NCBI GenBank assembly: GCA_963807165.1
Contig: CAWDZM010000001.1
Span: forward strand, 198,306-262,305
Origin: an uncultured bacterium
Lineage (GTDB): Bacteria; Patescibacteriota; Minisyncoccia; UBA6257; 2-01-FULL-56-20
Direction: 5' to 3'
DNA length: 64,000 bases
Shown here in pieces: positions 1 through 64,000 of the stretch. How positions within the stretch are numbered: position 1 is the first letter of the stretch; each line of letters starts with the position of its first letter. Both the position numbers and the translations under genes were made by a program. The notes under the pieces are model-generated. The model made no database searches, had not been told where the DNA came from, and worked only from the letters and a program-made list of their open reading frames with translations.

Positions 1-483
1 GAAAAGATAAACCACGCGATCCATACTGACATCAAACGATATCTGGCACTCATTATTAAAGAGGGTTGGAGCTATAGCGAGAAAGGGGAAAAGAGCCAGG
101 AAGTGGAAGATGTCATCACCGACCTCAATAACAGTATTTATAAAATTTTTGATGAAGCGCCGCAGCTGATGCCGACTTCTTTCGCGCTCCTTTCGATCGT
201 GATGAATAACCGCTCTGCGCGGCTGCAGCACAGCGCCGAGCACATGCCGCCGCTTCTGCGCAACACGCTACGCTTCGCCGCATTCCTACTCATTGCGCTC
301 TCGATGTTCATCGCCATCAGGGATATCTATCTCGCGTTTCTGTTTACCGCAAGCATTGGCAGCCTCTCATACTCCATCTTCTTGGTCTTGAATGATCTCG
401 ATAATCCACTGAAGCCCGGGGATTGGCATATCACGACGAAGGATTATAAGGCGTTGCTCGAAAAGATTGCGCAGAGTTATTGA
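1..483 (+). CDS. Hypothetical membrane protein, 5' partial; the reading frame is open all the way to the window start.
   Basis: Frame 1 has no stop from position 1 up to the ORF-track Met at 103. Hydrophobic C-terminal half. No recognisable family. Confidence 0.35.
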   Translation, partial: EKINHAIHTDIKRYLALIIKEGWSYSEKGEKSQEVEDVITDLNNSIYKIFDEAPQLMPTSFALLSIVMNNRSARLQHSAEHMPPLLRNTLRFAAFLLIALSMFIAIRDIYLAFLFTASIGSLSYSIFLVLNDLDNPLKPGDWHITTKDYKALLEKIAQSY

Positions 484-556
484 TTGACCGGTCAGTATAT
501 TTATAGTACGCTAAAAACGTTTTCAATCAGCACCTTGTAGGTTCAGGGAGGGAATC

Positions 557-901
557 ATGGCAATGAGGATGAATTTTGAGTTGTTAAAAGATGACGAAAA
601 AAAGATCGTCGGAGTCGAACTTGTGGGAGATGGCAGTACGGAAGCCAAGATTTGGGCTGCGACCTTTCCTAGAGCTTTAGCTGCTGGAAGAGCAACTATT
701 GGGTTCAGTGGCAAAAAGATCTTCTTCAATCATTTAAAAGGAGAATTCCCGGCGACGTTTACATTTGAACTATCCGAGGAAGAGATCGATCCCCTGAGAA
801 CAGTTTTCCGATATGATCAACCGTTGAAATCGGAATCTTCAGAGGCGTGGTGCGGGGGATTCAAGCTTTTTCTTCCCAACGAACTGCCCGTGGCTAGCTA
901 A
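557..901 (+). CDS. Hypothetical protein
   Basis: 114-aa ORF followed by a hairpin plus T-run. Confidence 0.35.
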   Translation: MAMRMNFELLKDDEKKIVGVELVGDGSTEAKIWAATFPRALAAGRATIGFSGKKIFFNHLKGEFPATFTFELSEEEIDPLRTVFRYDQPLKSESSEAWCGGFKLFLPNELPVAS

Positions 902-917
902 GAAGCCAGTTCGCATA

Positions 918-958
918 TGGCGCTCCTCAATAATATGAGGGTGCGCCATTTTTTTATT
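918..958 (+). terminator. Rho-independent terminator: hairpin atggcgc...gcgccat followed by T7.
   Basis: Inverted repeat followed directly by ttttttt, downstream of the 557..901 ORF. Confidence 0.4.
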
Positions 959-985
959 TAAACTTGACGCCACATCACTACTCCG

Positions 986-2140
986 TTACTGGTACTGTAT
1001 ATAGCTCGGCTGGGGGCTGAGCTGAAGAACTTGCTGTGGCGTGAGCATGCCGGTACTCGGCGGCAAGAGATCGTTCTTATAAAATAATTTGAATCCAGTA
1101 AACTGCACCGGCTCGGCTTCTTCAACGCGCTGATACGTATTAATTTTTTTTGCCTGCGAACCCCATCCATCCATATCAATTACCACTTGCACCTGTGGCA
1201 GGGGGTTAATGTCCTGATAATTGGTCACCATATCTTCCGTGAACCGATGCACCACCAAAATTTTCGGCGGGAGATTATTTTGATTCACGATATTCGCCAG
1301 AAAGTTTGCGGCAAAGTTGATATCCTTCGCATCCATCGTGCCGATCTCCTGATCCGGCTTTACACCCGGCTCCATATCGAATTCCGGATCAAGCGAGAGT
1401 TCTACGTTTGGTAGCTTTAAATATTGTGCGAGCAACGGCACTTCCGTTTCCACATTACTCCATCCTACTTGGACATCGAGGAATACGAGTCCGTTTACTG
1501 AGTTGGCAAGAGTGATCGCTTTCTCGATCTGGCTTGCGGGCATGCGATCACGCCATTTTCCATCCGCACCCGGACTCCCTTGCGCGGTGACGGCGATGTA
1601 ATCAAGTGCAGGGATCACCGGCGTGGATGGATCCGCCGCGCGCCATTCGGCGGTGGTTGATGCAAGCATCGCCATCATCTGATCCGGTGGATACTGGCCG
1701 AGCACGCCCATCTGGGTGGAATAGAAATTGCCGTAATACGCAACGATGCGATTGAAGGGGAGTAATGCGCCGGCATCGGGCAGTACTGTTTTGACCGGCC
1801 ATGCGCTTGTGGAAGAAACAATCTTCGTCGTCTTTATCCGTGCGATGGTAGAAGTGCCTGGGATCGTGGAGGTAACAATGATCGTTACCGTGTGCGTGGG
1901 AATGTTTGCGATAGCCAATAGCTTTGCGTTATATGCGGCCGCATTGATCGGCGTCAGCGCGGAAAGGGAAGTGCTCGCGCCGGCAACGGCTGACGTGGTG
2001 GAAGAAGAATCGCCTTCTGCGAAAATGTTATACGTTTTGGAGAGAATATCCGCATGAGCCGCCGCATAAAAAATAATGACGAGCGCTCCGGCGCCGACGA
2101 TCACAAAAAATATAGCCCATCGCTTAAAGAAGTTTCTCAT
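986..2140 (-). CDS. Membrane-anchored extracytoplasmic protein; possible glycoside-hydrolase-like TIM-barrel domain. Family assignment is uncertain.
   Basis: N-terminal TM helix, a Ser/Thr-rich linker, then a ~280-aa globular domain. Confidence 0.4.
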   Translation of the reverse strand: MRNFFKRWAIFFVIVGAGALVIIFYAAAHADILSKTYNIFAEGDSSSTTSAVAGASTSLSALTPINAAAYNAKLLAIANIPTHTVTIIVTSTIPGTSTIARIKTTKIVSSTSAWPVKTVLPDAGALLPFNRIVAYYGNFYSTQMGVLGQYPPDQMMAMLASTTAEWRAADPSTPVIPALDYIAVTAQGSPGADGKWRDRMPASQIEKAITLANSVNGLVFLDVQVGWSNVETEVPLLAQYLKLPNVELSLDPEFDMEPGVKPDQEIGTMDAKDINFAANFLANIVNQNNLPPKILVVHRFTEDMVTNYQDINPLPQVQVVIDMDGWGSQAKKINTYQRVEEAEPVQFTGFKLFYKNDLLPPSTGMLTPQQVLQLSPQPSYIQYQ

Positions 2141-2189
2141 CGATATTGATAGGATACCACACTAAAAGTGGTGGTAGGAAAAAATGTCG

Positions 2190-2717
2190 CTAGAACTCCA
2201 CGGTGAACTTTGCCTTCGCGCCCGCGTTGAAAGGATGCTTGATCTCGCGCATCTCGGTCGCAAGGTCGGCGGCGTCAATCAGCTCCTGTGGCGCGCCACG
2301 CCCGCTCACAATTAATATCTTATCCTCCGGATAGTCCTTGATGGCATCAAGGACTTCCTGCACGGTGAGCAACCCGAGCGAGATCGCGACGTTCACCTCG
2401 TCGAGCGCGATCATGTGCCACTTGCCGGAATTCTTTTCCTCCACAAACATCGCAAGTGCTTTACGCGCCGCCGCTTTGTGATCCTCCAGCGGCAATTTGT
2501 CGCCAAGGATGCCGACGAAGCCAAGCCCCATTTTTCGGATCGCAAAGCGCTCGGCGGGAATATTATTTTTAGCTGCAAACTCATCTTCGCCAGAGATCCA
2601 GGGGCCTTTAATAAATTGAATCATCAGCGCCGTCTTGTCGCGCCCTAACACGCGAACCATTTGTCCAAGCGATGCAGTCGTTTTTCCTTTTCCGTTGCCA
2701 GTGAAGAGAAGAATCAT
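2190..2717 (-). CDS. cobO: Cob(I)yrinic acid a,c-diamide (corrinoid) adenosyltransferase, CobA/CobO/BtuR family
   Basis: P-loop LFTGNGKGKTTA and QFIKG motifs align along the full length to CobA. Start moved to the internal Met (MILLFTGNGKGKTT). Confidence 0.8.
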   Translation of the reverse strand: MILLFTGNGKGKTTASLGQMVRVLGRDKTALMIQFIKGPWISGEDEFAAKNNIPAERFAIRKMGLGFVGILGDKLPLEDHKAAARKALAMFVEEKNSGKWHMIALDEVNVAISLGLLTVQEVLDAIKDYPEDKILIVSGRGAPQELIDAADLATEMREIKHPFNAGAKAKFTVEF

Positions 2718-2809
2718 GGTGATTATTATACCGAAATCCATCCAACAGGCGCAACTTGATGACCGTCGGCTGTTACTATACAATATAGGCAGAAAGAGGA
2801 GGTTTTATC

Positions 2810-3499
2810 TTGAAATTGAAGTGGGCGATTTTTGCAATTGCTATTGCATTGCTTTGCCTTGCATCCCCAGCTGTGGCACGCGCTGATACCTTCACGCTAG
2901 GAACGGGGTATCAGTATGTAACCCTCAACAACCAATTTGTGGTCGGGCTCATCACCGGCAGTACGCTCAACGGCAAGGCCATCGGGCCCGTCATCTGTGA
3001 CACCTCCGATAAGGAGAGTTTCCTTGGGTCTACGTGGATGGTTAACGTGAACCCGCTGACTGGGCCATGGAGTCCTCCACCGATGTTTTCCGGCGTTGGC
3101 GCCACCGGCTATGAAGTGGCAGCAATCGCGGAATACGATATGACTCTGCCGGCCAATCAAAACCAGAACGAGCAAAATCTACTGCAAGATCTGGTGTGGG
3201 ATGAGATGATTCCGGGAAGCGGGGCGGCCATAACGGGCCTTCCTGTTGGCGCTGACAACACACTCCTTGCCCAAATAGCAACGGAGGTTGGAAACTACAA
3301 CTATTCCGGATCAATAATTCTCACCCCGGCCGGTAATGATCCAGATCAGGAATTTCTTGAAATCAATGCAGTCCCTGATCCGGTTCCCGAGCCAGCATCA
3401 CGAACCTTGACGTTAGTCGGACTCCTGTTCGGATTGTCAGCGCTGGGATACAAACAATGTTTCCGGCGCGCGCTTCAAACGCACCGACCGATAGACTAA
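2810..3499 (+). CDS. Secreted PEP-CTERM domain protein
   Basis: Signal peptide. C-terminus is VPEPAS + hydrophobic helix + RR (canonical PEP-CTERM sorting signal). TTG start preceded by AGAGGAGG. Confidence 0.7.
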   Translation: MKLKWAIFAIAIALLCLASPAVARADTFTLGTGYQYVTLNNQFVVGLITGSTLNGKAIGPVICDTSDKESFLGSTWMVNVNPLTGPWSPPPMFSGVGATGYEVAAIAEYDMTLPANQNQNEQNLLQDLVWDEMIPGSGAAITGLPVGADNTLLAQIATEVGNYNYSGSIILTPAGNDPDQEFLEINAVPDPVPEPASRTLTLVGLLFGLSALGYKQCFRRALQTHRPID

Positions 3500-3502
3500 T
3501 AC

Positions 3503-3540
3503 CGCTGATCCACTCCCCATGGATCGGCGGTTTTTTATCT
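3503..3540 (+). terminator. Rho-independent terminator: 11-bp stem ccgctgatcca/tggatcggcgg, then T6.
   Basis: Seen directly after the stop of the 2810..3499 gene. Confidence 0.5.
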
Positions 3541-3563
3541 CTGAAATGTGCTATCATTTTTAT

Positions 3564-4157
3564 ATGAACCAGAAAAAAATAGAGTCGGGGATTGATGGGC
3601 AGGAGCAGGAATTAGCGGCGGATGCCGTGCAAGAGGATAAAAAACCCACGCCAGAGGATTACCATGATTTCTTAGCTCAATTTTCGGTCACGCCGGAAGT
3701 CGAACAAAAACGAGCCGAACAGTTAGCCAAAGATCCTACCATGCTGAAGGTCATGGAAGATCGCAATGAGCGAATAAAATATCCGGAGGCATGGCAAAGG
3801 ACTCTCGAAGAATCCAAGGCAAAAGCGGTGGAGCAGTTAGGAAAAATTACCGCGCTTGAAGATGCTTTTAAAAAACTTCCACAGTCCGATGTGATGTTGC
3901 TTATAAAAGTAGATAGCAATGGAAAGTCCGTGAAGGTAGAGGCGAGCAAGGAAGTGCATCACGAGATTTTAAATACATTAGAATTATTCATTAACGATTG
4001 TAGCGAAGTGAGAATTCCAAAACGTTTTTACGGCACAGACGTTGAAGGTGTCCACTTCATCAGCCTATTTCCTGCATCAGGAGGTTATCGCACCTCTCCA
4101 TCGGATTTTTTTGCGCTAGCGAAGGAAGCACTCGAAAGCGCAAAGGAGGTTGAATAA
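3564..4157 (+). CDS. Hypothetical protein
   Basis: ORF 3519..4157. Start set at the internal Met (MNQKK) because the upstream part overlaps the terminator. Confidence 0.4.
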   Translation: MNQKKIESGIDGQEQELAADAVQEDKKPTPEDYHDFLAQFSVTPEVEQKRAEQLAKDPTMLKVMEDRNERIKYPEAWQRTLEESKAKAVEQLGKITALEDAFKKLPQSDVMLLIKVDSNGKSVKVEASKEVHHEILNTLELFINDCSEVRIPKRFYGTDVEGVHFISLFPASGGYRTSPSDFFALAKEALESAKEVE

Positions 4158-4207
4158 AAAAAATAAAAAGAAACCCGCCAAGCAATGTGTTTCCATTGGG
4201 CGGGTTT
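4156..4207 (-). terminator. Terminator for the minus-strand gene 4247..4969: hairpin aaacccgcc/ggcgggttt with a T-run on the minus strand.
   Basis: 9-bp stem. The A-run on the plus strand is a T-run on the minus strand. Confidence 0.45.
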
Positions 4208-4246
4208 GAGTTTAGGCGAGCACTATCCCAGTTTTGGGATGAATGG

Positions 4247-4969
4247 TTATAGGTTGGCTGAAAGGAGCTTTCGACGTGCGAGGCCAGCGGCAAAGACAAG
4301 CCCCGTTCCGAGCAGCATCAGAGACGAAGGTTCGGGCGTCGGTGCGACGGGGGTTAGGTCGATGGTAAGGCTTGGATCGATGGCATCTCCGCTTGTGGGC
4401 AATGCCGACAATGTGATGGTATAGGTGTCGGCGGCATTGGGGTTAAAGCTGAGCGGTGTCGCTAGAAACGCGAAGCCGAGATTCTCAGCATTCTGAAATC
4501 CATCGTCGCCCGGCTGCATCGCGCAACCCGAGCAGACAATTCCAGAACCGTTGGCCTGACCGTTGTCCGGCAACAGCGTTGGATTGAAGGAGACTACCGC
4601 GTTTGTTGTGTCGTTTGCAATGATCAGGTTGTAGGTGTACGCGCCCAAAGGGTCGCTCCCGGTATTCACGGAGAATGCGAAATCCCAATTGGCGAGCGTG
4701 CCAGCGTTTGGCGAATAGTAGTAGTCGTTCGTCGTTGGCGTGATCGGCCCCACAAAGCGGGTAATCGCTTCGAGCCCGAGTTGCAGAGTGCTTCCATCCG
4801 AATTTGTCGCAGTGAGTACATCCCAGCCGGCGTTGACGTTTCCGGTTCCAAAGTAGACCCCGGGGTTAGACAGACTGGAGTTGAAGGTCTCATCCGCGTG
4901 TGCAGTTGCCAATGTGGCTCCTCCCATCGCGGCCAAGGCCAAGAACAACATAAACTTTTTACTTTTCAA
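4247..4969 (-). CDS. Secreted PEP-CTERM domain protein
   Basis: Signal peptide. C-terminus is TPEPSS + hydrophobic helix + RRK. Confidence 0.7.
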   Translation of the reverse strand: MKSKKFMLFLALAAMGGATLATAHADETFNSSLSNPGVYFGTGNVNAGWDVLTATNSDGSTLQLGLEAITRFVGPITPTTNDYYYSPNAGTLANWDFAFSVNTGSDPLGAYTYNLIIANDTTNAVVSFNPTLLPDNGQANGSGIVCSGCAMQPGDDGFQNAENLGFAFLATPLSFNPNAADTYTITLSALPTSGDAIDPSLTIDLTPVAPTPEPSSLMLLGTGLVFAAGLARRKLLSANL

Positions 4970-5049
4970 GATTACTCCTCCTGATCGATTTATCCCTATA
5001 ACATAAGGGACGAAGAATATTGTATCCTAAATATGCAAAAAATACAAAT

Positions 5050-5120
5050 GCTGCGGGACTTGGATTCGAACCAAGATTAACGGATTCAGAGTCCGCGTGC
5101 CTACCATTAGCAGATCCCGC
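5050..5120 (-). tRNA. tRNA-Gln (anticodon CTG)
   Basis: Cloverleaf folded by hand: 7-bp acceptor stem, T-loop TTCGAAT, anticodon loop CTCTGAA. CCA is not encoded. Confidence 0.8.
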
Positions 5121-5123
5121 AAT

Positions 5124-5780
5124 TCAATATTCGCGAAAGGCAATGAGTTTTCTCAATTTCTCGACTTCCGCTTTTCTTCTTATCCGTATTGCATTATTAC
5201 GTACTTCGGGATGAAATTCAAGCCGCCGCAAAATGTCTTCGACGATATTCAATAATGATTGATTCTTATTTGAAAACGAGAAATTATAGGTGCAAGTTGG
5301 TAGGTGAATATTGAGGGAACCCTCTGCCTCGAATAATCCGCGAAGAAATCTTATGGAAAATGATTCGTTCTCGTTTATCCAATCCGGAAGAGTATACGGC
5401 ACATCTTTTCTATTACCGCTCGCTATCCCCAGCCGCTGGGAAATATATTTTTGGTATAAGCTGATCCGAAGCGCATTTACATCTTTTAGTTTGGTAACCG
5501 TAGGTTCGTTGCCAAATAAAATATGAGTTAATCTTGTGTACCGGCGGATAAATTCTGGGTTATTGCTATTGCCCACGATTATTAACCGCTCCGTTCGCGG
5601 GCATGCTTCAATATTTCCATCTCCAAGCACCACCCCGATATATTCAGCAAGATCACCGTTACGGGGAAGATCCGCATAGCGAACGCGGTGGTCGTCGCGC
5701 CATTTTTTAAAATTATCAATTTTTCTCGCCTTCATAGTGCGAGATATTTTTTCTGCGCGAGAAAATTTGTGATTTGGCAT
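5124..5780 (-). CDS. LAGLIDADG homing endonuclease, double-motif. Its stop codon lies 3 nt before the 5' end of tRNA-Gln.
   Basis: Motifs YIGVVLGDGNI and FLRGLFEAEGSL. Confidence 0.8.
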   Translation of the reverse strand: MPNHKFSRAEKISRTMKARKIDNFKKWRDDHRVRYADLPRNGDLAEYIGVVLGDGNIEACPRTERLIIVGNSNNPEFIRRYTRLTHILFGNEPTVTKLKDVNALRISLYQKYISQRLGIASGNRKDVPYTLPDWINENESFSIRFLRGLFEAEGSLNIHLPTCTYNFSFSNKNQSLLNIVEDILRRLEFHPEVRNNAIRIRRKAEVEKLRKLIAFREY

Positions 5781-5874
5781 ATAATCTTGTTCGGATTATA
5801 TACCTCCCGCATTAAATTTTTATTAAATCTCTATCTCTATTATTAAACTAGCACAGCCAAGCGAGCGCCTGCGT

Positions 5875-6978
5875 TTACATTAGCTGCTCCACTAGCGCCA
5901 CTTCGAGTGGGACGATGGCGAACGGGGAGTAGCGCATCTCCGCGTACGCGCGGATGAGCGCTTTAATGAACTTAACGAGCGTGGCAGTGTCTGCGGCCGT
6001 GCCGAGCGCTATTGCGCCCGCGACCTCGTCACGCGTGAGGTCGCGCTCCATCACCGACTTGAGCGACGGATTGACCTTAAGCGACAGCACTTTACGCAAG
6101 TAATGGATAAGGTCTTTAGTGAACTGAACAAGATTGTGGCCGTCCTCGTTCAGCTCATTCAGGTTGGCGAGCGCCGCTTTGACATCTTTTTTAACAATGA
6201 GTTCCGCAAGCTCGTGCACTTTCTTCAGCCCGGTGCGGCCGGTCACACGCTCCGCATCGGCAAGTGTGATATTTTTTTCGAGCGATGATATCTGGTCAAG
6301 CAACGATTCCGCGTCGCGGAAGCTGCCTTCCGCGGCGGCCGCGATGAGCTCGATCGCCGGCGCATCTATTGTTATCTTTTCCTTTGCCGCGATCGACGTC
6401 AGCTTTTCAATGATCGTCGCCTTGGTTAATTTTTTAAAAACGAACCGCTGTGCGCGAGAGGTAATTGTCGGCGGAAGTTTTTCAAACTCCGTCGTCGCCA
6501 AAATGATCACCGCATGCTTGGGAGGTTCCTCCAATGTTTTGAGCAGGGCATTGAACGCCGCGCCGGTGAGCATGTGCGCTTCGTCTATAATATAAACCTT
6601 GTGCTCGGCGCTCGCGGGCGCGGTGCGGATGTTTTCCTTGAGGTTGCGAATCTCGTCGATGCCGCGATTAGAGGCTGCGTCGATTTCTACGACATCGAAC
6701 GAATTCTGCGCATCGATCGCCAAGCACTCACGGCACCCGTTGCACGGCTCGCCGAGCGCGGCGAACTTTGGATCCGTGCGGCGCTTTTCGCAATTGAGCA
6801 GCTTTGCGATCAACCGCGCCGTCGTCGTCTTGCCAGTTCCCCGCGCGCCATAAAAAATGTAAGCCTGCCCGAGCCGGTTTGATTTTGCCGCATTCTTAAG
6901 AATCTCAACGTTCGTTTCTTGGCCGAGGACGTCGTCGAGTTTCTGTGGGCGATATTTGCGATAGAGGGCTTGTGCCAT
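5875..6978 (-). CDS. dnaX: DNA polymerase III subunit gamma/tau (short form)
   Basis: Walker A GARGTGKTT and clamp-loader motifs. TATAAT sits 8 nt upstream of the ATG on the minus strand. Confidence 0.85.
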   Translation of the reverse strand: MAQALYRKYRPQKLDDVLGQETNVEILKNAAKSNRLGQAYIFYGARGTGKTTTARLIAKLLNCEKRRTDPKFAALGEPCNGCRECLAIDAQNSFDVVEIDAASNRGIDEIRNLKENIRTAPASAEHKVYIIDEAHMLTGAAFNALLKTLEEPPKHAVIILATTEFEKLPPTITSRAQRFVFKKLTKATIIEKLTSIAAKEKITIDAPAIELIAAAAEGSFRDAESLLDQISSLEKNITLADAERVTGRTGLKKVHELAELIVKKDVKAALANLNELNEDGHNLVQFTKDLIHYLRKVLSLKVNPSLKSVMERDLTRDEVAGAIALGTAADTATLVKFIKALIRAYAEMRYSPFAIVPLEVALVEQLM

Positions 6979-7050
6979 GTGAGATTATTATAGCCGCAGT
7001 TGCATAATTATCAAATAAATGTCATAATCGTTATAGGAGGAAAGTTGCGG

Positions 7051-7176
7051 ATGTCGACGCTTCGAAATTACAGCCCGAGAGTAAGAATCATTCTATTTCT
7101 CTTGATCATAGTAGGGGTTCCAGGCGTATGTCTTTTGCTCATTGCTCACCCCAACTGTTTTCGCTGGCTTCACTAG
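7051..7176 (+). CDS. Possible 41-aa small hydrophobic protein. Not in the ORF track.
   Basis: ATG preceded by GGAGG at 8 nt spacing. Single TM-like segment. Followed by a hairpin plus T-run. Confidence 0.25.
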   Translation: MSTLRNYSPRVRIILFLLIIVGVPGVCLLLIAHPNCFRWLH

Positions 7177-7243
7177 CCCCGGAAGAAAAGCCTCGCGCTT
7201 GCTATCCCCGGGGCTTTTCTTTATTTATCATTAAATTTTTCGT

Positions 7244-8032
7244 ATGATGGAGATAATAGTCATCTCCATGGAATATGAAACGCGCGTAGGAGAGTTTAGC
7301 GGGCCGCTCGAGAAGCTTCTGGAGCTGATTGAGGCGGAAAAGATGGACATCAACGAGGTCAGCCTAGCCAAGGTCACGGATGATTTTTTGCGCTATCTGG
7401 AGACCTTTAAGGGCGGCCTGGAGATAAGTGCCGAGGGCATGACAGATGCGGAGAACAAATTTCGTATTGATCTTCGCGTCCTCGCGGATTTTGTTTCCGT
7501 CGCAAGCAAGCTGATCTTTCTCAAATCGAAATATTTATTGCCGGGCTTGGCACTTTCAGAAGAAGAAGAGGCGGACATTAAAGATCTCGAATCGCGTTTG
7601 CACATCTACCAACAACTCAAGCCTGCGATCAAGCTGATCAACCAACTCTGGGCTACGAGTCATCACTCATTCAGCCGTCCGTATCTGATCGGAAAGATGA
7701 CGATGCCCGGCCAGACGACTTTTTATCCTGGAAAAAGTTTGAGCACGGAAGCGCTCGCCGCGGCGCTTAGCAACATTTTCGAATCCATAAAGACGTACGA
7801 CATGGAGACGGAGACGATAAAAGAGAAGATCGTCACGCTGGAGGAAAAGATCAGTGAGGTGTTGGGGCGCATCCAAAAAGAAGGGGACATGCACTTCAAC
7901 GCGCTGTCCGGCGAGAAGTCGCGCGGCGAGATGATCGTGGTCTTCCTCGCAATCCTTCACCTCGCGCGCGAACAGCTCGTACTTTTGGAGCAAATGGAGA
8001 ATTTTTCTGATATAATGGTGAAGAAAAAATAA
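7244..8032 (+). CDS. scpA: Segregation and condensation protein A
   Basis: ScpA N-terminal motif (PLEKLLELIEAEKMDINEVSLAKVTDDFL). Gene order is scpA then scpB. Confidence 0.8.
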   Translation: MMEIIVISMEYETRVGEFSGPLEKLLELIEAEKMDINEVSLAKVTDDFLRYLETFKGGLEISAEGMTDAENKFRIDLRVLADFVSVASKLIFLKSKYLLPGLALSEEEEADIKDLESRLHIYQQLKPAIKLINQLWATSHHSFSRPYLIGKMTMPGQTTFYPGKSLSTEALAAALSNIFESIKTYDMETETIKEKIVTLEEKISEVLGRIQKEGDMHFNALSGEKSRGEMIVVFLAILHLAREQLVLLEQMENFSDIMVKKK

Positions 8033-8042
8033 TTAACTTTTC

Positions 8043-8636
8043 ATGAAAAACGGACGGGCGTCACTTGAGGCATTGCTATTTATCCATGGGGAACCACTTT
8101 CGTATAAAAAGATACAGGCTGTTTTAGGGATAGAAAAAGAAGAGCTGGAAACGATTATAAAAGAACTTGAAAGCGATCTCACAAACGATGGCCGTGGGTT
8201 GCAACTCGTTTCAGATCGCGAGAAGATCCAGCTTGCCACCAAGCCGGAGTTCAACGACATCCTCGAAAGTTTTATGAAGGAGGAGATTTCCGAGGATCTT
8301 TCACCCGCATCGCTCGAGGCGCTCTCTATTATTGCGTATCTTGGACCAATTTCCCGCGCGCGGTTGGAATATTTGCGTGGCGTGAACTCGATCGTCATCC
8401 TGCGCAGCCTGATGATCCGCGGACTCGTCGAGCGGTTTCCCGATCCGGAGCGCCCCGCGAGCTTTTTATACCGCGGCACATTCGACCTCATGAAGCACTT
8501 GGGTATAAAAGAAAAGGAGGCGTTGCCGGATTACGAAAAATTTCAGGAATTATTAAAAGTATTCGACGCACCAAGCACGGAACCCGCGGGTAGTCCAAGC
8601 GCGGGCAATCCGCCAGCGCCAACCGCGACACAATAA
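8043..8636 (+). CDS. scpB: Segregation and condensation protein B
   Basis: ScpB winged-helix motifs (LEALLFIHGEPLSYKKI). Confidence 0.8.
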   Translation: MKNGRASLEALLFIHGEPLSYKKIQAVLGIEKEELETIIKELESDLTNDGRGLQLVSDREKIQLATKPEFNDILESFMKEEISEDLSPASLEALSIIAYLGPISRARLEYLRGVNSIVILRSLMIRGLVERFPDPERPASFLYRGTFDLMKHLGIKEKEALPDYEKFQELLKVFDAPSTEPAGSPSAGNPPAPTATQ

Positions 8637-8646
8637 TCAGCGCATT

Positions 8647-9666
8647 ATGAAACACTCCGAGAAATTCATTTTTTTATTGGTGGTGATTGGCGCGATTTTT
8701 TTTGCCCGCCTTATCTATCCGAATATTTCCGGCGTGCCATCATTCGCGAGCACCGACCCACCACAGTCCGCTGACGCGCAGATAATCACCGCGCCACCAA
8801 CGCTCGTATTGCCACAAACCTCTGTAAGCGATGCGGGCGGCGTCGGATCCGGCGGTGCGAATGCGGGCGTGGATAAAAATGAAAATGCCAGCGGAACAAT
8901 GGCGGTCACAAATTCTGTTTTCTCTCGCATCAATGACACGCCGCTTCCGAGCTTCGATAATACAGCCTACATGATAGCGGATCTTTCGACCGGCGCTGTG
9001 CTCTCCGGCGCAAATACCACGACGCGCTGGCCAACCGCATCGCTTACCAAGCTCCTCACGGCGACACTGGTATTTGATCAACTGAGCACAAGTACCAAGA
9101 TCACTATCACTCCGGAGATGTTCGCGGCGGATCCGACGGAAGAAACGCTCGTCGTCGGCGGTACGTACACCGTTGAAGATCTTCTCCATGTGATGCTGAT
9201 GCCATCCAGCAATGTTGCCGCACAGGCATTCGCGGATTATATCGGTCAAACACAATTTATGAACGAGATGAATGCTCGTGCACAACAGTGGGGGATGACC
9301 GATAGCTACTTCGCCGATCCATCCGGCATTTCCGCCGCAAATGAATCAACCGCAAATAATCTTTTGATCCTCGCCCAACATGTCTATAATAATTATCCAG
9401 GCATTCTCGCGATCACGGATACGCACCAAACGACGATCACGGAATTGAACAGTGGCGAGAAGGTGGCCGTAACGAGTATCAATGATTTTGCGGGTGAACC
9501 GGGATTTGTTGGCGGAAAAACAGGCCACACCACCCAAGCAGGAGGCAATCTTTTATCGATTTTTAATGATGATGGACATCCGGTGTTGATCATCGTGCTC
9601 AACACGATCGATCGCTTTGGAGACACATCAAAGCTTTACACCTGGTTCCGGGCGAACTATAAATAA
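8647..9666 (+). CDS. dacA: D-alanyl-D-alanine carboxypeptidase (S11 penicillin-binding protein)
   Basis: SxxK (ASLTK), SxN (SSN) and KTG (KTGHT) motifs. N-terminal TM. Confidence 0.8.
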   Translation: MKHSEKFIFLLVVIGAIFFARLIYPNISGVPSFASTDPPQSADAQIITAPPTLVLPQTSVSDAGGVGSGGANAGVDKNENASGTMAVTNSVFSRINDTPLPSFDNTAYMIADLSTGAVLSGANTTTRWPTASLTKLLTATLVFDQLSTSTKITITPEMFAADPTEETLVVGGTYTVEDLLHVMLMPSSNVAAQAFADYIGQTQFMNEMNARAQQWGMTDSYFADPSGISAANESTANNLLILAQHVYNNYPGILAITDTHQTTITELNSGEKVAVTSINDFAGEPGFVGGKTGHTTQAGGNLLSIFNDDGHPVLIIVLNTIDRFGDTSKLYTWFRANYK

Positions 9667-9677
9667 ATTATAACGAT

Positions 9678-10740
9678 ATGGTACTTATGCATTCCCTATT
9701 GCTCAGCGAAGCGGTGCGCGTCACTATTTTGACGACGATATCATTCGTGGTCGCGCTCCTCGTTACACCGCTGTGGTATAAGTTCATCATCAAATATAAA
9801 TTCGGGAAGCAGTTGCGTAATGGCGCGGAAACGCCGGTATTTGCGGAGCTCCATAAGAATAAAGCCGGCACGCCGACGAGCGGCGGCATTATCATCTGGA
9901 CAACCGTGATCGGTATGGCGATCATCTTCGATGTCATGCGTCACATTTTTGGCGGCGGATGGAATTATTTTAACTTCGTTGATCGCGCGGAAACCTATCT
10001 GCCGATCGCGGCATTCCTTATCGCTGCATTGCTTGGACTGCTCGACGACTGGCTTAATGTACTTAAAATTGGCGGCGCGCCAGGCGGGGGATTAAAAATT
10101 CGCCAGAAGGCGATTGGTACGTCTAATCATCGCGCTCATCGGCGCATGGTGGTTCTACTTCCGCCTTGGATGGAACGTACTCACCATCCCGTTCGTTGGT
10201 AATATTACGATCGGCTGGTGGTATATCCCTATATTTATTTTTATCATTTTTGCCGCAGCATTTTCTGCAAACGAAACCGATGGCTTGGACGGTCTCCTTG
10301 GTGGTGTATCGCTCTTTGCGTTCGTGTCGCTCGCCACGGTCGCATTTGTTCTGCACGACTATAACCTTGCCGCATTTTGCGGAGCCGTCATCGGAGCACT
10401 TCTCGCATTCCTGTGGTTTAACATCTATCCGGCAAAATTTTTTATGGGAGACACCGGCTCGATGTCGCTCGGCATTACGATCGGCGTCATCGCAATGCTC
10501 ACCAATACCACGCTCATCCTTCCATTCTTTACCATCATTCTCGTCGTCGAATCACTTTCCGTCATCATCCAGGTAATCTCCAAAAAATTGCGGCGAGGAA
10601 AGAAAGTATTCCGCTCCGCGCCGATCCATCACCACTTTGAAGCACTCGGCTGGCCCGAGTCGCAAGTTACCATGCGTTTTTGGATCGTCTCCGCGGTATT
10701 CTGCGCACTCGGACTCGTTATATTCTTCCTTTCTCACTAA
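9678..10740 (+). pseudogene. mraY: Phospho-N-acetylmuramoyl-pentapeptide transferase MraY, with a +1 frame break near 10120. Probably a 1-nt insertion artefact.
   Basis: Two ORFs (9678..10202 and 10114..10740) together cover MraY. Removing one nucleotide restores the frame. Confidence 0.8.
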
Positions 10741-10820
10741 GAATTAATTATTAAAATAAGATAAAAAAATGGAAGGCACGATGTGTGTCTTCCATTTGCT
10801 CCATGGCCGAGGCCGAGATG

Positions 10821-11417
10821 CTACAGGTTGTGTTGTATGAGGCGCGGTTGGATGCTGAAGCGCCGAAGGCCGAAGGCGAAAGCCAGCAGGCCGGAACCGA
10901 GTAAAAGTAATGATGATGGTTCCGGAACTGGCGGCGTTGCTATTTCTGTCAGTGTAAATGTCCCAGGCGTCTGGACGAAGGTGCTCTCGAGAATGGTATC
11001 GCCAGCAAAGATGTTTATCTGAACGCCGTCGGTGGCGAGAAAGAGAACTCCAGCCGAATCGAGTTCTTCTCCCCCAGATCCAGGAAAAGAGAACTTGTTA
11101 TCAAAGAAACAATTTCCTCCGGCTGGGCACAATACTGCCCCGGGGAAATATCCATCTGCCGGGCCCGCGTTGTTGCTGGTCGGATTGAGCGAACCGGTTG
11201 TCCCCGTCGTTAGAAAAAGTGGATCGCCATCAACTACAAGCACCGTGCCGTCGGTGGCCTGATATTGGCCATCGCCAAGAGGTACAGCGGTAAGAGTGCC
11301 TGTCAGAATGGGCGTTTCGTCTGGTGCCGTAAAGGTGAATGTGAAGCTGTCAGCGACAGCCGCACGAGATGCGATCCCGAGAACTGCGATCGCGAGAAGT
11401 GCAGGAATTTTTTTCAT
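10821..11417 (-). CDS. Secreted PEP-CTERM domain protein
   Basis: Signal peptide. C-terminus is VPEPSS + hydrophobic helix + RR. Confidence 0.7.
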   Translation of the reverse strand: MKKIPALLAIAVLGIASRAAVADSFTFTFTAPDETPILTGTLTAVPLGDGQYQATDGTVLVVDGDPLFLTTGTTGSLNPTSNNAGPADGYFPGAVLCPAGGNCFFDNKFSFPGSGGEELDSAGVLFLATDGVQINIFAGDTILESTFVQTPGTFTLTEIATPPVPEPSSLLLLGSGLLAFAFGLRRFSIQPRLIQHNL

Positions 11418-11500
11418 CTAAAACAATCCCCCTCATCAGAGTTGACAAAAGTTCTGTCTGGTGTCGAGTATATATTAAAATTCCATAAAGTCAATCTTAT

Positions 11501-11529
11501 TTGACTATCCCTAACCATTTGTTATACTT
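11501..11529 (+). promoter_or_regulatory. Sigma-70-type promoter of rpsB: TTGACT, 17-nt spacer, TATACT. The ATG is 6 nt downstream, so the mRNA is leaderless.
   Basis: Hexamers read directly from the sequence. No SD upstream of the ATG at 11536. Confidence 0.45.
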
Positions 11530-11535
11530 TCTCGT

Positions 11536-12339
11536 ATGCCAGAAGACACAATAGTATCTATGCAAAACAACCAGACGTCCGGATATCCGGCGGAAGGATC
11601 CCGCGAAATGATGGATGCGGGAGTTTTTTATGGCCGCAAAAAAAGCAAGACGAATCCCAAAATGCGTCCGTTCGTGCTCGCTAATCGTGGCGGAATCGAG
11701 ATCATCAACCTCCAGAAGACGGAGGAGTTGATGGATACCGCAGCAGCGTTCATCAAAGAGAAGTCCCGGAATAACGGTTTGGTATTGCTCGTCGGCACAG
11801 AGCCGGCGGCGGAAATGAGCGTCACGGCACTCGCAAAGAAGCTCGGCATTCCGTACGTCACAACCCGCTGGGTCGGTGGTGCTATTACGAACTTCAAGAT
11901 CATCAATAAGCGCATCGAGCATCTTAAAACACTTCGCACCGATCTCGCGTCCGGCGCGCTCGTCAGCAAGTATACCAAGAAGGAGCGTCTTGATATGGAA
12001 AAAGAAATGAAGCGTTTGGAAGTACTCATGGGCGGTCTTGAAAATATGACAAAGGAGCCAGATGTCGTCGTTATCATCGATCCGATTTTGCATCACACCG
12101 CGCTCAGCGAAGCGAATACAAAAAAGATCCCCGTGGTCGCGCTGGCAAACGTGGACGCAGATCCGGACAAGATCGCATATCTCGTTCCAGGCAACGATAA
12201 GGCGAAGAAGAGCATTGAGTGGTTCATTGAGCGCGTGGGTAAAGCCTATGAAGAGGGGGTAAAGTTGCGTGCAGTGGCGCCGACACCTTCCACGCCGATG
12301 GCGGCAGTGGTTGCCTCAGCACCGGTAGAGGAAAAGTAG
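11536..12339 (+). CDS. rpsB: 30S ribosomal protein S2
   Basis: Full-length S2 homology. Classic rpsB-tsf pair. Confidence 0.9.
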   Translation: MPEDTIVSMQNNQTSGYPAEGSREMMDAGVFYGRKKSKTNPKMRPFVLANRGGIEIINLQKTEELMDTAAAFIKEKSRNNGLVLLVGTEPAAEMSVTALAKKLGIPYVTTRWVGGAITNFKIINKRIEHLKTLRTDLASGALVSKYTKKERLDMEKEMKRLEVLMGGLENMTKEPDVVVIIDPILHHTALSEANTKKIPVVALANVDADPDKIAYLVPGNDKAKKSIEWFIERVGKAYEEGVKLRAVAPTPSTPMAAVVASAPVEEK

Positions 12340-12378
12340 TGGTGCGCTTGGAAAAGTAATGTAGTATAATTTGAAACT

Positions 12379-12840
12379 ATGGAAATCAAAACAACGGTGA
12401 CGGCAGAGATGGTTCAAAAATTGCGCGATGTGACGAGCGCGGGAGTGATGGATTGCCGCAAGGCGCTCATCGAAGCAAACGGCGACGTTGATGCTGCGGT
12501 CAAGATCATTCACGAGAAGGGATTGGCAAAGGTAGAGAAGCGCGCGGATCGCGAGACTGGCGCGGGACTTGTGCAGTCGTATGTTCACAACGAGCGCATC
12601 GGCGTGTTGCTGCGTTTGAGCGCAGAGACCGACTTTGTTGTTCGCTCGGAACCTTTCAAGGCGCTGGCCCACGATCTCGCGATGCATATCGCGGCGGCGG
12701 CACCAAAAAATGTTGAGGAATTGCTTGCACAGCCGTATGTAAAGGATGAATCTCGCACGGTAAAGGATGTGGTAGGCGAGGTCATTGCAAAGGTGGGGGA
12801 GAACGTCGCCGTCGGCGAGTTCTATCGCGTCGAAGCATAA
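12379..12840 (+). CDS. tsf: Elongation factor Ts (short form)
   Basis: EF-Ts UBA-like N-terminus (VTAEMVQKLRDVTSAGVMDCRKAL). TATAAT sits 8 nt upstream of the ATG. Confidence 0.85.
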   Translation: MEIKTTVTAEMVQKLRDVTSAGVMDCRKALIEANGDVDAAVKIIHEKGLAKVEKRADRETGAGLVQSYVHNERIGVLLRLSAETDFVVRSEPFKALAHDLAMHIAAAAPKNVEELLAQPYVKDESRTVKDVVGEVIAKVGENVAVGEFYRVEA

Positions 12841-12864
12841 CGCCCGCACGCACCGCGCATTCAC

Positions 12865-13200
12865 ATGGAATTAATCTTTACTATAATCCTGATGATCTGC
12901 CTGGGCACCGTACTGTACCTGACAGTGCAAGCATTACCTCGCATTGAAGAAGTGCCGGTGGATGAGAAAGGATTCCTCGAGCGCTGGGCGCATTCCGAAA
13001 TGCCGGAAAAGATCGACGCCGCATTCAATAATTTCTTGCTCAAGTTTTTGCGCCGCATAAAAGTGCTCATCTTAAAGTTCGACAACGCGCTTGCGAAGCA
13101 TCTTCAAAAGATCAAACCAGAAGAAGACAAGCGTCCAACCATTGATTTTAAAGAGATTAGCGGGCAGGGGAACAAGGAGGAATCGGACGAAAAAATTTAA
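12865..13200 (+). CDS. Hypothetical small membrane protein
   Basis: N-terminal TM helix, Lys/Glu-rich tail. Confidence 0.35.
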   Translation: MELIFTIILMICLGTVLYLTVQALPRIEEVPVDEKGFLERWAHSEMPEKIDAAFNNFLLKFLRRIKVLILKFDNALAKHLQKIKPEEDKRPTIDFKEISGQGNKEESDEKI

Positions 13201-13235
13201 TGAAGTTTTAATGCGGTTTTTGTTATGGTTATTCC

Positions 13236-14021
13236 ATGGCAAAACGTTGGACTCACAGCGAGGAGCTATCTTACGGTGATCAATTGCGGAAGTTATATCT
13301 ATTGGAAAATAGAACCATTTCTGATATCGGTTTGATATTAAATATATCGCCGAGTGCGGTATACCATCGGCTGATAAGACTAAAAATTCCGGTTGTGCGA
13401 GAGAAAAAAGCTCATTATTTAAATCGTCGATCGGATATTATTATCCCAACGCACCATTCCAACACTCTCGCAGAAATTTTTGGCATCATGTTGGGCGATG
13501 GGAAATTATCTCATTACCAGACTATGGTCACGCTGGGGAATAAGGAGGAAGTATACGCCAAGTATGTCGCCGAACTGCTCATTAAAATTTTTGGGGTTCA
13601 TCCAAAAATAATTACCGACCCTCATAAAGGTTATCGAACGGTTTATTTAGGATCAACGGAAATAGCAGCGTGGTTGGTAAGCGAAGGATTGGTATATAAT
13701 AAAGTTGCGTCACAAGTTGATGTTCCTCTGTGGATACTGGATAAAGAGCAATATATGAAACGATTCGTTCGTGGATTTTTTGATACCGACGAATCGATCT
13801 ATAAATTGAAATATGGCGCACAATTATCTTTTACCAATTATTCCGTCCCGTTGCTTATATCTTTACAATGGCTACTAAGACGGTTAGGATATAGAGTGTC
13901 CGAAATAAGCGGACATCGATTTTATCTTACCAAACAAGGCGAGATAGAAAGATTTTTTAAAGAGATCGGCCCGTGCAACCCAAAACACGTCAAGCGATTT
14001 AATCTCTTTATTAATTCTTAA
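13236..14021 (+). CDS. LAGLIDADG homing endonuclease, double-motif, with an N-terminal HTH. Its stop codon lies 11 nt before tRNA-Tyr.
   Basis: Motifs IFGIMLGDGKL and FVRGFFDTDESI. Paralogous to 5124..5780. Confidence 0.8.
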   Translation: MAKRWTHSEELSYGDQLRKLYLLENRTISDIGLILNISPSAVYHRLIRLKIPVVREKKAHYLNRRSDIIIPTHHSNTLAEIFGIMLGDGKLSHYQTMVTLGNKEEVYAKYVAELLIKIFGVHPKIITDPHKGYRTVYLGSTEIAAWLVSEGLVYNKVASQVDVPLWILDKEQYMKRFVRGFFDTDESIYKLKYGAQLSFTNYSVPLLISLQWLLRRLGYRVSEISGHRFYLTKQGEIERFFKEIGPCNPKHVKRFNLFINS

Positions 14022-14032
14022 TATAAGCTCAT

Positions 14033-14116
14033 GCGTCGGTGGCAGAGCGGTCAAATGCTCGAGACTGTAAATCTCGCGCCCTATGGGCTACGCAGGTTCG
14101 AATCCTGCCCGGCGCA
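14033..14116 (+). tRNA. tRNA-Tyr (anticodon GTA), long variable arm
   Basis: Cloverleaf folded by hand. Anticodon loop CTGTAAA, T-loop TTCGAAT. CCA is not encoded. Confidence 0.85.
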
Positions 14117-14135
14117 CACATAGAAAAGAAAAAAC

Positions 14136-14185
14136 GCCTTGTGGATTTCGTTAAAACGAATATCCAAAAGGCGTTTGAGACTCGC
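14136..14185 (-). terminator. Terminator hairpin aaacgcctt/aaggcgttt with a T-run on the minus strand, downstream of 14219..14464.
   Basis: 9-bp stem seen in the sequence. Confidence 0.35.
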
Positions 14186-14218
14186 TCTCAATAATGAGAG
14201 CCGATCAATCTTGAAGTG

Positions 14219-14464
14219 CTAATGGCCGGGATCGCTTTGGCCCATTTCGGCGATAACCTGATCCTCTCCGGATTCCCGGAAGTAGTAGCTTGCGCAGATA
14301 TAGAGCCCAAGAAATGCAGTCACCGAGATAGAGCCGGTCACCACCCCAATGTGATGATGCTTTGTGACTAATGCGCCCACGGAAGCCACGGCACTCAAGC
14401 AAAACAGAAGATGAAACATGAAGCAGGCCCTATTCCAACGACCCACTACAACGGATTGATCCAT
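14219..14464 (-). CDS. Hypothetical small membrane protein
   Basis: 81 aa, two hydrophobic helices. Confidence 0.3.
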   Translation of the reverse strand: MDQSVVVGRWNRACFMFHLLFCLSAVASVGALVTKHHHIGVVTGSISVTAFLGLYICASYYFRESGEDQVIAEMGQSDPGH

Positions 14465-14570
14465 ATACTCCTCCTCAAAGATCGATTTCTACTGGCACAA
14501 ATCTATTATAACACTGTAGTTTATATATTGTCAATTTTCTTTTTCTGTAAGCAAGCGCCATAATAGAGCC

Positions 14571-15107
14571 ATGCAAGAATACGTAACCGACGCGGTGGTA
14601 CTCCGAAAAGATTCACAAGGCGATATCGACGGGCGCTATACGCTTTTTACGAAGCGATTTGGAAAAATCCGCGCGAAGGCAAAGAGTTCACGTAAGATCA
14701 CTTCAAAACTTGCGCCGCATCTTGAGCCCGGCATCGTGGCAAAAATACGCTTTATTGATACGAAGGGGACACAGCTGATCGATGCGCTCAAATCCGCACG
14801 GCTCGCCCTCCCGCTTGCGGACCTGCACTTTTTGAGCCAGCTTTTGCCGGATGCGGAACCGGAACCAGCACTGTGGGAATTATTAATAAACGGCACGGAC
14901 GATGCCACGACTGGCGATAAAAGTACCAGCTGGTCATGGGCAAAGGCGCTCGCGGTGCTTGGCTGGGATCCGGGAGAAGCGGAGTGCGTGGACTGCGGCG
15001 CAAAGCGACCATCATACTTTTATATCACGCGTCAAGAATTTTATTGCCGCACGCATGCTTCAAAAGCGCGCAAAGATGCGGTAATATTCATAGATGCCCG
15101 AGTATAA
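14571..15107 (+). CDS. recO: DNA repair protein RecO-like (short)
   Basis: N-terminal OB-fold pattern (DAVVLR...LFTKRFGKIRAKAK) and a C-terminal C-x2-C...C zinc finger. Confidence 0.55.
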   Translation: MQEYVTDAVVLRKDSQGDIDGRYTLFTKRFGKIRAKAKSSRKITSKLAPHLEPGIVAKIRFIDTKGTQLIDALKSARLALPLADLHFLSQLLPDAEPEPALWELLINGTDDATTGDKSTSWSWAKALAVLGWDPGEAECVDCGAKRPSYFYITRQEFYCRTHASKARKDAVIFIDARV

Positions 15108-17007
15108 TCCGAATTCCGTCTGGGAGAGCAAGGAAAAGAAATATGAATATACTCCGCCCGGCGGAAGATCGTCGCTTCAACCGAGCGGTTCCATACGGCC
15201 GCCGGATGGCGCGCCGCTTAATAGTGATGAACCGAAACAGCCCTCATTCTTCCGCCGCCATGGGCTGATCTTTTTTACCATCGGTATTTTTCTTGCGATC
15301 GGGCTCGCGGCGTTCATCTATTATCTTTTACTCCCACCACCGACGCCGAATGTGGTCATCTCATTTTCCAATCCCGGCTCAATCACCGTCGGCGTTCCAT
15401 TTCCAATCATCATCACGGTATCGAATGAATCAAAAAGCGTCCTCGAGAACGCGACATTGAATATTATGCTCCCCGGTGGAATTTCTTTTGCGAGCGGCAC
15501 GACGCCGACGCAATCCGTCGGCACGCTGAGCTCCCAAACGATCAATCCGCCGGATACGATTTGGCTCGTTGCCGGCGCGAACTCCGGTGCGGCATCGATT
15601 GTTGGAACGACAGAGACCCTGAATACGACGCTGACCTACCAGACCGCCGAAACCGCAAGCACAACGTATACCGCGAGTGCGAATACATCGCTCTCTATCG
15701 GCACGCAATCCGCGCTCACGCTTTCATATAATGCTCCGTCGAGCATTTTTAGTGGGCAAAATTTCGATATCACCGTAAATTATCAGAATGATACGCCAAA
15801 TGCTCTGCAGGGAGTTCAGCTCCAGATGCAATATCCACCGGCCTATCATTTTGTGATGAGTAGTGCGACATTGCCGATCGATGCGGGCAACGACACCTGG
15901 AATCTTGGCACGCTCGCGGCGAACGCGACGGGCACGCTTGTCATCACCGGCAATATCGTGGGACCGGCGCAAGCGCACTATCAGCTGACCGGCACGATTG
16001 GCGCAACGTTTTCCGGAGAGAATTATCCTGCAATTGCCGCGCCCGTAAGCTTCGTCGTCACTCCATCTCCGCTCTCGCTCGCGATCGCACTGAACGGCTC
16101 CTCCACATATATAGCAAAATTGGGGGACGGCCTTAACTATGTGCTGACGTATACGAATAATTCCAACGTAGCGTTCAAGAATGTGAATATTTCCGCCGTG
16201 CTCACCGGATCGATGTATAATCTTTCGTCGTTGAAAACAAGCGGGTCATTTAATTCGCGATCGAATACCATCACATGGTTCGCGGCAAACACCCCGGCAC
16301 TCGCATCACTCGCGCCCGGACAATCTGGAACGGTGGACTTCACTATCAATACCCTGCAAACATTCCCAACACAGCTTGTGAGCGAGGGGTATAAAAATTA
16401 TTCGCTGGACGTGACGGCCACGGCAGTGTCGCCGACTGTGCCACCGAATACCGCCGGAACAAACACCACATCTATCACCGAACTCACAAGCAAAGTGGGC
16501 GGAGAGATCACGCTCACCGCGAACGGCTATGTAAAGGAAACGACGCCAGGAATCGCAAACACCGGCCCGTACCCGCCAGTGGTGAACCAACCCACGCTGT
16601 ATACAATCCATTGGGATATCGCTAATTATTCCACGGACGCGACGAGTGTGACCATATCGGCATATCTGCAATCGGGGACGACGTTCACCGGTGTGGCGAC
16701 CAGCACAGGACTAGCATCCAACACGATCCCGACGTATGATGCGGGAACGGGGCTTGTCTCGTGGACCATCCCATCCATTTCGGCAACCACGGGCGTGATC
16801 AGCCCTCCAGTGCAGGCGATCTTCCAGGTGAGCAATACGCCGGCGGTCAATCAGGTAGGGGAAACGGTAACCCTACTCGGACCGACAACGCTCAGTGCGA
16901 TTGATGAATATACCGGCATGGCCGTGACGAGCGCCGCTCCGGCCGTGACCACCTATCTTCCAAACGACCCCTCCGTCGACAGTCAACCCGGCGACGTAAC
17001 ACAATAA
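15094..17007 (+). CDS. Large cell-surface protein with an N-terminal TM anchor and Thr/Ser/Asn-rich repeated beta-domains. It resembles the conserved-repeat domain seen in some bacterial and archaeal surface proteins (DUF11).
   Basis: 637 aa. TM helix after a ~60-aa cytoplasmic N-terminus, then internal repeats. Confidence 0.5.
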   Translation: MPEYNPNSVWESKEKKYEYTPPGGRSSLQPSGSIRPPDGAPLNSDEPKQPSFFRRHGLIFFTIGIFLAIGLAAFIYYLLLPPPTPNVVISFSNPGSITVGVPFPIIITVSNESKSVLENATLNIMLPGGISFASGTTPTQSVGTLSSQTINPPDTIWLVAGANSGAASIVGTTETLNTTLTYQTAETASTTYTASANTSLSIGTQSALTLSYNAPSSIFSGQNFDITVNYQNDTPNALQGVQLQMQYPPAYHFVMSSATLPIDAGNDTWNLGTLAANATGTLVITGNIVGPAQAHYQLTGTIGATFSGENYPAIAAPVSFVVTPSPLSLAIALNGSSTYIAKLGDGLNYVLTYTNNSNVAFKNVNISAVLTGSMYNLSSLKTSGSFNSRSNTITWFAANTPALASLAPGQSGTVDFTINTLQTFPTQLVSEGYKNYSLDVTATAVSPTVPPNTAGTNTTSITELTSKVGGEITLTANGYVKETTPGIANTGPYPPVVNQPTLYTIHWDIANYSTDATSVTISAYLQSGTTFTGVATSTGLASNTIPTYDAGTGLVSWTIPSISATTGVISPPVQAIFQVSNTPAVNQVGETVTLLGPTTLSAIDEYTGMAVTSAAPAVTTYLPNDPSVDSQPGDVTQ

Positions 17008-17021
17008 AATTATTTAATACT

Positions 17022-18452
17022 ATGGGAAAGAACGCAGATGCAAAAAATGAGGCTGGGCTAATGGAAAAGATCGTATCGCTCGCTAAGCGACGGGGGTTTG
17101 TGTTCCCTGGATCAGAGATTTATGGTGGCCTCGCCAACTCTTACGAATATGGCCCAGTAGGAGTGGAACTTAAAAAAAATATCCAGGATGAATGGTGGCG
17201 CGTATTTGTGCGCGGGCGGAGCGACATGGTCGGCCTCGATTCATCTATTATCTTGCATCCAAAAGTATGGGAAGCGTCGGGGCACGTCGCTGGGCTCGTT
17301 GATGCAATGGTGGAGTGCAAAGCATGCCACACGCGCACGCGGGCAGATCATTTGATTGAGAACCATTACGAAGCGAAGGGTGAGAAAATAAGCGTTGAAG
17401 GAAAAACTGAAGCGGAGCTCGATGAGATCATCAACGCCGAAAAAATAAAGTGTCCGAATTGCGGCAAGTTCGACTGGACGCCCGTTCGCAAATTCAATTT
17501 ATTATTTGAAACACACGTCGGCATCGTGCCGGAAGCGCAATCAAAAGTATATTTGCGCGGCGAAACGGCGCAGGGCATTTTTATCAGCTTTAAAAACATT
17601 TTGGATTCCACGCGCGTGCGATTGCCATTCGGCGTCGGCCAGCTCGGAAAGAGTTTCCGCAACGAGATCACCAAGGGTAACTTTATTTTCCGCACGCTCG
17701 AATTCGAACAGGCAGAGATCGAATACTTCTTTGATCCGGAAACCACCGACTGGAAAGAGTTATATGAAAAATGGAAAGGTGATATGTGGAGCTTCGTAAC
17801 CGGAAATCTTGGTGTGAAGGCCGACGCCCTGCGCTGGCGCGAGCATGGCGATGAAGAGCGCAGCTTCTACAGTAAGCGCACGGAAGACATGGAATACAAG
17901 TTTCCGTTCGGCTTTAAAGAACTCTGGGGATTGGCATATCGCACCGACTATGACCTTAACCAACACATGAAGTTCTCCGGCGTGGATCTTTCATACACCG
18001 ATCCAACGTCCGGCAAAAAGTTTGTGCCGCACGTGATTGAACCGGCAGTCGGCGTGAACCGCCTTATGGCGATGGTCATGCTTGACGCCTACACCGAAGA
18101 CGGCGATCGCGTTTATCTAAAACTCAAGCCGCGCCTTGCCCCCTACAAAGCCGCAGTATTCCCGTTGCTCGCCAATAAGCCGGAGCTCGTGGAGACCGCG
18201 CGGAAGATCTACGACGCGCTCCGTGCGGTCTTTACCGTCGCCTGGGATGATCGCGGCAACATCGGCAAGCGTTATTATGCGCAGGACGAGATCGGCACGC
18301 CATTCTGCATCACAGTAGATTTTGCCACGATCGAAGGAGGGGATGATGGCGAAAAAGGCACCGTTACCGTGCGCGATCGGGATACGGGAAAGCAGGAACG
18401 CATCGCGATCAGTGAACTGGAAGACTATCTCGATGGCAAAATTTATCATTAA
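17022..18452 (+). CDS. glyQS: Glycine--tRNA ligase (dimeric class II type)
   Basis: Full-length GlyRS homology. Confidence 0.9.
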   Translation: MGKNADAKNEAGLMEKIVSLAKRRGFVFPGSEIYGGLANSYEYGPVGVELKKNIQDEWWRVFVRGRSDMVGLDSSIILHPKVWEASGHVAGLVDAMVECKACHTRTRADHLIENHYEAKGEKISVEGKTEAELDEIINAEKIKCPNCGKFDWTPVRKFNLLFETHVGIVPEAQSKVYLRGETAQGIFISFKNILDSTRVRLPFGVGQLGKSFRNEITKGNFIFRTLEFEQAEIEYFFDPETTDWKELYEKWKGDMWSFVTGNLGVKADALRWREHGDEERSFYSKRTEDMEYKFPFGFKELWGLAYRTDYDLNQHMKFSGVDLSYTDPTSGKKFVPHVIEPAVGVNRLMAMVMLDAYTEDGDRVYLKLKPRLAPYKAAVFPLLANKPELVETARKIYDALRAVFTVAWDDRGNIGKRYYAQDEIGTPFCITVDFATIEGGDDGEKGTVTVRDRDTGKQERIAISELEDYLDGKIYH

Positions 18453-19749
18453 AGGCGGCAAGCCACTGTTCGGGGAGATCATGATCGCGGGAGCAAAGAA
18501 TGCAGTTTCAAAGATGATGGTGACATCGCTCCTGACCGATGAGCCGTGCATTTTGGAAAATGTACCGACGATCGGCGAGATCGATATCATTTTCGAGTTC
18601 TTAAAAAATATCGGGAGTGAAATCGATAAAGCCGGGCCGGTGGTAAAGATCGCCACGCCGATCATAAAGAATAATCGGGTGACGACGCTCACGCGGCGCA
18701 ATCGCATTCCTATTTTGGCGCTCGGGCCCTTACTCGCGAGGACGGGTGAGGCTGAGGTGCCGGTGCTCGGCGGCGATAAGATCGGACCGAGGCCGGTGGA
18801 TATTCACCTAGAGGGACTTTCAAAGCTCGGCGCGCAGATCCAGATCACAAAGGATAGCTATCACGCGTGGGCGCCGAACGGTCTGCAAGGCGCGGAGATA
18901 GAGCTTCGATTCCCGAGTGTTGGTGCTACGGAGAATATTATGCTCGCCGCCGTGCTGGCAAAGGGCAAGACCGTCATCAAGAACGCAGCGCTTGAGCCGG
19001 AGATCATCGAGCTTATGAAGATGCTCCAAAAAATGGGTGCGATTGTGGAGCTCTGCCCTCCGCGCACGATCACGATCGAGGGCGTGGAGAAACTGCATGG
19101 CGTCACACATCGCACCGTGCCGGATCGCAACGAATGCGTTTCTATGGCGTGCCTTGCCATCGCCACGAACGGCCGCATCATGTTGCGTGGAGCCGTGCAG
19201 GAACACCTCATCACGTTCCTCAATGTCGTGCGCCGCATGGGCGGCGAGTATGAAGTCACCGATGATGGCATCGCATTCTGGAAACCCGCCGCGCAGAATG
19301 GCGGCCATGCAGGACTGAAACCGCTCGAGATCCGCACCGACGTCCATCCCGGATTCATGACCGACTGGCAACAGCCGCTCGCGGTGCTGCTTACGCAGGC
19401 ACATGGCATTTCCACCATCCATGAAACGATCTACGAGGATCGCTTCGCCTTCGCGCTCGACCTCAATGAGATGGGGGCGAAAATAAAAATATCGACTGAG
19501 TGCCCACCAAACGATCTCTGTCGCCTTAACGGCAAAAATCATTATCACTTCGCAACGATCGAAGGGCCAACGCCACTCACGAGTAAGAACCTTACCGTGC
19601 GCGACCTCCGTTCCGGCATGGTGGACATCCTCGCCGCACTCGTCGCTCAAGGCGTCTCCGAAGTGGAAGGCGTGGAAGAGATCGACAGGGGATACGAACG
19701 GATCGATGAACGCCTTCGCCAGCTCGGCGCGGACATCACGCGGGTTTAA
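18433..19749 (+). CDS. murA: UDP-N-acetylglucosamine 1-carboxyvinyltransferase
   Basis: MurA N-terminus MAKFIIKGGKPLFGEI. Start placed at the internal ATG at 18433, 20 nt into the end of glyQS. Confidence 0.9.
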   Translation: MAKFIIKGGKPLFGEIMIAGAKNAVSKMMVTSLLTDEPCILENVPTIGEIDIIFEFLKNIGSEIDKAGPVVKIATPIIKNNRVTTLTRRNRIPILALGPLLARTGEAEVPVLGGDKIGPRPVDIHLEGLSKLGAQIQITKDSYHAWAPNGLQGAEIELRFPSVGATENIMLAAVLAKGKTVIKNAALEPEIIELMKMLQKMGAIVELCPPRTITIEGVEKLHGVTHRTVPDRNECVSMACLAIATNGRIMLRGAVQEHLITFLNVVRRMGGEYEVTDDGIAFWKPAAQNGGHAGLKPLEIRTDVHPGFMTDWQQPLAVLLTQAHGISTIHETIYEDRFAFALDLNEMGAKIKISTECPPNDLCRLNGKNHYHFATIEGPTPLTSKNLTVRDLRSGMVDILAALVAQGVSEVEGVEEIDRGYERIDERLRQLGADITRV

Positions 19750-19878
19750 ACAGTTTTGCAATCATTAAAAAATCATTAAATTAGTTTTGACAATTTTGCG
19801 TAGAGATTTATTATTGGAATATGCCTGTGAGGATCTAGAGTTCTCAATCGGCGAAAAGTGCTGATGACAGGCGGGCAG

Positions 19879-19905
19879 GGTCCACGCTTATGGCGTGGAT
19901 TTTTG
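19879..19905 (+). terminator. Rho-independent terminator: hairpin gtccacgc/gcgtggat, then ttttt.
   Basis: Seen ~130 nt after the murA stop. Confidence 0.45.
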
Positions 19906-20280
19906 CTTCTTGCCGTACACGGTCAAAAAATGTTTTTTACCATTCGGCGTCTGTTTAATAAGGATTGTTATAGGTATATCGTTGATCGTCGCAGTGAAAA
20001 TCCAATAACGTATATAAATATCATTGATAATTTTGAGTTCGTAAGAATAATGCGCATTTGGGTTCTGCAATACAGCCGGAACGTGATGAAGTAAAAGAAA
20101 TCGCCGTCTTTGTTCGCTCCGTGGACGGATTATATCTTTCTTTCCGATAAGATGATCAAGACCGCCCCTCGTAAAAGCAACATAATCATTCAGCACCGGG
20201 CACCAGATTTGCCCAATAACCCGATAAAACTCCTTTATTGATCGCTTGGCATCAGCATAACTCTCGCGGGAAATTTCCAT
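19888..20280 (-). CDS. Hypothetical protein. Weak resemblance to small RelE-fold toxin families (ends ...HFLTVYGKKQK).
   Basis: 130-aa ORF inside an otherwise non-coding, AT-rich ~800-bp gap. Confidence 0.3.
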   Translation of the reverse strand: MEISRESYADAKRSIKEFYRVIGQIWCPVLNDYVAFTRGGLDHLIGKKDIIRPRSEQRRRFLLLHHVPAVLQNPNAHYSYELKIINDIYIRYWIFTATINDIPITILIKQTPNGKKHFLTVYGKKQKSTP

Positions 20281-20563
20281 CCCGCCATTCTACGAAAGAG
20301 ACGATTAAAATTATTTAAAAGCTTTACGAGTATATAGTCATAAAGCTTAAGTTCTACCGAAATTTGGCATCTCTTAGATAGCAATTAGAATTATGATTGC
20401 GGTGGATTGATTTCATCGTGACCTAAATGCCTGAATAAGGCGGGAGGGGTAATTCTGAAAAGACAAGGTTAGCCCCTTCTGGAGCGGGTAGAGCAAAGAA
20501 TTCACAGCCAACTGTGAGCGATAATGCTTGTGCGAGGAGCCTTTTTCGCCTATAATAGCAAGC

Positions 20564-21571
20564 ATGTTCGGCAAGAAAATCGGCATCGATTTGGGCACGG
20601 CTAACACCGTTGTTTTTGTGCCGGGAAAGGGATTTATCATCAACGAGCCCACGATCGTGGCACTTACGCAGCCCGATAATACCGTGCTTGCGGTGGGCGC
20701 GGAGGCGAAGGAAATGATCGGCCGCACCCCGGACGAGATCGTGGCATACCGCCCGCTCAAAGACGGCGTGATCGCGGATTACTATATTACGAAAGCGATG
20801 CTTACGTACTTTATCTCGAAGGCGTCGGGCTGGTTCAACATCCTTAAGCCGGATGTCGTCATTTCCGTTCCAGCGGGCATCACGCAGACCGAACGCCGCG
20901 CCGTCATGAACGCCGCGCGCGAAGCGGGTGCGGGCAACGCGTTCATCGTACGCGAGCCGATCCTCGCCGCGCTTGGCGCCGGCATCCCGATCAACGCGCG
21001 TAGCGGAAATATGATCATCAACATCGGTGGCGGCACGAGCGAGCAGGCGGTGATCGCGCTTGGCAACATCGTCTCGTGGAACTCGCTCCGCATCGCCGGC
21101 AATAAGTTCGACCAAGCGATCATGGACTACATTAAAAAGAAGTATGCACTCGCGATCGGCGAACAGACGGCAGAGCAGGTCAAGATCGAGATCGGTTCGG
21201 CGATGCCGACGAAGGAAAAAATGGAATATCAGGTGCGCGGGCGCGATCTTGTAACCGGCTTGCCGAAGGACGTCGTCATCAACTCGAATGAGATCGCGGA
21301 GGCGTTGAATCCGTTGCTCATTGAGATCGCGAGTAGTGTGCAAAACGTCTTCAACGTAACCCCGCCGGAGCTCGTCGCTGATATTATGGAAAAGGGGATC
21401 ATCCTGAGCGGCGGCTCGGTGCAACTTCATCACCTTCCGGAGTTCTTTGAACGCTTCCTCGGCGTTCAAGCATACGTCGCTGAAGACCCGTTGTTCTGCG
21501 TGGCAAAAGGCACCGGCCTTATTTTGAATCATCTGGACACGTACAAGAGGACATTGCTCAACAAGCGATAA
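20564..21571 (+). CDS. mreB: Rod shape-determining protein MreB
   Basis: Actin-fold motifs (IGIDLGTANT). TATAAT sits 7 nt upstream of the ATG. Confidence 0.9.
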   Translation: MFGKKIGIDLGTANTVVFVPGKGFIINEPTIVALTQPDNTVLAVGAEAKEMIGRTPDEIVAYRPLKDGVIADYYITKAMLTYFISKASGWFNILKPDVVISVPAGITQTERRAVMNAAREAGAGNAFIVREPILAALGAGIPINARSGNMIINIGGGTSEQAVIALGNIVSWNSLRIAGNKFDQAIMDYIKKKYALAIGEQTAEQVKIEIGSAMPTKEKMEYQVRGRDLVTGLPKDVVINSNEIAEALNPLLIEIASSVQNVFNVTPPELVADIMEKGIILSGGSVQLHHLPEFFERFLGVQAYVAEDPLFCVAKGTGLILNHLDTYKRTLLNKR

Positions 21572-22450
21572 ATGATCGGCCACGAAGCAATTGTTGAAGA
21601 CTTAAAAGATCTCTCCGCGCGCGGTGTTCTTGGCCACGGCTATATTTTCGTCGGTCCGGCCATGGTGGGAAAACGGACGGTTGCGACGGCGCTTGGGCAC
21701 TTTTTAGAAAAAGGCACGTTTGAGCCGCCGCGCGATGCCGCGTCCGAACACGAAGAAGTGTTGCAGGACTTTAAAATTATCGACATCGCTTTCATGAAGA
21801 TGCTGAATTCTGACGCGAGCGGGGATTCAATCGGCATTGACGCGGCGCGCGAGGTAAAGACGTTTTTATGGCAAAAGCCAAACACGAGCGCGCGTCGCAC
21901 GCTCATCATTGATAATGCGGAGTTGCTGACGACAGAAGCCCAAAATGCATTACTAAAAATTACTGAAGAGCCACCCGCAAGCTCGTTGCTTATTTTAATA
22001 ACATCGGACATTGAAAGTATTTTACCGACGATCGTATCGCGCTTGCCAAAATTATATTTTGGCGCGGTGGCCCAGACGACAATAGAAGAATGGTTGATAA
22101 GAGAGGAACACCTCACCAGAGCCAAGGCGGCGGCGCTTGCAAAGCGCTCGCTTGGCAAACCCGGCATCGCATGGCGGATACTGCACGATGAGGCATTCCA
22201 GAAAAATCTTGAACTCGCGGAAGCGTTCCTTAAAACCACGCCGACCGCACGCCGCGACTTCATCAAAAAACTGATCGATCCGGACGACTTCAGCTTACGC
22301 ATATTCCTCGATGCTGTTATAATGACCCTGGCGTGGGAGACTCCGTCAAAGGCAACATCAGCGTTCTGGCACAAAACATTGAAACTGTATGAAGGCGTGA
22401 ACAACTTCAGCCTCAACCCACGACTCCAGCTTGAAGCACTTATGAAATAA
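21572..22450 (+). CDS. holB: DNA polymerase III delta'-like AAA+ clamp-loader subunit
   Basis: P-loop GPAMVGKRT and an SRC-like TIVSRLP motif. Confidence 0.55.
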   Translation: MIGHEAIVEDLKDLSARGVLGHGYIFVGPAMVGKRTVATALGHFLEKGTFEPPRDAASEHEEVLQDFKIIDIAFMKMLNSDASGDSIGIDAAREVKTFLWQKPNTSARRTLIIDNAELLTTEAQNALLKITEEPPASSLLILITSDIESILPTIVSRLPKLYFGAVAQTTIEEWLIREEHLTRAKAAALAKRSLGKPGIAWRILHDEAFQKNLELAEAFLKTTPTARRDFIKKLIDPDDFSLRIFLDAVIMTLAWETPSKATSAFWHKTLKLYEGVNNFSLNPRLQLEALMK

Positions 22451-22465
22451 TCGTTAAAACGCACT

Positions 22466-23026
22466 ATGACCATCTCCGAACAAATAACAAAAGATCTTGA
22501 ACTCGCACTCTCCGGCGTGACGGCAAAGCTGAAAGAAGACTTCGGCCAGATCCGTGGCAACCGCCCATCACCGGACATGATCCAAAATATCCGGATCAAT
22601 CTTTATGATCAGCAATTGACTATTCGCGAACTGGGATCACTCACTGTTTTACCACCGCGCACCATTCAGATCAGTGTCTGGGATCCCGGCGCGATCAGCG
22701 CGGTCATGAAAGCGATCGATGATGCGCATCTCGGGCTTTCCACCAATAATGACGGCACCACCATCCGCGCAACACTTTCACCGCTCGGCGATGAACGCCG
22801 CGACGAGATGACCAAGCTCGTCAAAAAGATCTCCGAGGCCACGCGCATCCAAATCCGTGCCCGACGGGAGGACGCGGTCAAGCGGCTTAAAGATAGCGAA
22901 GGCCGCAAAGAAATTACGGAAGACGATGCATTCAGGGGTAAAGAAAAGATTCAGAAGACCGTGGATAAGGCGAACGGAGAAGTGGAAGCGATGGTGAACG
23001 GCAAGCTGGCCGAGCTGGGAGAATAA
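22466..23026 (+). CDS. frr: Ribosome recycling factor
   Basis: Full-length RRF homology. Confidence 0.9.
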   Translation: MTISEQITKDLELALSGVTAKLKEDFGQIRGNRPSPDMIQNIRINLYDQQLTIRELGSLTVLPPRTIQISVWDPGAISAVMKAIDDAHLGLSTNNDGTTIRATLSPLGDERRDEMTKLVKKISEATRIQIRARREDAVKRLKDSEGRKEITEDDAFRGKEKIQKTVDKANGEVEAMVNGKLAELGE

Positions 23027-23054
23027 AAAACGCGTTATCTGATACACTTATACC

Positions 23055-24110
23055 GTGCTCATCATCATTCTCGTTATTATTGGATTATCGGTTTTGATCC
23101 TCGGCCATGAAGCCGGGCATTTTTTCGTCGCAAAATGGTTTGGGGTAAAAGTAGAGGAATTCGGCATCGGATTTCCACCGCGCATCATAGCGAAACGGTT
23201 CGGCGAAACGGAATATAGCATCAATTGGCTCCCATTCGGCGGGTTCGTGCGTATCAGCGGCGAGCGCGGGGAATTTGAGGCGATCAGCCCAGACGAGGAT
23301 ACCGCAGCACTTTCGGATGCGGATAAAGCACGGCTCTTTTATAACCAACCGGCGTGGAAAAAAAGCTTGATCGTCCTCGCGGGGGTGTTTATGAACTTTA
23401 TCCTGGGCTGGCTACTCATCGCCGCCGTGTTCATGACCGGCGTGCCGCAGACGCTCGTGATCTCGGCAACAGAATCGGGCTCGCCTGCCGCTGTGGCCGG
23501 CATCCAGGCAGGGGATGTGGTCAAAGGCTATAGCGATTCGCAAAGCTTCATCAATTATATCGACGCGAATAAAGGCACGCCGGTTACCGTCACCATTGTC
23601 CGCGACGATAAAGATATCAGCTTCACCATGACCCCACGCGTGAACGCGCCAGCGGATCAAGGTGCGCTCGGCGTTGCACTGGAAGAAGGCGGCGCGGCGC
23701 GCGAGAACTTCTTTAAGGCCCTGTGGGATGGTCTTCAAGATGCCGCGATCATCTCATGGCTCACCCTCCAGGCATTTTATGAACTACTCAAACAAATTTT
23801 TGTCCACGCATCGATCCCTGCCGATGTCGTCGGCCCCGTCGGTATCTTTGGCATTGCGGAAGAAACCGGCAAAATCGGTCTGGCATATCTTTTGCAATTT
23901 CTTGGGATCATCTCCATCAACCTGATGATCGTCAACTGCATTCCGTTCCCGGCACTCGACGGCGGCCGCTTCCTTATTGTTCTCATTGAAAAGATAAAAG
24001 GTTCGGCGATACCCTATAAAGTGGAAGCGTGGGTGAATGGCATAGGATTTGCGCTATTGCTGTTGTTGATGGTGGTGTTAACAGTGCGAGATGTAAGCAT
24101 GTTGCTGTAA
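23055..24110 (+). CDS. rseP: RIP metalloprotease RseP (site-2 protease)
   Basis: HExxH (HEAGHF), PDZ domain, LDGG motif. GTG start. Confidence 0.8.
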   Translation: MLIIILVIIGLSVLILGHEAGHFFVAKWFGVKVEEFGIGFPPRIIAKRFGETEYSINWLPFGGFVRISGERGEFEAISPDEDTAALSDADKARLFYNQPAWKKSLIVLAGVFMNFILGWLLIAAVFMTGVPQTLVISATESGSPAAVAGIQAGDVVKGYSDSQSFINYIDANKGTPVTVTIVRDDKDISFTMTPRVNAPADQGALGVALEEGGAARENFFKALWDGLQDAAIISWLTLQAFYELLKQIFVHASIPADVVGPVGIFGIAEETGKIGLAYLLQFLGIISINLMIVNCIPFPALDGGRFLIVLIEKIKGSAIPYKVEAWVNGIGFALLLLLMVVLTVRDVSMLL

Positions 24111-24147
24111 CCCGAATAGTCTTTTTGAAGGCGCTATACTATAAGCT

Positions 24148-25353
24148 ATGATCCAACGTGGTATAGCTTCTTTCGGACTCGACTACGGCAAGTGTCCGCC
24201 GTGGCTTTTTGAGCGCATGGTAAAGCTCGGACGCGAAATGATGTATGTATTGATAGCCGAATACGGCCCGGACGAGTTTATCAAACGCATCGCCGACCCG
24301 GCGTGGTTTCAATCGCTCGGCACAGTGCTCGCGTTCGATTGGAACGCGAGTGGACTCACGACTATTTTAACCGCGGCACTCAAGGAAGCAATCCGTGGGC
24401 ACGAGGCAGATTTCGGCATCGTGATCGCTGGGGGAAAAGGAAAGACGTCCCTAAAGACGCCGGATGAGATCCAGGCATGGGGCGATCGCCTGGCGATGCC
24501 CGTTGCCCAGACAAAAAAGCTGGTCTATAACTCCAAGATGAGCGCCAAGGTGGATTCCGCACTCGTGCAGGACGGCTTCCAGCTCTATCATCACGCGTTC
24601 TTCTTCTCACGCGGCGGTGCGTGGGCAGTCGTCCAACAGGGAATGAATGCGGAGAAACAATCAGCGCGACGCTACCATTGGTATTCGGAGGACGTGAACG
24701 ATCTGGTATCCGATCCGCACTCCGGCATCTCATCGCCAGTGACACTCAAGACCGTGCTCGATCTAAGCGCGGCAAAAAGCGATAAGACCCGCGAGATCTC
24801 GACCGAGCTCACGCAGGCCGGTTACGCGACGCTTATGAAGGACATCACGCTCTTGCGAAAATATTCATCACATCTTTCGCAAATGGCAAAGATTCAAATC
24901 GACGGTGATGGCCGACAGAGCCAGCAGCTCAGCCTGCTCAATTTAGAATCTGTTGAGTTCACCACCCATCCTGTCATATTTGAGGATTTTTCCAAGAGTA
25001 AATATTTAGAAAAAATATTGGCAAAGGTGACTGACGAAAAACCGCAAAGCTATGAAAAACTTCTCGCCACAGAAGGCGTCGGCGCAAAGACCGTCCGCGC
25101 GCTTGCGCTCGTCGGCGAGATCATCTATGGCGCATCGCCATCATACGAAGATCCTGCGCGTTATAGCTTTGCCCACGGCGGAAAAGATGCCACGCCCTAT
25201 CCAGTGGATCGCAAAACATACGACGAGACCATCATAATGCTCGGCCGCGCCGTGCGGAAGACACGCCTCCCGCTCGCCGACAAGCAGAAGGCACTCAACC
25301 GACTCAACGGAACCAGCAACAACATCGACACGCCACCGACCCAAATACTATAA
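24148..25353 (+). CDS. Conserved hypothetical protein (possibly DUF763-like)
   Basis: 401 aa, soluble. Family assignment from memory only. Confidence 0.35.
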   Translation: MIQRGIASFGLDYGKCPPWLFERMVKLGREMMYVLIAEYGPDEFIKRIADPAWFQSLGTVLAFDWNASGLTTILTAALKEAIRGHEADFGIVIAGGKGKTSLKTPDEIQAWGDRLAMPVAQTKKLVYNSKMSAKVDSALVQDGFQLYHHAFFFSRGGAWAVVQQGMNAEKQSARRYHWYSEDVNDLVSDPHSGISSPVTLKTVLDLSAAKSDKTREISTELTQAGYATLMKDITLLRKYSSHLSQMAKIQIDGDGRQSQQLSLLNLESVEFTTHPVIFEDFSKSKYLEKILAKVTDEKPQSYEKLLATEGVGAKTVRALALVGEIIYGASPSYEDPARYSFAHGGKDATPYPVDRKTYDETIIMLGRAVRKTRLPLADKQKALNRLNGTSNNIDTPPTQIL

Positions 25354-25373
25354 CGTATGGTATAATTTTATAC

Positions 25374-25658
25374 ATGAACACATTGATTCATGCAGATATT
25401 TTCTTTTTTGTGACAACAATTGCAGTTATCATTGTTGGGATCGCACTCACCATAGCACTCATCTATCTCTCAAAGGTATTGAGTGATATTAAAGAAATAA
25501 CGAAGCAGGTAAAAGAAGAAACAATGTTATTCCGAGAAGATATCAAAGGGTTGCGGAGCGATGTTAAACGAGAAGGGTTCCGTATTGAACGCTTTTTGAT
25601 GTTCATTAAGAACTTGTTCAAAAAGACAACGGCAAGGTCGAAAAAGGAAATGAAATAA
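25374..25658 (+). CDS. Hypothetical small membrane protein
   Basis: N-terminal TM helix, charged tail. Confidence 0.3.
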   Translation: MNTLIHADIFFFVTTIAVIIVGIALTIALIYLSKVLSDIKEITKQVKEETMLFREDIKGLRSDVKREGFRIERFLMFIKNLFKKTTARSKKEMK

Positions 25659-25685
25659 TAAATTTTTAATAAAACATCTGATACT

Positions 25686-26114
25686 ATGGCAATAAAAAAG
25701 AAAGCGGCAAAGAAGGGGAGTGCTGCGAAAGCATGGGGCATCGGCGGCGCTATCACTGCGGCAACGATCGCAGCGGCAGCCGGGGCATATCTCCTTTCTG
25801 ATAAGAAGACGAAAACAAACGCAAAAAAGTGGATAGCGAGTGCACGCAAAGAGGTGATCAAAAATGCAAAGATGGCAAAGAAGCTGGGCGAAAAGGAATA
25901 CGGCAAGATCGTTGAGCAGGCAGTCAAGCATTATGGCTCGCTTGAAAATCTCTCTGCTGCGGACGTCATCGCCGCCGCAAAAGAAATGAAGGGTGAGTGG
26001 AAAAAGATCCATGCCGAAGCGGATAAAATGATGAAGGCATATGCGCCGAAGAAAACAGGCACAAAGAAGAAATCTGCGCACAAAGCCAAGCCCGTAAAGA
26101 AAGCACGAATATAA
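25686..26114 (+). CDS. Lysine/alanine-rich small protein with an N-terminal hydrophobic segment
   Basis: Composition. Followed by a strong terminator. Confidence 0.4.
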   Translation: MAIKKKAAKKGSAAKAWGIGGAITAATIAAAAGAYLLSDKKTKTNAKKWIASARKEVIKNAKMAKKLGEKEYGKIVEQAVKHYGSLENLSAADVIAAAKEMKGEWKKIHAEADKMMKAYAPKKTGTKKKSAHKAKPVKKARI

Positions 26115-26148
26115 AATCGCGCTCGATAGTGTAATTAGTAATAGATTA

Positions 26149-26176
26149 AAAACTCCGGAGACCCCGGAGTTTTTAA
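26149..26176 (+). terminator. Rho-independent terminator: aactccgg/ccggagtt, then ttttt.
   Basis: 8-bp GC-rich stem followed by a T-run. Confidence 0.55.
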
Positions 26177-26257
26177 TCTATATTTCAATATTGACGAAAG
26201 CGCTCTATTTGTTCTACCCTACTCACAGCAAGCGCATCTGCGCATTGGGAGAATCTT

Positions 26258-27112
26258 ATGAAAGTCGAATTGGGAATTCCTTGGATAGTGATAGGGATTG
26301 CAATGATGATACTCAGCGGCGGTGCTCTTCTGTTCTATCATCCGGTACCCCAAAGCGTAACGCGCGTCTCTGCGGATCGAGAGATCGTCGTTGTCACCAA
26401 CGTCGAAGATAAGGGATCAACAGCGACGGTGTGGGTAGAAAGAATCCCTGACGACAACGGTCGTTATCCCCTGAAGATCATTGAAGAATTCGGGATAAAT
26501 TCCGACATTATCAATAGATTTAGCATAAAAAAAGGTGACTTGTTGATTGTGCGGAGTTCTTATCTGAAAGAACAATCAGGAGAGTCCCTCACAATTTTTA
26601 TGAATTCTCCGATCACGGGAACGGTGGAATCGCTAACCGATAAGCCGAAGGTAATAACGAATAGACCACCCCTCCCAAAGAGGAAGCCACACCGGCCTCC
26701 TCTTTTTTTATTTCTTCTCACTAGGTCTCCACGTGCACTACTCGTACCTGAGCGCCTCGATCGGACTCTTCCGCGCGGCCTGGCTGGCAGGATAAATGCC
26801 GAATGCGATACCAGTGACACTCGAGACCACGACCGCGATGATAACAGCGGACAAGGGGAATGCAAACGTCCATGCGATACCGGCGATCTTGGTAATGACC
26901 AGCCATGCAGCGCCAACCACGAGTCCGCCAAGGGCGATACCGATGATCCCACCAATAAAGGTCAGCATCACGGACTCCACGAGAAATTGCTGAAGGATAT
27001 CATTATTGGTGGCACCGACCGATTTACGCAGGCCAATCTCTTTTGTGCGTTCAATGACAGACACCAACATGATGTTCATGATCCCAATCCCACCGACAAC
27101 CAGCGAGATTGA
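26258..27112 (+). CDS. Hypothetical secreted protein. The 3' ~150 codons are low-complexity and antisense to the permease gene, so they are doubtful.
   Basis: N-terminal TM/signal. Stops appear in other frames near 26660, just before a terminator-like ggcctcctcTTTTTTT. Confidence 0.3.
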   Translation: MKVELGIPWIVIGIAMMILSGGALLFYHPVPQSVTRVSADREIVVVTNVEDKGSTATVWVERIPDDNGRYPLKIIEEFGINSDIINRFSIKKGDLLIVRSSYLKEQSGESLTIFMNSPITGTVESLTDKPKVITNRPPLPKRKPHRPPLFLFLLTRSPRALLVPERLDRTLPRGLAGRINAECDTSDTRDHDRDDNSGQGECKRPCDTGDLGNDQPCSANHESAKGDTDDPTNKGQHHGLHEKLLKDIIIGGTDRFTQANLFCAFNDRHQHDVHDPNPTDNQRD

Positions 27113-27985
27113 TGCGATCGCGGCAAGGAAAAGGGTGAGGATGGAAGTGATGTTGCCGAGCAATGAAAGCACATCCTGCTGTGTTTCGATCGTAAAATCA
27201 TCCTTGTTTGGATCGGTGATGCTGTGATCTTGTTCCAAGATCGATTCCACCCGCGATTGGGCAAAGCTCACCGTATACGCATCGTTCGCCTCCACCTCGA
27301 TATCACTGAAATAATTGATACCGAGCATTTGCTTCTGCCCGACAGTGATGGGAACCAGCACAAGATCATCCTGATCAACGCCGAACGCACCGGTACCTTT
27401 TTTTGCCAAAACACCAACCACGCGGAATTGGATATTTTTTACCTCTATATATTGCCCCACCGGATCCGATCCGGCGCCAAAGAGGGTCGTCGCAAGCGAG
27501 GAACCAATGACCGCAACGTGGTTAAGCGATTGCACATCATTATCGGTGAACGGATACCCATTCTGTACTGCAAAATTACGAACGGTAAAGAAGTTTGCCG
27601 GCACACTATCGAATGTCACGGTCTCGCTATTATCCCCAAAACTTGCTGTCGCCTGGCCGCGCACTTCTTCCGTTACCGCAGAGATCGATGGATCGCGAGC
27701 AAGCGCATCCGCATCCTGCTGTACCAAGCTCGTAATAATGATACCTTGCGCTGAAGCAGGGGAGGAGAATTTTCCGTTATTCGTGCCGCCGGGCAAAATA
27801 ATAATGAGGTTCGAACCCAATCCCTGCACCTGCGCCAAAATATAATCCTGCGCGGACTGGCCAATGGACATCAAAATAATAACGGATGAAATACCAATGA
27901 CGATGCCGAGCATCGTCAACAGCGAGCGCATCTTACCGTGCCTGAGTGTTGCCCTGGATGATTTTACGAGATCGCTGACGCGCAT
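26738..27985 (-). CDS. ABC transporter permease, MacB/FtsX family
   Basis: MacB-type periplasmic domain plus FtsX C-terminal helices, ending ...EALRYE. Confidence 0.85.
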   Translation of the reverse strand: MRVSDLVKSSRATLRHGKMRSLLTMLGIVIGISSVIILMSIGQSAQDYILAQVQGLGSNLIIILPGGTNNGKFSSPASAQGIIITSLVQQDADALARDPSISAVTEEVRGQATASFGDNSETVTFDSVPANFFTVRNFAVQNGYPFTDNDVQSLNHVAVIGSSLATTLFGAGSDPVGQYIEVKNIQFRVVGVLAKKGTGAFGVDQDDLVLVPITVGQKQMLGINYFSDIEVEANDAYTVSFAQSRVESILEQDHSITDPNKDDFTIETQQDVLSLLGNITSILTLFLAAIASISLVVGGIGIMNIMLVSVIERTKEIGLRKSVGATNNDILQQFLVESVMLTFIGGIIGIALGGLVVGAAWLVITKIAGIAWTFAFPLSAVIIAVVVSSVTGIAFGIYPASQAARKSPIEALRYE

Positions 27986-28000
27986 AGAATATAAAATATA

Positions 28001-28711
28001 TTATTTGAAAAATTCATCTTTGGAATGCCGCGGGTTCTTGACCGGCTGATCACTCTCGATCACGCCGTCGCGCAGACGGATGATACGATCCGCGAATTCG
28101 GCAGTGTTCGTCTCGTGGGTCACAAGAATGACCGTGCGGCCAGCATGGTTTAATCCATCAAGGATACTCATCACCTGGGCACCGGAAACAGAATCGAGGT
28201 TGCCCGTCGGCTCATCGGCAAAGATGATATCCGGATCATTCACGAGCGCACGGGCGATCGCGATGCGCTGTTTCTGGCCGCCGGAAAGCTTCGCCGTTTC
28301 CACATAAAGCTTTTCATCAAGACCCACCGAGTGGACCGCATCCTCGATCATCTTTTTGCGTGCTGCAGGCAGAACGTCGGAATAGATGAGTGGGATTTCT
28401 ACGTTTTCATATACCGTCAAGCGGGTAAGGAGGTTGAACGACTGGAATACGAACCCGATGCTCTTGTTGCGGATGTGTGCGAGCTCCACGTCCGTCATAT
28501 CATCGATTTTTTTACCGTTAAAGGTGTAGCTGCCGCCAGAGGAGCGATCAAGGAAGCTGAGTATCTGCACAAGGGTAGATTTTCCGGAACCGGATGGGCC
28601 CATAATAGAAACAAAATCTCCTTTATTGATAGTAAAAGTAACACCGCGAAGTGCGGATGTCATTCCGGCGTCATCGTTATAATCTTTTTTGAGGTCTTTG
28701 ACTTCGATCAT
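28001..28711 (-). CDS. ABC transporter ATP-binding protein (MacB/LolD-like)
   Basis: Walker A GPSGSGKST, signature LSGGQKQR, Walker B. Confidence 0.9.
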   Translation of the reverse strand: MIEVKDLKKDYNDDAGMTSALRGVTFTINKGDFVSIMGPSGSGKSTLVQILSFLDRSSGGSYTFNGKKIDDMTDVELAHIRNKSIGFVFQSFNLLTRLTVYENVEIPLIYSDVLPAARKKMIEDAVHSVGLDEKLYVETAKLSGGQKQRIAIARALVNDPDIIFADEPTGNLDSVSGAQVMSILDGLNHAGRTVILVTHETNTAEFADRIIRLRDGVIESDQPVKNPRHSKDEFFK

Positions 28712-28730
28712 TCAGTGCTGGATTACGCGA

Positions 28731-30308
28731 TTATTGTGTTTTTAATCCGATGTTAATGACTTTTTCTCCATTCGTAACGCCCGACATGATCTCTACGTTG
28801 CCGCTTTGATCAACAATGCCAAGCTTCACCGGCACCTGTGTCTCTGCACCATTTTGCAGAATATCCACAAACGTGCCGCTCGCATTTTGTATCACCGCAT
28901 ATTGTGGAAGGATGAGTGCGTTCTGATCGGTCTGCGTATTGATATCAAGATTGGCGGTCAAGCCACTCTTGATACGCGGATCAGGTGTGGTGAATGAGGT
29001 CTTCACAAGATAATCAACAACACCGCTTTGAATCGTCTGGGCTGGATCGATATAGAATATCTTTCCGGCAAAGGTCTCGCCAGGAAATGCATCAAAGGTC
29101 ATATTCACCGTATTGCCCACCGCCACCTTTCCAATGTCTGTCTCTGGAACATAGGCATCCACCTCAAAATTATTTGCTGAAATAATAGAAGTGATAATTT
29201 GACCCGGAGTCGCAACCTGACCTACCTTTGCATTCTGTACGGTAACAACACCGTTGATAGGGGAGACGAGCGATGCGTTATTGATGTTAACCTGGATGCT
29301 TTGCGCGTTTGCCTGCGCCTGTGCCACGGCAGCCTGCTGTGCCGCGATCGCCTGTGGTGTCGAACCGGCCTGCGTCTCGGAAAGCTGTGCCTGTGCCTGC
29401 ACCACAGCCGCCTGCTCAGACGCGACGCTTTGCTGAATACCATTGATCGCGGTGGCGGCAGTGCTCACCTCCGTGATCGCGCTCGCCACGTCATTTTTAT
29501 ACGTTGCCGCAACGCTCGGCGTAAGGCCGCTTTCATCCACCACCGCATTCGCATCAGTGTTTAACATTGCAGTCACCACAGAAAGATGATTGGCCGCATT
29601 CTGTAACGCTTGAGAGAGTGTGGAAGTGGATGCGGAAGGCGAGAGCGCACCGATTTCCATCTGCCATGTATTCAATTCATTACCAACCTGAACCCGCTCG
29701 GCATCCGCATTGTTCACCACCGCTGAATTCTGATCGTTGGTTGAAAACGAAAGCTGGGGATTGCTTGAATCCGCATTATTATAGAACGTCGCAATTTGAT
29801 TCTGCACCGCATCATTCGCTTTTGCATACGCACTGGTAACCGCGTTCCCGACGCTGGTATAGGTGTTCGCCAAGGTCTGATTGGCGGTCGCGAGCGCAGC
29901 CTGCGAGACCGCAATCGCTTGCGGCGTAGCTCCCGCCTGAAGGTTCGCAAGCGTTGCCTGTGCCGCCGCGACGCCCGCCTGCGCCTGCGCGAGTTGTGCC
30001 TGCAAGCTACCGGTATCAAGGCGCACGAGCGTATCACCGGCGTTCACGGTATCACCCGCATTCTTATAAACCGCGGCCACAGTACCACCATTTTCAAAAG
30101 AAAGATCTAAGCTTTGGATAGGAGTAGTGTTGCCCGTCACACTCACCACCTCCGTGATCGTACCCTGAGTGACGGTTACAAACTGATATTTACCACCACT
30201 ATTTGCGGCAACAAAAAAATAAATGATGATTCCCACAACCACCACCGCAAGAACGGCGATGATCACCTTTTTCTTTCCAAATCCAAACCGTGTTAATAAT
30301 GTCTTCAT
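28731..30308 (-). CDS. Periplasmic adaptor (HlyD/MacA family, membrane fusion protein) with a very long Ala/Gln-rich coiled coil
   Basis: N-terminal TM, long alpha-hairpin repeats, C-terminal beta-barrel/MP domain. Confidence 0.75.
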   Translation of the reverse strand: MKTLLTRFGFGKKKVIIAVLAVVVVGIIIYFFVAANSGGKYQFVTVTQGTITEVVSVTGNTTPIQSLDLSFENGGTVAAVYKNAGDTVNAGDTLVRLDTGSLQAQLAQAQAGVAAAQATLANLQAGATPQAIAVSQAALATANQTLANTYTSVGNAVTSAYAKANDAVQNQIATFYNNADSSNPQLSFSTNDQNSAVVNNADAERVQVGNELNTWQMEIGALSPSASTSTLSQALQNAANHLSVVTAMLNTDANAVVDESGLTPSVAATYKNDVASAITEVSTAATAINGIQQSVASEQAAVVQAQAQLSETQAGSTPQAIAAQQAAVAQAQANAQSIQVNINNASLVSPINGVVTVQNAKVGQVATPGQIITSIISANNFEVDAYVPETDIGKVAVGNTVNMTFDAFPGETFAGKIFYIDPAQTIQSGVVDYLVKTSFTTPDPRIKSGLTANLDINTQTDQNALILPQYAVIQNASGTFVDILQNGAETQVPVKLGIVDQSGNVEIMSGVTNGEKVINIGLKTQ

Positions 30309-30416
30309 ATAAGTGTATTATATCATAATACTGCTCATTACGCAGAAGTTATCCACAGGGTAGTTAAGCAACTGAACAATTATGGTTTATAATTAATAAT
30401 ATATTAATCATTATCT

Positions 30417-31223
30417 ATGGAAAACATTATTGAGGTAAAAAATCTGGTCAAGAAGTTCGGCGATTTCACCGCGGTGAAGGACATTTCCTTTAGCGTCAAA
30501 AAGGGTGAAATTTTTGCGTTTCTTGGGCCGAACGGGGCGGGCAAGTCGACCACAATCAAAATGCTGACTACCATCCTTAATCCCACGAGCGGGGATATTA
30601 AACTGAACGGTCACGACGCGACAAGCGACGCCGATGCCGTGCGGCACTCGTTCGGAATCGTATTCCAAGACCCAAGCCTGGACGACGATCTTACCGCAAT
30701 CGAAAACATGAATCTGCACGGCGTGCTCTATGGCGTGCCAAGCAAGGCTCGCAAAGAGCGGATCGAACAGTTGCTCAACTTTGTGGAGCTGTGGGATCGG
30801 CGCGACAGCCAAGTAAAGGAATTCTCCGGCGGCATGAAGCGTCGCCTTGAGATCGCGCGCGGACTTTTGCATCATCCCACCGTGCTCTTTTTGGACGAGC
30901 CGACGCTTGGCCTCGATCCGCAGACCCGCAATCATATGTGGAGCTATCTCCAAAATCTCAACAAGACCGAAGGCATCACGGTATTCTTTACCACCCACTA
31001 TATGGAAGAAGCCGAGCGTATTGCCCAGCGAATCGCGATCATCGATCACGGCACGATCATTGCATTAGGAACCGCAGATGAATTAAAGAAAAAAACGGAG
31101 ACTAATTCTCTTGAAGATGCTTTCTTAAAACTGACCGGCAGTGTGATCCGTGATGAGGAAGCTAATTCGGCCGACCGTATGCGATCACAAAGCAAAATGT
31201 GGCGCGGCGGCGGACGGCGCTAA
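30417..31223 (+). CDS. ABC transporter ATP-binding protein (ABC-2 exporter type)
   Basis: Walker A GPNGAGKST, signature FSGGMKRR. Confidence 0.9.
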   Translation: MENIIEVKNLVKKFGDFTAVKDISFSVKKGEIFAFLGPNGAGKSTTIKMLTTILNPTSGDIKLNGHDATSDADAVRHSFGIVFQDPSLDDDLTAIENMNLHGVLYGVPSKARKERIEQLLNFVELWDRRDSQVKEFSGGMKRRLEIARGLLHHPTVLFLDEPTLGLDPQTRNHMWSYLQNLNKTEGITVFFTTHYMEEAERIAQRIAIIDHGTIIALGTADELKKKTETNSLEDAFLKLTGSVIRDEEANSADRMRSQSKMWRGGGRR

Positions 31224-31255
31224 CAATATACAAAAATTATTTACATTAAAATTTT

Positions 31256-32002
31256 ATGAAAACGATCTATATATTGTGGCTCCGCGAGATCAAGCGCTAT
31301 CTGCGTTCAAAATCGCGCATTGTGGGTTCACTCGGACAGCCAATCCTGTTCCTCCTCGCACTCGGCTACGGACTCGGTTCGGTGTTCGCAAAAGCAGGGG
31401 AGGGGAATTACTTCCAGTTCCTTGCGCCGGGCATCATCGGCATGAGCATCATCTTTACCGCGATCTTCTCCGGGATTCAAATCATCTGGGATCGTCAGTT
31501 CGGCTTCCTTAAGGAGACGCTCGTCGCACCCGTGAATCGTCTGAATATCATGATCGGCCGCACGCTCGGCGGCGCCACCGTCGCTACCATGCAGGGGATA
31601 CTCGTGCTCATTATTGTGATGTTTTTTGGCTTCCGGCCGTATAGCTGGGCGCTGGTGCCGATTGCAATACTCTTCATGTTGCTGGTTGCATTGCTCTTCG
31701 CCGCGCTTGGCGCGATGATCGGATCACTACTCGATGACATGCAAGGCTTCCAGCTCATCATGAACTTCCTCGTCATGCCACTCTTCTTCCTTTCCGGTGC
31801 GCTCTTCCCATTGAACGGCCTCCCCGCGATCCTCGACGGCATTGTTAAGTTCGATCCGCTTTCATACGGCATCGATTCATTCCGCATCCTCCTCGTAAAC
31901 AGCGGTAGCTTCGGCCTCGGCGTGGACTTTGCCGTACTCGCCGTCGTCACCGCAATCTTCCTCGGCCTCGGCAGCTACTTCTTCTCAAAGATACAGGTAT
32001 AA
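31256..32002 (+). CDS. ABC-2 type transporter permease
   Basis: Six hydrophobic helices. Immediately follows the ATPase. Confidence 0.75.
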   Translation: MKTIYILWLREIKRYLRSKSRIVGSLGQPILFLLALGYGLGSVFAKAGEGNYFQFLAPGIIGMSIIFTAIFSGIQIIWDRQFGFLKETLVAPVNRLNIMIGRTLGGATVATMQGILVLIIVMFFGFRPYSWALVPIAILFMLLVALLFAALGAMIGSLLDDMQGFQLIMNFLVMPLFFLSGALFPLNGLPAILDGIVKFDPLSYGIDSFRILLVNSGSFGLGVDFAVLAVVTAIFLGLGSYFFSKIQV

Positions 32003-32052
32003 AAAAATCCGCTCGTAATCAACGAGCGGAGTCACCTGCAACGATTTTACTT

Positions 32053-32484
32053 TTACAACCAGAGAAGAAGATAAACAAGCATATCTCCCGTGGTGATGGT
32101 GGAAATACCAAGGAGTAGCGCGGGAATTGCAAAATATTTATGCGCTCGCGGATACTCGTCTCCGTTAAACCAAAGCGTCAGGAAAAAAAATGGTAGAAAC
32201 AGCAAGAGCAGGGGAAGGTGAACCCAAAAGAACGGAATGTGTGGAAGCCCAAGCGCCACACGAGCACCCTCGATGGCCAAAACCGCCGCCGCCATGGTCC
32301 ACGTTGATAATTTGGCCGCTCTCTTATGGCGGGAAAATGCGATCAACTCAAGAGGGTCACCATTCATGTGCCCCCATCGATAATACCCAACCCACGCACC
32401 ATACCAACCCGTTTGGAGAAATCGGTAAGCAAAGAGGGTTGATAACCCCCAAAGAAGCAGTGCGGTACAGTGAAAAAGAGTCAA
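32053..32484 (-). CDS. Hypothetical polytopic membrane protein
   Basis: Four hydrophobic helices. Confidence 0.35.
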   Translation of the reverse strand: MTLFHCTALLLWGLSTLFAYRFLQTGWYGAWVGYYRWGHMNGDPLELIAFSRHKRAAKLSTWTMAAAVLAIEGARVALGLPHIPFFWVHLPLLLLFLPFFFLTLWFNGDEYPRAHKYFAIPALLLGISTITTGDMLVYLLLWL

Positions 32485-32556
32485 AGCCAGTACCTCCTGG
32501 CCACAGCATAGCTTATGTTCTACATTATTTCAAATTAAAGAGGTATACTATACAAC

Positions 32557-33276
32557 ATGAAGATCCAATGGAATAAAGTGACGTGGTATTCAAAGTTCCT
32601 GGCGCTGGCGCTCTTTGTGGCCCTGCCGTTCATTGGGTTTTATTACGGGATGCAATATGGCAGGATGACGGCGATACTTGGCGAGATATCAACCATCAAT
32701 TTAAAAAGCAGCGGTACCGCCGATAACAGCGCGGCGTACTATAATGATCCCGCCGAGTGGCAGATAGATGCGAACAATATCGCAGGTGGATTCAACATCG
32801 CATATCCACTGGATTTTGATACGCAAGATAATTATTCTGCAACGCCATCCACCGACTGGCGTTTGAATGCAAACGCGCCGGGAGTAAAATATTTCACCCT
32901 GACCGTGCCGCGCGCGTTCGAACCGCAGACAAACTTTGTGGATGCCACGCTCACCGTCGGTGCAAGCCAGGACAGCGCCGCGATCGCCTCATGCCTCACG
33001 CCTGATCAACTCGGAGAACCGACAACCGCCGCTTTGAGTGCAACGATCAACGGCATCGCGTTCACTATTTTCAAGTTCAATGGCGCCGGCGCCGGAAATT
33101 ATTATGAGACTACAAGCTACCGCACGCTCCACGCAGGCGCATGCTACGCGGTTGAATATACGGTTCACTCCGGTCAGATTGCAAATTATCCTTCATCGTA
33201 TAATCTTCAACCATTCGATGGGTCAAAAATAGACTCCTTAATGCAAAACATCGTTGGCACGTTTAGATTTCAATAA
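32557..33276 (+). CDS. Hypothetical secreted protein
   Basis: Signal/TM anchor. Confidence 0.4.
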   Translation: MKIQWNKVTWYSKFLALALFVALPFIGFYYGMQYGRMTAILGEISTINLKSSGTADNSAAYYNDPAEWQIDANNIAGGFNIAYPLDFDTQDNYSATPSTDWRLNANAPGVKYFTLTVPRAFEPQTNFVDATLTVGASQDSAAIASCLTPDQLGEPTTAALSATINGIAFTIFKFNGAGAGNYYETTSYRTLHAGACYAVEYTVHSGQIANYPSSYNLQPFDGSKIDSLMQNIVGTFRFQ

Positions 33277-33291
33277 ATTCAACAGTGTTCT

Positions 33292-33981
33292 ATGAAAAAA
33301 TCTAATAAGATCATCGTCATCATTGTGCTCGCACTCGTCGTACTATTTGGCGTTGGGCAATTTTTCGCGGGCTCAAACATCACGGCGACGCCAAATCAAA
33401 CTACCTCGACCTCCACACAAAGCACTCCTGCCGTGCCCGCCACGCAGGTCATCGTATATGCGCCGGTCCAGCCTGCCAGCTCCACGCCAGTTGAAAAAGG
33501 CTCCTGCTGGACGAACTCCATCGCCGCGCCGTTCCGTGCCGACGCCTGGCGTTGCGCGGTGGGCAATGGCATAAGCGATCCGTGCTTCCAGATCCCGAAT
33601 AGCACAAGTACGTTGCTCTGCGCCATCAATCCGACGGTATTGAACTCTACTTCCACGTTTGTGCTTAAACTCACTCAGCCGTTGCCACAATCGGAGCCTA
33701 TACCGGGACTTCCGCCTTCCGACTGGGCATGGCTTGTTCAGCTCGCCGACGGCACATTATGTACGCCATTCACCGGGACCCTGCCCGTCACCGCCACGGG
33801 CGAAGCGGCAAACTATGGCTGCGCCCCCGGGTCACTCGGCAGTAGCACCCTCATCTTTGGCGACCTCAATGCTTCAAGTAGCGTGTGGACCGCAGAGGTA
33901 GGAACACTCTCCGAAACAAGTTCGAGCATGCCGACCATCGCCAGCTCATCCACCGTTTCCGTTGCGACAATCTGGCAATAG
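33292..33981 (+). CDS. Hypothetical secreted Cys-containing protein
   Basis: Signal/TM anchor, Thr/Ser-rich linker, 8 Cys. Confidence 0.4.
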   Translation: MKKSNKIIVIIVLALVVLFGVGQFFAGSNITATPNQTTSTSTQSTPAVPATQVIVYAPVQPASSTPVEKGSCWTNSIAAPFRADAWRCAVGNGISDPCFQIPNSTSTLLCAINPTVLNSTSTFVLKLTQPLPQSEPIPGLPPSDWAWLVQLADGTLCTPFTGTLPVTATGEAANYGCAPGSLGSSTLIFGDLNASSSVWTAEVGTLSETSSSMPTIASSSTVSVATIWQ

Positions 33982-34072
33982 GGCAAGAAACAAAAAGACC
34001 CTCTCGTTTTTGACGGAAATGCCACGTAGGAACGTGACCGTCAAAAACGAGAGGGTCTTTTTGTTTCTTGCC
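33982..34072. repeat. Perfect 35-bp inverted repeat (arms 33982-34016 and 34038-34072, 21-nt loop) exactly filling the gap between two convergent genes. Presumed bidirectional terminator or protein-binding palindrome.
   Basis: The left arm ggcaagaaacaaaaagaccctctcgtttttgacgg is the exact reverse complement of the right arm. Confidence 0.75.
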
Positions 34073-34929
34073 TACTGTGCGCTCGTTGAGGCGGAAACGG
34101 TCGCGCTCACATTTGCAGAAACCTTGAACGTCGCCAGTGCTTTGACGATTGCCATAGCATCGGCACGCGCAGAAACGAAATCCTGCTGTGCCGCGAGGAT
34201 TTTGGAATGTGCATCCTTCAATGTCGCCGTATTCGACGCCATGATGGTCGCATTGCCATTGTCCGGCGTGAGTGTTGCTACCTCGGAAGCTGCTGCGGTT
34301 GCCTGTGTGTTTGCGCCGGAGACTTTGGCGTTGAAATCGATGAGTGAAGCCTGTGCCGCCGTCACATTATTTCCGGCCGTCTGTGCGGCAGAGATCCGTG
34401 CAGAGAGTTTCGTGCCAAGATCGTTCATAATCCCAACAATTGTGAGTACGCGGTCGGAAGCCGCTTCGATCGCACCCTGAGGAAGGATCAACGCAAAAAT
34501 GCGGTATGAACCGGTAATGGACTGCACATCGGTCTTAAGGCTGCTCGTGCTATTCGCTGCCGCATCGGCGGCGATCTGCGACTGAAGGGTATTCATCGCT
34601 GTGATCTGCGCCTGGATCGATGTCGATAAGTTGCTTTTATCATTTGCGGAAAGCCGTGCCATCGCATTTACCCGAGTACTTAACGCATTGAGTGCATCAA
34701 CGCGACGGGTAATCTCTTGATCAGCCCGAGTCATGATGTTCGTGATGCGGGTCGCCAATGCCGCTGATAATTTTGCGGTAACGCTGGCCACGGTATTTCC
34801 GGAAACGGTCGCTGATGCGCTCAGCCCAACGGAAAGTCCCGTCTGCGCGAAAGCGGGGAGTGTCGCCGCGGCGCCGATCACGGCAGCCACGCCAACCGAG
34901 GTGATGACCTTGATAAATTTATTATTCAT
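34072..34929 (-). CDS. Secreted Ala/Thr-rich coiled-coil protein
   Basis: Signal peptide, low-complexity heptad-like repeats. Confidence 0.4.
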   Translation of the reverse strand: MNNKFIKVITSVGVAAVIGAAATLPAFAQTGLSVGLSASATVSGNTVASVTAKLSAALATRITNIMTRADQEITRRVDALNALSTRVNAMARLSANDKSNLSTSIQAQITAMNTLQSQIAADAAANSTSSLKTDVQSITGSYRIFALILPQGAIEAASDRVLTIVGIMNDLGTKLSARISAAQTAGNNVTAAQASLIDFNAKVSGANTQATAAASEVATLTPDNGNATIMASNTATLKDAHSKILAAQQDFVSARADAMAIVKALATFKVSANVSATVSASTSAQ

Positions 34930-34959
34930 GATGTTGATGAAATGGTTTTTATGACAACG

Positions 34960-35274
34960 TTATTCTGCCTGCTGGACCGGCTGGTCGTTCATGCTTTGTG
35001 TGACGCTCGCATTATCGGAGCTCAATCCATTCATCTGCGCGTTAACACTCGCCATATCCTGGTTGATAGACTGATCCGAATCTCCCTGCGGATACGAAGT
35101 TGACGCCGTCGCGCTCGTCCCCGAAGTCGAACTTGAGGCAACCGTTGCGCCGGTGTTGTTATACATCGCTGCAGGAGTAGTACCCGCTTGACTTGCCATC
35201 CACCACCAAATTCCTCCACCAACCACAATCACTGCGAGAACAACCCACAAAATTATTTTTCCTGTTTTTGACAT
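34960..35274 (-). CDS. Hypothetical small membrane-anchored protein
   Basis: N-terminal TM helix, Ser/Thr-rich tail. Confidence 0.3.
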   Translation of the reverse strand: MSKTGKIILWVVLAVIVVGGGIWWWMASQAGTTPAAMYNNTGATVASSSTSGTSATASTSYPQGDSDQSINQDMASVNAQMNGLSSDNASVTQSMNDQPVQQAE

Positions 35275-35395
35275 AGCAATAAATTATTTTACTTATTTTT
35301 TAAGCTTTCTTGAGACCACAACCCTTACCGTATTCGACCTGTCCGGCAGAGTGTGCTCCACTAACTTATTATACGACATATACCCCGGCTTGGTG

Positions 35396-36169
35396 CTAAC
35401 GATATCCAACCTTCTTCAGCCAATCTTCATGTTCCCATTCCCACAGTTTTTTTGCGCCCAAAAACCCATTAAAATCATCCTGCCAATAAGGGAACTCCTT
35501 GAGCTCGATATCTCCATAGAGTGCCGACCATTCATGCACACAGCCGCGCATGGCGGAATTCTTCCAGTCGGTTTTGATCTTTTCCCGGCCGCCTTTCACG
35601 CGCCGAATTGCGCCACAGCGCACGCACTTTTGTATTTGATCGATCTTTAATATCCAGCGCGTCGAAAGATCCTCAAATTCGTTTTTGAGGGCATCCATGT
35701 ATGCGGACGTCTGTAGATTGTAATCGCGGTAGATCGCTTGCGAGGTTTTGATGTCGAGTACGCCGAGCTTGCCGCCGATGCGCGCGATCGCGTCCACCGT
35801 GCCCGCATAGCGATGATCGCGGTTGACGATCCGGCGCTCCACGAGTTCCGGCGTCACGTGGATATGATTCTTCTCAAAAAATTCCTGGAACGCATGCACG
35901 GCTGGCGCCACCGCTTCAGGAATGGCATCCGCCTTCCCGAGTAATAATCCCTCCACTGCCTCATGCAACATCGTGCCTTCTTCGGCGGAACGTTCTGTTG
36001 ATTCCTTTGCCGCCCAATAGCTCTTTGCCTCGCCATAGAAATAATAGAGTGCAGGCTTGGCCTTGATGCCAACGATCTTCGTCACCCGCGGATACCAATC
36101 GCCATCGATGGTATAGCCACATTGCTCCTTAAAATCGTTGATATCCTTAAATTCTTCAAATAGTGACAT
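35396..36169 (-). CDS. PD-(D/E)xK superfamily nuclease, Cas4/RecB-like, with a C-terminal Cys cluster
   Basis: Motifs GTVDAI...LDIKTS...QTSAYM (D, ExK, QxxxY) and C-x2-C...C near the C-terminus. Confidence 0.5.
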   Translation of the reverse strand: MSLFEEFKDINDFKEQCGYTIDGDWYPRVTKIVGIKAKPALYYFYGEAKSYWAAKESTERSAEEGTMLHEAVEGLLLGKADAIPEAVAPAVHAFQEFFEKNHIHVTPELVERRIVNRDHRYAGTVDAIARIGGKLGVLDIKTSQAIYRDYNLQTSAYMDALKNEFEDLSTRWILKIDQIQKCVRCGAIRRVKGGREKIKTDWKNSAMRGCVHEWSALYGDIELKEFPYWQDDFNGFLGAKKLWEWEHEDWLKKVGYR

Positions 36170-36184
36170 TCGTGACGTAATAAA

Positions 36185-37588
36185 TTATTTCAACAACTTT
36201 CCGGTAAGGTCGGAAATATCGCCAGCACCCATCATGATGACGACGGGGGATAGGGGGAGTTGCTTGTTCGGTTGCATATGGTTAAGGATAGTATCCACCG
36301 CAGGACGGATATTTTCCGGATGCTCAAGATAAAAGATTGGTTTTTGGGGCGAACTTTTCTGCATCACGTTTACGAGAGCGGCAGAGTCATGCGCAAACTT
36401 TTCATCACGGCCGAGCACTTTATAGAGCGGCAAAATAAAGATGATATCTGCGGCATCGAACGCACCCGCAAAATCTTTGAATAACAGATTTAACCGCTTC
36501 GCTTGATGCGGCTGGAAGATGCAAAAGAGCGGGGAGTGCGGGAACTTTTCGCGGAACGCGGCGAGTGTTGCCTTGATCTCCGTCGGATGGTGCGCGTAAT
36601 CATCATAAACGAAAACTTTTGTTCCTTTCACTTTTCCCTTGAGCTCCATCCGACGCCACGCGCCTTTATAACCCGCGATTGCGGTTAAAATTTTCTTTTC
36701 AGGAATTTTTAATATCTTGCCGAGCGTTAACACCGCTGTCGCGTTCGAAATGTTGTGTTCGCCGGCGATCGGGATAATTTTCTTGATCTTGCGCGCCGTG
36801 GCCGCGCCGCCGCTCATGCCCACACCCGCACCACGCGTGGAGAACCAAATCACTTTCAACTCACGCTTCTTTGCCATTGCGGCGATCGCCGTGCGCAAGG
36901 AATAAAGCGATGCATCATCACGATTTAAGATTAAAACACCCCCCACGCGTGTGCGCGATAAGAATTTTAAAAATGCGCGCTTGGCGTTCGCAAACGTCTT
37001 ATAAAAATCCATGTGCTCGCGATCGACGTTCGTCACTATAGAAATTGCAGGTGAGTAATCCAAAAACGCGGCGTGGAAATCGTCTGCTTCTAAAACAAGA
37101 TATGGCCCGCGGCCGATGCGGATATTTTTTCCGCCGAGGTCCGCCAACTTGGTGCCAACCAGGATCGTCGGATCCAAACCCGCGCGCAAGAGTGCGAGTC
37201 CAGCGAGCGCGGTCGTCGTACTCTTGCCGTGCGAGCCGGTGATGGCGATCGTCTCATAATCTTCCGTGATCCGCCCGAGCGCCTTGGAATAGGGGAGAAC
37301 AACGATCGCTTTGCCGGCTCGCACGGCGGCCTCGGCGACCAGCAATTCGGGATTTTCCGGGGAAATCGCCCTATTATAGATGACGAGGCTCGTGCCGGTC
37401 GGTATATTGCCCTTTTTATGCCCAATTTTGACCGCTATACCATCTTTTATGAGCTCTTGCGTCATCATGCCCTCGGCCGCGTCGGAGCCAGAAACCGCCC
37501 ATTTATGGGCAAGAAAATAGCGGGCTAGGCCGCTCATGCCGATCCCGCCAATACCGATAAAGTGAACGCCGAGGGTTGCTGATTTCAT
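36185..37588 (-). CDS. murC: UDP-N-acetylmuramate--L-alanine ligase
   Basis: MurC N-terminus HFIGIGGIGMSGLA and Mur ligase domains. Start at the internal Met (MKSATLG). Confidence 0.85.
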   Translation of the reverse strand: MKSATLGVHFIGIGGIGMSGLARYFLAHKWAVSGSDAAEGMMTQELIKDGIAVKIGHKKGNIPTGTSLVIYNRAISPENPELLVAEAAVRAGKAIVVLPYSKALGRITEDYETIAITGSHGKSTTTALAGLALLRAGLDPTILVGTKLADLGGKNIRIGRGPYLVLEADDFHAAFLDYSPAISIVTNVDREHMDFYKTFANAKRAFLKFLSRTRVGGVLILNRDDASLYSLRTAIAAMAKKRELKVIWFSTRGAGVGMSGGAATARKIKKIIPIAGEHNISNATAVLTLGKILKIPEKKILTAIAGYKGAWRRMELKGKVKGTKVFVYDDYAHHPTEIKATLAAFREKFPHSPLFCIFQPHQAKRLNLLFKDFAGAFDAADIIFILPLYKVLGRDEKFAHDSAALVNVMQKSSPQKPIFYLEHPENIRPAVDTILNHMQPNKQLPLSPVVIMMGAGDISDLTGKLLK

Positions 37589-37634
37589 GGGATTATTATA
37601 ACGCCGCGATGCCAGAAAAACCATTAAAAAATGA

Positions 37635-38075
37635 TTATAAAAACTTTTCTATCACCAATTGTTTTATTTCTTCCGGCTTGAGATCAATATCTTTTAATCT
37701 TGAAAGGGGAATCTTTACCGGGTCGTGCGTACCGTCAACCGCGTACGGAGTGTTTGGCTGATATTCCGGACCATCACCGGCGCCAAACGTACCACCGACC
37801 TCCTTGCACAGATAAAAATCATGCACCACTTCTTCTTTGCTATCATGGCCTTCGTGATGATATTCCGCGAAGCGCTCTCCGACGCTGACTTCCACTCCCA
37901 ACTCTTCTTTCATTTCGCGATGCAATGCCTGCAAAATTGTTTCTCCTTTTTCCACACCACCGCCGGGGAAAATATAATATGTCCGATCTCCTTTGACCCG
38001 TTCGATGAGCGCAATCTTACCATCTTCAATAATAATTCCTCGAACACGTTTATTCATAGCGCTCAAAGTATACAC
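37635..38075 (-). CDS. NUDIX hydrolase
   Basis: Nudix box GGGVEKGETILQALHREMKEELG. Confidence 0.8.
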   Translation of the reverse strand: MYTLSAMNKRVRGIIIEDGKIALIERVKGDRTYYIFPGGGVEKGETILQALHREMKEELGVEVSVGERFAEYHHEGHDSKEEVVHDFYLCKEVGGTFGAGDGPEYQPNTPYAVDGTHDPVKIPLSRLKDIDLKPEEIKQLVIEKFL

Positions 38076-38084
38076 GATTTTTAT

Positions 38085-38756
38085 TTATTGATACACCGTC
38101 CCCAAATAATTCATTGGGTCCACATCGCGCCCTTGCGGATAGGGACCACAGCCGTGCGCGGGCGCCATGCTGAAACCCGCGGCTTCAAAGATAGAAAAAT
38201 GGAGGTGGGTGCCGGTCTCGTCACCACTATCACCGACGGTGCCAATGAGTTGATCCTTCATAATACTCTCGCCGGGCTGAACATCGATGTCGGCCAAGTG
38301 CGCGAATAAAAGATCGAGATGATTCGTATTGTCCTCGAGCACGATGAATCGTCCGAATGCGAGACGCGGGCAATAATCATCCTGATCGCCGGTGGCAAGG
38401 ACCGTCGCAACGGCAGGCGAGTAGATCGGCGCGCCATAGACGGCAGCGATGTCGATGCCGTTATGCCAGTCGCCGATATACATGTATGAGTACGGTGTGC
38501 GGCCGTAGCCTTGAGTGATGGCACCATATCCTTTGCCACCTTTGGCGAATAGATCGAAATTGATGGTGGTCAGGCCGTTCGCAGCGCCGCCGCCGCTTCC
38601 ACCCGGACCAAAATATGCCCCGGACAGGGGAGTCATGCTCGGCATCAACGACGAAAGCGTTCCCGAGTCCAATGCGTGTGCGGCCGTCGCCACAATATCG
38701 TAGCCGATCGCAACCACAAAGATGACGAGAAAAATAAATCCAATTTGTTTTAACAT
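38085..38756 (-). CDS. M23 family metallopeptidase (LytM-like)
   Basis: HxxxD ... HLHF motifs. N-terminal TM. Confidence 0.8.
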   Translation of the reverse strand: MLKQIGFIFLVIFVVAIGYDIVATAAHALDSGTLSSLMPSMTPLSGAYFGPGGSGGGAANGLTTINFDLFAKGGKGYGAITQGYGRTPYSYMYIGDWHNGIDIAAVYGAPIYSPAVATVLATGDQDDYCPRLAFGRFIVLEDNTNHLDLLFAHLADIDVQPGESIMKDQLIGTVGDSGDETGTHLHFSIFEAAGFSMAPAHGCGPYPQGRDVDPMNYLGTVYQ

Positions 38757-38895
38757 CTATGGTATTGTGCCTGAACTGAAGGCGATATGGAATAGCGAGG
38801 GAATAGAGCCCTTTTCAAGACTTCATCTGTCGCCCAATATACCTTTTACGTCAGATATATAGCTTAAACCAGCTTATATGGCTTTTTATCTATTT

Positions 38896-39393
38896 TTAAT
38901 GAAACAATCCCAGCAACCAGTTCACCGCCTGCTGTGCCAGTCCAAGTGCCCATGAAAATAAATTTAATAGCGCAACAAGAATTCCATTGAGTTGAATGCC
39001 GGTCACGCTATAGAACCAATTATCGAACTGACCGATCCACTGGCTCAAAATATTTTGCACGCTGGTCTCGAGCACCGGCGTCATGTTGACGGTCGGCCAT
39101 GTGGCACCCGGCATGCCATTCGTGTTAACCGTTGTATTATTGTTCAGCTTAAGGCTGTTAATGAACCCGGTGAAGGGCGAAATAAGATTCTGGAACGAGT
39201 TACCGATATTATAATTGCCGCCACTAAGATCCGTAGAGCCGGCCGTGATGCCGCCGCCCGAGCCAGTCGATCCGACAGCATACGCGCGCGCCTGCGGTGC
39301 GGCAAAGATGCCGCCGAACGCACCCAAGAAAAGAAAAACAGCAATCAGACCAACGATCGCTGTCTCAAAGAACATCACGCGGTTCTTTTGCAT
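38896..39393 (-). CDS. Hypothetical membrane protein with hydrophobic segments at both the N- and C-terminus
   Basis: 165 aa. Topology only. Confidence 0.35.
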   Translation of the reverse strand: MQKNRVMFFETAIVGLIAVFLFLGAFGGIFAAPQARAYAVGSTGSGGGITAGSTDLSGGNYNIGNSFQNLISPFTGFINSLKLNNNTTVNTNGMPGATWPTVNMTPVLETSVQNILSQWIGQFDNWFYSVTGIQLNGILVALLNLFSWALGLAQQAVNWLLGLFH

Positions 39394-39416
39394 AACTTTA
39401 TTATAGCACTTTCGAT

Positions 39417-40930
<1,514 letters not shown>

Positions 40931-41004
40931 TTAGCACGAAAACGGGGGCGAGGCTAGGGGGGCAACAATTAGTGTTTCAAAATAGCCGCCTGTATAATGT
41001 AGCT

Positions 41005-41610
41005 ATGGGAAACACAGAACCGACAAAATCAGTCGAATCAGAAAAACACAATTTGGCCTTTGTCGATGCACAAAACATGCATTTTGGCACAACCAAGTGT
41101 TATGAATGCATCGCTAAATTAAGGTTGGAAAACCCAGATCTTAAAATCGAAAATGTTAAACTTTCCGATTGTTCTTGCGGAAAAGCATGGGAAGTTAACC
41201 TCGCTAAGTTCAGAATTTATTTGAAAGAAAATTATAACGTTTCTGAAGCCTACTATTTTCTTGGCAATCTCCAAGATAAAAATGAGGAGCTTTATAAAGA
41301 TATACAAAAAGCCGGATTCATTTTAGTTTTTAAAGAACACACGAGCCTAGCCAAGTCGAAAAAGAAAGGAAATGTTGACACTGATTTAGTTTTCGAAGTT
41401 ATGAAAAATATGGTTGATAACTCAGAGTTCAACCAAGTTGTTATTGTTTCTGGAGATGGCGACTACAAAAAATTAGTTAATTACCTGATTTCTAAAGATA
41501 AATTTAGAAAGATTCTCTTCCCAAACAAGAAATTTGCATCGTCTCTATACAAAGAATTCGGCGGAGAAAGGTTCGACTATCTTGAAAATATACGGACTTA
41601 TATAGCCTAA
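41005..41610 (+). CDS. NYN-domain (LabA-like) putative ribonuclease with an inserted 4-Cys segment. It sits inside the AT-rich island.
   Basis: Motifs LAFVDAQN... and VVIVSGDGDY. Start moved to the internal Met because the upstream part is the GC-rich gltX leader. Confidence 0.6.
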   Translation: MGNTEPTKSVESEKHNLAFVDAQNMHFGTTKCYECIAKLRLENPDLKIENVKLSDCSCGKAWEVNLAKFRIYLKENYNVSEAYYFLGNLQDKNEELYKDIQKAGFILVFKEHTSLAKSKKKGNVDTDLVFEVMKNMVDNSEFNQVVIVSGDGDYKKLVNYLISKDKFRKILFPNKKFASSLYKEFGGERFDYLENIRTYIA

Positions 41611-41816
41611 AAATGAAAAAGGCCCCTAGGGCACTTACACCTTTCGGGTCCTCTCTCGTATTGATACTTGTATACTACACCCAGTTTATCCAAAAGTCAA
41701 CACGGGGGGTAAATAACCCACATAGATTCTACACTTTCGCACCTCTCGAAGCGTCCTCAATGTTCCAAATTCCCCCATTTTGGCACGAAATGGTGCAAGA
41801 ACTTGAGTGAAAATTA

Positions 41817-42785
41817 CTATAGTCTTCCAGAAATTTCAAATCGATTGAGAATATATTGACGGTTGTCAAAAATTTCTACATGCCCATAATCAGCGTTAGC
41901 CTGGATACGAAAATTATTGAGTTCGAGAGCTCTTTTTACAACATACATCCCAATACCTAGCCCATCTATGCCTTTGGCATGCTTACCCCTAAATCGCAAG
42001 TTGAAAATCTTAGTAAGCTCCTCTGGCTCAATTCTTAAGCTTATCATGCCTATTGTTAATTTAAATTCCCCTCCTTCGATTTCAAAATAAAATCGTATAT
42101 CTGAATTAGGCTTTACATACTTAAACGCATTATCAAGAAAATTATAAAAAGCTGTGTTAATTGTTTTATAATCTAATTTTATTTTATTTGCCTCCGCCAT
42201 CGAGTCAGCGAACCAAAAACTCGGTTTAACCCACGTTTTATTTGATTGATCTTCGAATGCATGAAGTACTTTAATTATAATATCGCGAATATTATGTGGT
42301 CGGATATCAAGCTGAATCTCCTCGCCCATATTGATAATTTCAAAGCTTGCCATATGAGCATCGATTTCTACTATTCTCTGTTGTAGATTAATCAAAATAT
42401 CCGCGACCCCTTTGGTATCAGCTTTTATGTCAGCGATCACTATTTCCCTTTGTTCTTGAAAATCCTTATTCGCGAACTTGCGATAATCTACGATCCCTTC
42501 TATTTTCTGTTTTAATTGTCCTTGTAATTTTATTAGACTGTGAGAATGTTCTTTTATTTGATCAATAAAACCATCCTCGATTGAAAAAATGATCGGGCTA
42601 CTAACCTCGACCACTTTCCGTAATATTTTTGATCGCTTTACAAGTTCAAGATCGTCGGTGATAAACTCAATCACCCCGTCGCCTATCTGAAATTCTCTAA
42701 TGGCATAACCAGATTCATTAAAATTATCTGGTATATTCGTGGAGACAACTTCTCCGTCTGAAGTTTTTCTCCGATAGAAAGTCAT
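41817..42785 (-). CDS. Cytoplasmic histidine-kinase-like ATPase (GHKL HATPase_c) with an uncharacterised N-terminal domain. AT-rich island.
   Basis: N-box LDNAFKYV, G1-box GIDGLGIGM, and a possible H-box EIDAHMASF. No TM segments. Confidence 0.55.
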   Translation of the reverse strand: MTFYRRKTSDGEVVSTNIPDNFNESGYAIREFQIGDGVIEFITDDLELVKRSKILRKVVEVSSPIIFSIEDGFIDQIKEHSHSLIKLQGQLKQKIEGIVDYRKFANKDFQEQREIVIADIKADTKGVADILINLQQRIVEIDAHMASFEIINMGEEIQLDIRPHNIRDIIIKVLHAFEDQSNKTWVKPSFWFADSMAEANKIKLDYKTINTAFYNFLDNAFKYVKPNSDIRFYFEIEGGEFKLTIGMISLRIEPEELTKIFNLRFRGKHAKGIDGLGIGMYVVKRALELNNFRIQANADYGHVEIFDNRQYILNRFEISGRL

Positions 42786-43240
42786 TTAATTTTACTCAGC
42801 TCCGATTCAATCATAGAAATAAATTCTGACGTTTCGGAATTTTTTGACATTTGATTATCAGCCACTCGCATATCCACGCTCAATTTAAATCGCCCATATG
42901 CAGAATATAGAATCACTCTTTTCTTATCGCGATACGCATTCTTAATTGCCCGAATTACACTTATACCCTGCTCTTTTTCTGATAATTTATCACCGACTCC
43001 TTTATAGTCGACGAAAATAATATCTGCTCTTTTTATATTTTCGTCTTGGATATTAATAATGTCATTTATTTTCCTTACTGCCCACCCCGCTTTTTGTAAA
43101 TTTTCAACAACCGGGCACTCGGAATCATCAATGAAAAGAATGTTCGCTGAAATTTTATCCAATTTCTTTTTGCGCCGAAACGGCCACCAAAAATTGGGCT
43201 TGAAATCTATGTCTACGTTGACTACGTTAAAATCGCCCAT
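42782..43240 (-). CDS. Stand-alone receiver (REC)-like domain protein. Its stop overlaps the kinase start (ATGA). AT-rich island.
   Basis: ILFIDD (acidic pair), IIFVDY (phospho-acceptor Asp), ILYSA (Thr/Ser). ~30-aa N-terminal extension. Confidence 0.5.
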   Translation of the reverse strand: MGDFNVVNVDIDFKPNFWWPFRRKKKLDKISANILFIDDSECPVVENLQKAGWAVRKINDIINIQDENIKRADIIFVDYKGVGDKLSEKEQGISVIRAIKNAYRDKKRVILYSAYGRFKLSVDMRVADNQMSKNSETSEFISMIESELSKIK

Positions 43241-44463
43241 ATTTCCTTTGAAAACTTCCCTTTCGACCCCTTAACAGAACTATCTAATAAAATTTGATTT
43301 TTAGCAAGCCCCTCCCCTACCTCGCACTGATCCGCATCAGCTCGTCCGCGATCTTGTCCGCGGCGCCGGGGATAAAGAATGCCGAACGACGCGGCGCTCA
43401 TCTTGGCGCGCAGGTCGGCGTCCCCCAGGATCTGCTTGAGCTGGGTAAAGAAGATGCCGGGCAAAAGGTTTGCCTCTTCGATGACGATCGCGGCGCCGGA
43501 CTTGGCGAACTCGTAGGCGTCCACGCGCTGGTGGTCGTTCGCGGATTCGGTGAGCGGGATCAGGATGGCGGGAAGACCAAATGACGCGAACTCGCAGACG
43601 GAGCTGCCAGAACGCGCAACGACGAGATCCGCGGCGGTAAGTGCGGTCGCCATATCATTGCCACCTTCCGGCGTGCCGCCAAAGTAGCCAACGGCGACGT
43701 AGCGGAACGTGATCGGCGCGTTCGCGAGCGCGACTTTGGCCAATTGTTGCACCTCTGCAAAATTGTCTGGGCCGGTCTGATGCAAAACCGACGTCATGGA
43801 AATAAATTGGGTGATATTCGCAAGCACGAATTCATTGATACGTTTTGCACCTTGCGAACCGCCAACGATAAGCACAAGCGGCTGAGTCTTATCAAAACCC
43901 ATAATTTCTTTTGCTGCTTCTTTTGATATTCGCTCGCCGAGCAACTCTGTGCGCAACGGCGCGCCCGTGATCATCACTTTATCGGCGGCGAAGAACGCCG
44001 CTGCGCGATCAAAACTCAAGAACACGCGCGTGGCAAAACGGCCGGAGGTGACGTTGGTGAGCCCGGGCTGGGCATCGGAATCGTGGATTGCGATGGGAAT
44101 GCGATAAAACCACGCGGCGAGAACGACGGGCAAGGCTCCGGTACCGCCCTTCGAGAAAACGACATCGGGCATCATAAAATAGAGTTTCCATAACGCTTGG
44201 AAGAATCCGATCACGAACTTTGGCGCATCGAGAAAATTATCGATCGAAAAATAGCGGCGCATCTTTCCCGACGCGATCGGATAGATCGGAATGCCGCGCT
44301 GTGCGAGGAGCGCCGCGTATGGATCGTTCGGACCAAAATAGGCAAACTCCACCGGCGCATGGAGCGCGTCGCACTTTGCCTGCAATGATTCGGCCACCGC
44401 GAGCAATGGATAAATATGTCCCCCACTCCCACCGCCGGTAAACGCCACTCTGAATTTTTCCAT
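43222..44463 (-). CDS. murG: Undecaprenyldiphospho-muramoylpentapeptide beta-N-acetylglucosaminyltransferase MurG, with a ~50-aa C-terminal extension running into the AT-rich island.
   Basis: FTGGGSGGHIYP motif. ftsW-murG gene order. Confidence 0.85.
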   Translation of the reverse strand: MEKFRVAFTGGGSGGHIYPLLAVAESLQAKCDALHAPVEFAYFGPNDPYAALLAQRGIPIYPIASGKMRRYFSIDNFLDAPKFVIGFFQALWKLYFMMPDVVFSKGGTGALPVVLAAWFYRIPIAIHDSDAQPGLTNVTSGRFATRVFLSFDRAAAFFAADKVMITGAPLRTELLGERISKEAAKEIMGFDKTQPLVLIVGGSQGAKRINEFVLANITQFISMTSVLHQTGPDNFAEVQQLAKVALANAPITFRYVAVGYFGGTPEGGNDMATALTAADLVVARSGSSVCEFASFGLPAILIPLTESANDHQRVDAYEFAKSGAAIVIEEANLLPGIFFTQLKQILGDADLRAKMSAASFGILYPRRRGQDRGRADADQCEVGEGLAKNQILLDSSVKGSKGKFSKEIWAILT

Positions 44464-44467
44464 TTTT

Positions 44468-45577
44468 TTAATTATACCGTGTAACGTTCAATGCCACACC
44501 ACTCATCGTGATGAACACCGCGAGCGCCGTACCGCCATAGCTGACGAACGGCAATGGCACACCAGTGAGTGGAATGATGCCGGAGATCGAAGCCATGTTG
44601 ACGAATGCTTGAAGCGCAATAACGGTGCCAAAACCGAACAGAATCATGCGTCCAAACTGATCGCCCGTCTTGCGCGCAAGCCAGAACATGCGGAAGGTAA
44701 CGATCCCAAAGAGCGCCACAAGCGCGCCGGCGCCGACGAAGCCAAGCTCTTCCGCCACGACCGCAAAGATCGAATCATCGATCGGCGTCGGCAGATAACT
44801 GTCCTTCGTTGCTGACTGGCCGTAGCCCACACCGAACAAACCGCCCGACCCAATTGCAATGAGCGACTGGTTGACCTGATAGTTTTGCCCCTGCAAATTT
44901 TGTGTCGGATGCAAAAATCCGGTGATGCGCGCCATGCGGTACGGCGTGATGAAGATAAGAAGCACGACCGCCGCAACCGCGACGCCGATAATGCCAGCGA
45001 TATATTTTATCGGAGCGCCGCTCAAAAAATAAACGATAAGCCCCGAACCGAGTAAGATCGCGACCGTACTCGTCGCCGGTTGAAGCACGAGCAAGATCGC
45101 CATGACACCGGAAATGATCGCAAACGGCAAAAGCCCTGTTTGAAAATCCGTGCTCCGTTTTTTTGAATTCGAAAGCCACGCTGCAAGATATAAAAGATAG
45201 GTGAACTTCATCAGCTCCGCAGGCTGAAAACTAAGCGGTCCAAAGCGCAACCATCGAGTGGAACCGCTTGCGGCGGTGCCGAGCGGCGTAAACACCAACA
45301 CGAGCGCGACCATGCTGATGAGCAAAAGAATGAATGCAACATCTTTAAATTTATAATAGGGAACGAAATAGCCAATCAGAAATCCAACGATACCAACCCC
45401 GAGCCCGAATGCTAATTGATGCTCAAGATAATAATAACTGTTGTTAAATAACTGCTTTCCAAGATCGGAAGATGCGGACGAAAGCATGGCAAGCCCGAAC
45501 ACGAGCAGAATGCACAGCGCCGCCAATAAAAAATAATCAGGATTGCCAGCGCTGGTTCGTCGTAGATTCTTTGCCAT
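44468..45577 (-). CDS. ftsW: Peptidoglycan glycosyltransferase FtsW/RodA (SEDS family)
   Basis: Ten-helix SEDS topology and conserved motifs. Upstream of murG. Confidence 0.85.
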   Translation of the reverse strand: MAKNLRRTSAGNPDYFLLAALCILLVFGLAMLSSASSDLGKQLFNNSYYYLEHQLAFGLGVGIVGFLIGYFVPYYKFKDVAFILLLISMVALVLVFTPLGTAASGSTRWLRFGPLSFQPAELMKFTYLLYLAAWLSNSKKRSTDFQTGLLPFAIISGVMAILLVLQPATSTVAILLGSGLIVYFLSGAPIKYIAGIIGVAVAAVVLLIFITPYRMARITGFLHPTQNLQGQNYQVNQSLIAIGSGGLFGVGYGQSATKDSYLPTPIDDSIFAVVAEELGFVGAGALVALFGIVTFRMFWLARKTGDQFGRMILFGFGTVIALQAFVNMASISGIIPLTGVPLPFVSYGGTALAVFITMSGVALNVTRYN

Positions 45578-45580
45578 GCC

Positions 45581-47101
45581 TTATAGGGATTTTTTAAGCG
45601 TCCTCCCCGGAAGCGCCGACTGGAATTCATTCTCTTTTTCCACCACCTTTCCGTTTACGATAGTAAACTTTACTTCGCCGCCACGGAAACATACGAGGTC
45701 GGCATAATTCCCCTCTTTGATCGCTCCCCTGCCCGCGATGCCGAAAAGGCGTGCCGGATCGAGCGTTATTTTTCGGATCGCATCCTCGAATGACATCGAT
45801 TTCTTTTCCTCAACGAGCGAGAGAAATGCGGAGAATGTGGCGATCGCGCGATCGGACTTAAAATGTTTTATCCCCGTCGCGCGATCGCCGACGCTCGGCG
45901 CATTCGATGCGATAAGGCTGCGCGGTGAAGCGATCGCGCGAGCGATCAGATCCGCATCAAGATTCTTATAAAGCACCGTGCCCTTGAGCTGTAGCGCCTG
46001 CATCAACCGCAACAGCACATCGCGATTATCATCCACTTCATAAATATCTTTGATCTCCCTCAGTGACCGGCCGACGAGAATCTCGTTGCCCGGCGCTTGC
46101 GCAATAATAAAATGATCCTCGTCAATATCCGGAATATCTTTTTTGATGCGCGGGAGCAACCACTCATCGTTGATGTTCTGCCGCATCACGGCAAGGCCGC
46201 CGTTCTGTACCCACTCCGGCAAAAAAGTGTAAATAGGCAAAAGCGAGTTGGCCGACGGAGAAATATCAAAACGCAGATCGATCTCTGGCGGCAGATCATT
46301 GATCAACACAAGCGCTTCCTCATATTCCTTTTCCGCACCGACGACCGGCGCAAAATGGCTGATGATCGTCGAGACGCCCGTCTCACGCGCAAGCTTGAGC
46401 GTTTCTTCCACCGCCTCCTTTATCCCCACACCTTCATTACGTAAGTGCGTCGCATACACGCCGTGATATTTTTTTACGATCTCCGCGAGCGTGCGCAATT
46501 CCGCGTACGGCGTCTTTCGCGCATGCACATAACTCAGTCCGGTTGAAAGCCCGAATGCACCCTCGGCAAGCGCCGCTTGGAGCGTACGTGCAAAGACACC
46601 AAGTTCGTTTTTGGTAAGGTCGCGCAACGCCTCGCCCACGATCGCACGGCGGATGGTAGCATGCCCCACGAGCGTGCCAAAGTTCACCGCAGCAGGATGT
46701 TTCTCCATCACCTTCAAGAATTCTGCCATCGTGTGCCAGTTCACATTGATACGATCGGTGTCTCCCCATTTTTGCAGCGTTTCAAGACTGCCATAGAGCA
46801 ACGGCGCGAGCGACGCTCCGCACATCCCGCCCATGATCGTGGTCACACCCTGCCGGATAAAATCCTCCTGGCTCGGATTGTCGAACAACGTTAAATAGTG
46901 ATCCGAATCTGTATTGCAATCGATAAATCCCGGGCCAAGATATGCGCCTTGCCCATCGAGAACGACGTCAGCTTTTTTATTGGAAAAATTGCCGATGGCG
47001 GAGATCTTATTATCGCTCACAAAAACATCGCGAGGCTCTGCGGTGGCACCCGCGCCACGCGTGCCACCAACAACTTGCACGTTCTTAATAAGAAGTGTCA
47101 T
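45581..47101 (-). CDS. Amidohydrolase-3 family protein (N-acyl-D-amino-acid deacylase-like)
   Basis: D-aminoacylase-like architecture (GFIDCNTDSDH ... catalytic domain ... C-terminal beta-sandwich). Confidence 0.6.
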   Translation of the reverse strand: MTLLIKNVQVVGGTRGAGATAEPRDVFVSDNKISAIGNFSNKKADVVLDGQGAYLGPGFIDCNTDSDHYLTLFDNPSQEDFIRQGVTTIMGGMCGASLAPLLYGSLETLQKWGDTDRINVNWHTMAEFLKVMEKHPAAVNFGTLVGHATIRRAIVGEALRDLTKNELGVFARTLQAALAEGAFGLSTGLSYVHARKTPYAELRTLAEIVKKYHGVYATHLRNEGVGIKEAVEETLKLARETGVSTIISHFAPVVGAEKEYEEALVLINDLPPEIDLRFDISPSANSLLPIYTFLPEWVQNGGLAVMRQNINDEWLLPRIKKDIPDIDEDHFIIAQAPGNEILVGRSLREIKDIYEVDDNRDVLLRLMQALQLKGTVLYKNLDADLIARAIASPRSLIASNAPSVGDRATGIKHFKSDRAIATFSAFLSLVEEKKSMSFEDAIRKITLDPARLFGIAGRGAIKEGNYADLVCFRGGEVKFTIVNGKVVEKENEFQSALPGRTLKKSL

Positions 47102-49087
47102 TACTGTTTATTATACAACAAAAATATGGTTGTATCGCTCGCATCAGGGCTGTGGGCATGTGCTTCATCGGGCGCCGTGATATCGATCTCACCACCGGAG
47201 CCAAAGCGGATCCTATCCCCTGCACCAACCGTGATAAGGGGGATATGCTTTGCCTCAATCATATTCGCAAACTGAGTCCATTCGGCGCTATGCGAGTCAT
47301 CGCTTCGACCGTTATAGAGAAATGCGCCGACGCTATAATGCTGGAGTACATATTGATAGCCTTCATAATCGGACACCTCTGGTGCAGGAATGATCGCAAG
47401 GTCAATATATGTCGCCGCGCCGGATGGCAATGTTTTTTGGAGATCGTCCACGATGGTGGCATCCGAACCCGCATCGGTGAGCACTGTCGCTCCACCCGGT
47501 AACACGAGTAGAGTAGACGTAGCATGCGTAAGCGGCAAAGAATATACATGCGGGGCAACAGAATTCCGCGCAGTAAAAATAGTCCTCCACATCATAAGAT
47601 CGAGTGCGAAGAGTGCAAGAAGAATGATCGCGCTTATGACATCAATTATTTTCTTGTGATGGTGCGCCATAATAATAAGTAACGATAATGATCATTCCAA
47701 AATAGAATGCGGTGACGAATGCCGAGCCGAAGACTGCCGGCATCGGCACCACGATCGCGGCAAAGGCATGGATGATAAATAATTCATATTGCAAAAATAT
47801 GCTCACGACTCGCGCCGCGCAGAATGCGAGTGCCGGAGAGGCAAACCCAAACAACACCATAAGCGCCCCGAATCCGATCACCGCGGCCCACGGGATCATG
47901 ATTAAAATATTAGAGACGAATGACGTAAGCGAAAATTCTCCGAACGTATTCATAACAATGGGGAGAATCGCAAGGTTGGTGGCGAGAGAAAGCATCGCGT
48001 GTTCTTTCCATTGCAATACTCCGCCATCCGTCCAGTGAAAATAATGATTAATCGCCGGACCGAGATAATAAATACCGAGAAAGCTGAGGAATGAGAGTTG
48101 GAACGCCGCATCAGTGAGCAACGTCGCATTCAAGAGCACCATGCCAAGCGCGGCAAACGTGACTGCATTGCGCGCGCTGAATACTCTGCCCGTTCCGCGT
48201 GCGACGATGGCGAACGATCCCATCACGGCCGCGCGCACCGCGGAGATCGCGCCGCCGGACGCCATAACAAATAGTGCTACCACCCCAAGTGTTACCCACA
48301 GCAACGCCCGGCGCGATAAACGATCCTTCAATGCCACGGCGAGCGCGGCCGTGATGAGCGCGATCTTATATCCATACATATTGACGATATATGACGTACC
48401 CGACGATTCCATTTGTGCCTTGAGTGTTGCGCTCACGGTGCCGGTCGTACCAATCAAAATCCCTGCCAACAGCGCCGCCTGATCCGGCGGTAATAATTGC
48501 GCAATCTTCGCCACAATCGCCGCCTTGAAATTTATCAACACCTCCTTTATCCAATATCCTTGATGCTGGGCGATAACCCGCATCGGTGGCAAAAACATGG
48601 CCAGCGGCTCGCCCGCATCGCTCGCATCCTTGGATACGCTTACCGATCCTTTTATCCATAACTCATCGCCATAATGAAACTCTGTATTATTCGGCGTCGT
48701 GAAAATATCTAGCGTACCGGCATATGGCTGTGCAAGGGTGATGACGAGCATCGTAAAATTACCGGCCGCCTTTGGTTCTTCCGCCACAACACCAAAAAAT
48801 GCCACGCCTTTTCCAGCCGGAAGATGCGCATGCGCCGTCTGCCAGTCAATGTAGGTATGGTAATAAATAACGCCCGCACTGGCAGCAAGAAAAAATAGTG
48901 CAATATACTTCCAAAATCCACTACGATAAAAAAATAATATGGCAGATGCAATGAAAAAAAATATAGCGAGCGCTATCGTGATCCTAAACGACCAAAAATC
49001 CCATCTCCTATTCGCTGCAAAGATCCCAAAAAGAAACACCACGGCAACGCCAAAGAAAATATCCCCCGCTCTTATATATGTGCGCAT
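47101..49087 (-). pseudogene. comEC: DNA internalisation competence protein ComEC/Rec2, split at ~47655 between the competence domain and the metallo-beta-lactamase domain. Probably an extra A in a homopolymer.
   Basis: Competence membrane domain plus MBL-like domain. Deleting one A in gaaaat fuses them in frame. Confidence 0.7.
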
Positions 49088-49168
49088 GCATCCATCATAC
49101 TCACGCGGGATTAAAAGAATATAAAAAACGGCGTAGCTCTATAAAAGAGCCACGCCGGTGGATACATT

Positions 49169-49588
49169 TCATGCACATACCCCCTCAACCACATCAACCG
49201 CCTTGAGGTATTCATCGAAATCTTCCCATTGCCGTTCGGTCAGCATGTCTATCGGTAAGGCACCATGCCTTTGAAGAAACCTCCATCGTTTCATGCATTC
49301 AATCCGTGCGGCAAAAAGCTGACTCTGTGTCGCATTTACATTGCCTTGATAGAACTTCTCTTCGATCGGTGAGAGTTTTTCTTTCTTTCTTAGCGAAAGT
49401 CTTTCACGTTCTCCCTTGCGACGCCGCACCGCGCTTCGAAAAAACTCAAGTTCATTGAGATTCCTTTGAATCTTTTCTTGCTTCCGTTCCGCGTAATAGC
49501 TGCGGATGGCCTGACCAACTCCTTTCGTAAATTTTGATAAACTTGCGAAAATAGTCGCGCCGTTGATAAGAACAATGACTGCAGACAT
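49169..49588 (-). CDS. Hypothetical protein
   Basis: 139 aa, basic, coiled-coil-like. Confidence 0.3.
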   Translation of the reverse strand: MSAVIVLINGATIFASLSKFTKGVGQAIRSYYAERKQEKIQRNLNELEFFRSAVRRRKGERERLSLRKKEKLSPIEEKFYQGNVNATQSQLFAARIECMKRWRFLQRHGALPIDMLTERQWEDFDEYLKAVDVVEGVCA

Positions 49589-49630
49589 ACCTAACCTCCT
49601 CGATTTTCAAGCTTCCGCAGATATTGTATC

Positions 49631-50299
49631 CTATTTTTCACTTACCCGCAACCCCTTGCGCCATTCGGTGATCTTCTTGTGATTGCCAGAAAGGAGCACC
49701 GGTGGCACATTCCATTTTTTCCCTTTTGTAGGAGAAAAAACCTCCGGGCGTGTATAGGTCGGGAATGAACCATTGATCTCTTCAAGCGATTCTTCTTTTC
49801 CTAAAAAACCAGGGAGCTGGCGACTGACCGCTTCCATGAGCGCGAGCGCGGGAATCTCGCCGCCGGACAGGACAAAATCTCCGATCGAGATTTCCTCATC
49901 GGTAATATGGTGCGCCACGCGCTCATCCACGCCTTCATACCGGCCGCAAATCAGAATAAGATCATCATATTTCGCCAGACGTCGCGCCACGGCCGCATCC
50001 AAATGCTTTCCACGGGTAGAAAACAACACTACGCGCGTTTTACGTTTTTTTAATGTTTTTTGCGTGGCTGTTTTTATCTTCTTTACCGCATCATAGATGG
50101 GCTGGACAGACAGCACCATCCCCGGGCCACCGCCAAACGGACGATCGTCCACTTTCCGATGCTTATCTTTGGTAAAAGAGCGAAGGTCGTACGCGCGCAC
50201 GGCGATGATCTTATTTTTTTGCGCACGTTTAAAAAGCGATTCGCCAAGATACGAATCGAACATGCCAGGGAACACGGTGATGATATGAAAACGCATCAT
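49631..50299 (-). CDS. trmD: tRNA (guanine37-N1)-methyltransferase
   Basis: SPOUT TrmD motifs. Confidence 0.9.
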   Translation of the reverse strand: MMRFHIITVFPGMFDSYLGESLFKRAQKNKIIAVRAYDLRSFTKDKHRKVDDRPFGGGPGMVLSVQPIYDAVKKIKTATQKTLKKRKTRVVLFSTRGKHLDAAVARRLAKYDDLILICGRYEGVDERVAHHITDEEISIGDFVLSGGEIPALALMEAVSRQLPGFLGKEESLEEINGSFPTYTRPEVFSPTKGKKWNVPPVLLSGNHKKITEWRKGLRVSEK

Positions 50300-52143
50300 G
50301 CCGTTGGCGCGTCCCCTTCCGACTGCTTCTTTAACGATTCATTGATAGAACGGCGCAGGGCGTCGATATCCACTTTCTGCCGGACATATTGTTTTGGCGC
50401 GGTCGTGGGGGCAACCACAGGTGCTTCAGCTGTAGACGCGTCGTTAATCTTGACGCTCGCATCAGTAACGGTGTCAGTATCAACAACACTGTCAATTTTT
50501 TTAGGGATATTTACTGGAGGAATACTCTGCGGCACAGCATGTGGCACGGGCTGGGGTGCCGTTGCGCGTACCGGCGGAACAGACGCGGAACTGGGTGCGG
50601 ATACCACGCGAGGTGCTGATACCGATTGCAACGGTGGGATTGAGGCAGGAATATGATGAGTTGGGGCTGATGAAGTCGAGGCCGGAGTTGACGTTGCCGT
50701 TCGCGGCGCAGTCGTGCGCGAAGTGCGGAAATCACCGCCCGCGCCGTAGCCGGTACGCGGCGCATCCGGTCGCAATACCTGCGAAAGCGACTTCTCATCG
50801 CGCCGCCCGATCTTCTCGTTGATCACGGCATCGCTCTGGCCATTCCACTCGCTCGCGATCCGCTCGTCCACAATCTTGCGCGGCACCGCATAATGTTCAC
50901 GGGTATTCTTGATGATGATATCTTTATAGGATTGCAACGGCTGGATATGTGGCGGAAGCGTCGTAGCGGAAAACGGCTTTGAAGAAACGCCGTCGATCAT
51001 CAGTTTGATATAAATATTTGCCTTCGCGAGGTTGACGAGGTCGTTCTGCAAAAATTCAGGCATGAATTCCTTTTCAAGAAACTCGCCATCGGCGGCGCCG
51101 ACACGGAATGTAATGATCGTGCCGACGTTACCGAACACCGCGTCGCGTACTTTTGTGTTGCCATCGTTCGAGACGAGCTGTCCGATATATTGGTGCGCGA
51201 GCGTCAGCGAGAGGCGATATTTGCGCGCCTCGGAAAGGATGCTCGCGAATGAATCCGTCGCAAAGTTTTGGAATTCGTCCACATACATGTAGAAATCGCG
51301 GCGCTTCTCCTCCGGAATATCCACGCGGGACATTGCTGCCAACTGCAAGCGCGAGATGATCATCGCCCCGAGCAATGCGGAATTGTCCTCCCCCATCTTT
51401 CCCTTTGAAAGATTGACGATAAAGATCTTTCCCGTATCCATGATCTCGCGCATATTAATAGTAGAGCGCGACTGACCCAAAATATTTCTGATCAGCGGAT
51501 TAGAAACGAACTGTCCCACTTTATTTTGAATGGCAGCAAGCGCCTCAGTTTCAAGTTTTTGCGAATACCGCGCGAACTCGTTCTGCCAGAATGCCTTGAT
51601 GACCGGATCCTGCAGATTGTCCACGATCTTTTTGCGGTACGGCGGCTCGGCGAACATCCTCAAAACGCCCAACAGAGTTGAGTTCGGGAGCTCGAGTAAT
51701 GCGAGCAGGGTGTTGTTCAAAATATATTCCATACGAGCGGACCACGCGTCCACCCAGATCTTTTTGAATACGCCCATGATACCAGACGCAACGAGGTGGC
51801 GGAATTCCGTACCCACCTGCTCCATCGGATTGAACGCAATTGGGAATTCCATATCCGACGGATCGAAATAGATCACATCATCCAACCGATCCTCGGGAAT
51901 ATAGTCGAGCAATTTTTCTGCAGACTCGCCGTGCGGATCCAGGAACGCGATGCCGCGGCCGGCCTCGATGTCCGCGATCGCCATATTCTCAAGCAAGGTG
52001 GATTTTCCAACGCCGGTCTTTCCTACCACGTAGACGTGGCGACGGCGGTCATCAAATTTGATACCAAATTTTTGATCGCTATTACCGCGATAGTTATGAT
52101 AGCCGATCGGCGTAATGTCGCTAGGTGATTTTCCGTTTGCCAT
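50296..52143 (-). CDS. VirD4/TraG/TraD-family (type IV coupling protein-like) P-loop ATPase, cytoplasmic, with a C-terminal Pro/Ser/Thr/Ala-rich disordered tail
   Basis: Walker A VGKTGVGKST, DPHGE, Walker B MYVDEFQNF, and a TLAHQYIGQL motif. Confidence 0.55.
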   Translation of the reverse strand: MANGKSPSDITPIGYHNYRGNSDQKFGIKFDDRRRHVYVVGKTGVGKSTLLENMAIADIEAGRGIAFLDPHGESAEKLLDYIPEDRLDDVIYFDPSDMEFPIAFNPMEQVGTEFRHLVASGIMGVFKKIWVDAWSARMEYILNNTLLALLELPNSTLLGVLRMFAEPPYRKKIVDNLQDPVIKAFWQNEFARYSQKLETEALAAIQNKVGQFVSNPLIRNILGQSRSTINMREIMDTGKIFIVNLSKGKMGEDNSALLGAMIISRLQLAAMSRVDIPEEKRRDFYMYVDEFQNFATDSFASILSEARKYRLSLTLAHQYIGQLVSNDGNTKVRDAVFGNVGTIITFRVGAADGEFLEKEFMPEFLQNDLVNLAKANIYIKLMIDGVSSKPFSATTLPPHIQPLQSYKDIIIKNTREHYAVPRKIVDERIASEWNGQSDAVINEKIGRRDEKSLSQVLRPDAPRTGYGAGGDFRTSRTTAPRTATSTPASTSSAPTHHIPASIPPLQSVSAPRVVSAPSSASVPPVRATAPQPVPHAVPQSIPPVNIPKKIDSVVDTDTVTDASVKINDASTAEAPVVAPTTAPKQYVRQKVDIDALRRSINESLKKQSEGDAPTA

Positions 52144-52158
52144 ATAATAATTATCCCG

Positions 52159-53454
52159 CTATTCCTCGATAATAGGAAGCGATGCCGGCGGACTGCCACG
52201 GCGCGACTCCACTTTTTCGAGCTCGGTCGTTGACACCACCGCCAATGGGAAATGGAAAATGGTCGCCAGCTCCTCTATATTAAGGATTGATTCGTGATGT
52301 GCTGGAGAAAAATGCCGATACGCCTCATAGATATGATGTTTGCGTGCCCGAATACGGGTCTGTTTGAATAATGGCCCCTTCACCGAATACGATGCAGTGT
52401 TGGTCGGGCTGTCCGGCTTCAGCGAATTTAAATTCTGCGTATTGAATTGACGGATAAATCCATGAATGGAATTCGTATGGCCTGCGTTTGTGGATTCTTC
52501 CTTTTTCTCCAGATAAATAAACCGAAGTGTCGCCTCAAACGCGATCTTGGATATTTTGAGATGGATCGCATCCGCGCGCTCTTTATCCACCGGCGTCATC
52601 AAGAAGCGGGGCAATTTTTCCTGCTTTGCATCCTTACTCGACTTCGCTTCGCCGGGATGCTCAAATGGCCCGCGGATGATCTCACTCGGAGTAAGGCCCA
52701 AATCGAACTTTGGCCACAGACTCTGCTTTTTCGGCTCCTCGATACCAAGTAATTTTTTAATTTCCTTCTCGCCTTCGGTGCGAAATGCCTCACCAGTCGG
52801 CTTGATCACCACCTGAAACCATAGTTGTTCATTATCTTTTAACTTCGACATCGCCTCCATGAGCGGGGCAATCGTATCGATACGGTGCTCTTCCACCGCT
52901 TCTTCGAACATTGGGTAGGTACGGATCGGCAGATAATTTTCATGCCGCAACACTTCCTCCAGTCCGGAAATGTCGAAGGTCTCATTGGGGAAGGTATGTG
53001 GCAGTTCTTCCAAATAATCTTCCGCTTCCGTGATCTCGGCTTCCGGATACGCCGCGTAGATCGCCGACTCCATCATATTCCGATATTGCGTCGGCACGCG
53101 AAGATAAAAATGCGTCTCGCCGGCGCGGGCGACAAGCTCGAACACCATCCAGTATTCATCCTGCCCTTGTACATATTTCTTAAATGGCGGGATACCATAG
53201 GTATACGGCGCGTGCGCAGCAGCAAAAATCTGCTCCATTGCTTTTGGAGTTTTAAGAATTGTCTTTGGAACTTTGATCTCGAGCAACTTCCACTTAATAC
53301 CGGTGACCCATTTATAATGGAGGTGTAAAAGCCAAGATTCCCATAAAATGATGATGGCGATGATCGGCAATGCGATCCACCACACCAACCCCCACACAAC
53401 GAGGATGCTTTGAATAATGCCGGATAAAATAGTGCCCATATATACTATTATCAA
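52159..53454 (-). CDS. Membrane protein (N-terminal TM hairpin plus a ~380-aa cytoplasmic domain) immediately upstream of the VirD4-like ATPase. Possible partner.
   Basis: Start/stop juxtaposition with the ATPase on the same strand. Confidence 0.4.
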   Translation of the reverse strand: MIIVYMGTILSGIIQSILVVWGLVWWIALPIIAIIILWESWLLHLHYKWVTGIKWKLLEIKVPKTILKTPKAMEQIFAAAHAPYTYGIPPFKKYVQGQDEYWMVFELVARAGETHFYLRVPTQYRNMMESAIYAAYPEAEITEAEDYLEELPHTFPNETFDISGLEEVLRHENYLPIRTYPMFEEAVEEHRIDTIAPLMEAMSKLKDNEQLWFQVVIKPTGEAFRTEGEKEIKKLLGIEEPKKQSLWPKFDLGLTPSEIIRGPFEHPGEAKSSKDAKQEKLPRFLMTPVDKERADAIHLKISKIAFEATLRFIYLEKKEESTNAGHTNSIHGFIRQFNTQNLNSLKPDSPTNTASYSVKGPLFKQTRIRARKHHIYEAYRHFSPAHHESILNIEELATIFHFPLAVVSTTELEKVESRRGSPPASLPIIEE

Positions 53455-53502
53455 CTTTTAGAGATCAAAGTGCAAAAAATGCGGAACCGCTGGGAAATCG
53501 AC

Positions 53503-54534
53503 TTAGGATTCCCGAACGCGATATTTTCCGTCGTTCATGCGCTCGAAGAAATTCCGATTCTGAAGATTGATGAGGATTGTGTTCTGCTTAAAGAAGCGCT
53601 GGGCGTTGACATGGGTGACAACATCGGTCGGTTTGAGTGGACCCTTCATCTTCAAGACCTTGGCGATGACCTCGCGCGCAGTACCGGCTTCGTATCCATT
53701 CTCTTTAAGTCCGTACATACCGCGACCAACGAGCACAAAGCGCGGGTCTTTGATGAGCTCGTTATGTACGGTCGGCGCAAGTGCCTTCTGATCGTCAAAT
53801 CCGACTTTATTAATGTGCGTCGCAATGTCCTCAAAGTGCAACGGTTCGTTTTTCTTTTTGAGTACCAGATAGATCTTGTCGCGCACGGTTGCCGGATTGA
53901 TCTCCGCCCATTCGTTCAAGCCCATATCGCCGTATGGATTCTTGTCGATCTGCTTCGAGATGCTCAGATAGTTTTCGGCGATCTCCTGCGCAACGGACTT
54001 TGTTTTGACAAAGCTCGCGAGCTGAATCTGATATGAATCAGTGAACACTTTTTCCTTGTGGCTCTTTAGGAAACCAACCCAACCGTTAACGAACGTGCTC
54101 GCAGTTTTGAGGTCTTTGTCCGTAACATAATAGAACGGGTGGAATGCATCATCTTCGCGATGAAGATTGAATACGCCCGAGGCCTCGGCGAGAAAATCGA
54201 GATGGTTCTCGCGGACGCCGCTCGTGAGCGTCGTCGTATAGCGAACCACATCTGCCTTGCTCAACACGCCGCCCCGCGCGGAAATGAATTTCTTTACCTT
54301 ATCCAAAATGACGCCCGCTTCCGGATTCTTTGAAATATTGGCTTTGACGAGCACAATCGCGCCATTTTCGATCTGACGTACGCGCTCACGGGTCACGCCT
54401 AAACGATCGCCGATCGCAGCGAGTGTTTCGCCGTCCGTCTTGCCGTCCAAACCAAACCGAGCCGTAATAACCTCCTTTTGGCGAGGATTAAGGCCGTTAA
54501 GCGATGTAGTGATGAGTTTTGTGATGGATGCCAT
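53503..54534 (-). CDS. DNA-binding protein with an N-terminal sigma-70 region-4-like HTH and two HARE-HTH-like modules
   Basis: Region-4-like LGVTRERVRQIE. Repeated LVLKKKNEPLHFEDIATHI / AKVLKMKGPLKPTDVVTHV patterns. Confidence 0.45.
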   Translation of the reverse strand: MASITKLITTSLNGLNPRQKEVITARFGLDGKTDGETLAAIGDRLGVTRERVRQIENGAIVLVKANISKNPEAGVILDKVKKFISARGGVLSKADVVRYTTTLTSGVRENHLDFLAEASGVFNLHREDDAFHPFYYVTDKDLKTASTFVNGWVGFLKSHKEKVFTDSYQIQLASFVKTKSVAQEIAENYLSISKQIDKNPYGDMGLNEWAEINPATVRDKIYLVLKKKNEPLHFEDIATHINKVGFDDQKALAPTVHNELIKDPRFVLVGRGMYGLKENGYEAGTAREVIAKVLKMKGPLKPTDVVTHVNAQRFFKQNTILINLQNRNFFERMNDGKYRVRES

Positions 54535-54695
54535 AGGTTTTTATGTATCGGTAATATTGTATATTATAGTAAGATATATGTCAAGCGGCACATCCAACAC
54601 TGGACTCCCCTCTCAATTTATCCTAAAGTATTGTAATTCATATTAAACTAAATTACAAGCACAGTCAAGAAATCTGGGGATAACCTGCACGATCA

Positions 54696-55595
54696 CTAAA
54701 CGTTTTCAGCCGGGCTCACGAGCGCCAATGCCGGGCTCGCGATGAAGATCGACGAATAGATACCCGTCGTCACTCCGACTAAAAGCGTCAAGATGAAATA
54801 TTTGAGATCCGCCGGGCCTACAAAGTAGAGTGCGAGGAGCACCAAGATGAGCGTGAGCGATGTGTTAATGGAGCGCGCGAGCGTCTGGTTAACGCTGTCA
54901 TTGATGATCGTCGCGAACGGCATCTTGCCGCGATGATTCAAAAGGTTTTCGCGAATGCGGTCGAATACCACGATCGTATCGTGCACGGAAAATCCCATGA
55001 CGACGAGCAGTGCAACGATAAAGTCGGAATCGATTTGTACTCCTTTAAAGTGCCCGAGGATAGCGAGCATGCCCGCCGGGATGGCAACGTCGTGGAACAG
55101 CGTGATCAGCGTGATCCATCCGTACTTCCATGAACTGATCGGCCGCGACGCCTTCCGAAACGCGAACGCGATGTAAAGTGAGATACCGATCAAGACGAGG
55201 ATGATTGCGATGATCGAATTGTTGCGCAAATTGGTTCCCACCGATGCGCTGATGGACTGAAAGCTCAACTCTTTGAACGACGGCCACACTTGCTGCAACT
55301 CAGTAATGTACTGCTGATGAGCAACCTCGGTGATGGATCCGAAAATAACAAGGAATGACTGATCGCCGGTATTCGCGCTCACCTGCGCATCCGTAATGTG
55401 CAAATTATTGACAAGCTCGTTCTGCACATCGGTTACAGAAAGATTCTGTCCGGGAATCTGGAACTCCCACAATGTACCGCCCTTCAACTCAGCGCTTTCT
55501 TGAAATCCGTACGTTGCAATAGCAAGCACGGCGATACCCACCAAGATGATGGAGATGGTAAACCAGATTTTCTTATGTCCTACGATGTTGAGCAT
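54696..55595 (-). CDS. secF: Protein translocase subunit SecF
   Basis: Six-TM SecF architecture downstream of secD. Confidence 0.85.
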   Translation of the reverse strand: MLNIVGHKKIWFTISIILVGIAVLAIATYGFQESAELKGGTLWEFQIPGQNLSVTDVQNELVNNLHITDAQVSANTGDQSFLVIFGSITEVAHQQYITELQQVWPSFKELSFQSISASVGTNLRNNSIIAIILVLIGISLYIAFAFRKASRPISSWKYGWITLITLFHDVAIPAGMLAILGHFKGVQIDSDFIVALLVVMGFSVHDTIVVFDRIRENLLNHRGKMPFATIINDSVNQTLARSINTSLTLILVLLALYFVGPADLKYFILTLLVGVTTGIYSSIFIASPALALVSPAENV

Positions 55596-55607
55596 GGTGA
55601 TAATAAT

Positions 55608-56858
55608 TTATGCTTTAGCCGCCGGTTTATCGTCCTTCAGAAAGAAGCGCAAGAAGAGCCGCGTGGTCGTGATAGCACTAAACAAACTGACAAGCGTTCC
55701 AATAAGGAGTGTAAGCGCAAAGCCCTGCACAAAGCTGGAGGTAAAGAAGTATAAGATGATCGAAGTGATGATCGTGGAGGTGTTTGAATCGCGGATAGAC
55801 GGCCACGCGCGGCGGAACCCTTCCTCTATCGCTGAAGATTTTGGCAATCCCCGCTTGAGCTCTTCTTTTATACGCTCAAAGATCAGGACGTTTGCGTCAA
55901 CTGCAGTACCGATCGTCAGCACGAAGCCCGCGAGGCCCGCCAAGCTGAGCGTGATCGGGATCGCTTTAAAAACGCCGAGTGTGAGCGCGATGTAGATGAG
56001 CAACGCAAGCGCGGCGAAGAGGCCAAGCAAGCGGTAGTAAAAAATCATAAAGAGCATGACGAGGAGGGTGCCGATAATAGCGGCGATAATCACCTTCTTT
56101 AATGAGTCGGAGCCGAGAGAAGGACTGATCGTCTGTTGGCTGACAAGCGTAATCGGCGCAGGAAGCGCACCAGCATTAAACCGCTCCACTAATTGCTGTG
56201 CCGTCGTGACCGTGAATCCTCCACTGATCACCGCCTGTCCACCGGAGATCGCCTGCTGGACGACCGGCGCTTCAATAAGCTGGCCATCAAGGAATATCGC
56301 GAGCGGCTTACCGACGTTCGCCGAAGTGATTTGCTCAAAAAGCGTAGAACCCTGACTGTTAAAAGAAATAGAAACCTGCGGTGAGTTTGTTGTCTGATCG
56401 AACGTCAACTGCGCGCCGGTGATGTACTGGCCGGTAAGGTTCGTCGGGGTATATTGCGGCGGCGTGCTCGATCCAGTGGATTGCACCGTCTCGAATTGTA
56501 GCAACGGCGTCTGCCCAATCTCGTTGATCGCATCGCTCACGTTATTGATACCGGCGAGATCGACAAAAAGCTGCGCCTGATTCGTACCCTGCGAGGTATA
56601 AATATCCGGCTCGCTCACACCAAATAAGTTAACGCGCTTTTCGATCACGTCGCGCAAGCCGGAAACAACAGAACTCTGATCCGTCGAGGAAACATTCGAA
56701 AGATCAATCTGGTAGACCAAGTGGCTGCCCCCAACGAGATCAAGGCCGAGCTTCCACGGCTCCACCTTTTCCCCGACTCCCTTTGGATACACGAACACAC
56801 CCGCGATAATAGCGAGCACGACGATAAGCGATAAAAATAGGCCTGGATGGCGCCTCAT
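55608..56858 (-). CDS. secD: Protein translocase subunit SecD
   Basis: SecD periplasmic domain plus C-terminal TM bundle. Confidence 0.85.
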   Translation of the reverse strand: MRRHPGLFLSLIVVLAIIAGVFVYPKGVGEKVEPWKLGLDLVGGSHLVYQIDLSNVSSTDQSSVVSGLRDVIEKRVNLFGVSEPDIYTSQGTNQAQLFVDLAGINNVSDAINEIGQTPLLQFETVQSTGSSTPPQYTPTNLTGQYITGAQLTFDQTTNSPQVSISFNSQGSTLFEQITSANVGKPLAIFLDGQLIEAPVVQQAISGGQAVISGGFTVTTAQQLVERFNAGALPAPITLVSQQTISPSLGSDSLKKVIIAAIIGTLLVMLFMIFYYRLLGLFAALALLIYIALTLGVFKAIPITLSLAGLAGFVLTIGTAVDANVLIFERIKEELKRGLPKSSAIEEGFRRAWPSIRDSNTSTIITSIILYFFTSSFVQGFALTLLIGTLVSLFSAITTTRLFLRFFLKDDKPAAKA

Positions 56859-56909
56859 TGGAAATGATTATAACAGATTGTTTTGGAAGAACAAGGGCTG
56901 CCTCTGTTG

Positions 56910-56990
56910 TGCGCGGGAGAGGATTCGAACCTCCACGCCTTTCGGCACACGCACCTCAAGCGTGCTCGGCTACCATTACGACACCCGCGC
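56910..56990 (-). tRNA. tRNA-Leu (anticodon GAG), long variable arm
   Basis: Cloverleaf folded by hand. Anticodon loop TTGAGGT. CCA is not encoded. Confidence 0.8.
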
Positions 56991-56991
56991 G

Positions 56992-57675
56992 TTATATTGT
57001 CAGCTTCTTATTTATTACCGCCAACGCATCTTCGATCTTTTTGCGCTTTCGGGATAAACAAACCACCTCGGGATTATAATACATCTTTGGTAATAATTTC
57101 AATGACTCAGCCTTCGCATATTTTATTTCATACATGGGAGCCTTCCCCGTCTTTGTAATATGACCCTTTATCGCTAATCTCCGAAGTATTCCCTCCCGTA
57201 TCCATACGATATGTTTTTCGCTGGCAGACATAAAAACCGTGTAAAACATATAGCTTGATCGCCAGCGGGGGTCCCAATATGAGTAGAACGTTCCGTCACC
57301 GTCGAAATGGCCACGAAGGAAATCGAAGAAATATTCGGGTGGAATATCTATACTCCCGATTATTTTCGATTTTTGCGGCATAATGCCGATGCTATTAAGA
57401 AAATTGCAAAATGCGACATCGCCAACCTGAAGATTAAAGTATTTTTTCTCTCTATTCGATCCGCTGCTTTTCATTCCAATTTTGTTCGTAATACCCAAGC
57501 ACCCCATAAAATTTTTCATCTGCTCTTCATCTTTTGAAGTAAAATTTATCATTTTGCGATTGGAGTATATGCATCCATCCGTCACTAAAAGCCCGATTGC
57601 GTAGGCAAATTCGGGCGACCATCGTATTGCGATCTTATGTTGCGGATGCATACCCGACCCTACCACACCGCACAT
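56992..57675 (-). CDS. LAGLIDADG homing endonuclease, double-motif. Its stop codon lies 1 nt before the 5' end of tRNA-Leu.
   Basis: Motifs AIGLLVTDGCI and FLRGHFDGDGTF. Confidence 0.75.
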   Translation of the reverse strand: MCGVVGSGMHPQHKIAIRWSPEFAYAIGLLVTDGCIYSNRKMINFTSKDEEQMKNFMGCLGITNKIGMKSSGSNREKKYFNLQVGDVAFCNFLNSIGIMPQKSKIIGSIDIPPEYFFDFLRGHFDGDGTFYSYWDPRWRSSYMFYTVFMSASEKHIVWIREGILRRLAIKGHITKTGKAPMYEIKYAKAESLKLLPKMYYNPEVVCLSRKRKKIEDALAVINKKLTI

Positions 57676-57753
57676 TAAAAATTTCTTAAAAGATCTTTGA
57701 TAATAAAAAAACCTCGCGAATATGCGCGCGAGGCATGCCCAAACATCGCCATA

Positions 57754-58143
57754 TCACTCTTCCGCCTTGGGCGGAAACTGCGCCTTCGCGAGCCAGGGCA
57801 GATACGCCGTCTGGAGATGATGTATCGCCGACGAAGTCATCCCTTCGAGCGAGCGCAGAAACGCGTTATCGGCACGTTCCTGCCGCGTCCAGTCTCCATG
57901 CTTTTTTTCTTTGACCTTTCGGCAGAACCGCAGAGAAAGCTGGCTCGTTAACACGACCACTTTCTTGTAGCTTCCGTCCGTCAGTTCGAAATGCTCTTTC
58001 ATGGCAGACAAATCGGTCCCGGCGTTGCACTCCCGCAGCGTGGCGGCACAATGGCGTTGCAACCCTTCGAACTCCGCCAATGCTTCAGCGCATATTTCCC
58101 GGAATTCGTTCTGATTCCATAGACGTAGATTTTCAATAATCAT
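57754..58143 (-). CDS. Hypothetical protein
   Basis: 129 aa, no recognised motif. Confidence 0.3.
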   Translation of the reverse strand: MIIENLRLWNQNEFREICAEALAEFEGLQRHCAATLRECNAGTDLSAMKEHFELTDGSYKKVVVLTSQLSLRFCRKVKEKKHGDWTRQERADNAFLRSLEGMTSSAIHHLQTAYLPWLAKAQFPPKAEE

Positions 58144-58240
58144 GACCGGCTCCTTACTAAGTTAAGACTAGCACTAAAATCTTTATATGGACAAATAAAA
58201 AAGGCGCAAGTCTCGAGCGAGGAACCTGTGCCTTTTTTAT

Positions 58241-58567
58241 TTAGATGGAGACCTTCAGCTTCTGGCGAATCTTGGCGCCAGAGATGCCGCGGACGAAATA
58301 CAATTTTGAGCGATGGACTTTCTTTGGTGAAGAAACGACGTCGATCTTGACGATCGAAGGCGAGTGGATCGGATACACTTTTTCCACGCCGACGCCTGCG
58401 AGTGTGGTGCGGACGGTGAACGTCGCGCCCGGCTCAGAGCCATGCTTGCGCGCGATCACTAAACCGGCGAATGGGGTTTTACCCTCATACACCTTTACCT
58501 TCGCGCCCGGCTTTATTTTTTTGAGAATTTCCTCTGAGACCATGGTTGTTATTATGTTATGCCACAA
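58241..58567 (-). CDS. rplS: 50S ribosomal protein L19
   Basis: Full-length L19 homology. Confidence 0.85.
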   Translation of the reverse strand: MWHNIITTMVSEEILKKIKPGAKVKVYEGKTPFAGLVIARKHGSEPGATFTVRTTLAGVGVEKVYPIHSPSIVKIDVVSSPKKVHRSKLYFVRGISGAKIRQKLKVSI

Positions 58568-58940
58568 GGCTGGTTATTTTTCCAATAAGATCGTCGATCG
58601 ATACCTTCACTTTGACGAAATATTCCTTTGCGCCAAGCTGTCGTGCCTTTTCAATGTCGGAATCTTGAGCAAGATTGCTCACGATCACGACCGGCACCTT
58701 ATCAAGCCCAGGAGTGATGGAAACCATCTGCAAGACTTCGAACCCGGTGACCTTTGGCATGATGAGATCGAGGACGATCAGCGCAGGAACCTCTGCTTTG
58801 AGAACCTGCATTGCTTCCTCGCCATCAAACGCCTGCACCACCGTAAAGCCCTCCTTTTCTAGCCGTGCCTTCATGAGCGACGACAGAAAATGGTCGTCTT
58901 CAACGATCACGATCTTTTTAGCACTCGCATCAGTAGGCAT
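58557..58940 (-). CDS. Single-domain response regulator (CheY-like receiver)
   Basis: VEDD, VLDLIMP and IVSN receiver motifs. No output domain. Confidence 0.75.
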   Translation of the reverse strand: MPTDASAKKIVIVEDDHFLSSLMKARLEKEGFTVVQAFDGEEAMQVLKAEVPALIVLDLIMPKVTGFEVLQMVSITPGLDKVPVVIVSNLAQDSDIEKARQLGAKEYFVKVKVSIDDLIGKITSLVA

Positions 58941-59079
58941 AGTAGTATTCTATCATATTTCTGTAAAGAGCTTTTTAGTTGTCCCAATTACCTCCCTCGC
59001 TTTCGCCTGCGATCGATTCGCTGGCCAAAGAGAAGAAAGTTCGACATATATAGAACCGAAGTTTTATATATTTAGTTTA

Positions 59080-60626
<1,547 letters not shown>

Positions 60627-60802
60627 GATAAAAAGATATCGCCCAAAGTCTCAAAAACTTTGAACGTTGATCCTAATGTTATTGTTGCAACATTTGATTA
60701 CTTCTTAACGTTGCCAAAAAGAATAAATTGGGACAACTAAAAAACTCTCTCTTTTTTCCTTACCATTAAATTGTGAAGGGACAGCTCGATACAACGAGGT
60801 CT

Positions 60803-60830
60803 ATTGTAGCAAACGCTGGGATAGTGTCAA
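60803..60830 (-). promoter_or_regulatory. Candidate 16S promoter on the minus strand: TTGACA, 16-nt spacer, TACAAT, ~170 nt upstream of the mature 5' end.
   Basis: Hexamers read from the reverse complement. Confidence 0.4.
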
Positions 60831-60904
60831 CCCTACGGGAAAGGGGTTTTATAGGCCTCCCTGGAGATGATAGTTTTGCCATCAATATCGCTTCTCGAGA
60901 TGAT

Positions 60905-60934
60905 TTGACAAGATAGCAATTTTTATGGTAATAT
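60905..60934 (+). promoter_or_regulatory. Strong consensus-like promoter on the plus strand (TTGACA, 18-nt spacer, TAATAT), divergent from the 16S promoter. It would start a ~260-nt untranslated transcript upstream of the rpmE promoter.
   Basis: Hexamers read directly from the sequence. Confidence 0.4.
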
Positions 60935-61194
60935 AAGTGTCAGAAATCCCAATTAGGGACAGGAGAATACAGGATGAATCCACATGACGACGACGGGCTG
61001 GAAAGCTTTTCGATTCCTGGACGACGAGCAGGCAGAGACATCGCCCATCGGAGGTATGTTGATATCCTCCTGTGGGCGCTCGGCATCGTGATTGCTTCTA
61101 CCGCAATATGCGTGCGCCACGCACACTAATCGTCGCAGTTGCCACAACCATAACAGGGCTTCCCCCAACCGGAGGCCTTTCACTTTTTAATTAT

Positions 61195-61223
61195 TTGACT
61201 ACTTAAAATTTATCGCATATAAT
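61195..61223 (+). promoter_or_regulatory. rpmE promoter: TTGACT, 17-nt spacer, TATAAT. The ATG is 10 nt downstream, so near-leaderless.
   Basis: Hexamers read directly from the sequence. Confidence 0.5.
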
Positions 61224-61233
61224 AGACAACATC

Positions 61234-61476
61234 ATGAAATCAACAATCCATCCGAAATATTTCCCTCACGCCGCAGTCATCTGCGCGTGCGGCAACACGT
61301 TTACCACCGGCGCCACTCAGGAAGAGATCCGCGTTGAAATTTGCGCACAGTGCCATCCGTTCTATACCGGCGAAGAAAAGCTCATCGACACCGCAGGACG
61401 CGTAGAGAAGTTCAAATCACGCCGTGCCGCGAAGGTTGAACCGAAGGCAAAGAAGATCCGCCCGAAGAAGCAATAA
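61234..61476 (+). CDS. rpmE: 50S ribosomal protein L31 (Zn-ribbon type)
   Basis: C-x-C ... C-x2-H zinc ribbon. Full-length L31 homology. Confidence 0.85.
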
Positions 61477-61943
61477 AAATACCCACCGCTATTTCGCTCC
61501 AGCGTAAGAACGCCCACTCGCTCAACAGCAGTGGGTATTTTTATTACTTCCGTGCGGGATAATATCTCCTTCACTTTTGTCACAGTAATATCAAGATCCT
61601 CGGTCTTATCGATAAAGTCATCCATGCCGATCGCTTTCGCGAGATCATTGCGCGGCACTGATGTTTGAAACCATGGATCTTTGAGATTACTAAGGAACGC
61701 GATCTTGATATCCTTGGTCTCCGGATCCTGCTTGATCTGAAGCGCCGCATCGGTGCCCGAAACGCCCGGCATGTGGATGTCCATCAAGATAAGATCGGGA
61801 TGCATCTTCTTTGCCACATCCACCGCTTCGACCGCACTCCCGGCAGCCGCCGTATCAAAGCCGGACGCATTCAACTTAATCGACATGATCTCACGAAGAT
61901 CCTGCTCATCATCAACAACAAGGATCAGCGGTTTTTCTCTCAT
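61362..61943 (-). CDS. Single-domain response regulator (CheY-like). The native end is probably ~61530 (TAATAA in the +1 frame). The ORF as given runs antisense through rpmE because of a probable 1-nt insertion.
   Basis: The first 129 aa are a complete receiver domain paralogous to 61940..62329. Deleting one A in gaag exposes a tandem stop. Confidence 0.65.
61512..61545. terminator. Compound hairpin region between the convergent rpmE and response-regulator genes (cccact...agtggg + tattttt)
   Basis: Inverted repeats flanked by A/T runs on both strands. Confidence 0.4.
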
Positions 61944-62329
61944 GATAAAAATGCTTTTATCTTTCCGCTCAGCGTGTTCAAATCTTCGGTCTTTCGTAAA
62001 TACCCCTGAGCACCAAAATCTTGCGAGAGTTTATGATTCAATTTCTGTATTTCAAGTTGGGGATCACCAAGATTGCTAAGAAACACTACTTTAATATCCT
62101 TCGTCTCAGGATCTTCGCGCAACTTCAATAATGCGGTCGGACCATCCATCACCGGCATATTAACATCCATAAGGATCAGGTTGGGCTTGAGTGCCTTTGC
62201 CCTTTCAACCCCCTGCTCTCCGTTATCCGCGGTCTCCACGCGAAAACCCTCCGCCGTCAGCTTTACGCTGAAGATCTCGCGGAACGCGGGCTCGTCATCA
62301 ACAATCAGAATGAGGGATGATTGTTCCAT
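61940..62329 (-). CDS. Single-domain response regulator (CheY-like), tandem paralog
   Basis: 129-aa receiver. Shares [18 protein letters not shown] with its neighbour. Confidence 0.75.
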   Translation of the reverse strand: MEQSSLILIVDDEPAFREIFSVKLTAEGFRVETADNGEQGVERAKALKPNLILMDVNMPVMDGPTALLKLREDPETKDIKVVFLSNLGDPQLEIQKLNHKLSQDFGAQGYLRKTEDLNTLSGKIKAFLS

Positions 62330-62375
62330 ACTTTTATGATACCATAGTGATTGAAAATATAACCGATTCTACGAC

Positions 62376-63113
62376 ATGACCACCAACAAGATCATTATAG
62401 AAATACGCGCGGGCGCGGGCGGCGACGAAGCATCCATCTTCGCCGGGGATTTGGCACGCATGTATCAGCGCTATGCCGCAAAGCGCGGCTGGGTTTTTTC
62501 CATTTTGGATTCCAGCGAGAACAATCAGGGGTATAAAAGTTTGACCGCAGAAGTGCATGGCGAAGGATGCTACGAAGCGTTAAAGCATGAATCCGGCGTC
62601 CATCGCGTGCAACGCATTCCGAAGACGGAAAAGGCGGGACGCGTGCACACCTCCACGGCTTCGGTCGCCATTTTGCCGATCGTCGAGGCGCGCGAGGTGA
62701 ATATCTCACCGAACGACCTCGAAGTAACGTTCTCACGCGCCGGTGGGCCGGGAGGACAGAACGTCAATAAAGTGGAAACTGCAGTACGGATATTGCACCG
62801 GCCCACCGGCATCGTCGTCGCCTCACGCGAGGAGCGCTCACAATATGCCAACCGGGAGAAGGCGATGGATGTTCTCCGCGCCAAGCTTTACGAGCTCGAA
62901 CAGATCCGCGCCGTCGGCAATATCGCCCAGGACCGCCGCGACCAGATCGGCTCCGCCGACCGTTCCGAAAAAATCCGTACCTATAACTTTCCCGACGATC
63001 GCATCACCGATCACCGTATTGGCAAAAAGTGGCACAACATCGAAAAGATCTTGGAGGGTGAATTCGATCCAATCATAAAAGCGTTCAGTGAACTTCAGAA
63101 ACCGCAAAATTAA
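62376..63113 (+). CDS. prfA: Peptide chain release factor 1-like protein lacking the N-terminal domain 1
   Basis: PxT-type tripeptide (PKT) and GGQ motif (GPGGQNVNK). Only 245 aa, with no upstream room for domain 1. Confidence 0.65.
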
Positions 63114-63552
63114 GGATCTCTTTTCCGTCATCGGTGAAAAGAAAACGTCCTTTTATCTTTTTTCCTGCGAGCACGAATGGCACCCAATGCGAATCATCAA
63201 CCCACATTGATTCAAACGGCAGCCTCCCGACAGTAAACCATTCCGGCCGCATCTCTTCGGACTCCGAAGGCTCACCGGTCCAATCCATCGCAATAAAAAT
63301 ATGGCACATATTATCCCAATCGGGGGTGTTTTGAAAATGGAATTCGAGTGTCCCCGCTTCCTTTAAATCATCAGGCGCAAGGTCCACACCGATCTCTTCT
63401 TTTATTTCACGCACCGTGGCGATCTTTACATCCTCGCCCTCTTTTAATTTTCCGCCAAAACCATTCCACTTACCCACGCCGAAACCACGCTTTTTCATCC
63501 CAAGCAAAACCTTTCCGTCCTTTATTAAGAAGCAAAGATTTGTTTGCTTCAT
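63085..63552 (-). CDS. NUDIX hydrolase (MutT-like)
   Basis: Nudix box [23 protein letters not shown]. Confidence 0.75.
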
Positions 63553-63559
63553 GGTTTTG

Positions 63560-64000
63560 TTATTGTTTTAAAGTAATGCTCGTATACGACGGACTATGAG
63601 AAACTAATTCTTCCGGTTTGAACCATACCGCCACTTCCGCCTCGCCCTCTTCTTTTGAACCCGAAGCATGGATAAGGTTGAACACGCCCATCTTGTGCTC
63701 GTCGGCGTGCTTGAAAGACACATGAGCGAAGTCGCCACGGATCGTTCCCGGTGCGGCGGACTTTGGCTCCGTCGCTCCCACCATTTTGCGCACCACCTCC
63801 ACCACTTCAATACCCTCAAGCGCGAGCGCGATAATTGGACCGGATGAGATCATGTTGATCATCAGATCGCGCACCGCCTGGCCACGCCGAACGGCGAGAT
63901 CCTCCGTGTAATGCTTCTTTGCCGTCTCTTCGTTCGCCACCACCATCTTTAATCCCACGATCTTAATCCCCGCCCGCTCAAAGCGCTGGATGATCTCCCC
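63560..64000 (-). CDS. ndk: Nucleoside diphosphate kinase, 5' end truncated by the window edge
   Basis: NDK active-site region (NLIHASGS). The frame stays open upstream of the ORF-track Met through 64000 (…GEIIQRFERAGIKIVG). Confidence 0.85.
   Translation of the reverse strand, partial: GEIIQRFERAGIKIVGLKMVVANEETAKKHYTEDLAVRRGQAVRDLMINMISSGPIIALALEGIEVVEVVRKMVGATEPKSAAPGTIRGDFAHVSFKHADEHKMGVFNLIHASGSKEEGEAEVAVWFKPEELVSHSPSYTSITLKQ

Follow-up and report, generated by a model that had tools for sequence, protein, structure and literature searches.

The locus analysed here raises the question of why an open reading frame (ORF) for a putative homing endonuclease should end directly in front of a tRNA gene, and whether this neighbourhood reflects the biology of the endonuclease. 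The window, a stretch of 64,000 nucleotides from an uncultured, ultra-small bacterium of the Patescibacteria, carries an ORF at 13236..14021 (+) that, according to the ORF listing, starts with ATG, encodes 261 aa plus stop and terminates with TAA at 14019-14021. It is followed by a tRNA-Tyr gene with anticodon GTA, placed by ARAGORN at 14033..14117 (+) and matched by Rfam family RF00005 at 14033..14116 (58.4 bits compared to a gathering score of 29), the ARAGORN call thus ending one base further downstream. The tRNA belongs to class II, has a long variable arm and lacks an encoded CCA, and the gene is uninterrupted, the ORF being located outside the tRNA, between an upstream 111-aa gene (p111) and the tRNA. 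Since the stop codon ends at 14021 and the tRNA starts at 14033, the two are separated by a spacer of 11 nt (14022..14032, +), which leaves no room for a separate tRNA promoter. A consensus scan for such a promoter inside the ORF gave only 9-of-12 matches, four being found where 3.2 were expected by chance. The positions of the stop codon and of tRNA +1 given in an earlier note on this DNA were borne out by the ORF listing together with ARAGORN and Rfam, its end coordinate of 14116 is that of the Rfam match, and the two programs likewise supported its view that the gene abuts a correctly bounded tRNA-Tyr; neither a mis-bounded tRNA nor a gap above 50 nt was found.

The earlier note had described the ORF as a helix-turn-helix (HTH) LAGLIDADG gene with two motifs, and Pfam, the homologues, an AlphaFold2 model, Foldseek and dN/dS all agree with an HTH-LAGLIDADG endonuclease gene at 13236..14021 (+). 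Pfam LAGLIDADG_3 (PF14528) matched the protein in two stretches (E 1.1e-10, 42.1 bits vs. a cut-off of 22.5), while PF14527, the WhiA LAGLIDADG-like domain, gave no match. At least 233 homologues with 50-75% identity across the full length were found, and a PDB profile match was obtained to 7qsu; NCBIfam contains no family for any of the three endonucleases of the window, and its matches were only to intein-containing archaeal proteins. The AlphaFold2 model (pLDDT 90.8) consists of two alpha-beta-beta-alpha-beta-beta-alpha halves, and the best Foldseek matches were the TliVMA intein endonuclease, I-Tsp061I, WhiA and I-DmoI, with E-values of 2.8e-11 to 1e-6 for the intein and archaeal intron LAGLIDADG enzymes and a probability of 1.00 for I-Tsp061I, I-DmoI and PI-SceI. 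Motif 1 (residues 78-90, LAEIFGIMLGDGK, 13467..13505, +) contains the acidic D88 (codon 13497-13499) and motif 2 (residues 176-188, RFVRGFFDTDESI, 13761..13799, +) the acidic D185 (codon 13788-13790). Neither D88 (in LGDG) nor D185 (in FDTD) varies among 30 aligned homologues, and in a set of 120 homologues they are kept in 118-119. Among the same 30 homologues, G87, D88 and G89 of motif 1 and G180, F181, F182, D183, T184 and D185 of motif 2 are invariant, and [LFM]GDG occurs in 118/120. Hence, by its modelled fold and both metal-coordinating acidic residues, the 261-aa protein is predicted to be a two-motif LAGLIDADG endonuclease, from which we infer that it cleaves DNA and homes; enzymes of this type make site-specific double-strand cuts at long targets of approximately 20 bp.

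Ahead of these motifs lies a predicted N-terminal three-helix HTH domain (residues 1-50, 13236..13385, +) followed by a linker of approximately 25 residues. In the model, ISDIGLILNISPSAVYHRLIRL corresponds to residues 28-49 and forms helices 28-35 and 39-48, preceded by a helix at 7-23, and W5, Y21, N25, L35, R45, L49 and I51 of this region are invariant among 30 homologues. Pfam HTH families matched the N-terminus only below threshold (E 0.05-0.13), thus the assignment is based on the model and the conservation within the family.

The pairing of endonuclease and tRNA is not restricted to tRNA-Tyr. Each of the three tRNA genes of the window (Gln, Tyr and Leu) has a LAGLIDADG ORF on the same strand ending 1-11 nt upstream, and an HMM of the family matched exactly 3 of the 274 window ORFs of at least 80 codons, these being the three tRNA-abutting ORFs. 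The repetition of the pattern proposed earlier thus holds for 3/3 tRNAs of the window, and since the three endonucleases share just 24-26% identity, the family has indeed diversified, as had also been suggested. Across species, we analysed 80 species-level Paceibacteria genome loci containing 79 tRNA-Tyr genes, and in 77 of the 79 an orthologue ended between -14 and +35 relative to tRNA +1. The stop codon is located inside the tRNA gene in 65 of these 77 orthologues, and 28 orthologues stop at a UAA made by anticodon-loop nucleotides 35-37. The 11-nt gap of the window is the minority state, the ORF entering the tRNA gene in most orthologues.

It could be argued that such proximity is a chance neighbourhood in a compact genome, that the tRNA was mis-called, or that the ORF belongs to a group I intron or an intein. 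Patescibacteria genomes are gene-dense, and in a relative lacking the endonuclease (L185) just 5 nt separate the end of the upstream gene from the tRNA; furthermore, LAGLIDADG genes carried by rRNA introns (PMC11270868) and tRNA genes with group I introns (PMC13011429) are known features of CPR bacteria. However, the pairing was found at 3/3 tRNAs and for 3/3 LAGLIDADG ORFs of the window and in 77/79 cases across species, the tRNA is complete at its 58.4 bits, no Rfam intron family, group I intron included, reached threshold in the window, the ORF lies outside the tRNA, and a host protein for an intein is absent. This explanation is therefore extremely improbable; chance adjacency in particular is refuted by the cross-species conservation, and the ORF-tRNA pairing is not due to chance. 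In the sequences compared, the arrangement is conserved across a bacterial class, and its recurrence in about 80 related species and at every tRNA gene of the window points to the region directly in front of a tRNA gene as a landing site, not described before, for such probably selfish elements. In addition, approximately 10% of the other tRNA genes in the loci abut ORFs of LAGLIDADG, HNH, GIY-YIG, PD-(D/E)XK or an unnamed HTH family. A search of the literature on CPR/Patescibacteria for endonuclease genes preceding tRNA genes retrieved only rRNA insertions and tRNA introns.

Comparison with close relatives defines the site at which the gene comes and goes. When the window was aligned by blastn with L185, the closest endonuclease-free relative, positions 12374-13194 corresponded to 6-808 of L185 (80%) and 14033-14118 to 814-899 (89.5%), leaving only 5 nt (809-813) in the relative where the window has 838 nt (13195..14032, +), with collinear flanks and with tsf and p111 products 85-90% identical to those of the window. 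The 838-nt segment consists of the last codons and stop of p111, a 35-nt leader, the endonuclease ORF and the 11-nt spacer. Another relative (L108) carries an ORF for a PF11645 PD-(D/E)XK nuclease at the same site, and further collinear pairs with and without the endonuclease gene were identified (L023/L201 and L004/L163). A tRNA pattern, used as the sole criterion, gave 109 unselected tRNA-Tyr loci, of which 0 have the endonuclease; as 26 of the 77 endonuclease-linked alleles match that pattern too, it was capable of picking up carriers. The endonuclease gene is sporadic, being present in some of the related genomes and absent from others at a single defined site.

Within the clade of the window, the dN/dS of the gene is 0.11-0.17 (0.12-0.17 for the window compared to the endonuclease-positive relatives L202 and L204) and its dS of 0.7-1.3 equals that of the neighbouring genes, indicating that it is under purifying selection and has been inherited vertically in this clade. 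Endonuclease pairs with 72-78% identity were found in non-homologous flanks. A scan of viral contigs for a phage vector gave just three distant matches (21-25% identity) without the HTH, and a search for contigs encoding the endonuclease of the window itself retrieved just one contig of 1.1 kb.

Vertical descent and purifying selection would also fit a gene that is useful to the host, and we therefore considered whether the protein is a domesticated host factor that acts on the adjoining tRNA gene or its transcript and is kept beside it for that reason, for example by regulating the tRNA-Tyr operon as a WhiA-like DNA-binding protein or by serving as an RNA maturase or processing aid. WhiA (DUF199) is a domesticated LAGLIDADG transcription factor with a C-terminal HTH and loss of the catalytic residues, and it is a conserved single-copy housekeeping regulator. 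The window protein shares with it the LAGLIDADG scaffold and an HTH, and the structures are similar by Foldseek (8dy9_I, E 2.5e-7; also 3hyi/3hyj); several homologues are named 'WhiA' by JGI, the HTH domain is strongly conserved, and the adjacency to the tRNA is kept across a bacterial class. In contrast to WhiA, however, both catalytic Asp residues are kept in nearly all homologues, the HTH is N-terminal and the gene is sporadic, being missing from all of the 109 unselected tRNA-Tyr loci and from a close relative with approximately 90% identical housekeeping proteins. Moreover, four other nuclease families, sharing only nuclease activity, hold the same position elsewhere, and the replaced 5' half of the linked tRNA, described below, is not something that a regulator would cause. 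Domestication is thus unlikely.

A different concern is whether the copy in the window is still functional. FFDTDG is found in 117/120 homologues and FFDSDG in one, and FFDTDE is exclusive to the window protein. This substitution, G186E (codon 13791-13793, +), is located inside LAGLIDADG motif 2, affects a nearly invariant Gly adjoining the catalytic D185, is unique among 120 homologues, and might mean that this copy is no longer active. The element could accordingly be a decaying relic that homed, became fixed and is now a non-functional passenger, with G186E as its first inactivating change, a scenario with which the vertical descent in the clade and the lack there of an upstream remnant or homology arm are consistent. 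On the other hand, the ORF is intact and of full length, every other invariant residue is kept, and the dN/dS between the window and L202/L204 is not near 1, so that we regard a relic as very unlikely.

The tRNA itself differs between carriers and non-carriers. The tRNA-Tyr of the window is identical to that of L202 and L204, and it differs from that of five endonuclease-free relatives only at columns 12, 16, 23-24, 27-29 and 43-44, with compensatory pairs; all differences between the two alleles in the clade are thus confined to tRNA columns 12-44. One relative (L180) has the endonuclease-type tRNA allele, yet is without the endonuclease. Type A, the common tRNA-Tyr allele with the D-arm GAGTGGTCAAT, was present in 54/110 endonuclease-free tRNAs compared to 1/77 endonuclease-linked tRNAs (Fisher 8e-15, with phylogeny ignored and the samples drawn differently). 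The endonuclease-linked tRNA carries a replaced D-arm and anticodon-stem sequence. Both the clustering of the differences and the depletion of type A would be expected if this allele were resistant to the enzyme; against this stands the allele of L180.

A counterpart of the replaced part was found in front of the endonuclease gene in many relatives. In 39 of 71 loci, but not in the window, the region upstream of the gene matched tRNA nucleotides 1-28 better than every control window, and for 14 of the 27 strongest matches tRNA position 28 is where the homology stops. In the window, the region upstream of the Tyr endonuclease scored 10 against type A tRNA-Tyr and 176/180 controls were as good, and when the upstream regions were compared by local alignment with the 5' part of their own tRNA, controls were equal in 686/2000 cases for Gln, 1916/2000 for Tyr and 118/2000 for Leu. 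Since random windows score as well, we claim no tRNA remnant in the window. Both the TGCGGGA 7-mer that precedes the Gln endonuclease and a shared string resembling TTTAATGCGG were treated as chance. At the other tRNAs of the loci, next to ORFs of the HNH, LAGLIDADG and HTH families, the remnant test was not significant; it is weak there because the own tRNA of each locus was used and not the endonuclease-free allele.

The displaced copy may also have acquired a role in expression. At 32 of 51 loci, the TTGCAA of the remnant is followed 16-18 nt on by a -10-like hexamer, and at 22 loci exactly 6 nt lie between this hexamer and the ATG, suggesting that the displaced copy of tRNA nucleotides 1-28 supplies the -35 box in family loci other than that of the window. 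In the window, a candidate extended -10 promoter element, TGtTATGGT, was read from the sequence at 13221..13229 (+), likewise ending 6 nt before the ATG; it was missed by the consensus scan because the -35 box is absent, and it would imply a leaderless or near-leaderless mRNA. Downstream of the tRNA, a stable hairpin followed by UUUG is predicted at 14132..14176 (+) by folding (-26.2 kcal/mol, z = -5.74, 0/200 shuffles equally stable), providing a putative terminator-like end of an endonuclease-tRNA transcription unit.

Taken together, we consider it probable, at roughly two chances in three, that a free-standing homing endonuclease of the LAGLIDADG type, extended by an N-terminal HTH DNA-binding domain, has colonised the tRNA-Tyr 5' leader and targets endonuclease-free alleles. 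The cleavage site is one that we infer from the breakpoints and the allele differences only: the enzyme would cut the endonuclease-free type A tRNA-Tyr close to where the D stem meets the anticodon stem, at approximately nucleotide 27/28. Repair from an endonuclease-carrying copy would then import a cassette in which a short leader and the endonuclease ORF are followed by a substitute 5' part of the tRNA, which would regenerate a complete, cleavage-resistant tRNA downstream and leave the old 5' part upstream. Endonuclease and tRNA would form one transcription unit with a promoter just upstream of the ATG, the -35 box of which would, in many relatives, be the displaced D-arm sequence TTGCAA. 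We propose that the RNase P cut at tRNA +1 does what splicing does for intron-borne endonucleases, so that the insertion would cost the host little. In the lineage of the window, the element has been inherited vertically for a long time.

A broader reading, which we put forward tentatively, is that the tRNA 5' leader is a general and unrecognised homing-endonuclease niche in Patescibacteria, used by at least five nuclease families, in which the Tyr element would home as this cassette, RNase P would replace splicing and the displaced D-arm would serve as -35 box of a leaderless mRNA. Synthesis of the endonuclease would here compete with tRNA maturation, because most ORFs stop inside the tRNA, often at the UAA of the anticodon loop, and an mRNA cut by RNase P would be left without its stop codon.

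The closest known parallel to the proposed mechanism is SegB of phage T4, a free-standing GIY-YIG homing endonuclease encoded in the T4 tRNA gene cluster, whose recognition site includes the T-psi-C stem-loop, a conserved motif of tRNAs, and which spreads by intronless homing with co-conversion of neighbouring tRNA markers (PMC2330249). As for SegB, the gene described here is located outside any intron or intein and beside a conserved gene, and the mechanism of SegB is the one proposed here. Unlike SegB, which is encoded by a phage genome, the present enzyme is a LAGLIDADG protein of a bacterial chromosome and abuts the 5' end of one tRNA, to which SegB is not fused; its predicted target is the D/anticodon-stem junction instead of the T arm, and descriptions of SegB are without an ORF-tRNA overlap, a displaced tRNA fragment or a replaced tRNA 5' half. 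The enzyme resembles I-DmoI, I-Tsp061I, PI-SceI, PI-PfuI and TliVMA in fold, motifs and both catalytic acidic residues, but these reside inside self-splicing introns or inteins, whereas the window enzyme is free-standing in a tRNA leader; the archaeal intron and intein enzymes are without the N-terminal HTH and only 14-22% identical to it.

In the same phylum, LAGLIDADG endonucleases have been described in rRNA insertions and introns of CPR bacteria (Tsurumaki et al., 2024; PMC11270868), where conserved structural RNA genes are also the targets of the same enzyme superfamily. Those endonucleases are located inside 16S and 23S genes and are removed with the insertion, whereas the gene in the window lies outside the mature RNA and 5' processing would remove it; the term tRNA has 0 occurrences in the text of that study (PMC11270868). 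Group I introns in Patescibacteria tRNA genes are reported to carry HNH and not LAGLIDADG endonucleases (PMC13011429); in such cases the ORF lies inside an intron that interrupts the tRNA, usually in the anticodon loop, in contrast to the uninterrupted tRNA observed here.

The cassette also recalls mobile elements that restore the gene they enter, since a complete gene would be regenerated and a non-functional fragment would remain. Free-standing mitochondrial endonuclease genes bring a replacement gene end, as in Allomyces atp6, and phages and integrative elements inserting in tRNA genes carry the tRNA 3' part. Unlike in these elements, it is the tRNA 5' part that is replaced here, the cassette of approximately 0.83 kb holds only the endonuclease and an integrase is absent, and the leftover fragment has apparently been co-opted as a -35 box.

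According to the current view, homing endonucleases persist by residing in self-splicing introns or inteins or, where phages are the hosts, as stand-alone genes flanked by conserved ones. If the proposed reading is true, it would add a third route to harmlessness for the host, namely residence in the segment that RNase P removes from a tRNA precursor, combined with a replacement piece of the tRNA. It would also help to explain the many LAGLIDADG genes in the reduced genomes of Patescibacteria and would predict a set of natural enzymes whose long recognition sites lie in tRNA genes. The family further provides cases in which the 5' half of a tRNA gene also encodes the C-terminus and stop codon of a protein, explaining, for annotation, endonuclease ORFs with odd tails such as ...RRSDSGYSRRL.

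The endonuclease gene (13236-14021, + strand; ATG start, 261 aa, TAA stop at 14019-14021) lies immediately ahead of a tRNA-Tyr(GTA) gene that ARAGORN places at 14033-14117 on the same strand and of which the Rfam tRNA model matches 14033-14116 with 58.4 bits (gathering score 29). ORF and ARAGORN coordinates give a gap of exactly 11 nt, as the earlier note had it, and neither ARAGORN nor Rfam found the tRNA to be mis-bounded, a possibility the note had raised; a strong hairpin (-26.2 kcal/mol, z -5.7) directly follows its 3' end. A search for related proteins gave at least 233 homologues with 50-75% identity over the full length including the helix-turn-helix (HTH), the named ones all originating from Patescibacteria/Paceibacteria. 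Scanning one genome per species identified relatives in 155 species, and in the 80 loci retained the orthologous ORF ended at -14 to +35 of tRNA +1 for 77 of the 79 tRNA-Tyr genes called by ARAGORN. The first in-frame stop fell within the tRNA gene in 65 of these 77 loci, being a UAA from anticodon-loop nt 35-37 in 28 and the D-loop TAG in 13, so that the 11-nt gap of the window is a minority state. Since such ORFs stop inside the tRNA gene, database homologues carry odd C-terminal tails (...RRSDSGYSRRL, ...KRDAL).

The pattern recurs in the window as previously noticed, with 3/3 tRNA genes preceded directly by a LAGLIDADG_3 ORF on the same strand. Module 1 consists of tRNA-Gln(CTG) (5050-5121) and a 218-aa ORF (5124-5780), separated by 2 nt, and module 3 of tRNA-Leu(GAG) (56909-56990) and an ORF at 56992-57675, separated by 1 nt, both on the - strand. 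Among 274 ORFs of at least 80 codons, the family HMM matched exactly these three tRNA-adjoining ones, and their proteins share only 24-26% pairwise identity, bearing out the proposed diversification of the family. The module 1 orthologue in a related genome (L020) ends 1 nt ahead of tRNA-Gln. Module 1 also has a TATATAAT box about 14 nt upstream of its ATG and, 27 nt upstream, TGCGGGA, a 7-mer that repeats tRNA nt 1-7 without statistical support for the match. The first eight codons of module 3 (MCGVVGSG) are possibly spurious, the true start maybe being the second ATG at 57651, and this stretch weakly resembles tRNA-Leu nt 1-18, with 118 of 2000 controls scoring as well; the tRNA-Leu(GAG) itself was called by ARAGORN and had no Rfam match at the gathering threshold. 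LAGLIDADG-bearing rRNA insertions are common in this phylum; the 16S rRNA gene of the window (59074-60631, - strand) has a normal length of 1558 nt, covers the full Rfam model, is free of insertion sequences and has no 23S gene next to it.

Pfam assigned the tRNA-Tyr-linked protein to LAGLIDADG_3 (E 1.1e-10, exceeding the curated cut-off), with the motifs LAEIFGIMLGDGK at residues 78-90 and RFVRGFFDTDESI at residues 176-188. An AlphaFold2 model built from an alignment of 30 homologues was confident (pLDDT 90.8, pTM 0.79) and predicted N-terminal helices at 7-23, 28-35 and 39-48, followed by a linker and two alpha-beta-beta-alpha-beta-beta-alpha halves. The segment read as an HTH in the earlier note corresponds to helices 2 and 3 of this model and agrees with family conservation; because Pfam HTH families gave sub-threshold matches only, the predicted N-terminal HTH rests on the model together with this conservation. 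The top PDB match by Foldseek was the TliVMA intein endonuclease domain (E 2.8e-11), followed by the archaeal intron enzyme I-Tsp061I (E 1.5e-9), and the best matches also included WhiA, I-DmoI, PI-SceI and PI-PfuI. Residues G87-D88-G89 and G180-F-F-D-T-D185 are invariant across the family alignment. The window protein alone (1 of 120) has Glu at position 186 (codon GAA, 13791-13793), next to the catalytic Asp185, where 118 of 119 other members have Gly; the change may leave this copy less active or differently active.

The gene occurs sporadically. Searching metagenomes with a tRNA-only pattern, to which 26 of 77 endonuclease-linked alleles also conform, the one in the window among them, yielded 120 tRNA-Tyr loci, and none of the 109 with enough upstream sequence had a relative of the endonuclease upstream of tRNA-Tyr, several of them being collinear with endonuclease-carrying loci. 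In one such empty site (L185), 5 nt replace 838 nt of the window; this locus aligns with window positions 12374-13194 and 14033-14118, its products of tsf and p111 (the 111-aa gene upstream of the endonuclease) show 90% and 85% identity to those of the window, and the 3' 41 nt of tRNA-Tyr are the same. In the collinear genome L108 (89.5% rpsB product identity), the same place holds a 125-aa PD-(D/E)XK ORF (about 203-650, - strand; PF11645, E 9e-22) ending 3 nt before tRNA-Tyr, so that this one site is occupied by either of two nuclease families that are unrelated to each other. L085, L193 and L110 likewise carry PF11645 ORFs of some 125 aa, and in all four loci these end 3-8 nt ahead of tRNA-Tyr. 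The rpsB-tsf-p111-endonuclease-tRNA context of the window recurs in L202-L205, and the homologues P0002 and P0003, 75% identical to the endonuclease, share it.

Across all loci, a nuclease-family ORF ended at -30 to +45 of 15/137 non-Tyr tRNA genes and of 11/105 unselected tRNA-Tyr genes, so that occupancy is about 10% in general, compared to 3/3 in the window. The families abutting tRNA genes are LAGLIDADG, HNH, GIY-YIG, PD-(D/E)XK and one unnamed HTH family. HNH ORFs precede tRNA-Leu(TAA) (L002, L010, L013, L039) and GIY-YIG ORFs precede tRNA-Lys, tRNA-Tyr and tRNA-Trp (L021, L137, L188, L078), ending at -14 to +44 of tRNA +1, several running into the tRNA gene. The unannotated family (200-250 aa; N-terminal HTH, motifs YW[CA]EG.K and [FA]NSDP) adjoins or runs into the 5' ends of three kinds of tRNA gene, namely tRNA-Tyr (L098, L164, L149, L189, L198), tRNA-Trp (L027, L047, L080, L122, L124) and tRNA-Lys (L030); its Pfam match was to HTH only, with no PDB sequence match, and it could represent another nuclease family of tRNA 5' ends.

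The tRNA itself differs with occupancy. In the clade of the window, one tRNA-Tyr sequence is common to the three endonuclease-positive genomes and another to five endonuclease-free relatives (67-90% rpsB identity to the window); the two alleles differ solely at columns 12, 16, 23-24, 27-29 and 43-44, with D-stem and anticodon-stem pairs kept. More broadly, the type A D-arm (GAGTGGTCAAT), the common allele of endonuclease-free genes, was found in 54/110 endonuclease-free versus 1/77 endonuclease-linked tRNA-Tyr genes (Fisher 8e-15, ignoring phylogeny and comparing two samples drawn in different ways). One locus, L180, carries a window-type allele (2398-2482, 96.6% identity) without the endonuclease, which may mean that the tRNA was converted but the endonuclease gene not captured, or that the gene was lost. 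A p111-like gene lies upstream there, its stop 5 nt ahead of tRNA-Tyr.

When the 160-nt stretch ahead of the endonuclease start was compared with control windows of the same locus, 39 of 71 loci resembled type A tRNA-Tyr nt 1-28 above every control (e.g., L038 with GCGTCaaTGGTAGAGTGGTCAATTGCA and L031 with GCGTCGGTGGCAGAGCGGTCAATTGCAA). Of the 27 strongest cases, 14 have a remnant whose homology stops at position 28, the junction of D stem and anticodon stem. The remnant closes with TTGCAA or a variant of it, and after 16-18 nt a -10-like hexamer follows in 32 of 51 loci, ending exactly 6 nt ahead of the ATG in 22 loci, a spacing that is the geometry of a putative promoter for a leaderless mRNA. 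Alignment against controls found no remnant upstream of the tRNA-Tyr endonuclease of the window, where TGtTATGGT ends 6 nt before the ATG. The best sigma-70-like match of the region (TTCACA-16-TATAAT, 12860-12887, 11/12) lies across the start of the ORF for the 111-aa membrane protein (12865-13200), and this putative promoter could also feed endonuclease-tRNA transcription.

Among the window, L202 and L204, dN/dS of the endonuclease gene was 0.11-0.17 versus 0.04-0.06 for rpsB, tsf and p111, a constraint two to three times looser than that on housekeeping genes, and its dS (0.7-1.3) equalled that of neighbouring genes, indicating vertical descent under purifying selection in this clade. Such selection and descent are what the main rival explanation, a domesticated WhiA-like factor, would lead one to expect; however, the catalytic residues are kept, the gene is distributed patchily, diverse nuclease families use the same niche and the tRNA allele is replaced, all of which argues against it. 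Outside the clade, endonuclease pairs of 72-78% identity lie in flanks without detectable homology, which suggests movement between contexts, with rearrangement as a possible alternative.

In summary, a sporadic, intact and selected nuclease gene occupies a fixed position ahead of one tRNA, and at this position we also find empty sites, rival nuclease families, a replaced tRNA 5' half and often the displaced old 5' part. This fits a free-standing homing endonuclease that would target endonuclease-free tRNA-Tyr and carry a resistant version of its target. The enzyme would cut near tRNA-Tyr nt 27/28, and repair would copy a leader-endonuclease-tRNA(1-27) cassette; endonuclease and tRNA-Tyr would be co-transcribed and the tRNA freed by RNase P. 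An endonuclease gene that moves together with a resistant version of its target, as would be the case here, is known from T4 SegB, which recognises a site containing a tRNA T-psi-C motif (PMC2330249). LAGLIDADG genes of CPR bacteria are known from rRNA insertions, in a report that never mentions tRNA (PMC11270868), and endonuclease genes occur inside tRNA group I introns (PMC13011429). Our literature search found no CPR LAGLIDADG genes outside rRNA insertions and no description of endonuclease genes in tRNA 5' leaders, of ORFs ending within tRNA genes or of tRNA 5'-half replacement. Enzyme class and general strategy thus have precedents; what is new, as far as we could determine, is where the gene lies, its HTH-LAGLIDADG architecture and its partial-duplication design.

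Follow-up and report, generated by a model that had tools for sequence, protein, structure and literature searches.

A perfect inverted repeat between two facing genes of a Candidatus Paceibacterota bacterium, a candidate bidirectional terminator

The window analysed here, a stretch of 64,000 nt of DNA from an uncultured bacterium, contains a long inverted repeat between two facing genes (Table 1). No Pfam family was found for the 229-aa protein encoded on the plus strand, and neither Pfam nor NCBIfam contains a family for the 285-aa protein encoded on the minus strand. Because the latter protein lacks such a family, high expression of its gene stays a guess. The 104-aa and 285-aa genes are probably co-transcribed, and a hairpin behind the 285-aa gene would therefore end a two-gene unit. 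More than 300 homologues of the 285-aa protein scored above the search cut-off in the protein collection, and the few whose source is named belong to Candidatus Paceibacterota; the host is a bacterium of this group (CPR).

The neighbouring 257-aa protein (35396-36169, minus strand) gives a weak match to the PD-(D/E)XK nucleases (22.7 bits). It is by a wide margin the most conserved protein of the neighbourhood in the closer relatives, with 85-91% amino acid identity in 13 of 15 loci and 72-75% in the two most distant ones, and the secreted proteins that adjoin its gene are 55-80% identical among relatives. Elsewhere in the window, a complete 16S rRNA gene occupies 59074-60631 on the minus strand. 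As the next gene after it is an ORF and no 23S or 5S rRNA gene was found in the 64 kb, the rRNA genes are apparently unlinked.

Table 1. Genes and parts of the inverted repeat, with the second hairpin used for comparison
Feature	Position	Strand	Sequence or structure	Remarks	Basis
229-aa gene	33292..33981	+		N-terminal hydrophobic segment; stop TAG 33979-33981; faces the hairpin	
285-aa gene	34072..34929	-		N-terminal signal-like segment; stop 34072-34074 (cta on the plus strand); faces the hairpin	
104-aa gene	34960..35274	-		30 nt upstream of the 285-aa gene, same strand; syntenic in relatives	
Left arm, outer 15 nt	33982..33996		GGCAAGAAACAAAAA	A-tract on the plus strand; U-tract template (TTTTTGTTTCTTGCC) for the minus-strand transcript	
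Left stem half, 20 nt	33997..34016		GACCCTCTCGTTTTTGACGG		sequence, repeat search
Loop, 21 nt	34017..34037		AAATGCCACGTAGGAACGTGA		
Apical mini-hairpin of the loop	34023..34027 and 34032..34036		CACGT, AGGA, ACGTG	5 bp	sequence, fold
Right stem half, 20 nt	34038..34057		CCGTCAAAAACGAGAGGGTC		sequence, repeat search, fold
Right arm, outer 15 nt	34058..34072		TTTTTGTTTCTTGCC	U-tract of the plus-strand transcript	
Second-longest hairpin of the window	61467..61550		27-nt arms, 89% complementary; 30-nt loop	comparison object only	

The inverted repeat spans 33982-34072. Its two arms (33982-34016 and 34038-34072) measure 35 nt each, are 100% complementary and are separated by 21 nt, a geometry that had been read from the sequence in the original prediction and that both the repeat search and the sequence bear out. 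The position of the repeat was also described correctly in the main: it begins directly after the stop of the plus-strand gene, whose TAG abuts 33982, and it fills the convergent gap, which spans 33982-34071 and measures 90 nt for a repeat of 91 nt. The last three bases of the repeat had been taken for the stop codon of the minus-strand gene, of which only base 34072 lies inside the repeat. When up to 3 mismatches were allowed, the arm had two sites only in the 64-kb window and none in 100 shuffles, and the runner-up perfect inverted repeat of the window has arms of 18 nt. The RNA fold of the repeat region has an energy of -78.2 kcal/mol on the plus strand (z = -11.3) and -75.8 kcal/mol on the minus strand (z = -12.2), and none of 200 shuffles gave an equal or better fold. 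Chance does not account for the 35-nt repeat.

A perfect palindrome may also be created during assembly, by a fold-back or by a contig mis-joined at a repeat. Some assemblers use k-mers shorter than the repeat, and the Logan contigs of run ERR10755936 (L001 and L002, k=31) stop inside it, each ending exactly 30 nt into an arm; moreover, the orientation of the loop in the window rests on a single assembly. However, breaks at this place are as expected of a real inverted repeat longer than k, and both contigs join 30 nt of arm to the expected flanking gene. Furthermore, a sequencing read is longer than the element (91 nt), the gene-hairpin-gene layout is found in about 20 independent metagenome contigs, and close relatives, assembled independently up to four times, have identical hairpins (L096-L099; L013, L086 and L087). 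An assembly artefact is thus extremely unlikely, and the locus illustrates that palindromes of such a kind break k=31 assemblies.

The arms are composed of two parts. The inner 20 nt of each arm form a G+C-containing stem, while the outer left arm (33982-33996) pairs perfectly with 34058-34072. On the plus strand, the stem (33997-34016 with 34038-34057) is followed without any gap by TTTTTGTTTCTT at 34058-34069; on the minus strand, the same stem is followed by TTTTTGTTTCTT, the complement of 33985-33996. The U-tract at 34058-34072 has 5 T immediately 3' of the stem and 9 T within its first 12 nt. The perfect complementarity of the arms makes the order A-tract, 20-bp stem, loop, stem and T-tract the same on both strands. 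The 61-nt stem-loop alone (33997-34057) has a folding energy of -39.5 kcal/mol on the plus strand and -42.0 kcal/mol on the minus strand, with z about -9. Each strand carries a stable stem, a U-rich tract and a complementary upstream A-tract, and the element lies in a tail-to-tail gap, which are the features of a bidirectional terminator.

In the hairpins of bidirectional terminators, A's on one flank face complementary T's on the opposite one; these tails can pair and mimic the base of a longer stem (PMC1852404). Consequently, 15 of the 35 bp observed here correspond to tract-to-tract pairing. The repeat had been presented as far longer than ordinary terminators on the basis of its 35 bp; this holds in part, as the true stem of 20 bp is still long, yet not extraordinary, and the rest is A-tract/T-tract pairing. 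With its 20-bp stem and 21-nt loop, the element lies outside the usual size range of terminators, our consensus scan being limited to stems of at most 20 pairs and loops of 3-8 nt. The scan of the 64-kb window missed the 33982-34072 element, as the scan accepts no loop longer than 8 nt. Overall, it returned 24 sites against 23.1 expected, that is, no enrichment, and was used as evidence in neither direction.

Smaller hairpins of like design are present at other gene ends of the window (4158-4246, 10741-10820, 14117-14218, 26141-26181, 32003-32052, 49088-49168, 57676-57753, 58193-58242 and 61467-61550). The 64 kb contain 18 perfect inverted repeats whose arms measure 9 nt or more, compared to 5.75 in shuffles; 9 of these 18 are intergenic, in what is a small fraction of the window, and most of the nine have A/T tracts. 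The 33982-34072 element is the extreme member of a hairpin style that is normal for this host.

The hairpin at 61467-61550 has the same design, and GCGT-AAGA-ACGC forms its apical mini-hairpin. It is flanked by rpmE (61234..61476, plus strand), of which it overlaps the last codons, and by a minus-strand response-regulator ORF. A covariance model built from the arms alone of the 33982-34072 element matches 61466-61550 with 43 bits (E 5.6e-6), and the apical motif CGTARGAACG (10 nt), which has 2 exact matches in the window, is common to both hairpins. Local alignment of the two elements revealed nothing significant beyond this short motif and an A-tract plus ACCC. The response-regulator ORF (61362-61943, minus strand) is not closed by a stop codon ahead of the hairpin; it continues across the hairpin and then over about 115 nt antisense to rpmE. 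It encodes 193 aa, compared to 129 aa for the neighbouring paralogue (61940..62329), and residue 119 marks the approximate end of its receiver domain. Two readings offer themselves: the hairpin encodes the tail of this protein, or transcripts that end at the hairpin have no stop codon.

Further copies of the repeat were searched for, as the original prediction had proposed. With a blastn word size of 7, no further copy of either arm or loop came up in the 64-kb window. Among the related loci, about 430 kb in total, matches were confined to the orthologous site, with one in L014 and a weak one in L010. The exact 20-mer of the arm had 2 matches only in 185,579 species genomes (contigs of Polyangiales and Methanogenium), which is about the chance expectation; the exact 25-mer had none in JGI metagenomes, and the exact 21-nt loop none in IMG/VR. 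The flanks (...CAATAG and TACTGT...) show no target-site duplication, and the arms are not bordered by a direct repeat. An abundant REP or MITE family, which had been offered as one of three explanations, is therefore not supported, as no further copies came from the window, the related loci or the exact-word scans. The idea of a DNA uptake sequence was rejected, no word of the element recurring in the window.

In order to follow the element in relatives, 80 related loci were retrieved, and exact protein look-ups added further ones. The gene order 257 aa (PD-(D/E)XK), 104 aa and 285 aa, then the hairpin, then the facing 229-aa and 239-aa genes is kept in 18 metagenome loci and two further retrieved contigs. 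A perfect palindrome with A/T tracts is found directly after the stop of the 285-aa gene in all of the about 20 syntenic relatives except L022. The arms range from 13 to 31 nt: 31 nt in L011 and L032, 30 nt in L010, 28 nt in L014, 22-23 nt in L013, L020, L086 and L087 (22 in L013 and L020), 21 nt in L007, 19 nt in L034, 18 nt in L015 and L085, and 16 nt in L017. In several of these relatives the hairpin constitutes the whole gap, e.g. 71 of 71 nt in L011 and L032. The 31-nt-arm palindromes of these two loci (L011:3053-3133 and L032:3869-3949) take in both facing stop codons (AGTAG...CTACT). In L005, L008 and L009 the hairpin is present and the facing gene is about 950 nt distant, showing that the hairpin serves the 285-aa gene in its own right. 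The facing genes of L022 are 3 nt apart, without a hairpin (L022:2146-2153); this empty gap would be explained equally well by a deletion as by an empty MITE site.

The sequence of the hairpin drifts among these relatives and its pairing is retained. Between the window and L014, the arms differ at 3 of 28 pairs; all three differences are compensated on both arms and none leaves an unpaired position. An alignment-wide count over columns gave 133 of 184 cells paired in the orthologues. Column-wise covariation was dropped in favour of comparisons per locus and between pairs, because the perfect pairings of the orthologues sit in shifted registers. The drift of the arm sequence under conserved pairing speaks against another of the three initial suggestions, namely that the arms form a palindromic protein-binding site. 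Fixed position together with gradual drift over about 20 relatives fits vertical descent.

From its layout, its stop-to-stop position and the compensated hairpins of its orthologues, we consider it likely that the element is a bidirectional intrinsic (factor-independent) terminator of the 229-aa unit on the plus strand and of the 104-aa/285-aa unit on the minus strand. Of the three options initially offered, this one appears to fit best. Two observations stand against a plain terminator: the sizes of stem and loop are outside the ranges of ordinary scanners, and L022 manages without a hairpin. A third, the conservation of the loop, is analysed below. As a putative terminator, the element is ordinary in kind; only length, perfection and a loop that flips and is conserved among relatives set it apart.

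On either strand, transcription would proceed from the A-rich tract through the stem (20 bp) and the loop (21 nt) into TTTTTGTTTCTT. The hairpin would form while a weak rU:dA hybrid occupies the active site, and the transcript would be released. The U-tail of the released transcript could then pair with the upstream A-tract, giving a blunt 3' end that is duplexed throughout, over up to 35 bp, and that should resist 3' exonucleases. Lying between facing genes, the hairpin might also block polymerases that come from the opposite side. An extra duty in RNA stability or processing, as initially suggested, is plausible. A perfect stem of 20-35 bp is also the type of substrate cut by RNase III, and cutting would oppose the protective role.

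The hairpins were grouped into three types, represented by the window element, L014 and L010 (A), by L011, L013 and L012 (B), and by L096, L018 and the 61467 hairpin of the window (C). Comparison of their loops revealed repeated changes of orientation. Read along the 285-aa gene, the loop of the window (34017-34037) is the exact reverse complement of the L014 loop (L014:1814-1834), with 21 of 21 positions identical when flipped and 12 of 24 unflipped. The sister loci L011 and L032, whose genes are 87% identical, have flipped loops (18/19), and the L006 loop is flipped relative to those of L012, L013 and L019. The loop of the 61467-61550 hairpin is also flipped between the window and its orthologue L096 (26/30 flipped against 15/34 unflipped). 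These alignments indicate at least three independent loop inversions at the 285-aa locus and one at the second hairpin, the arms staying perfect. Loop orientation is the same across independent assemblies of close relatives (L096-L099; L013, L086 and L087).

Template switching is reported to homogenise the arms of a repeat, to make perfect stems and to invert loops (PMC8604942). Arm homogenisation and spacer inversion by template switching have been documented in RNA hairpins (PMC8794818), and small inversions associated with hairpins are common in chloroplast DNA (PMC12371153). Arm perfection and loop flipping in our hairpins would fit replication template switching, in which one arm is copied onto the other and the loop can be inverted, plus selection on pairing; the perfect symmetry of the element is probably kept by these two processes. 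Other mechanisms of inversion were rejected. An inverton, i.e. an invertible promoter switch, is not compatible with an inverted segment of 19-30 nt, which is too short for a promoter with two hexamers, and no promoter was seen by eye. A dif or recombinase site was rejected on size and for the absence of promoter and recombinase; no recombinase was found among the neighbouring genes scanned against Pfam.

The loops are conserved well above the 4-fold degenerate sites of the adjoining gene in the window, L014, L011, L032, L013, L012, L019 and L006. Between the window and L014, the 4-fold sites of the 285-aa gene are 36% identical, while the loops agree at 21 of 21 positions. The six B-type loops, a small sample from few independent lineages, have a mean identity of 0.72 in their best orientation, compared to 0.49 +/- 0.02 for shuffled loops; the 4-fold-site identity among B-type loci is 0.39-0.76, and about 0.4-0.55 in all pairs save the close pair L011-L032. 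L019 and L006 are identical at 17 of 19 loop positions, with arms that agree, by eye, at only about half of their positions. The window element, L014, L010 and the hairpins of the rpmE locus all have an apical mini-hairpin of 4-5 bp. A shared loop tetramer, GAAC, was rejected as too short for significance, and the loop motif GAGCGAG...GAGCGAG has no match in the window and an extra L006 match in apparent coding sequence.

The loop changes at a lower rate than synonymous positions do, a constraint that would not be expected of a plain spacer. The loop may thus be a protein-binding site, the terminator serving as a scaffold for a sequence-specific protein or RNA site, or the hairpin may be a processing site (e.g. 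for RNase III) that sets the half-life of the mRNA. The recurrent mini-hairpin agrees with such a role, and the tolerated inversion would fit a site recognised in duplex DNA, or in either transcript, depending on which one contains it. However, the large loop is dispensable, since orthologues have loops of only 3-4 nt (L007, L017, L085 and L005), that of L010 is different and L022 has no hairpin. In addition, the window has no further occurrence of the loop motif, few independent lineages stand behind the conservation statistics, and Rfam at curated thresholds detected only the 16S rRNA and two tRNAs in the 64-kb window, with no family at the repeat. A dedicated loop or processing site is consequently improbable as the main explanation of the element.

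Hairpins of one type are not restricted to one locus. The L018 hairpin, at the 285-aa locus (L018:882-954), and the L096 hairpin, at the rpmE locus (L096:1742-1815), are identical at 34 of 42 core positions, with an alignment z of 17.7. This match is as strong as between true orthologues, and two GAGCGAG-like direct repeats flank the mini-hairpin. Their homology shows that one hairpin type occurs at two loci in different genomes. This relationship is what would be expected of a low-copy dispersed palindromic family, REP/BIME-like or MITE-like, copied between gene ends, for which termination would be a by-product or an acquired function. The arms-only covariance match and the motif shared with 61467-61550 point in the same direction, as do the two element orientations at one locus and the occurrence there of differing hairpin types that do not track the gene tree. 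The elements of the window and L014 are moreover about 92% identical over their central 77 nt, in contrast to the 36% at 4-fold sites. Against such a family stand the lack of a second arm or loop copy outside the orthologous site in the window and the related loci, exact-word scans of three collections with two chance hits only, the absence of abutting direct repeats, the fixed position with gradual drift in relatives, and the lack of significant alignment between the two window hairpins beyond their short shared stretches. We therefore judge copying between gene ends to be an unlikely origin of the element.

A bolder proposal would combine these traits: the long palindromic terminators of the clade might be a small family of exchangeable, invertible cassettes, with a 19-30-nt loop, mini-hairpin included, under sequence selection. 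The loop would then be a recognition site for a factor acting in termination, in RNA decay or as a DNA-binding protein, or the cassette would be mobile between gene ends. We hold this proposal to be rather doubtful; if it were true, the 35-bp element of the window would be the largest known copy.

Read as a bidirectional terminator, the element is a well-documented candidate in a CPR bacterium. It offers a natural case in which A/T-tract pairing inflates the palindrome of a terminator, and one in which stems stay perfect by way of compensated changes, with synonymous divergence at saturation, as would fit template switching. The repeated flipping of loops of 19-30 nt is a further natural case that would fit template switching during replication. 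If loop conservation and the sharing of hairpin types between loci hold in complete genomes, a lineage-specific factor or a mobility mechanism might act on terminators in these very small genomes.

We compared the element with known families and systems. In Rfam searches with permissive settings, 33978-34074 matched two plastid families, RF04344 Plastid-psbA-3 (42.8 bits for a threshold of 48.4) and RF04343 Plastid-psbA-2 (36.9 bits for a threshold of 55.8). These 3'UTR hairpins are likewise long, A/U-rich and located at a 3' end, with an ACCCUCU/AGAGGG core. However, the scores are below both thresholds and the lineages are unrelated. None of 9 orthologous loci matched either family at E <= 0.01, so that the resemblance is due to chance or convergence; the permissive matches as a whole, which include miRNA precursors, were rejected as generic or chance.

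The REP/BIME elements of enterobacteria and the MITEs are also extragenic palindromes at 3' ends, often lie between facing genes and are able to affect termination or RNA stability, and our hairpins share with them one cross-locus relationship among relatives. In contrast to these families, the element has no multiple copies in the DNA searched and no target-site duplication, its arms are perfect and its locus is fixed. The small inversions of chloroplast DNA and the template switches of RNA hairpins resemble our case in their dynamics, with both loop orientations in close relatives, perfect arms and compensated changes of several bases (PMC12371153, PMC8794818, PMC8604942). The inverted loops observed here measure 19-30 nt, whereas those of an rRNA survey typically measure 4 nt (PMC8794818). 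They further differ in that they belong to a bacterial terminator candidate and that the sequence of the loop is conserved.

Our literature search found no study of terminators or palindromic repeats in Paceibacterota or CPR bacteria; comparison is with terminators of other bacteria. In E. coli, hairpins in the overlap zone of facing genes trap polymerases from either direction, as observed by SEnd-seq (bioRxiv 10.1101/2022.10.23.513370). These sites are said to be unlike intrinsic terminators (bioRxiv 10.1101/2022.10.23.513370), whereas the window element has a canonical U-tract on both strands. A close resemblance is with the bidirectional terminators described with TransTermHP and in Bacillus cereus (PMC1852404, PMC5381666). 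As in our candidate element, a single hairpin in a tail-to-tail gap serves two strands, the A/T tracts pair and extend the palindrome, and pairing is kept by compensatory change (PMC1852404, PMC5381666). Terminators of facing genes are also under stronger constraint (PMC5381666). The stem of 20 bp observed here is to be compared with a commonest length of 11 bp in the organisms with the longest stems (PMC1852404). The element is set apart from known bidirectional terminators by its 21-nt loop with a mini-hairpin, by the conservation of this loop, by arms that are 100% complementary over 35 nt and by its CPR host.

What the first reader, a model, noticed from the sequence alone, without database searches (positions are those of the whole stretch)
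40956..43300. AT-rich island between gltX and murG carrying a NYN nuclease and a receiver plus histidine-kinase-like ATPase pair
The island is roughly 2.3 kb and visibly AT-rich, about one-third G+C by eye against the ~55-60% background. It holds a NYN/LabA-like putative RNase (41005..41610, plus strand) convergent with a two-gene operon on the minus strand. That operon is a stand-alone REC-like protein (42782..43240) whose stop overlaps the start of a cytoplasmic GHKL histidine-kinase-type ATPase (41817..42785) with an unknown N-terminal domain. MurG's reading frame runs ~50 codons past its usual C-terminus into the island, as if an insertion replaced its native stop. Other signs that it was acquired are the composition, the position between two essential genes, and the flanking repeats (next finding). 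The arrangement of kinase-like ATPase, bare receiver and nuclease recalls phosphorelay-based anti-phage modules such as Detocs, but it does not match any described system. It could be a new signalling/defence cassette.
Basis: partly seen in the sequence, partly recalled or inferred. Interest (0 to 1): 0.75.

Follow-up and report, generated by a model that had tools for sequence, protein, structure and literature searches.

The report
Mobile kinase-like/receiver pair plus separate nuclease
The AT-rich insert between murG and gltX holds a mobile two-gene histidine-kinase-like/receiver cassette already catalogued as the untested phage-defence candidate PDC-M43, next to an apparently unrelated NYN nuclease gene, and the "extended" MurG comes from one extra base.

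Summary
The AT-rich island is real: 40920-43316, 36% G+C against about 51% in the flanks, the lowest value in the window. It carries the three genes at the stated coordinates.

The two minus-strand genes match PADLOC's PDC-M43A (5.5e-30) and PDC-M43B (2.8e-39). PDC-M43 is an untested candidate found by embedding in restriction/BREX loci.

- **A** is a true receiver domain by fold, with an invariant Asp-Asp/Asp78/Ser113/Lys133 site. A conserved aromatic-basic N-terminal extension precedes it; in 16 of 95 relatives this extension is a transmembrane helix.
- **B** is histidine-kinase-like. His82, the N box and the G2 box are invariant. Its G1 box (DxGxG) is Met-x-Ser in nearly all family members, so canonical ATP binding is doubtful.
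- **Pairing:** A is directly followed by B in every locus long enough to show it. The pair is always more AT-rich than its flanks. It often sits between hsdS and hsdR or beside other restriction genes.
- **NYN:** it is not a conserved partner. It is convergent, is bracketed on its own by a 28-nt duplication of the gltX 5' end, and is absent from the closest relative of the pair.
- **MurG:** the extension is a 1-nt insertion. The native C-terminus and stop (43317-43319) are intact.

Verdict: a new member of a known candidate family, with unknown mechanism.

The parts
40920..43316 (.). AT-rich inserted DNA between the gltX start codon (40917-40919, minus strand) and the native murG stop codon (43317-43319, minus strand)
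   Evidence: G+C about 0.36 against about 0.51 in the flanks; lowest 2.3-kb window in the 64 kb. In another Patescibacteria-type contig (L004) murG and gltX are directly adjacent.
42782..43240 (-). Gene A (152 aa): PDC-M43A family, a stand-alone receiver domain with a 32-residue N-terminal extension
   Evidence: PADLOC PDC-M43A 5.5e-30. AlphaFold2 with a 95-sequence alignment gives pLDDT 84 and a (beta-alpha)5 fold. The listed top 50 Foldseek PDB hits are almost all response-regulator receiver domains, TM 0.7-0.79 normalised to the target. D39, D78 and K133 are invariant; D38 and S113 are >=90% conserved in 95 sequences.
43145..43240 (-). N-terminal extension of A (residues 1-32: MGDFNVVNVDIDFKPNFWWPFRRKKKLDKISA), aromatic-basic, low model confidence
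   Evidence: An extension of at least 28 residues is present in all 95 family members. It is a predicted transmembrane helix in 16 of 95. An aromatic-basic motif occurs in 77 of 95, and the median net charge of the last 18 residues is +4. It aligns with the WW..RK segment that follows the TM helix of the E. coli plasmid homologue.
43007..43009 (-). Codon of Asp78 of A, the predicted phospho-acceptor at the end of beta-3
   Evidence: Invariant in 95 sequences. Its position after strand 74-77 is seen in the model. Codon checked.
41817..42785 (-). Gene B (322 aa): PDC-M43B family. About 70 N-terminal residues of beta-rich domain of unknown type, a helical hairpin carrying His82, and an HATPase_c-type domain
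   Evidence: PADLOC PDC-M43B 2.8e-39. Pfam HATPase_c 2.2e-8. NCBIfam and PDB hits are all sensor histidine kinases, over the catalytic domain only. The family has 318 representatives at E<=1e-30 among 1.84 billion proteins.
42540..42542 (-). Codon of His82 of B, the predicted phospho-histidine of the H box (HSHSL; family consensus H-N-L-x-S/T)
   Evidence: 100% conserved in 41 locus sequences and in 134 representatives.
42039..42047 (-). Met247-Ile-Ser249 of B, occupying the place of the G1 box Asp-x-Gly of histidine kinases
   Evidence: HMMER alignments to SrrB (6paj) and YycG (3sl2) place 'tMkSlrI' against 'kDtGtGI' and 'kDeGiGI'. M247 is present in 132 of 134 representatives and S249 in 134 of 134.
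41005..41610 (+). NYN/LabA-like nuclease gene (201 aa), convergent with A-B. Probably a separate acquisition
   Evidence: Pfam NYN 3e-13. PDB 2qip (VPA0982) E=0.0013. Acidic residues D21, D125, D127, D151 and D153 are present. No PADLOC hit at E<=1.
40914..40941 (+). Repeat copy 1. It overlaps the gltX start codon, its AGGGGA ribosome-binding site and a TAAAAT box (read on the minus strand)
   Evidence: Sequence read.
41763..41790 (+). Repeat copy 2 (25 of 28 identical), in the NYN-B intergenic region. The ATG is changed to TTG here; in L011 an ATG followed by a 3-codon ORF remains
   Evidence: Zero matches in 100 shuffles.
43317..43319 (-). Native murG stop codon (TAG), reached when the extra base near 43384 is removed

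Best explanation
The insert is a small defence-island-type patch made of two independent units.

Unit 1 is the translationally coupled operon A-B, a member of the PADLOC candidate family PDC-M43. It is a horizontally mobile two-gene phosphorelay-like cassette.
- B is a soluble, histidine-kinase-like protein: a small N-terminal beta domain, a helical hairpin with invariant His82, and an ATPase-like domain with invariant N and G2 boxes but Met-x-Ser instead of the G1 box Asp-x-Gly.
- A is a single receiver domain with a complete phospho-acceptor site (Asp38/39, Asp78, Ser113, Lys133).
- A carries its only possible output as a short aromatic-basic N-terminal extension, which is a transmembrane helix in part of the family.

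Proposed working (inferred, not shown): a phosphoryl group passes between His82 of B and Asp78 of A. An infection cue sensed by B changes the phosphorylation state of A. A then acts through its N-terminal segment, at the membrane or on a partner protein, to stop growth or otherwise limit a phage.

Unit 2 is the convergent NYN nuclease gene. It is bracketed by a 28-nt duplication of the gltX 5' end. It is a separate acquisition and not the effector of the pair.

The MurG 'extension' is a one-base error or very recent mutation.
For: Shown:
- PDC-M43A/B HMM hits.
- A is a receiver domain by fold and by conserved residues.
- B's histidine-kinase-type matches and its conserved His, N box and G2 box.
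- A is immediately followed by B on the same strand in every retrieved locus long enough to show it, 43 loci including redundant copies.
- The pair has lower G+C than its flanks in every locus with enough flank to compare.
- The pair sits in hsdM-hsdS-A-B-hsdR-ygjP operons (L018, L024, L049, L020, L021). It also sits beside DpnI, HNH, GmrSD/HNH with an EcoRI-type methylase, a MutH-like gene with Dcm, an AbiEii-like ATPase, recombinases and integrases. It occurs between IS3 and Tn3 on an E. coli IncF plasmid.
- The N-terminal extension of A is universal, and is a TM helix in 16 of 95.
- NYN separateness: it is convergent, bracketed by the D2 repeat, absent next to the 70%-identical pair in L002, and unrelated to the other adjacent NYN. 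That other NYN is itself a single-gene candidate, HEC-09.
- The frameshift.
Against: - No member of PDC-M43 has been tested. No paper in the library mentions it by name, so the antiviral role rests on gene neighbourhood only.
- B lacks the G1 Asp that all GHKL ATPases use to bind adenine (established knowledge). It has Asn, not Glu/Asp, after the His in 105 of 134 members. ATP-driven autophosphorylation is therefore doubtful and the direction of phosphoryl flow is unknown.
- The window's A has no true TM helix (highest 19-residue hydrophobicity 0.65) and its N-terminus is modelled with low confidence.
- Nuclease genes lie next to the pair more often than a random gene would. A loose functional link to neighbouring nucleases is not excluded.
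- No integrase or other mobility gene lies in the island.
Confidence: 0.6

Rival explanations
1. One reading: a three-gene system in which the kinase-like protein phosphorylates the bare receiver, which then switches on the NYN RNase as the killing effector (a Detocs-like logic with the effector in trans).
For: - NYN has all the expected acidic residues.
- It travels with the pair in contigs 89-96% identical to the window (L011, L012).
- A second lineage (L009) has a NYN gene directly downstream of B on the same strand.
- Several other loci have some nuclease gene next to the pair.
Against: - The two NYN proteins are not detectably related (E=2.2).
- The L009 NYN belongs to the stand-alone candidate HEC-09.
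- The closest relative of the pair (70% identity, L002) has an HNH gene instead. Type I R-M-embedded pairs have no extra nuclease.
- In the window NYN is convergent, a separate transcription unit, and is bracketed on its own by the 28-nt repeat.
- The adjacent DpnI, MutH-like/Dcm, GmrSD and HsdR genes are parts of self-contained restriction systems.
Confidence: 0.1
2. The pair is a regulatory or safety module for neighbouring restriction or nuclease genes rather than a defence system in itself. For example, it could gate HsdR or other nucleases post-translationally.
For: - The position between hsdS and hsdR is stable across loci whose HsdR proteins are only 68-70% identical.
- Nuclease or restriction genes are frequent direct neighbours.
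- A has no recognisable effector domain.
Against: - The pair also occurs with no restriction gene nearby: L037 beside lepA/murJ, L045 beside redoxin/UvrD, and the E. coli plasmid between transposons.
- A has no DNA-binding domain.
- The neighbours are too diverse for one specific protein-protein interface.
Confidence: 0.15
3. The pair is a selfish addiction or toxin-antitoxin-like cassette, or an ordinary signalling pair with no role in immunity. In that case its presence in defence islands reflects only that such islands collect mobile DNA.
For: - Low G+C everywhere.
- Association with transposons, integrases and recombinases.
- Decaying copies exist: B is split in L036 and A is truncated in L035.
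- No experimental support for defence.
Against: - Embedding inside operons of restriction systems is the signal that gave seven active systems out of nine tested in the study that defined the PDC candidates, although those tests were on Hachiman-embedded (HEC) candidates, not PDC ones.
- No relatives were found in phage or viral contigs.
- Strong conservation of the phospho-site residues argues for a working relay.
Confidence: 0.15

Closest known systems
PDC-M43 (PADLOC-DB v2 'phage defence candidate', multi-gene no. 43; Payne et al. 2024 preprint, cassette CAS_00151 FAM_00604>>FAM_02649)
   Same: Both proteins match its HMMs (A 5.5e-30, B 2.8e-39). The gene order A then B, same strand, overlapping, is the same. 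Relatives sit embedded in type I R-M operons, which is how the candidate was defined.
   Different: - The window's A is the short form: its match starts at profile position 73 of 203, so it lacks the long or TM N-terminus of the reference family.
- The host is a small-genome uncultured bacterium, probably Patescibacteria.
- The pair here is not embedded in a restriction system but lies between murG and gltX.
- PDC-M43 itself has no tested function.
Detocs (DtcA sensor kinase, DtcB buffer receiver, DtcC receiver-effector; Rousset et al. 2023, bioRxiv 10.1101/2023.01.24.525353)
   Same: It is a two-component-type phosphorelay proposed or used for phage defence. It includes a stand-alone receiver protein. 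A minority of Detocs effectors are transmembrane.
   Different: - Detocs is defined by three genes.
- Its kinase is large with TPR repeats.
- Its effector is a receiver fused C-terminally to PNP, a nuclease or a TM domain.
- Here there are two genes, a 322-aa kinase-like protein without TPRs and with a degenerate G1 box, and a receiver whose only addition is N-terminal.
- No PADLOC model other than PDC-M43 matched at E<=1.
Classical HisKA/HATPase_c histidine kinase with a single-domain response regulator (e.g. HK853-RR468, Spo0F, CheY)
   Same: The receiver fold and the five signature residues are shared. So are a helical hairpin with a conserved His, N box Asn-x-x-Lys-Tyr, G2 box Gly-x-Gly-x-Gly, and operon coupling.
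   Different: - No Pfam HisKA or Response_reg hit.
- G1 box Asp-x-Gly-x-Gly is replaced by Met-x-Ser in nearly all family members (132 of 134).
- The residue after the His is Asn/Ser/Thr, not Glu/Asp.
- There is no membrane sensor domain.
- The pair is mobile, AT-rich and associated with defence islands.
HEC-09 and LabA-like stand-alone NYN nucleases
   Same: The window's NYN protein has the NYN fold signature and acidic site. It sits in a defence-type patch like HEC-09, which also lies next to a PDC-M43 pair in L009.
   Different: The window's NYN does not match the HEC-09 or NYN models of PADLOC at E<=1. It has a Cys-rich insert (CYEC...CSCG) between the first strand and the core. HEC-09 gave no protection when tested.

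Membership tests
PDC-M43 (PADLOC candidate) | A protein matching a PDC-M43A profile | tested here: met
   PDLC04646 5.5e-30, residues 25-146 against profile positions 73-196 of 203.
PDC-M43 (PADLOC candidate) | A protein matching a PDC-M43B profile | tested here: met
   PDLC04647 2.8e-39, residues 33-319 against profile positions 52-340 of 347.
PDC-M43 (PADLOC candidate) | The two genes adjacent, in the order A then B | tested here: met
   4-nt ATGA overlap, same strand. Same order in all related loci.
PDC-M43 (PADLOC candidate) | Anti-phage activity | not testable with these tools
   The family is listed as untested. No paper names it.
Two-component system (histidine kinase plus response regulator) | Receiver fold with acidic pair, phospho-acceptor Asp, Thr/Ser and Lys | tested here: met
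   Model pLDDT 84. The listed top 50 PDB fold hits are almost all receiver domains. D38/D39, D78, S113 and K133 are conserved.
Two-component system (histidine kinase plus response regulator) | Dimerisation/phosphotransfer helix with conserved His (HisKA-type H box) | tested here: inconclusive
   His82 is 100% conserved and lies in a predicted helix. There is no HisKA Pfam hit and no acidic residue after the His.
Two-component system (histidine kinase plus response regulator) | Catalytic domain with N, G1 and G2 boxes for ATP binding | tested here: not met
   N box (N219, K222, Y223) and G2 box (G275, G277, G279) are invariant. G1 Asp-x-Gly-x-Gly is Met-x-Ser-x-Arg/Lys.
Detocs | Three genes: kinase, buffer receiver, receiver-effector | tested here: not met
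   Only two relay genes are present. NYN has no receiver domain. Definition taken.
Detocs | Receiver fused to a C-terminal effector domain (PNP, nuclease or TM hydrolase) | tested here: not met
   A ends with helix 5 of the receiver at residue 152.
Detocs | Match to DtcA/B/C profiles | tested here: inconclusive
   No PADLOC model other than PDC-M43 matched at E<=1. I did not verify that Detocs profiles are in this library version.
NYN nuclease (Pfam PF01936) | Profile match above the gathering score and a conserved acidic active site | tested here: met
   51 bits against a cutoff of 24.2. D21, D125/D127 and D151/D153 are present.

The most novel reading that the evidence does not exclude
PDC-M43 may be a self-contained immune relay of a new logic.
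- The kinase-like partner has lost canonical ATP binding: Met-x-Ser replaces the G1 box in nearly every family member (132 of 134).
- It would therefore act as a regulated phosphatase, as a phosphotransfer partner, or as a sensor of a non-ATP ligand.
- The receiver would be charged from small phosphodonors.
- The receiver would itself be the effector, through its membrane-seeking N-terminal segment, causing abortive infection when the partner is disturbed by a phage.
Probability: 0.12. Interest if true: 0.75.

Novelty: new member of a known kind. Interest (0 to 1): 0.42.

Why it matters
Only Detocs is so far a shown case of a two-component relay used directly as a phage-defence system. PDC-M43 is a second, much smaller, two-gene relay with no recognisable effector domain and an apparently ATP-blind kinase domain.

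It is spread from tiny-genome uncultured bacteria to Bacteroidota and to an E. coli conjugative plasmid. If it protects against phages, it would show how a bare receiver can be an immune effector.

The E. coli plasmid copy (NZ_CP148569.1) makes the question directly testable.

For this window in particular, the work removes two false leads: the 'fused' MurG and the three-gene system.

Tried and rejected
- **Structure of B.** Single-sequence AlphaFold2 of B gave pLDDT 47 and is unusable beyond secondary structure.
- **RNA and tRNA.** Rfam found nothing in 40500-43600 at E<=1. No tRNA lies near the island.
- **Promoters and terminators.** Promoter-like sites were about twice the shuffled expectation (14 found against 6.9, sd 2.7) but are weak consensus matches typical of AT-rich DNA; terminator-like sites were at the expected level.
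- **Island-wide repeats.** No repeat flanks the whole island; only D2 flanks NYN.
- **Viral and phage sources.** Viral contigs and GenBank phages hold no relatives of A, B or NYN.
- **Plasmids.** Plasmids hold no NYN relative.
- **Literature.** 'PDC-M43' appears in no paper. Searches for kinase/receiver defence systems gave only Detocs and unrelated items.
- **Organism name.** Cluster look-ups returned no names, only a 726,381-bp source contig.
- **ORF 41613-41810 (65 aa).** It has no family hit and was treated as non-coding.


Full report
**1. The observation**

The island exists. G+C is 0.359 over 40956-43300 and about 0.363 over 40920-43316, against 0.517 and 0.512 in the 10-kb flanks. It is the lowest 2.3-kb window of the 64 kb, where the mean is 0.501 and the sd 0.025.

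The three ORFs are at the stated coordinates, and A's stop overlaps B's start as ATGA. Pfam gives NYN for 41005-41610 (3e-13) and HATPase_c for B (2.2e-8). It gives nothing above noise for A.

**2. MurG**

A second reading frame of the murG 3' end reads ...FFIPGAADKIADELMRISAR followed by a stop.

I aligned the window with a 99.76%-identical metagenome contig (L001) and with two contigs 89-96% identical to the window (L011, L013). The window carries one extra base near 43384 (GCGTCGTT[C]GGC on the minus strand). All three other contigs lack it. Removing it gives a 381-aa MurG that ends at the TAG at 43317-43319.

So nothing replaced the native stop.

gltX (39417-40919, minus strand) is broken into four frame segments by three frameshifts in the window. 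The first is again an extra base relative to L011. The source is a 726-kb contig. Indel errors of a long-read assembly are the simplest explanation, but pseudogenes are not excluded.

**3. Repeats**

The only repeat beyond chance is 28 nt, at 40914-40941 and 41763-41790. It is 25 of 28 identical and had no match in 100 shuffles.

Read on the minus strand, copy 1 is TTTCGTGCTAAAATAGGGGAATATGGAA. That is a -10-like box, the ribosome-binding site and the first two codons of gltX. Copy 2 lies between B and NYN.

The repeat therefore brackets only the NYN gene and about 150 bp of non-coding DNA. This looks like a target duplication or an attachment-site pair of a separate insertion at the gltX 5' end. 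Both copies are kept in L011 and L012. No repeat brackets the whole island, and there is no integrase in it.

**4. What A and B are**

Against PADLOC-DB, B matches PDC-M43B (2.8e-39) and A matches PDC-M43A (5.5e-30). NYN matches nothing.

PDC systems are 145 untested 'phage defence candidates' that Payne et al. derived from genes embedded in BREX, DISARM and type I R-M loci. PDC-M43 is their cassette CAS_00151. No paper in the library mentions PDC-M43 by name.

**5. Protein A**

A profile search found 143 relatives. In an alignment of 95 of them, F36, D39, F76, D78, G92, K107 and K133 are invariant. D38 and S113 are at least 90% conserved.

AlphaFold2 with this alignment gives pLDDT 84 and a beta1-alpha1...beta5-alpha5 fold. 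D38/D39 follow beta1, D78 follows beta3, S113 ends beta4 and K133 follows beta5. The listed top 50 Foldseek matches in the PDB are almost all response-regulator receiver domains, including several BeF3-activated ones. The profile also weakly hits the YycF and other receiver sequences. A is therefore a genuine receiver domain with an intact phosphorylation site.

It has no output domain. What it does have, in all 95 members, is an N-terminal extension of at least 28 residues.
- 16 of 95 carry one or two predicted transmembrane helices.
- 77 of 95 have an aromatic-basic motif just before the receiver. The median net charge of the last 18 residues is +4.
- The window's FWWPFRRKKK aligns with the AWWTTRK that follows the TM helix of the E. 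coli plasmid homologue.

**6. Protein B**

NCBIfam and PDB sequence hits are all sensor histidine kinases and cover the catalytic domain. The full-library profile search finds 318 cluster representatives at E<=1e-30. Nearly all are 320-370 aa and match end to end, so this is a compact family of its own.

In 134 full-length representatives, His82, Asn219, Lys222, Tyr223, Ser249, Gly275, Gly277 and Gly279 are 100% conserved. Met247 is present in 132 of 134.

Alignments to SrrB and YycG, anchored by the following I-F...F-R motif, place Met247-x-Ser249-x-Arg251 where kinases have the G1 box Asp-x-Gly-x-Gly. In GHKL ATPases that Asp binds the adenine amino group, and its loss abolishes ATP binding (established knowledge, not tested here).

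The residue after His82 is Asn in 105 of 134 and acidic in only 3. The residue at +4 is Ser or Thr in 106 of 134.

B thus keeps a phospho-histidine site and part of a nucleotide pocket, but it is not a canonical ATP-dependent autokinase. The first 70 or so residues are beta-rich in a poor single-sequence model and remain unassigned. B has no hydrophobic segment.

**7. Context in other genomes**

I retrieved 50 related loci. A is immediately followed by B, on the same strand, in every locus long enough to show it. The pair has lower G+C (0.24-0.39) than its flanks in every locus with enough flank to compare.

The neighbours differ:

| Neighbourhood | Loci |
|---|---|
| hsdM-hsdS-A-B-hsdR-ygjP | L018, L024, L049, and partly L020, L021 |
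| hsdS downstream | L022, L029, L032 |
| DpnI | L004, L014 |
| HNH | L002 |
| EcoRI-type methylase, T5orf172, GmrSD/HNH upstream | L047, L038, L040 |
| MutH-like plus Dcm | L026 |
| AbiEii-like ATPase | L030 |
| BglII | L007 |
| Serine recombinases or integrases | L004, L033, L038, L045 |
| Housekeeping genes | L037 |

An E. coli IncF conjugative plasmid carries a pair between IS3 and Tn3 (A 7.6e-43, B 1.9e-67). This pair has the same Met-x-Ser, and its A has a TM helix.

No relative was found in viral contigs or phage genomes.

This is the pattern of an autonomous mobile cassette that lives in defence islands.

**8. NYN**

The protein has the NYN profile and the acidic residues D21, D125, D127, D151 and D153. 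It resembles the LabA-like protein VPA0982.

It accompanies the pair in contigs 89-96% identical to the window. The closest distinct relative of the pair (70% identity, L002) has an HNH gene instead.

One other lineage (L009) has a NYN gene after B. That protein is unrelated to the window's (BLASTP E=2.2). It belongs to HEC-09, a stand-alone NYN candidate that gave no protection when tested.

Adding the convergent orientation and the private 28-nt repeat, NYN is best read as a separate resident of the same patch.

**9. Mechanism**

Shown: a receiver with an intact acceptor site, a partner with an invariant His in a helical hairpin, strict pairing, translational coupling, and mobility.

Inferred:
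- Phosphoryl exchange occurs between His82 and Asp78.
- B senses a cue through its N-terminal domain or its altered nucleotide pocket.
- Output goes through A's N-terminal segment, at the membrane or on a partner.
- The role is antiviral.

The direction of flow is open because of the missing G1 Asp. B could act as kinase or as phosphatase, with A charged from acetyl phosphate in the latter case.

I rate the classification at about 0.85-0.9, an antiviral role at about 0.5, and the specific output model at about 0.2-0.3.

**10. Comparison and novelty**

The pair passes the three testable criteria of PDC-M43. It fails the defining features of Detocs, which needs three genes and a receiver-effector fusion. 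It fails one defining feature of classical kinases, the G1 box.

It is therefore a new member, in a probably Patescibacteria-type genome, of a known but untested candidate family. The taxon is inferred from the source names of its relatives and the 726-kb contig.

The family-wide Met-x-Ser substitution and the universal N-terminal extension of the receiver appear in no paper found here. They are the most interesting leads.

Noticed in passing
window 39417-40919 (minus strand): gltX is split over four frame segments by three frameshifts. The first, near 40819, is an extra base relative to L011 and L012. Together with the murG extra base this suggests indel errors in the source assembly (a 726-kb contig), or pseudogenisation of an essential gene.
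   Followed up: partly
window 40914-40941 and 41763-41790: The 28-nt repeat is the gltX -10-like box, ribosome-binding site and start codon. The second copy has TTG instead of ATG; in L011 it keeps an ATG followed by a 3-codon ORF. It looks like the scar of a site-specific insertion of the NYN cassette into the gltX 5' end.
   Followed up: partly
window 40990-41007 and 40917-40935: Both NYN (TGTATAAT, then 7 nt, then ATG) and gltX (TGCTAAAAT, then 8 nt, then ATG) have an extended -10-like box so close to the start codon that the mRNAs would be leaderless or nearly so.
   Followed up: no
B family (window 42039-42047; representatives P0146-P0289): The G1 box Asp-x-Gly-x-Gly of histidine kinases is Met-x-Ser in 132 of 134 family representatives, while His82, the N box and the G2 box are invariant. 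No current explanation accounts for a conserved His next to an apparently adenine-blind pocket.
   Followed up: partly
L051 (E. coli plasmid NZ_CP148569.1, record 52495-54157): An IncF conjugative plasmid carries a PDC-M43 pair (A with a TM helix) between IS3 and Tn3, next to DUF3800 and pentapeptide-repeat genes. G+C is 33% against 45.5% in the flanks. It is absent from 5,426 complete E. coli genomes by megablast. It offers a ready experimental model.
   Followed up: partly
L009:1632-2213: The NYN gene just downstream of a PDC-M43 pair matches PADLOC HEC-09 (2e-19), a single-gene NYN candidate. A PIF1-type helicase lies upstream in the overlapping contig L016.
   Followed up: partly
L036:4797-5762 and L035:668-1787: These are decaying copies of the pair. 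B is split into two ORFs in L036. In L035 A is reduced to 57 aa and B is shortened.
   Followed up: no
window 43222-45577; L004:12795-15408; L047:8631-12555: In three separate lineages the pair lies close to cell-division/cell-wall genes. In the window it is between murG and gltX. In L004 it is about 4 kb beyond an adjacent murG-gltX pair, with an integrase between. In L047 it is just upstream of scpAB, an S11 peptidase, mraY and ftsW. This may be chance in very small genomes, or a preferred integration region.
   Followed up: no
window 41031-41190 (NYN residues about 31-60): The NYN protein has a Cys-rich insert (CYEC...CSCG) with weak similarity to the LysW zinc ribbon (Pfam E=0.044). The LabA-like structure 2qip has no counterpart in the aligned region.
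   Followed up: no
window 37800-38100 and 38700-39000: There are two further short dips in G+C (0.43 and 0.39) to the left of gltX, around an M23-peptidase-like gene and a small hydrophobic protein. They were not examined.
   Followed up: no

Follow-up and report, generated by a model that had tools for sequence, protein, structure and literature searches.

Patescibacteria have tiny genomes, and in hundreds of their species two genes make a motor ATPase that other organisms encode as a single protein. One such pair lies in the window analysed here, a stretch of 64,000 nucleotides. The pair and the single-chain proteins are homologous and stand in a split/fusion relationship, and its structural and evolutionary identity as a split secretion-type ATPase can be stated with high confidence. 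Overall, and with moderate confidence, the two proteins are best explained as the halves of one membrane-anchored ATPase of the T4SS ATPase clade, which may be coupled to a patescibacterial T4SS. Quinonero-Coronel et al. (2025, PMC12102498) described orphan T4CP homologues from Patescibacteria, and the window ATPase is very probably one of them: like these widespread proteins, it is chromosomal, and they are rarely near virB4. Neither that paper nor Wang et al. 2023 describes a DUF8128 partner, its VirB4-like fold or a split/fused relation, and no other published description of these was found.

The gene pair and its transcription unit

Both genes are real and lie on the minus strand, as the preliminary description had it, as do all the genes and sites considered below. 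The downstream gene (50296..52143) encodes a 615-aa P-loop ATPase of the T4CP-like (VirD4/TrwB) class, and the upstream gene (52159..53439) encodes a membrane subunit of the DUF8128 family (PF26449), with 426 aa from the ATG at 53439. An alternative TTG start at 53454 would give 431 aa; the ATG is probably the true start because the database homologues, including the identical protein P0001, have 426 aa. These homologues, the identical protein included, bear the precomputed PF26449 tag. The family comprises 2,463 clusters at 50% identity, and relatives occur in at least 565 species representatives.

The two genes are separated by 15 nt, and the start of trmD (49631..50299) shares 4 nt (ATGA) with the ATPase stop. 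It had been noted that trmD sits between the pair and comEC, which is correct, but a 139-aa ORF (orf139, 49169..49588) is also found there. The two domains of comEC described for this locus do correspond to two ORFs, a main one (47642..49087) and a second one (47101..47670); however, the second encodes an MBL domain that is truncated and has substitutions in its motifs. Upstream of the pair lies a gene for a 343-aa protein (53503..54534) with Sigma-70 region 4 (Pfam Sigma70_r4, 3e-14, residues 12-60) and HARE-HTH (3e-7, residues 216-277) domains. The transcription unit probably begins with this HTH gene. The best promoter-like site in a consensus scan, TTGACA-17-TACAAT (11 of 12), is located just 5' of it (54556..54584), and it is only a candidate because the total number of promoter-like sites equals the shuffle expectation. 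In the same kind of scan, the strongest terminator-like hairpin (49129..49157), with a 12-bp stem, 8 G-C pairs and a T-run, was located after orf139 and before comEC; no other stem in the region comes near it in length. Judging from the sequence, it probably terminates the HTH-DUF8128-ATPase-trmD-orf139 unit.

Probable halves of one ATPase

The ATPase carries Walker A (VGKTGVGKST, residues 40-49, 51997..52026), a DPHGE motif at residue 69 and Walker B (DEFQNF, residues 289-294, 51262..51279). In an alignment of 47 homologues, G41, K42, T43, G44, G46, K47 and T49 of Walker A are invariant, as is the stretch Y287-T296 (YVDEFQNFAT) around Walker B; across loci, the Walker A positions are at least 80% conserved. 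At the level of sequence, the catalytic motifs are intact. A hydrophobic window of transmembrane grade is absent from the protein (the best 19-residue Kyte-Doolittle mean is 1.37), in agreement with the earlier reading of a TM-less protein. Its assignment as T4CP-like was also borne out by profile searches. Pfam T4SS-DNA_transf, TrwB_AAD_bind (residues 31-349) and TraG-D_C all exceed their gathering cut-offs, and the sole significant PDB sequence match, with the single sequence and with the profile, is TrwB. The scores fall far short of the NCBIfam equivalog cut-offs. The AF2 model is of only moderate quality (pLDDT 63); its top fold match is TrwB (18.3), with the VirB4 C-terminal domain close at 16.7. 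Between the strands at residues 90-93 and 240-244, eight helices are modelled as an all-helical insertion (residues ~112-236, 51436..51810; pLDDT 51-83, mostly at least 69). This block occupies the position of the T4CP all-alpha domain, and a likeness of its fold to the TrwB all-alpha domain is a candidate on the basis of the model.

The partner is modelled with higher confidence (pLDDT 90.4, pTM 0.86). Its N-terminal hydrophobic helix, the membrane anchor (residues ~2-47, 53299..53439), reaches 19-residue Kyte-Doolittle means of up to 2.63 over the first ~45 residues, in a stretch of ~41-46 residues. The TM hairpin envisaged earlier is possible; AF2 predicts residues 2-47 as one unbroken helix with pLDDT 93-97. 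In 26 closer homologues (alignment A1), W16, W20, W21 and W33 are invariant and P25 is nearly so. The cytoplasmic alpha/beta domain that follows (residues ~50-395, 52255..53292) has a fold like that of the N-terminal domain of VirB4, which is the membrane-proximal part of that protein and contacts VirB3 and VirB8. At the sequence level, no similarity of DUF8128 to VirB4, TrsD or TrsE was detected. Near the end of DUF8128 lies the conserved junction motif LNIEELATIFHFP (residues 386-398, 52246..52284); an alignment of 107 diverse sequences shows no variation at A392, H396 and P398 and almost none at E389, E390 and L391.

The proposal of a split coupling-protein-like unit is well supported, since single-chain homologues cover both proteins in order. 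In phrog_5156 (824 profile positions), DUF8128 matches positions 75-213 and the ATPase matches positions 388-805. Gp156 of Bacillus phage G (825 aa) matches the DUF8128 profile at residues 30-320 (hhalign probability 98.5%, E 3.9e-15) and the ATPase at residues ~372-764, and it was also found by Foldseek with the DUF8128 model as the query (9.5e-18). SPO1 gp27.4 (906 aa) matches the DUF8128 profile at E 1.6e-7. An 812-aa T4CP of an Embleya plasmid and an 800-aa "ATP-binding protein" of C. botulinum pCLK have the same modules in the same order, with weak matches of their N-terminal domains to DUF8128 (E 6e-4 and 2e-4, respectively). Moreover, a haloarchaeal Natrinema plasmid has a split pair whose genes overlap (probability 97.4%, E 8.9e-12). 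The junction motif (LNxxELaxxxHxP) is shared between the window pair and the one-piece proteins, where it is found at the end of the DUF8128-like half and before the ATPase domain; it aligns in gp156 (residues ~300-320), gp27.4, the Natrinema partner and the pCLK protein. The N-terminal TM helix of DUF8128 is absent from the phage proteins; gp156 instead has a hydrophobic segment within a loop that varies in DUF8128. The one-piece homologues are encoded on phages and plasmids, near genes of the T4SS or relaxase type: gp156 is near TrbL/VirB6-like gp153 and VirB4-like gp155, the Embleya protein is near PrgI, VirB4, Replic_Relax and NlpC/P60, the pCLK protein is near a TrbC/VirB2 gene, and gp27.4 is followed by Replic_Relax.

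The fold of DUF8128 might instead point to a second, divergent VirB4-type assembly ATPase, made up of a VirB3/VirB4-NTD-like subunit and the ATPase, that energises the biogenesis of a pilus or channel rather than substrate coupling. DUF8128 also matches the VirB4-like gp155, the pCLK protein follows a VirB2 pilin gene, which is the usual position of VirB4, and patescibacterial VirB4 itself often has a separate N-terminal-like protein, TrsD, at its side. However, DUF8128 does not resemble TrsD or TrsE, and the window ATPase half belongs with VirD4-type sequence families, unlike VirB4 (TrwK of R388), which acts with VirB3. The CagE_TrbE_VirB, AAA_10, P-loop_TraG and TIGR VirB4/TraC models miss it, and a PDB profile search yields no VirB4 chain at E up to 10. 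Where a separate bona fide VirB4 adjoins the homologue, the ATPase prefers the protein in the T4CP position, with E 2.7e-43 versus 2.7e-4 for VirB4 in Embleya, and with E 3e-38 for gp156 versus 5e-5 for gp155 in phage G. Both the classical T4CP (TrsK) and VirB4 (TrsE) of pGO1 are weak matches. A VirB4-type role is thus very improbable.

The C-terminal region of the ATPase (residues 441-615) is enriched in P, A, S, V and T, as expected from the disordered tail of ~170 aa described before; however, it is not featureless. The low-complexity linker (residues 441-590, 50374..50823) is gapped and variable, differs in length between species and is probably disordered, whereas a conserved short motif, VDIDALRRSINESLKK, follows near the end (residues 591-606, 50326..50373). 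Among the ATPases of 71 loci that exceed 430 aa, with total lengths from ~455 to 879 aa, most end in (V/I)(D/N)(I/V)xxL(R/K)xA(I/L)xxSLxK, which is kept across lineages; one subgroup ends in GE(V/I)(V/I)KF instead. By analogy with the tail of F TraD, which binds TraM (review PMC12857230), VDIDALRRSINESLKK is a candidate for a tethered interaction motif.

The conserved neighbourhood and the proximity of comEC

The membrane protein and the ATPase were expected to be co-conserved, and in 72 of 77 loci, all from different species, they lie side by side in the same orientation, even where DUF8128 identity falls to 33%. The median identity across loci is 66% for the ATPase core versus 37% for DUF8128, and the core is far more conserved than is usual for plasmid T4CPs. 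In 73 of 75 loci, the pair is directly preceded by the HTH gene in the same orientation; the other nearly invariant neighbour is secDF, upstream in most loci. In Patescibacteria, secD-secF-HTH-DUF8128-ATPase is a vertically inherited chromosomal core module outside mobile elements. This setting bears on the idea that the pair belongs to an anti-phage defence system or is what remains of a prophage or a conjugative element. It would draw on a match to PADLOC mad8 of the MADS system (1e-14) and on the phages and plasmids that carry one-piece homologues. However, the same housekeeping neighbourhood recurs species after species, unlike defence islands or mobile elements; methyltransferase, nuclease, integrase and relaxase genes are all absent nearby, and the GC content across 50-54 kb (0.48-0.52) equals the window average. 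Such an origin is hardly credible.

In the window, comEC is located 1.2 kb downstream of the pair on the same strand, and the preliminary description saw in this a possible DNA-uptake or transfer apparatus. In its strongest form, the pair would be the motor of ComEC-based uptake and pull DNA through ComEC, like ComFA in Firmicutes. The ATPase family includes DNA translocases, and of the 47 loci whose flank is long enough, 17 have comEC within the next 10 kb downstream, which exceeds chance for genomes of ~0.7-1 Mb. Competence would also be compatible with the non-essentiality of SEML1_0293, the syntenic one-piece counterpart (921 aa) in Southlakia, because comEC is likewise dispensable for growth there (PMC12102498). 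Nevertheless, comEC is missing from this flank in the other 30 loci, and among the 39 more distant of the 47 loci it is present in 10 and missing in 29. It is no commoner a neighbour than MnmA (23 loci), EF-P (22), AspRS (16) or Ndk (13), which suggests a housekeeping gene order retained by descent. The operon is set apart from comEC by a strong terminator-like hairpin and a distinct promoter-like site. A scan of 20 other window ORFs revealed no pil or T4SS genes and no additional com genes, and the relatives examined outside Patescibacteria adjoin T4SS- or relaxase-like genes, none of them com genes. To our knowledge, no VirD4-class ATPase has been described that cooperates with ComEC. A role as its motor is improbable, and the proximity looks like ordinary gene-order conservation without a functional link.

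A proposed link to the patescibacterial T4SS

As a membrane-anchored motor, the pair would work as follows. DUF8128 would supply the hydrophobic anchor and a cytoplasmic domain of the VirB4 N-terminal-domain fold, and the downstream protein would supply the VirD4/TrwB-type nucleotide-binding domain, the helical insertion, the variable disordered linker and the C-terminal motif. The ATPase may form a ring, as its relatives do, which DUF8128 would tether to the membrane, as a single chain would in the one-piece homologues. The ring would then spend ATP on recruiting a macromolecule, either DNA or protein, or on pushing it into a channel in the membrane, and the tethered motif might recruit a partner, as the TraD tail does with TraM. 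The likeliest channel partner would be the patescibacterial T4SS, derived from MPF_FATA and encoded elsewhere. Complex formation, ring assembly, substrate and channel partner are what we infer from these likenesses, and cooperation with a T4SS can only be proposed tentatively.

Among known T4SS classes, MPF_FATA is a relative of the patescibacterial one, and 2,918 of 3,035 Patescibacteria genomes together carry 5,713 VirD4-like homologues, mostly far from virB4 (PMC12102498). VirB4 was found in 2,417 genomes (PMC12102498), so some genomes have the ATPase without a detectable T4SS. Neither the window nor the 10-kb flanks examined at 80 loci contain a T4SS gene. Epibiotic growth of Southlakia requires the T4SS cluster, but SEML1_0293 is non-essential in published Tn-seq; that machine therefore does not depend on the counterpart in this organism, and the essential paralogue SEML1_0142 may fill the coupling role. 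SEML1_0293 (Wang et al. 2023) is likely an example of the orphan T4CP homologues. It is one-piece where the window pair is split; the correspondence rests on synteny and domain coordinates, and its N-terminal ~360 residues would be DUF8128-like, judging from size and synteny.

These observations leave some room for a module exapted for a T4SS-independent job, and exaptation was raised by the authors of PMC12102498 themselves. The job could be handling of chromosomal or other DNA at the membrane with the HTH protein, or a role linked to SecDF-dependent export. The constancy of the HTH and secDF neighbours favours it, as does the order in Southlakia, where SEML1_0294, with the same size and domains as the HTH protein, directly precedes SEML1_0293. 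The strong conservation of the ATPase core, unusual for a T4CP, is typical of a core cellular function, and T4CP homologues are more widespread than VirB4. However, SEML1_0294 is essential and the adjacent T4CP-like gene is not, so the two functions can be separated at least in part. The HTH protein resembles a transcription factor or an RNA-polymerase-associated protein, and gene-order conservation is weak functional evidence in reduced genomes. Exaptation is rather unlikely, and the T4SS-linked motor is preferred.

The motor shares with VirD4, TrwB and TraD the nucleotide-binding domain family, the helical insertion at the all-alpha position, the TraG-D_C region and a variable C-terminal tail. 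Unlike plasmid T4CPs, it belongs to the chromosomal core and sits among housekeeping genes, away from any relaxase, VirB4 or other T4SS gene. T4CPs that lack a transmembrane domain and are paired with an adjacent membrane protein form a recognised subclass (PMC7434980). As in TraJ and TraI of pIP501, the window ATPase is TM-less and its membrane protein is encoded directly upstream, but this partner is not small, having 426 aa and a large VirB4-like cytoplasmic domain. Another comparison is offered by CedD/TedD of the archaeal Ced/Ted DNA import systems. For CedD, no DUF8128-like partner is described, and the NCBIfam CedD model gives a weak match in the P-loop area (E 5.6e-6, score 25 versus a cut-off of 600). 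These proteins are likewise VirD4-like and encoded away from their T4SS-like machine, and some of their orthologues are TM-less, as is the window ATPase; they show that DNA import is within the reach of such ATPases (PMC11823120).

The gene pair and the class of its ATPase

All of the ORFs named in the preliminary description were found on the minus strand at their coordinates, in a region whose GC content equals the window average. The gene for a 343-aa Sigma70_r4 and HARE-HTH protein (53503..54534; region 4 at residues 12–60, HARE-HTH at 216–277) is followed by that for a DUF8128 protein (52159..53454; 431 aa if the TTG start is used) and, after an intergenic gap of 15 nt, by that for a 615-aa ATPase (50296..52143), whose stop codon overlaps the start of trmD (49631..50299) in the sequence ATGA. 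Because the identical database protein (P0001) and the relatives are 426 aa long, the ATG at 53439 is the probable start of the DUF8128 gene. The features previously ascribed to the ATPase were also confirmed. Its motifs stand at residues 40, 69, and 289, its tail, the final 175 residues, has a high content of P, A, S, V, and T, and an N-terminal transmembrane (TM) domain is absent from its own chain, where no 19-residue window exceeds a Kyte–Doolittle mean of 1.37.

Profile searches matched the ATPase above the gathering cut-offs to T4SS-DNA_transf (2e-9), DUF87 (6e-7), TrwB_AAD_bind (9e-7, covering residues 31–349), and TraG-D_C (5e-6). Its nucleotide-binding domain falls in the VirD4 branch of the FtsK/HerA superfamily and has both Walker motifs; the protein is probably active, because the residues of Walker A and Walker B are invariant in the alignments. 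Its NCBIfam scores against TraD, VirD4 (CD1115 family), and CedD are far below the thresholds, the best being 48 bits for SXT_TraD (cut-off 366) and 37 bits for conju_CD1115 (cut-off 250). Judged by these scores, the ATPase is a distant branch that lies outside every named NCBIfam equivalog. TrwB was the sole significant match among solved structures, whether the search used the single sequence or a profile of 47 sequences, and no VirB4 chain in the PDB was returned at E values up to 10. Pfam and NCBIfam scans gave no match of the ATPase to the VirB4 families CagE_TrbE_VirB, AAA_10, and P-loop_TraG or to the TIGR VirB4/TraC models.

The predicted structure of the ATPase is of moderate confidence only (pLDDT 63) because the alignment is shallow, with every sequence at 74% identity or more. 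In fold comparisons, the model scored highest with TrwB (18.3), followed by DndH-C (17.8), DotL (17.0), and VirB4-CTD (16.7), and lower with Cagbeta (14.3), HerA (12.9 or lower), TcpA (8.8), and FtsK (8.3). Eight helices are predicted for residues ~112–236 in this moderate-quality model, forming an all-helical insertion at the position of the all-alpha domain of type IV coupling proteins (T4CPs); VirB4-CTD, too, has a helical bundle there. Systems that encode VirB4 and a T4CP together (the Embleya plasmid, phage G, and pGO1) were used as a control for the class. With hhalign, the ATPase profile matched the Embleya protein in the T4CP position at E 2.7e-43 over 381 columns and the adjacent VirB4 at only 2.7e-4. 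In phage G, the match to gp156 (3e-38) compares with 5e-5 for gp155, which is confined to the P-loop. The pGO1 system is uninformative, as TrsK and TrsE each match the ATPase weakly. That the pair is a second VirB4-like assembly ATPase is very improbable.

From the sequence, the fold, and the comparison of VirB4 with T4CP, the ATPase therefore belongs in the VirB4/VirD4 clade, on the VirD4 side. Neither HerA nor FtsK, with their accessory domains (the HAS barrel; FtsK alpha and gamma), is the closest relative in fold or sequence. The possibility raised beforehand, that the ATPase is an FtsK/HerA protein unrelated to secretion, is thus not borne out; the sequence, fold, and paired-system comparisons favour a T4CP. 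An FtsK analogue was also considered and is unlikely, since the model fits FtsK poorly in fold, TM7x has an annotated ftsK, and the probable counterpart of the pair in Southlakia is non-essential. The missing TM domain does not bar T4CP membership, since a subclass of T4CPs that have no TMD and pair with a neighbouring membrane protein is recognised (PMC7434980).

The disordered tail is variable in length, the aligned ATPases having full lengths of ~455–879 aa. Its end reads (V/I)(D/N)(I/V)xxL(R/K)xA(I/L)xxSLxK in most lineages, which corresponds to residues 591–606 of the window protein (VDIDALRRSINESLKK); in one subgroup, the tail closes with ...GE(V/I)(V/I)KF. The tail of F TraD binds TraM, and by analogy the motif suggests a tethered peptide that might bind some partner.

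The membrane subunit and its one-piece relatives

Local Pfam, NCBIfam, and PADLOC scans returned nothing for the membrane protein, the local Pfam copy presumably lacking the PF26449 model. Only PHROGs and a precomputed tag were informative, the latter assigning Pfam DUF8128 (PF26449) to the identical protein and most homologues. A literature search on the name DUF8128 found no mention. The family gave 1,737 matches in a 90%-clustered database and comprises 2,463 clusters at 50% identity, with relatives in at least 565 species-representative genomes. The best 150 of the 2,463 clusters are all stand-alone proteins of ~400–550 aa, save for a few shorter fragments. No fused form was found among these best 150 representative matches or in the 80 related loci compared here, so the pair is split throughout that sample.

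The AF2 model of the DUF8128 protein (107-sequence alignment; pLDDT 90.4, pTM 0.86) consists of a single long N-terminal helix (residues 2–47) that spans the hydrophobic stretch, an alpha/beta domain, and a C-terminal tail of lower order. The protein has the fold of the VirB4 N-terminal domain. A search of PDB sequences with the DUF8128 profile yielded no genuine match, and the link to VirB4 is detectable at the fold level only. Foldseek comparison with viral models matched phage G gp156 (9.5e-18), a 913-aa homologue from phage JL (5.5e-16), and also the VirB4-like gp155 of phage G (1.6e-6). TrsD is a VirB4-N-terminal-like protein of pGO1-type systems, abundant in Patescibacteria. TrsD and TrsE of pGO1 were tried as relatives of DUF8128 and rejected (hhalign E 0.44 and 0.63, respectively).

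The proposal that the two genes form a split coupling-protein-like unit is upheld by single-chain homologues that match both proteins. In phrog_5156, a PHROGs family of unknown function with 824 profile positions, DUF8128 matches positions 75–213 (1e-10) and the ATPase positions 388–805 (2.8e-51). Residues 30–320 of Bacillus phage G gp156 (825 aa) align with the DUF8128 profile (hhalign probability 98.5%, E 3.9e-15) across the conserved junction motif, and residues ~372–764 align with the ATPase. SPO1 gp27.4 (906 aa) behaves likewise, with E 1.6e-7 against the DUF8128 profile. Phage G gp156 lacks an N-terminal TM helix and carries a hydrophobic segment inside a loop that is variable in DUF8128, and SPO1 gp27.4 has no TM segment. 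The one-piece proteins of Embleya (812 aa) and Clostridium botulinum pCLK (800 aa) have N-terminal extensions that are collinear with DUF8128, with weak matches (6e-4 and 2e-4), the pCLK link being transitive through gp156. On a Natrinema plasmid, the gene for a 382-aa hypothetical protein overlaps the start of a 1,018-aa T4CP-like gene, and this protein is a nearly full-length DUF8128 homologue (hhalign probability 97.4%, E 8.9e-12); the split form is therefore present in haloarchaea too. A tblastn search of DUF8128 against plasmids gave no match, and the Natrinema partner was reached through the ATPase match and then hhalign.

It is very likely, then, that the pair is a split, membrane-anchored VirD4-class ATPase whose membrane subunit has a VirB4-N-terminal-domain fold. 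The arrangement is that of a two-partner T4CP, a TM-less ATPase with an adjacent, co-conserved membrane-protein gene. In pIP501, TraI is a small membrane protein, whereas the DUF8128 protein is at least architecturally unlike it because of its 426-aa size and its cytoplasmic domain of ~350 aa.

The neighbourhoods of the one-piece relatives are MPF_FATA-type or otherwise T4SS-like. In phage G, gp153 is TrbL/VirB6-like and gp155 is VirB4-like; in SPO1, the gene next to gp27.4 is gp27.3, encoding a Replic_Relax protein; the Embleya plasmid has the order PrgI(VirB3)-XF1762-VirB4-[812-aa T4CP]-Replic_Relax-NlpC/P60; and in pCLK, a TrbC/VirB2 gene lies directly 5' of the one-piece protein. These settings agree with the published view that the patescibacterial T4SS arose from the MPF_FATA class of monoderms (PMC12102498).

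In the plasmid collection, the ATPase core has its closest relative (40% identity, E 2e-88) in a 395-aa orphan protein on the alphaproteobacterial Sulfitobacter mediterraneus plasmid NZ_CP081110 (locus L084, 7004..8191). It is flanked by a recombinase and transposases, no DUF8128-like gene is among the annotated genes, and horizontal transfer is possible.

Conservation of the locus and its distance from comEC

The 80 loci in which co-conservation was assessed come from separate species representatives and range in DUF8128 identity between 81% and 33%. Of the 77 loci with enough flank, 72 have the ATPase gene as the next gene downstream, in the same orientation. The Sigma70_r4 and HARE-HTH gene is directly upstream of DUF8128 in 73/75 loci, and SecD and SecF lie further upstream in most loci, past this HTH gene (the cluster was present in 55 loci; 56 loci extend 4 kb or more upstream). 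Median identity to the window proteins is 66% for the ATPase core, 37% for DUF8128, and 39% for the HTH protein. Unbiased all-against-all clustering of the 1,241 ORFs of the 80 loci gave the HTH, ATPase, and secD/secF genes as the only near-universal neighbours. The next commonest are housekeeping genes, recognised by signature motifs: MnmA (23 loci), EF-P (22), the ComEC N-domain (21), the ComEC MBL domain (17), AspRS (16), TrmD (15), Ndk (13), and SecA (10). No T4SS or relaxase gene is among the recurrent neighbours in the 80 loci or the window ORFs scanned. This invariant housekeeping synteny is the reason for rejecting a defence system, to which the similarity of the ATPase to mad8 and DndH-C would point; a defence system or mobile-element remnant is extremely improbable.

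A few loci depart from the rule. In L041, the ATPase is ~2.5 kb downstream; L025, L032, L055, and L062 have no adjacent ATPase, the flank of L025 being just 1.6 kb, and the 10 kb flanks of the other three contain no ATPase match whatever. L055 and L062 retain the HTH gene upstream, and the gene after DUF8128 in L055 is in a cluster that resembles a glycosyltransferase by eye. In L001 (59% DUF8128 identity; a 913-kb contig), the gene after DUF8128 (9321..10766) encodes 481 aa, with a weak DUF87 N-terminus joined to transketolase domains. The tblastn match to the ATPase at this site is limited to 240 aa (89% identity); disruption or fusion of the ATPase is possible, as is a chimeric assembly. 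L060, L050, and L072 each carry a second ATPase paralogue that has diverged (40–45% identity), and in L060, it stands in tandem (+2104 after DUF8128).

The preliminary description had linked the pair to DNA uptake through the nearby comEC (47642..49087, minus strand; Pfam Competence, 3e-28). This link was not supported. comEC lies within 10 kb downstream in only 17/47 loci, and in 10 of the 39 loci with DUF8128 identity below 45%; it is near the pair no more often than unrelated housekeeping genes. The window has its best promoter-like site (TTGACA-17-TACAAT) just upstream of the HTH gene, and the strongest terminator-like hairpin (49129..49157; a 12-bp stem and a T-run) follows a 139-aa ORF, orf139, and precedes comEC, which has a promoter-like site of its own. 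These sites are matches to consensus only, and suggest that HTH, DUF8128, ATPase, trmD, and orf139 form a transcription unit apart from comEC. No pilus, T4SS, or competence gene was found in 20 further window ORFs, all of which are housekeeping or envelope genes. That the pair is a motor for ComEC-linked uptake is quite improbable, given both its irregular proximity to comEC and the hairpin between them.

The orf139 gene (49169..49588, minus strand), situated between trmD and the hairpin, encodes a protein with a hydrophobic N-terminus and no family, apart from a weak PADLOC 2TM_IV match (E 0.007); tblastn against the 80 related loci gave no match in any. ComEC itself is split in the window, its ORF overlapping that of the C-terminal MBL domain (47101..47670, minus strand). 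The latter has 189 aa compared with 287 aa in relatives, and 'THATS' and 'APEVSDY' replace the relatives' 'GQGDS' and 'HPQLDH'. Because of this shortening and these substitutions, the ComEC nuclease domain may be inactive in this genome.

Possible roles and further observations in the window

Patescibacteria, which are dependent on host cells, account for a large part of bacterial diversity. Homologues of the ATPase are already in the literature: of 3,035 Patescibacteria genomes studied by Quinonero-Coronel et al. (2025), 2,918 contain VirD4-like homologues (5,713 in all, only 148 of them close to virB4) and 2,417 contain VirB4 (PMC12102498). No published account of the partner, the fold, the fusion evidence, the conserved operon, or the C-terminal motif was found in the literature searched. 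In Southlakia, the only species of the group amenable to genetics, the T4SS is essential and was described as having no recognisable coupling or relaxase proteins (Wang et al. 2023). It can be proposed, tentatively and as the likeliest of the roles considered, that the pair couples to a T4SS encoded elsewhere. Exaptation of the VirD4-like homologues has been noted as possible (PMC12102498), and such a T4SS-independent role is unlikely for the pair.

The supplementary tables of Wang et al. (2023) contain a comparable gene order. SEML1_0294, annotated 'RpoS', is an essential 349-aa protein (Sigma70_r4 at 27–72, HARE-HTH at 225–283), and the next gene downstream, in the same orientation, encodes SEML1_0293, a non-essential 921-aa protein (82–120 insertions) with a "T4SS DNA-binding domain" and a P-loop domain at 361–795. 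From synteny and architecture, SEML1_0293 would be the one-piece counterpart of the window pair. An essential T4CP-like paralogue, SEML1_0142 (1,019 aa, P-loop at 381–800), is preceded by a small, essential hypothetical protein, SEML1_0141 (Wang et al. 2023). The HTH gene precedes the T4CP-like gene in both the window and Southlakia, and the HTH protein is a candidate general RNA-polymerase factor or DNA-binding adaptor for the ATPase.

CedD of Sulfolobales is a VirD4-like ATPase encoded apart from its machine that can be essential for DNA import (PMC11823120). If the pair were its patescibacterial counterpart, the coupling or motor ATPase would import host DNA through a relaxase-less, pilus-bearing T4SS or another channel, and the DNA would feed nucleotide-auxotrophic epibionts and horizontal gene transfer. 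A linked reading is that a VirB4-type N-terminal domain on a VirD4-type motor would preserve an intermediate architecture between the two T4SS ATPases. Taken jointly, these two readings are unlikely.

The identification of the pair as a split VirD4-class ATPase would give DUF8128 a concrete structural role as the membrane-proximal, VirB4-like half, and it would turn "orphan" T4CP homologues into two-part machines whose operon partner is conserved. It further ties them to one-piece proteins of unknown function from well-studied Bacillus phages (SPO1 gp27.4, phage G gp156) and to clostridial, actinomycete, and haloarchaeal plasmid proteins. The combination of a VirB4-type N-domain and a VirD4-type motor bears on the divergence of both T4SS ATPases, and SEML1_0293 is a directly testable candidate for DNA or protein transfer phenotypes in Southlakia.

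Elsewhere in the window, two free-standing LAGLIDADG_3 ORFs (13236..14021, plus strand; 56992..57675, minus strand) each adjoin a tRNA gene, tRNA-Tyr (14033..14117) and tRNA-Leu (56909..56990), respectively. A secreted protein with a C-terminal PEP-CTERM motif (4247..4969, minus strand; Pfam 1e-5) is encoded beside tRNA-Gln, and the products of 2810..3499 (plus strand) and 10821..11417 (minus strand) have signal-peptide-like N-termini that resemble its own. PEP-CTERM is usually tied to the exosortase systems of diderm bacteria. A dip in GC content (0.43 compared with ~0.50) at 41817..43240 (minus strand) contains the genes for a 322-aa HATPase_c-only protein and an overlapping 152-aa ORF without a family, which may represent acquired DNA or a divergent pair of the two-component kind.
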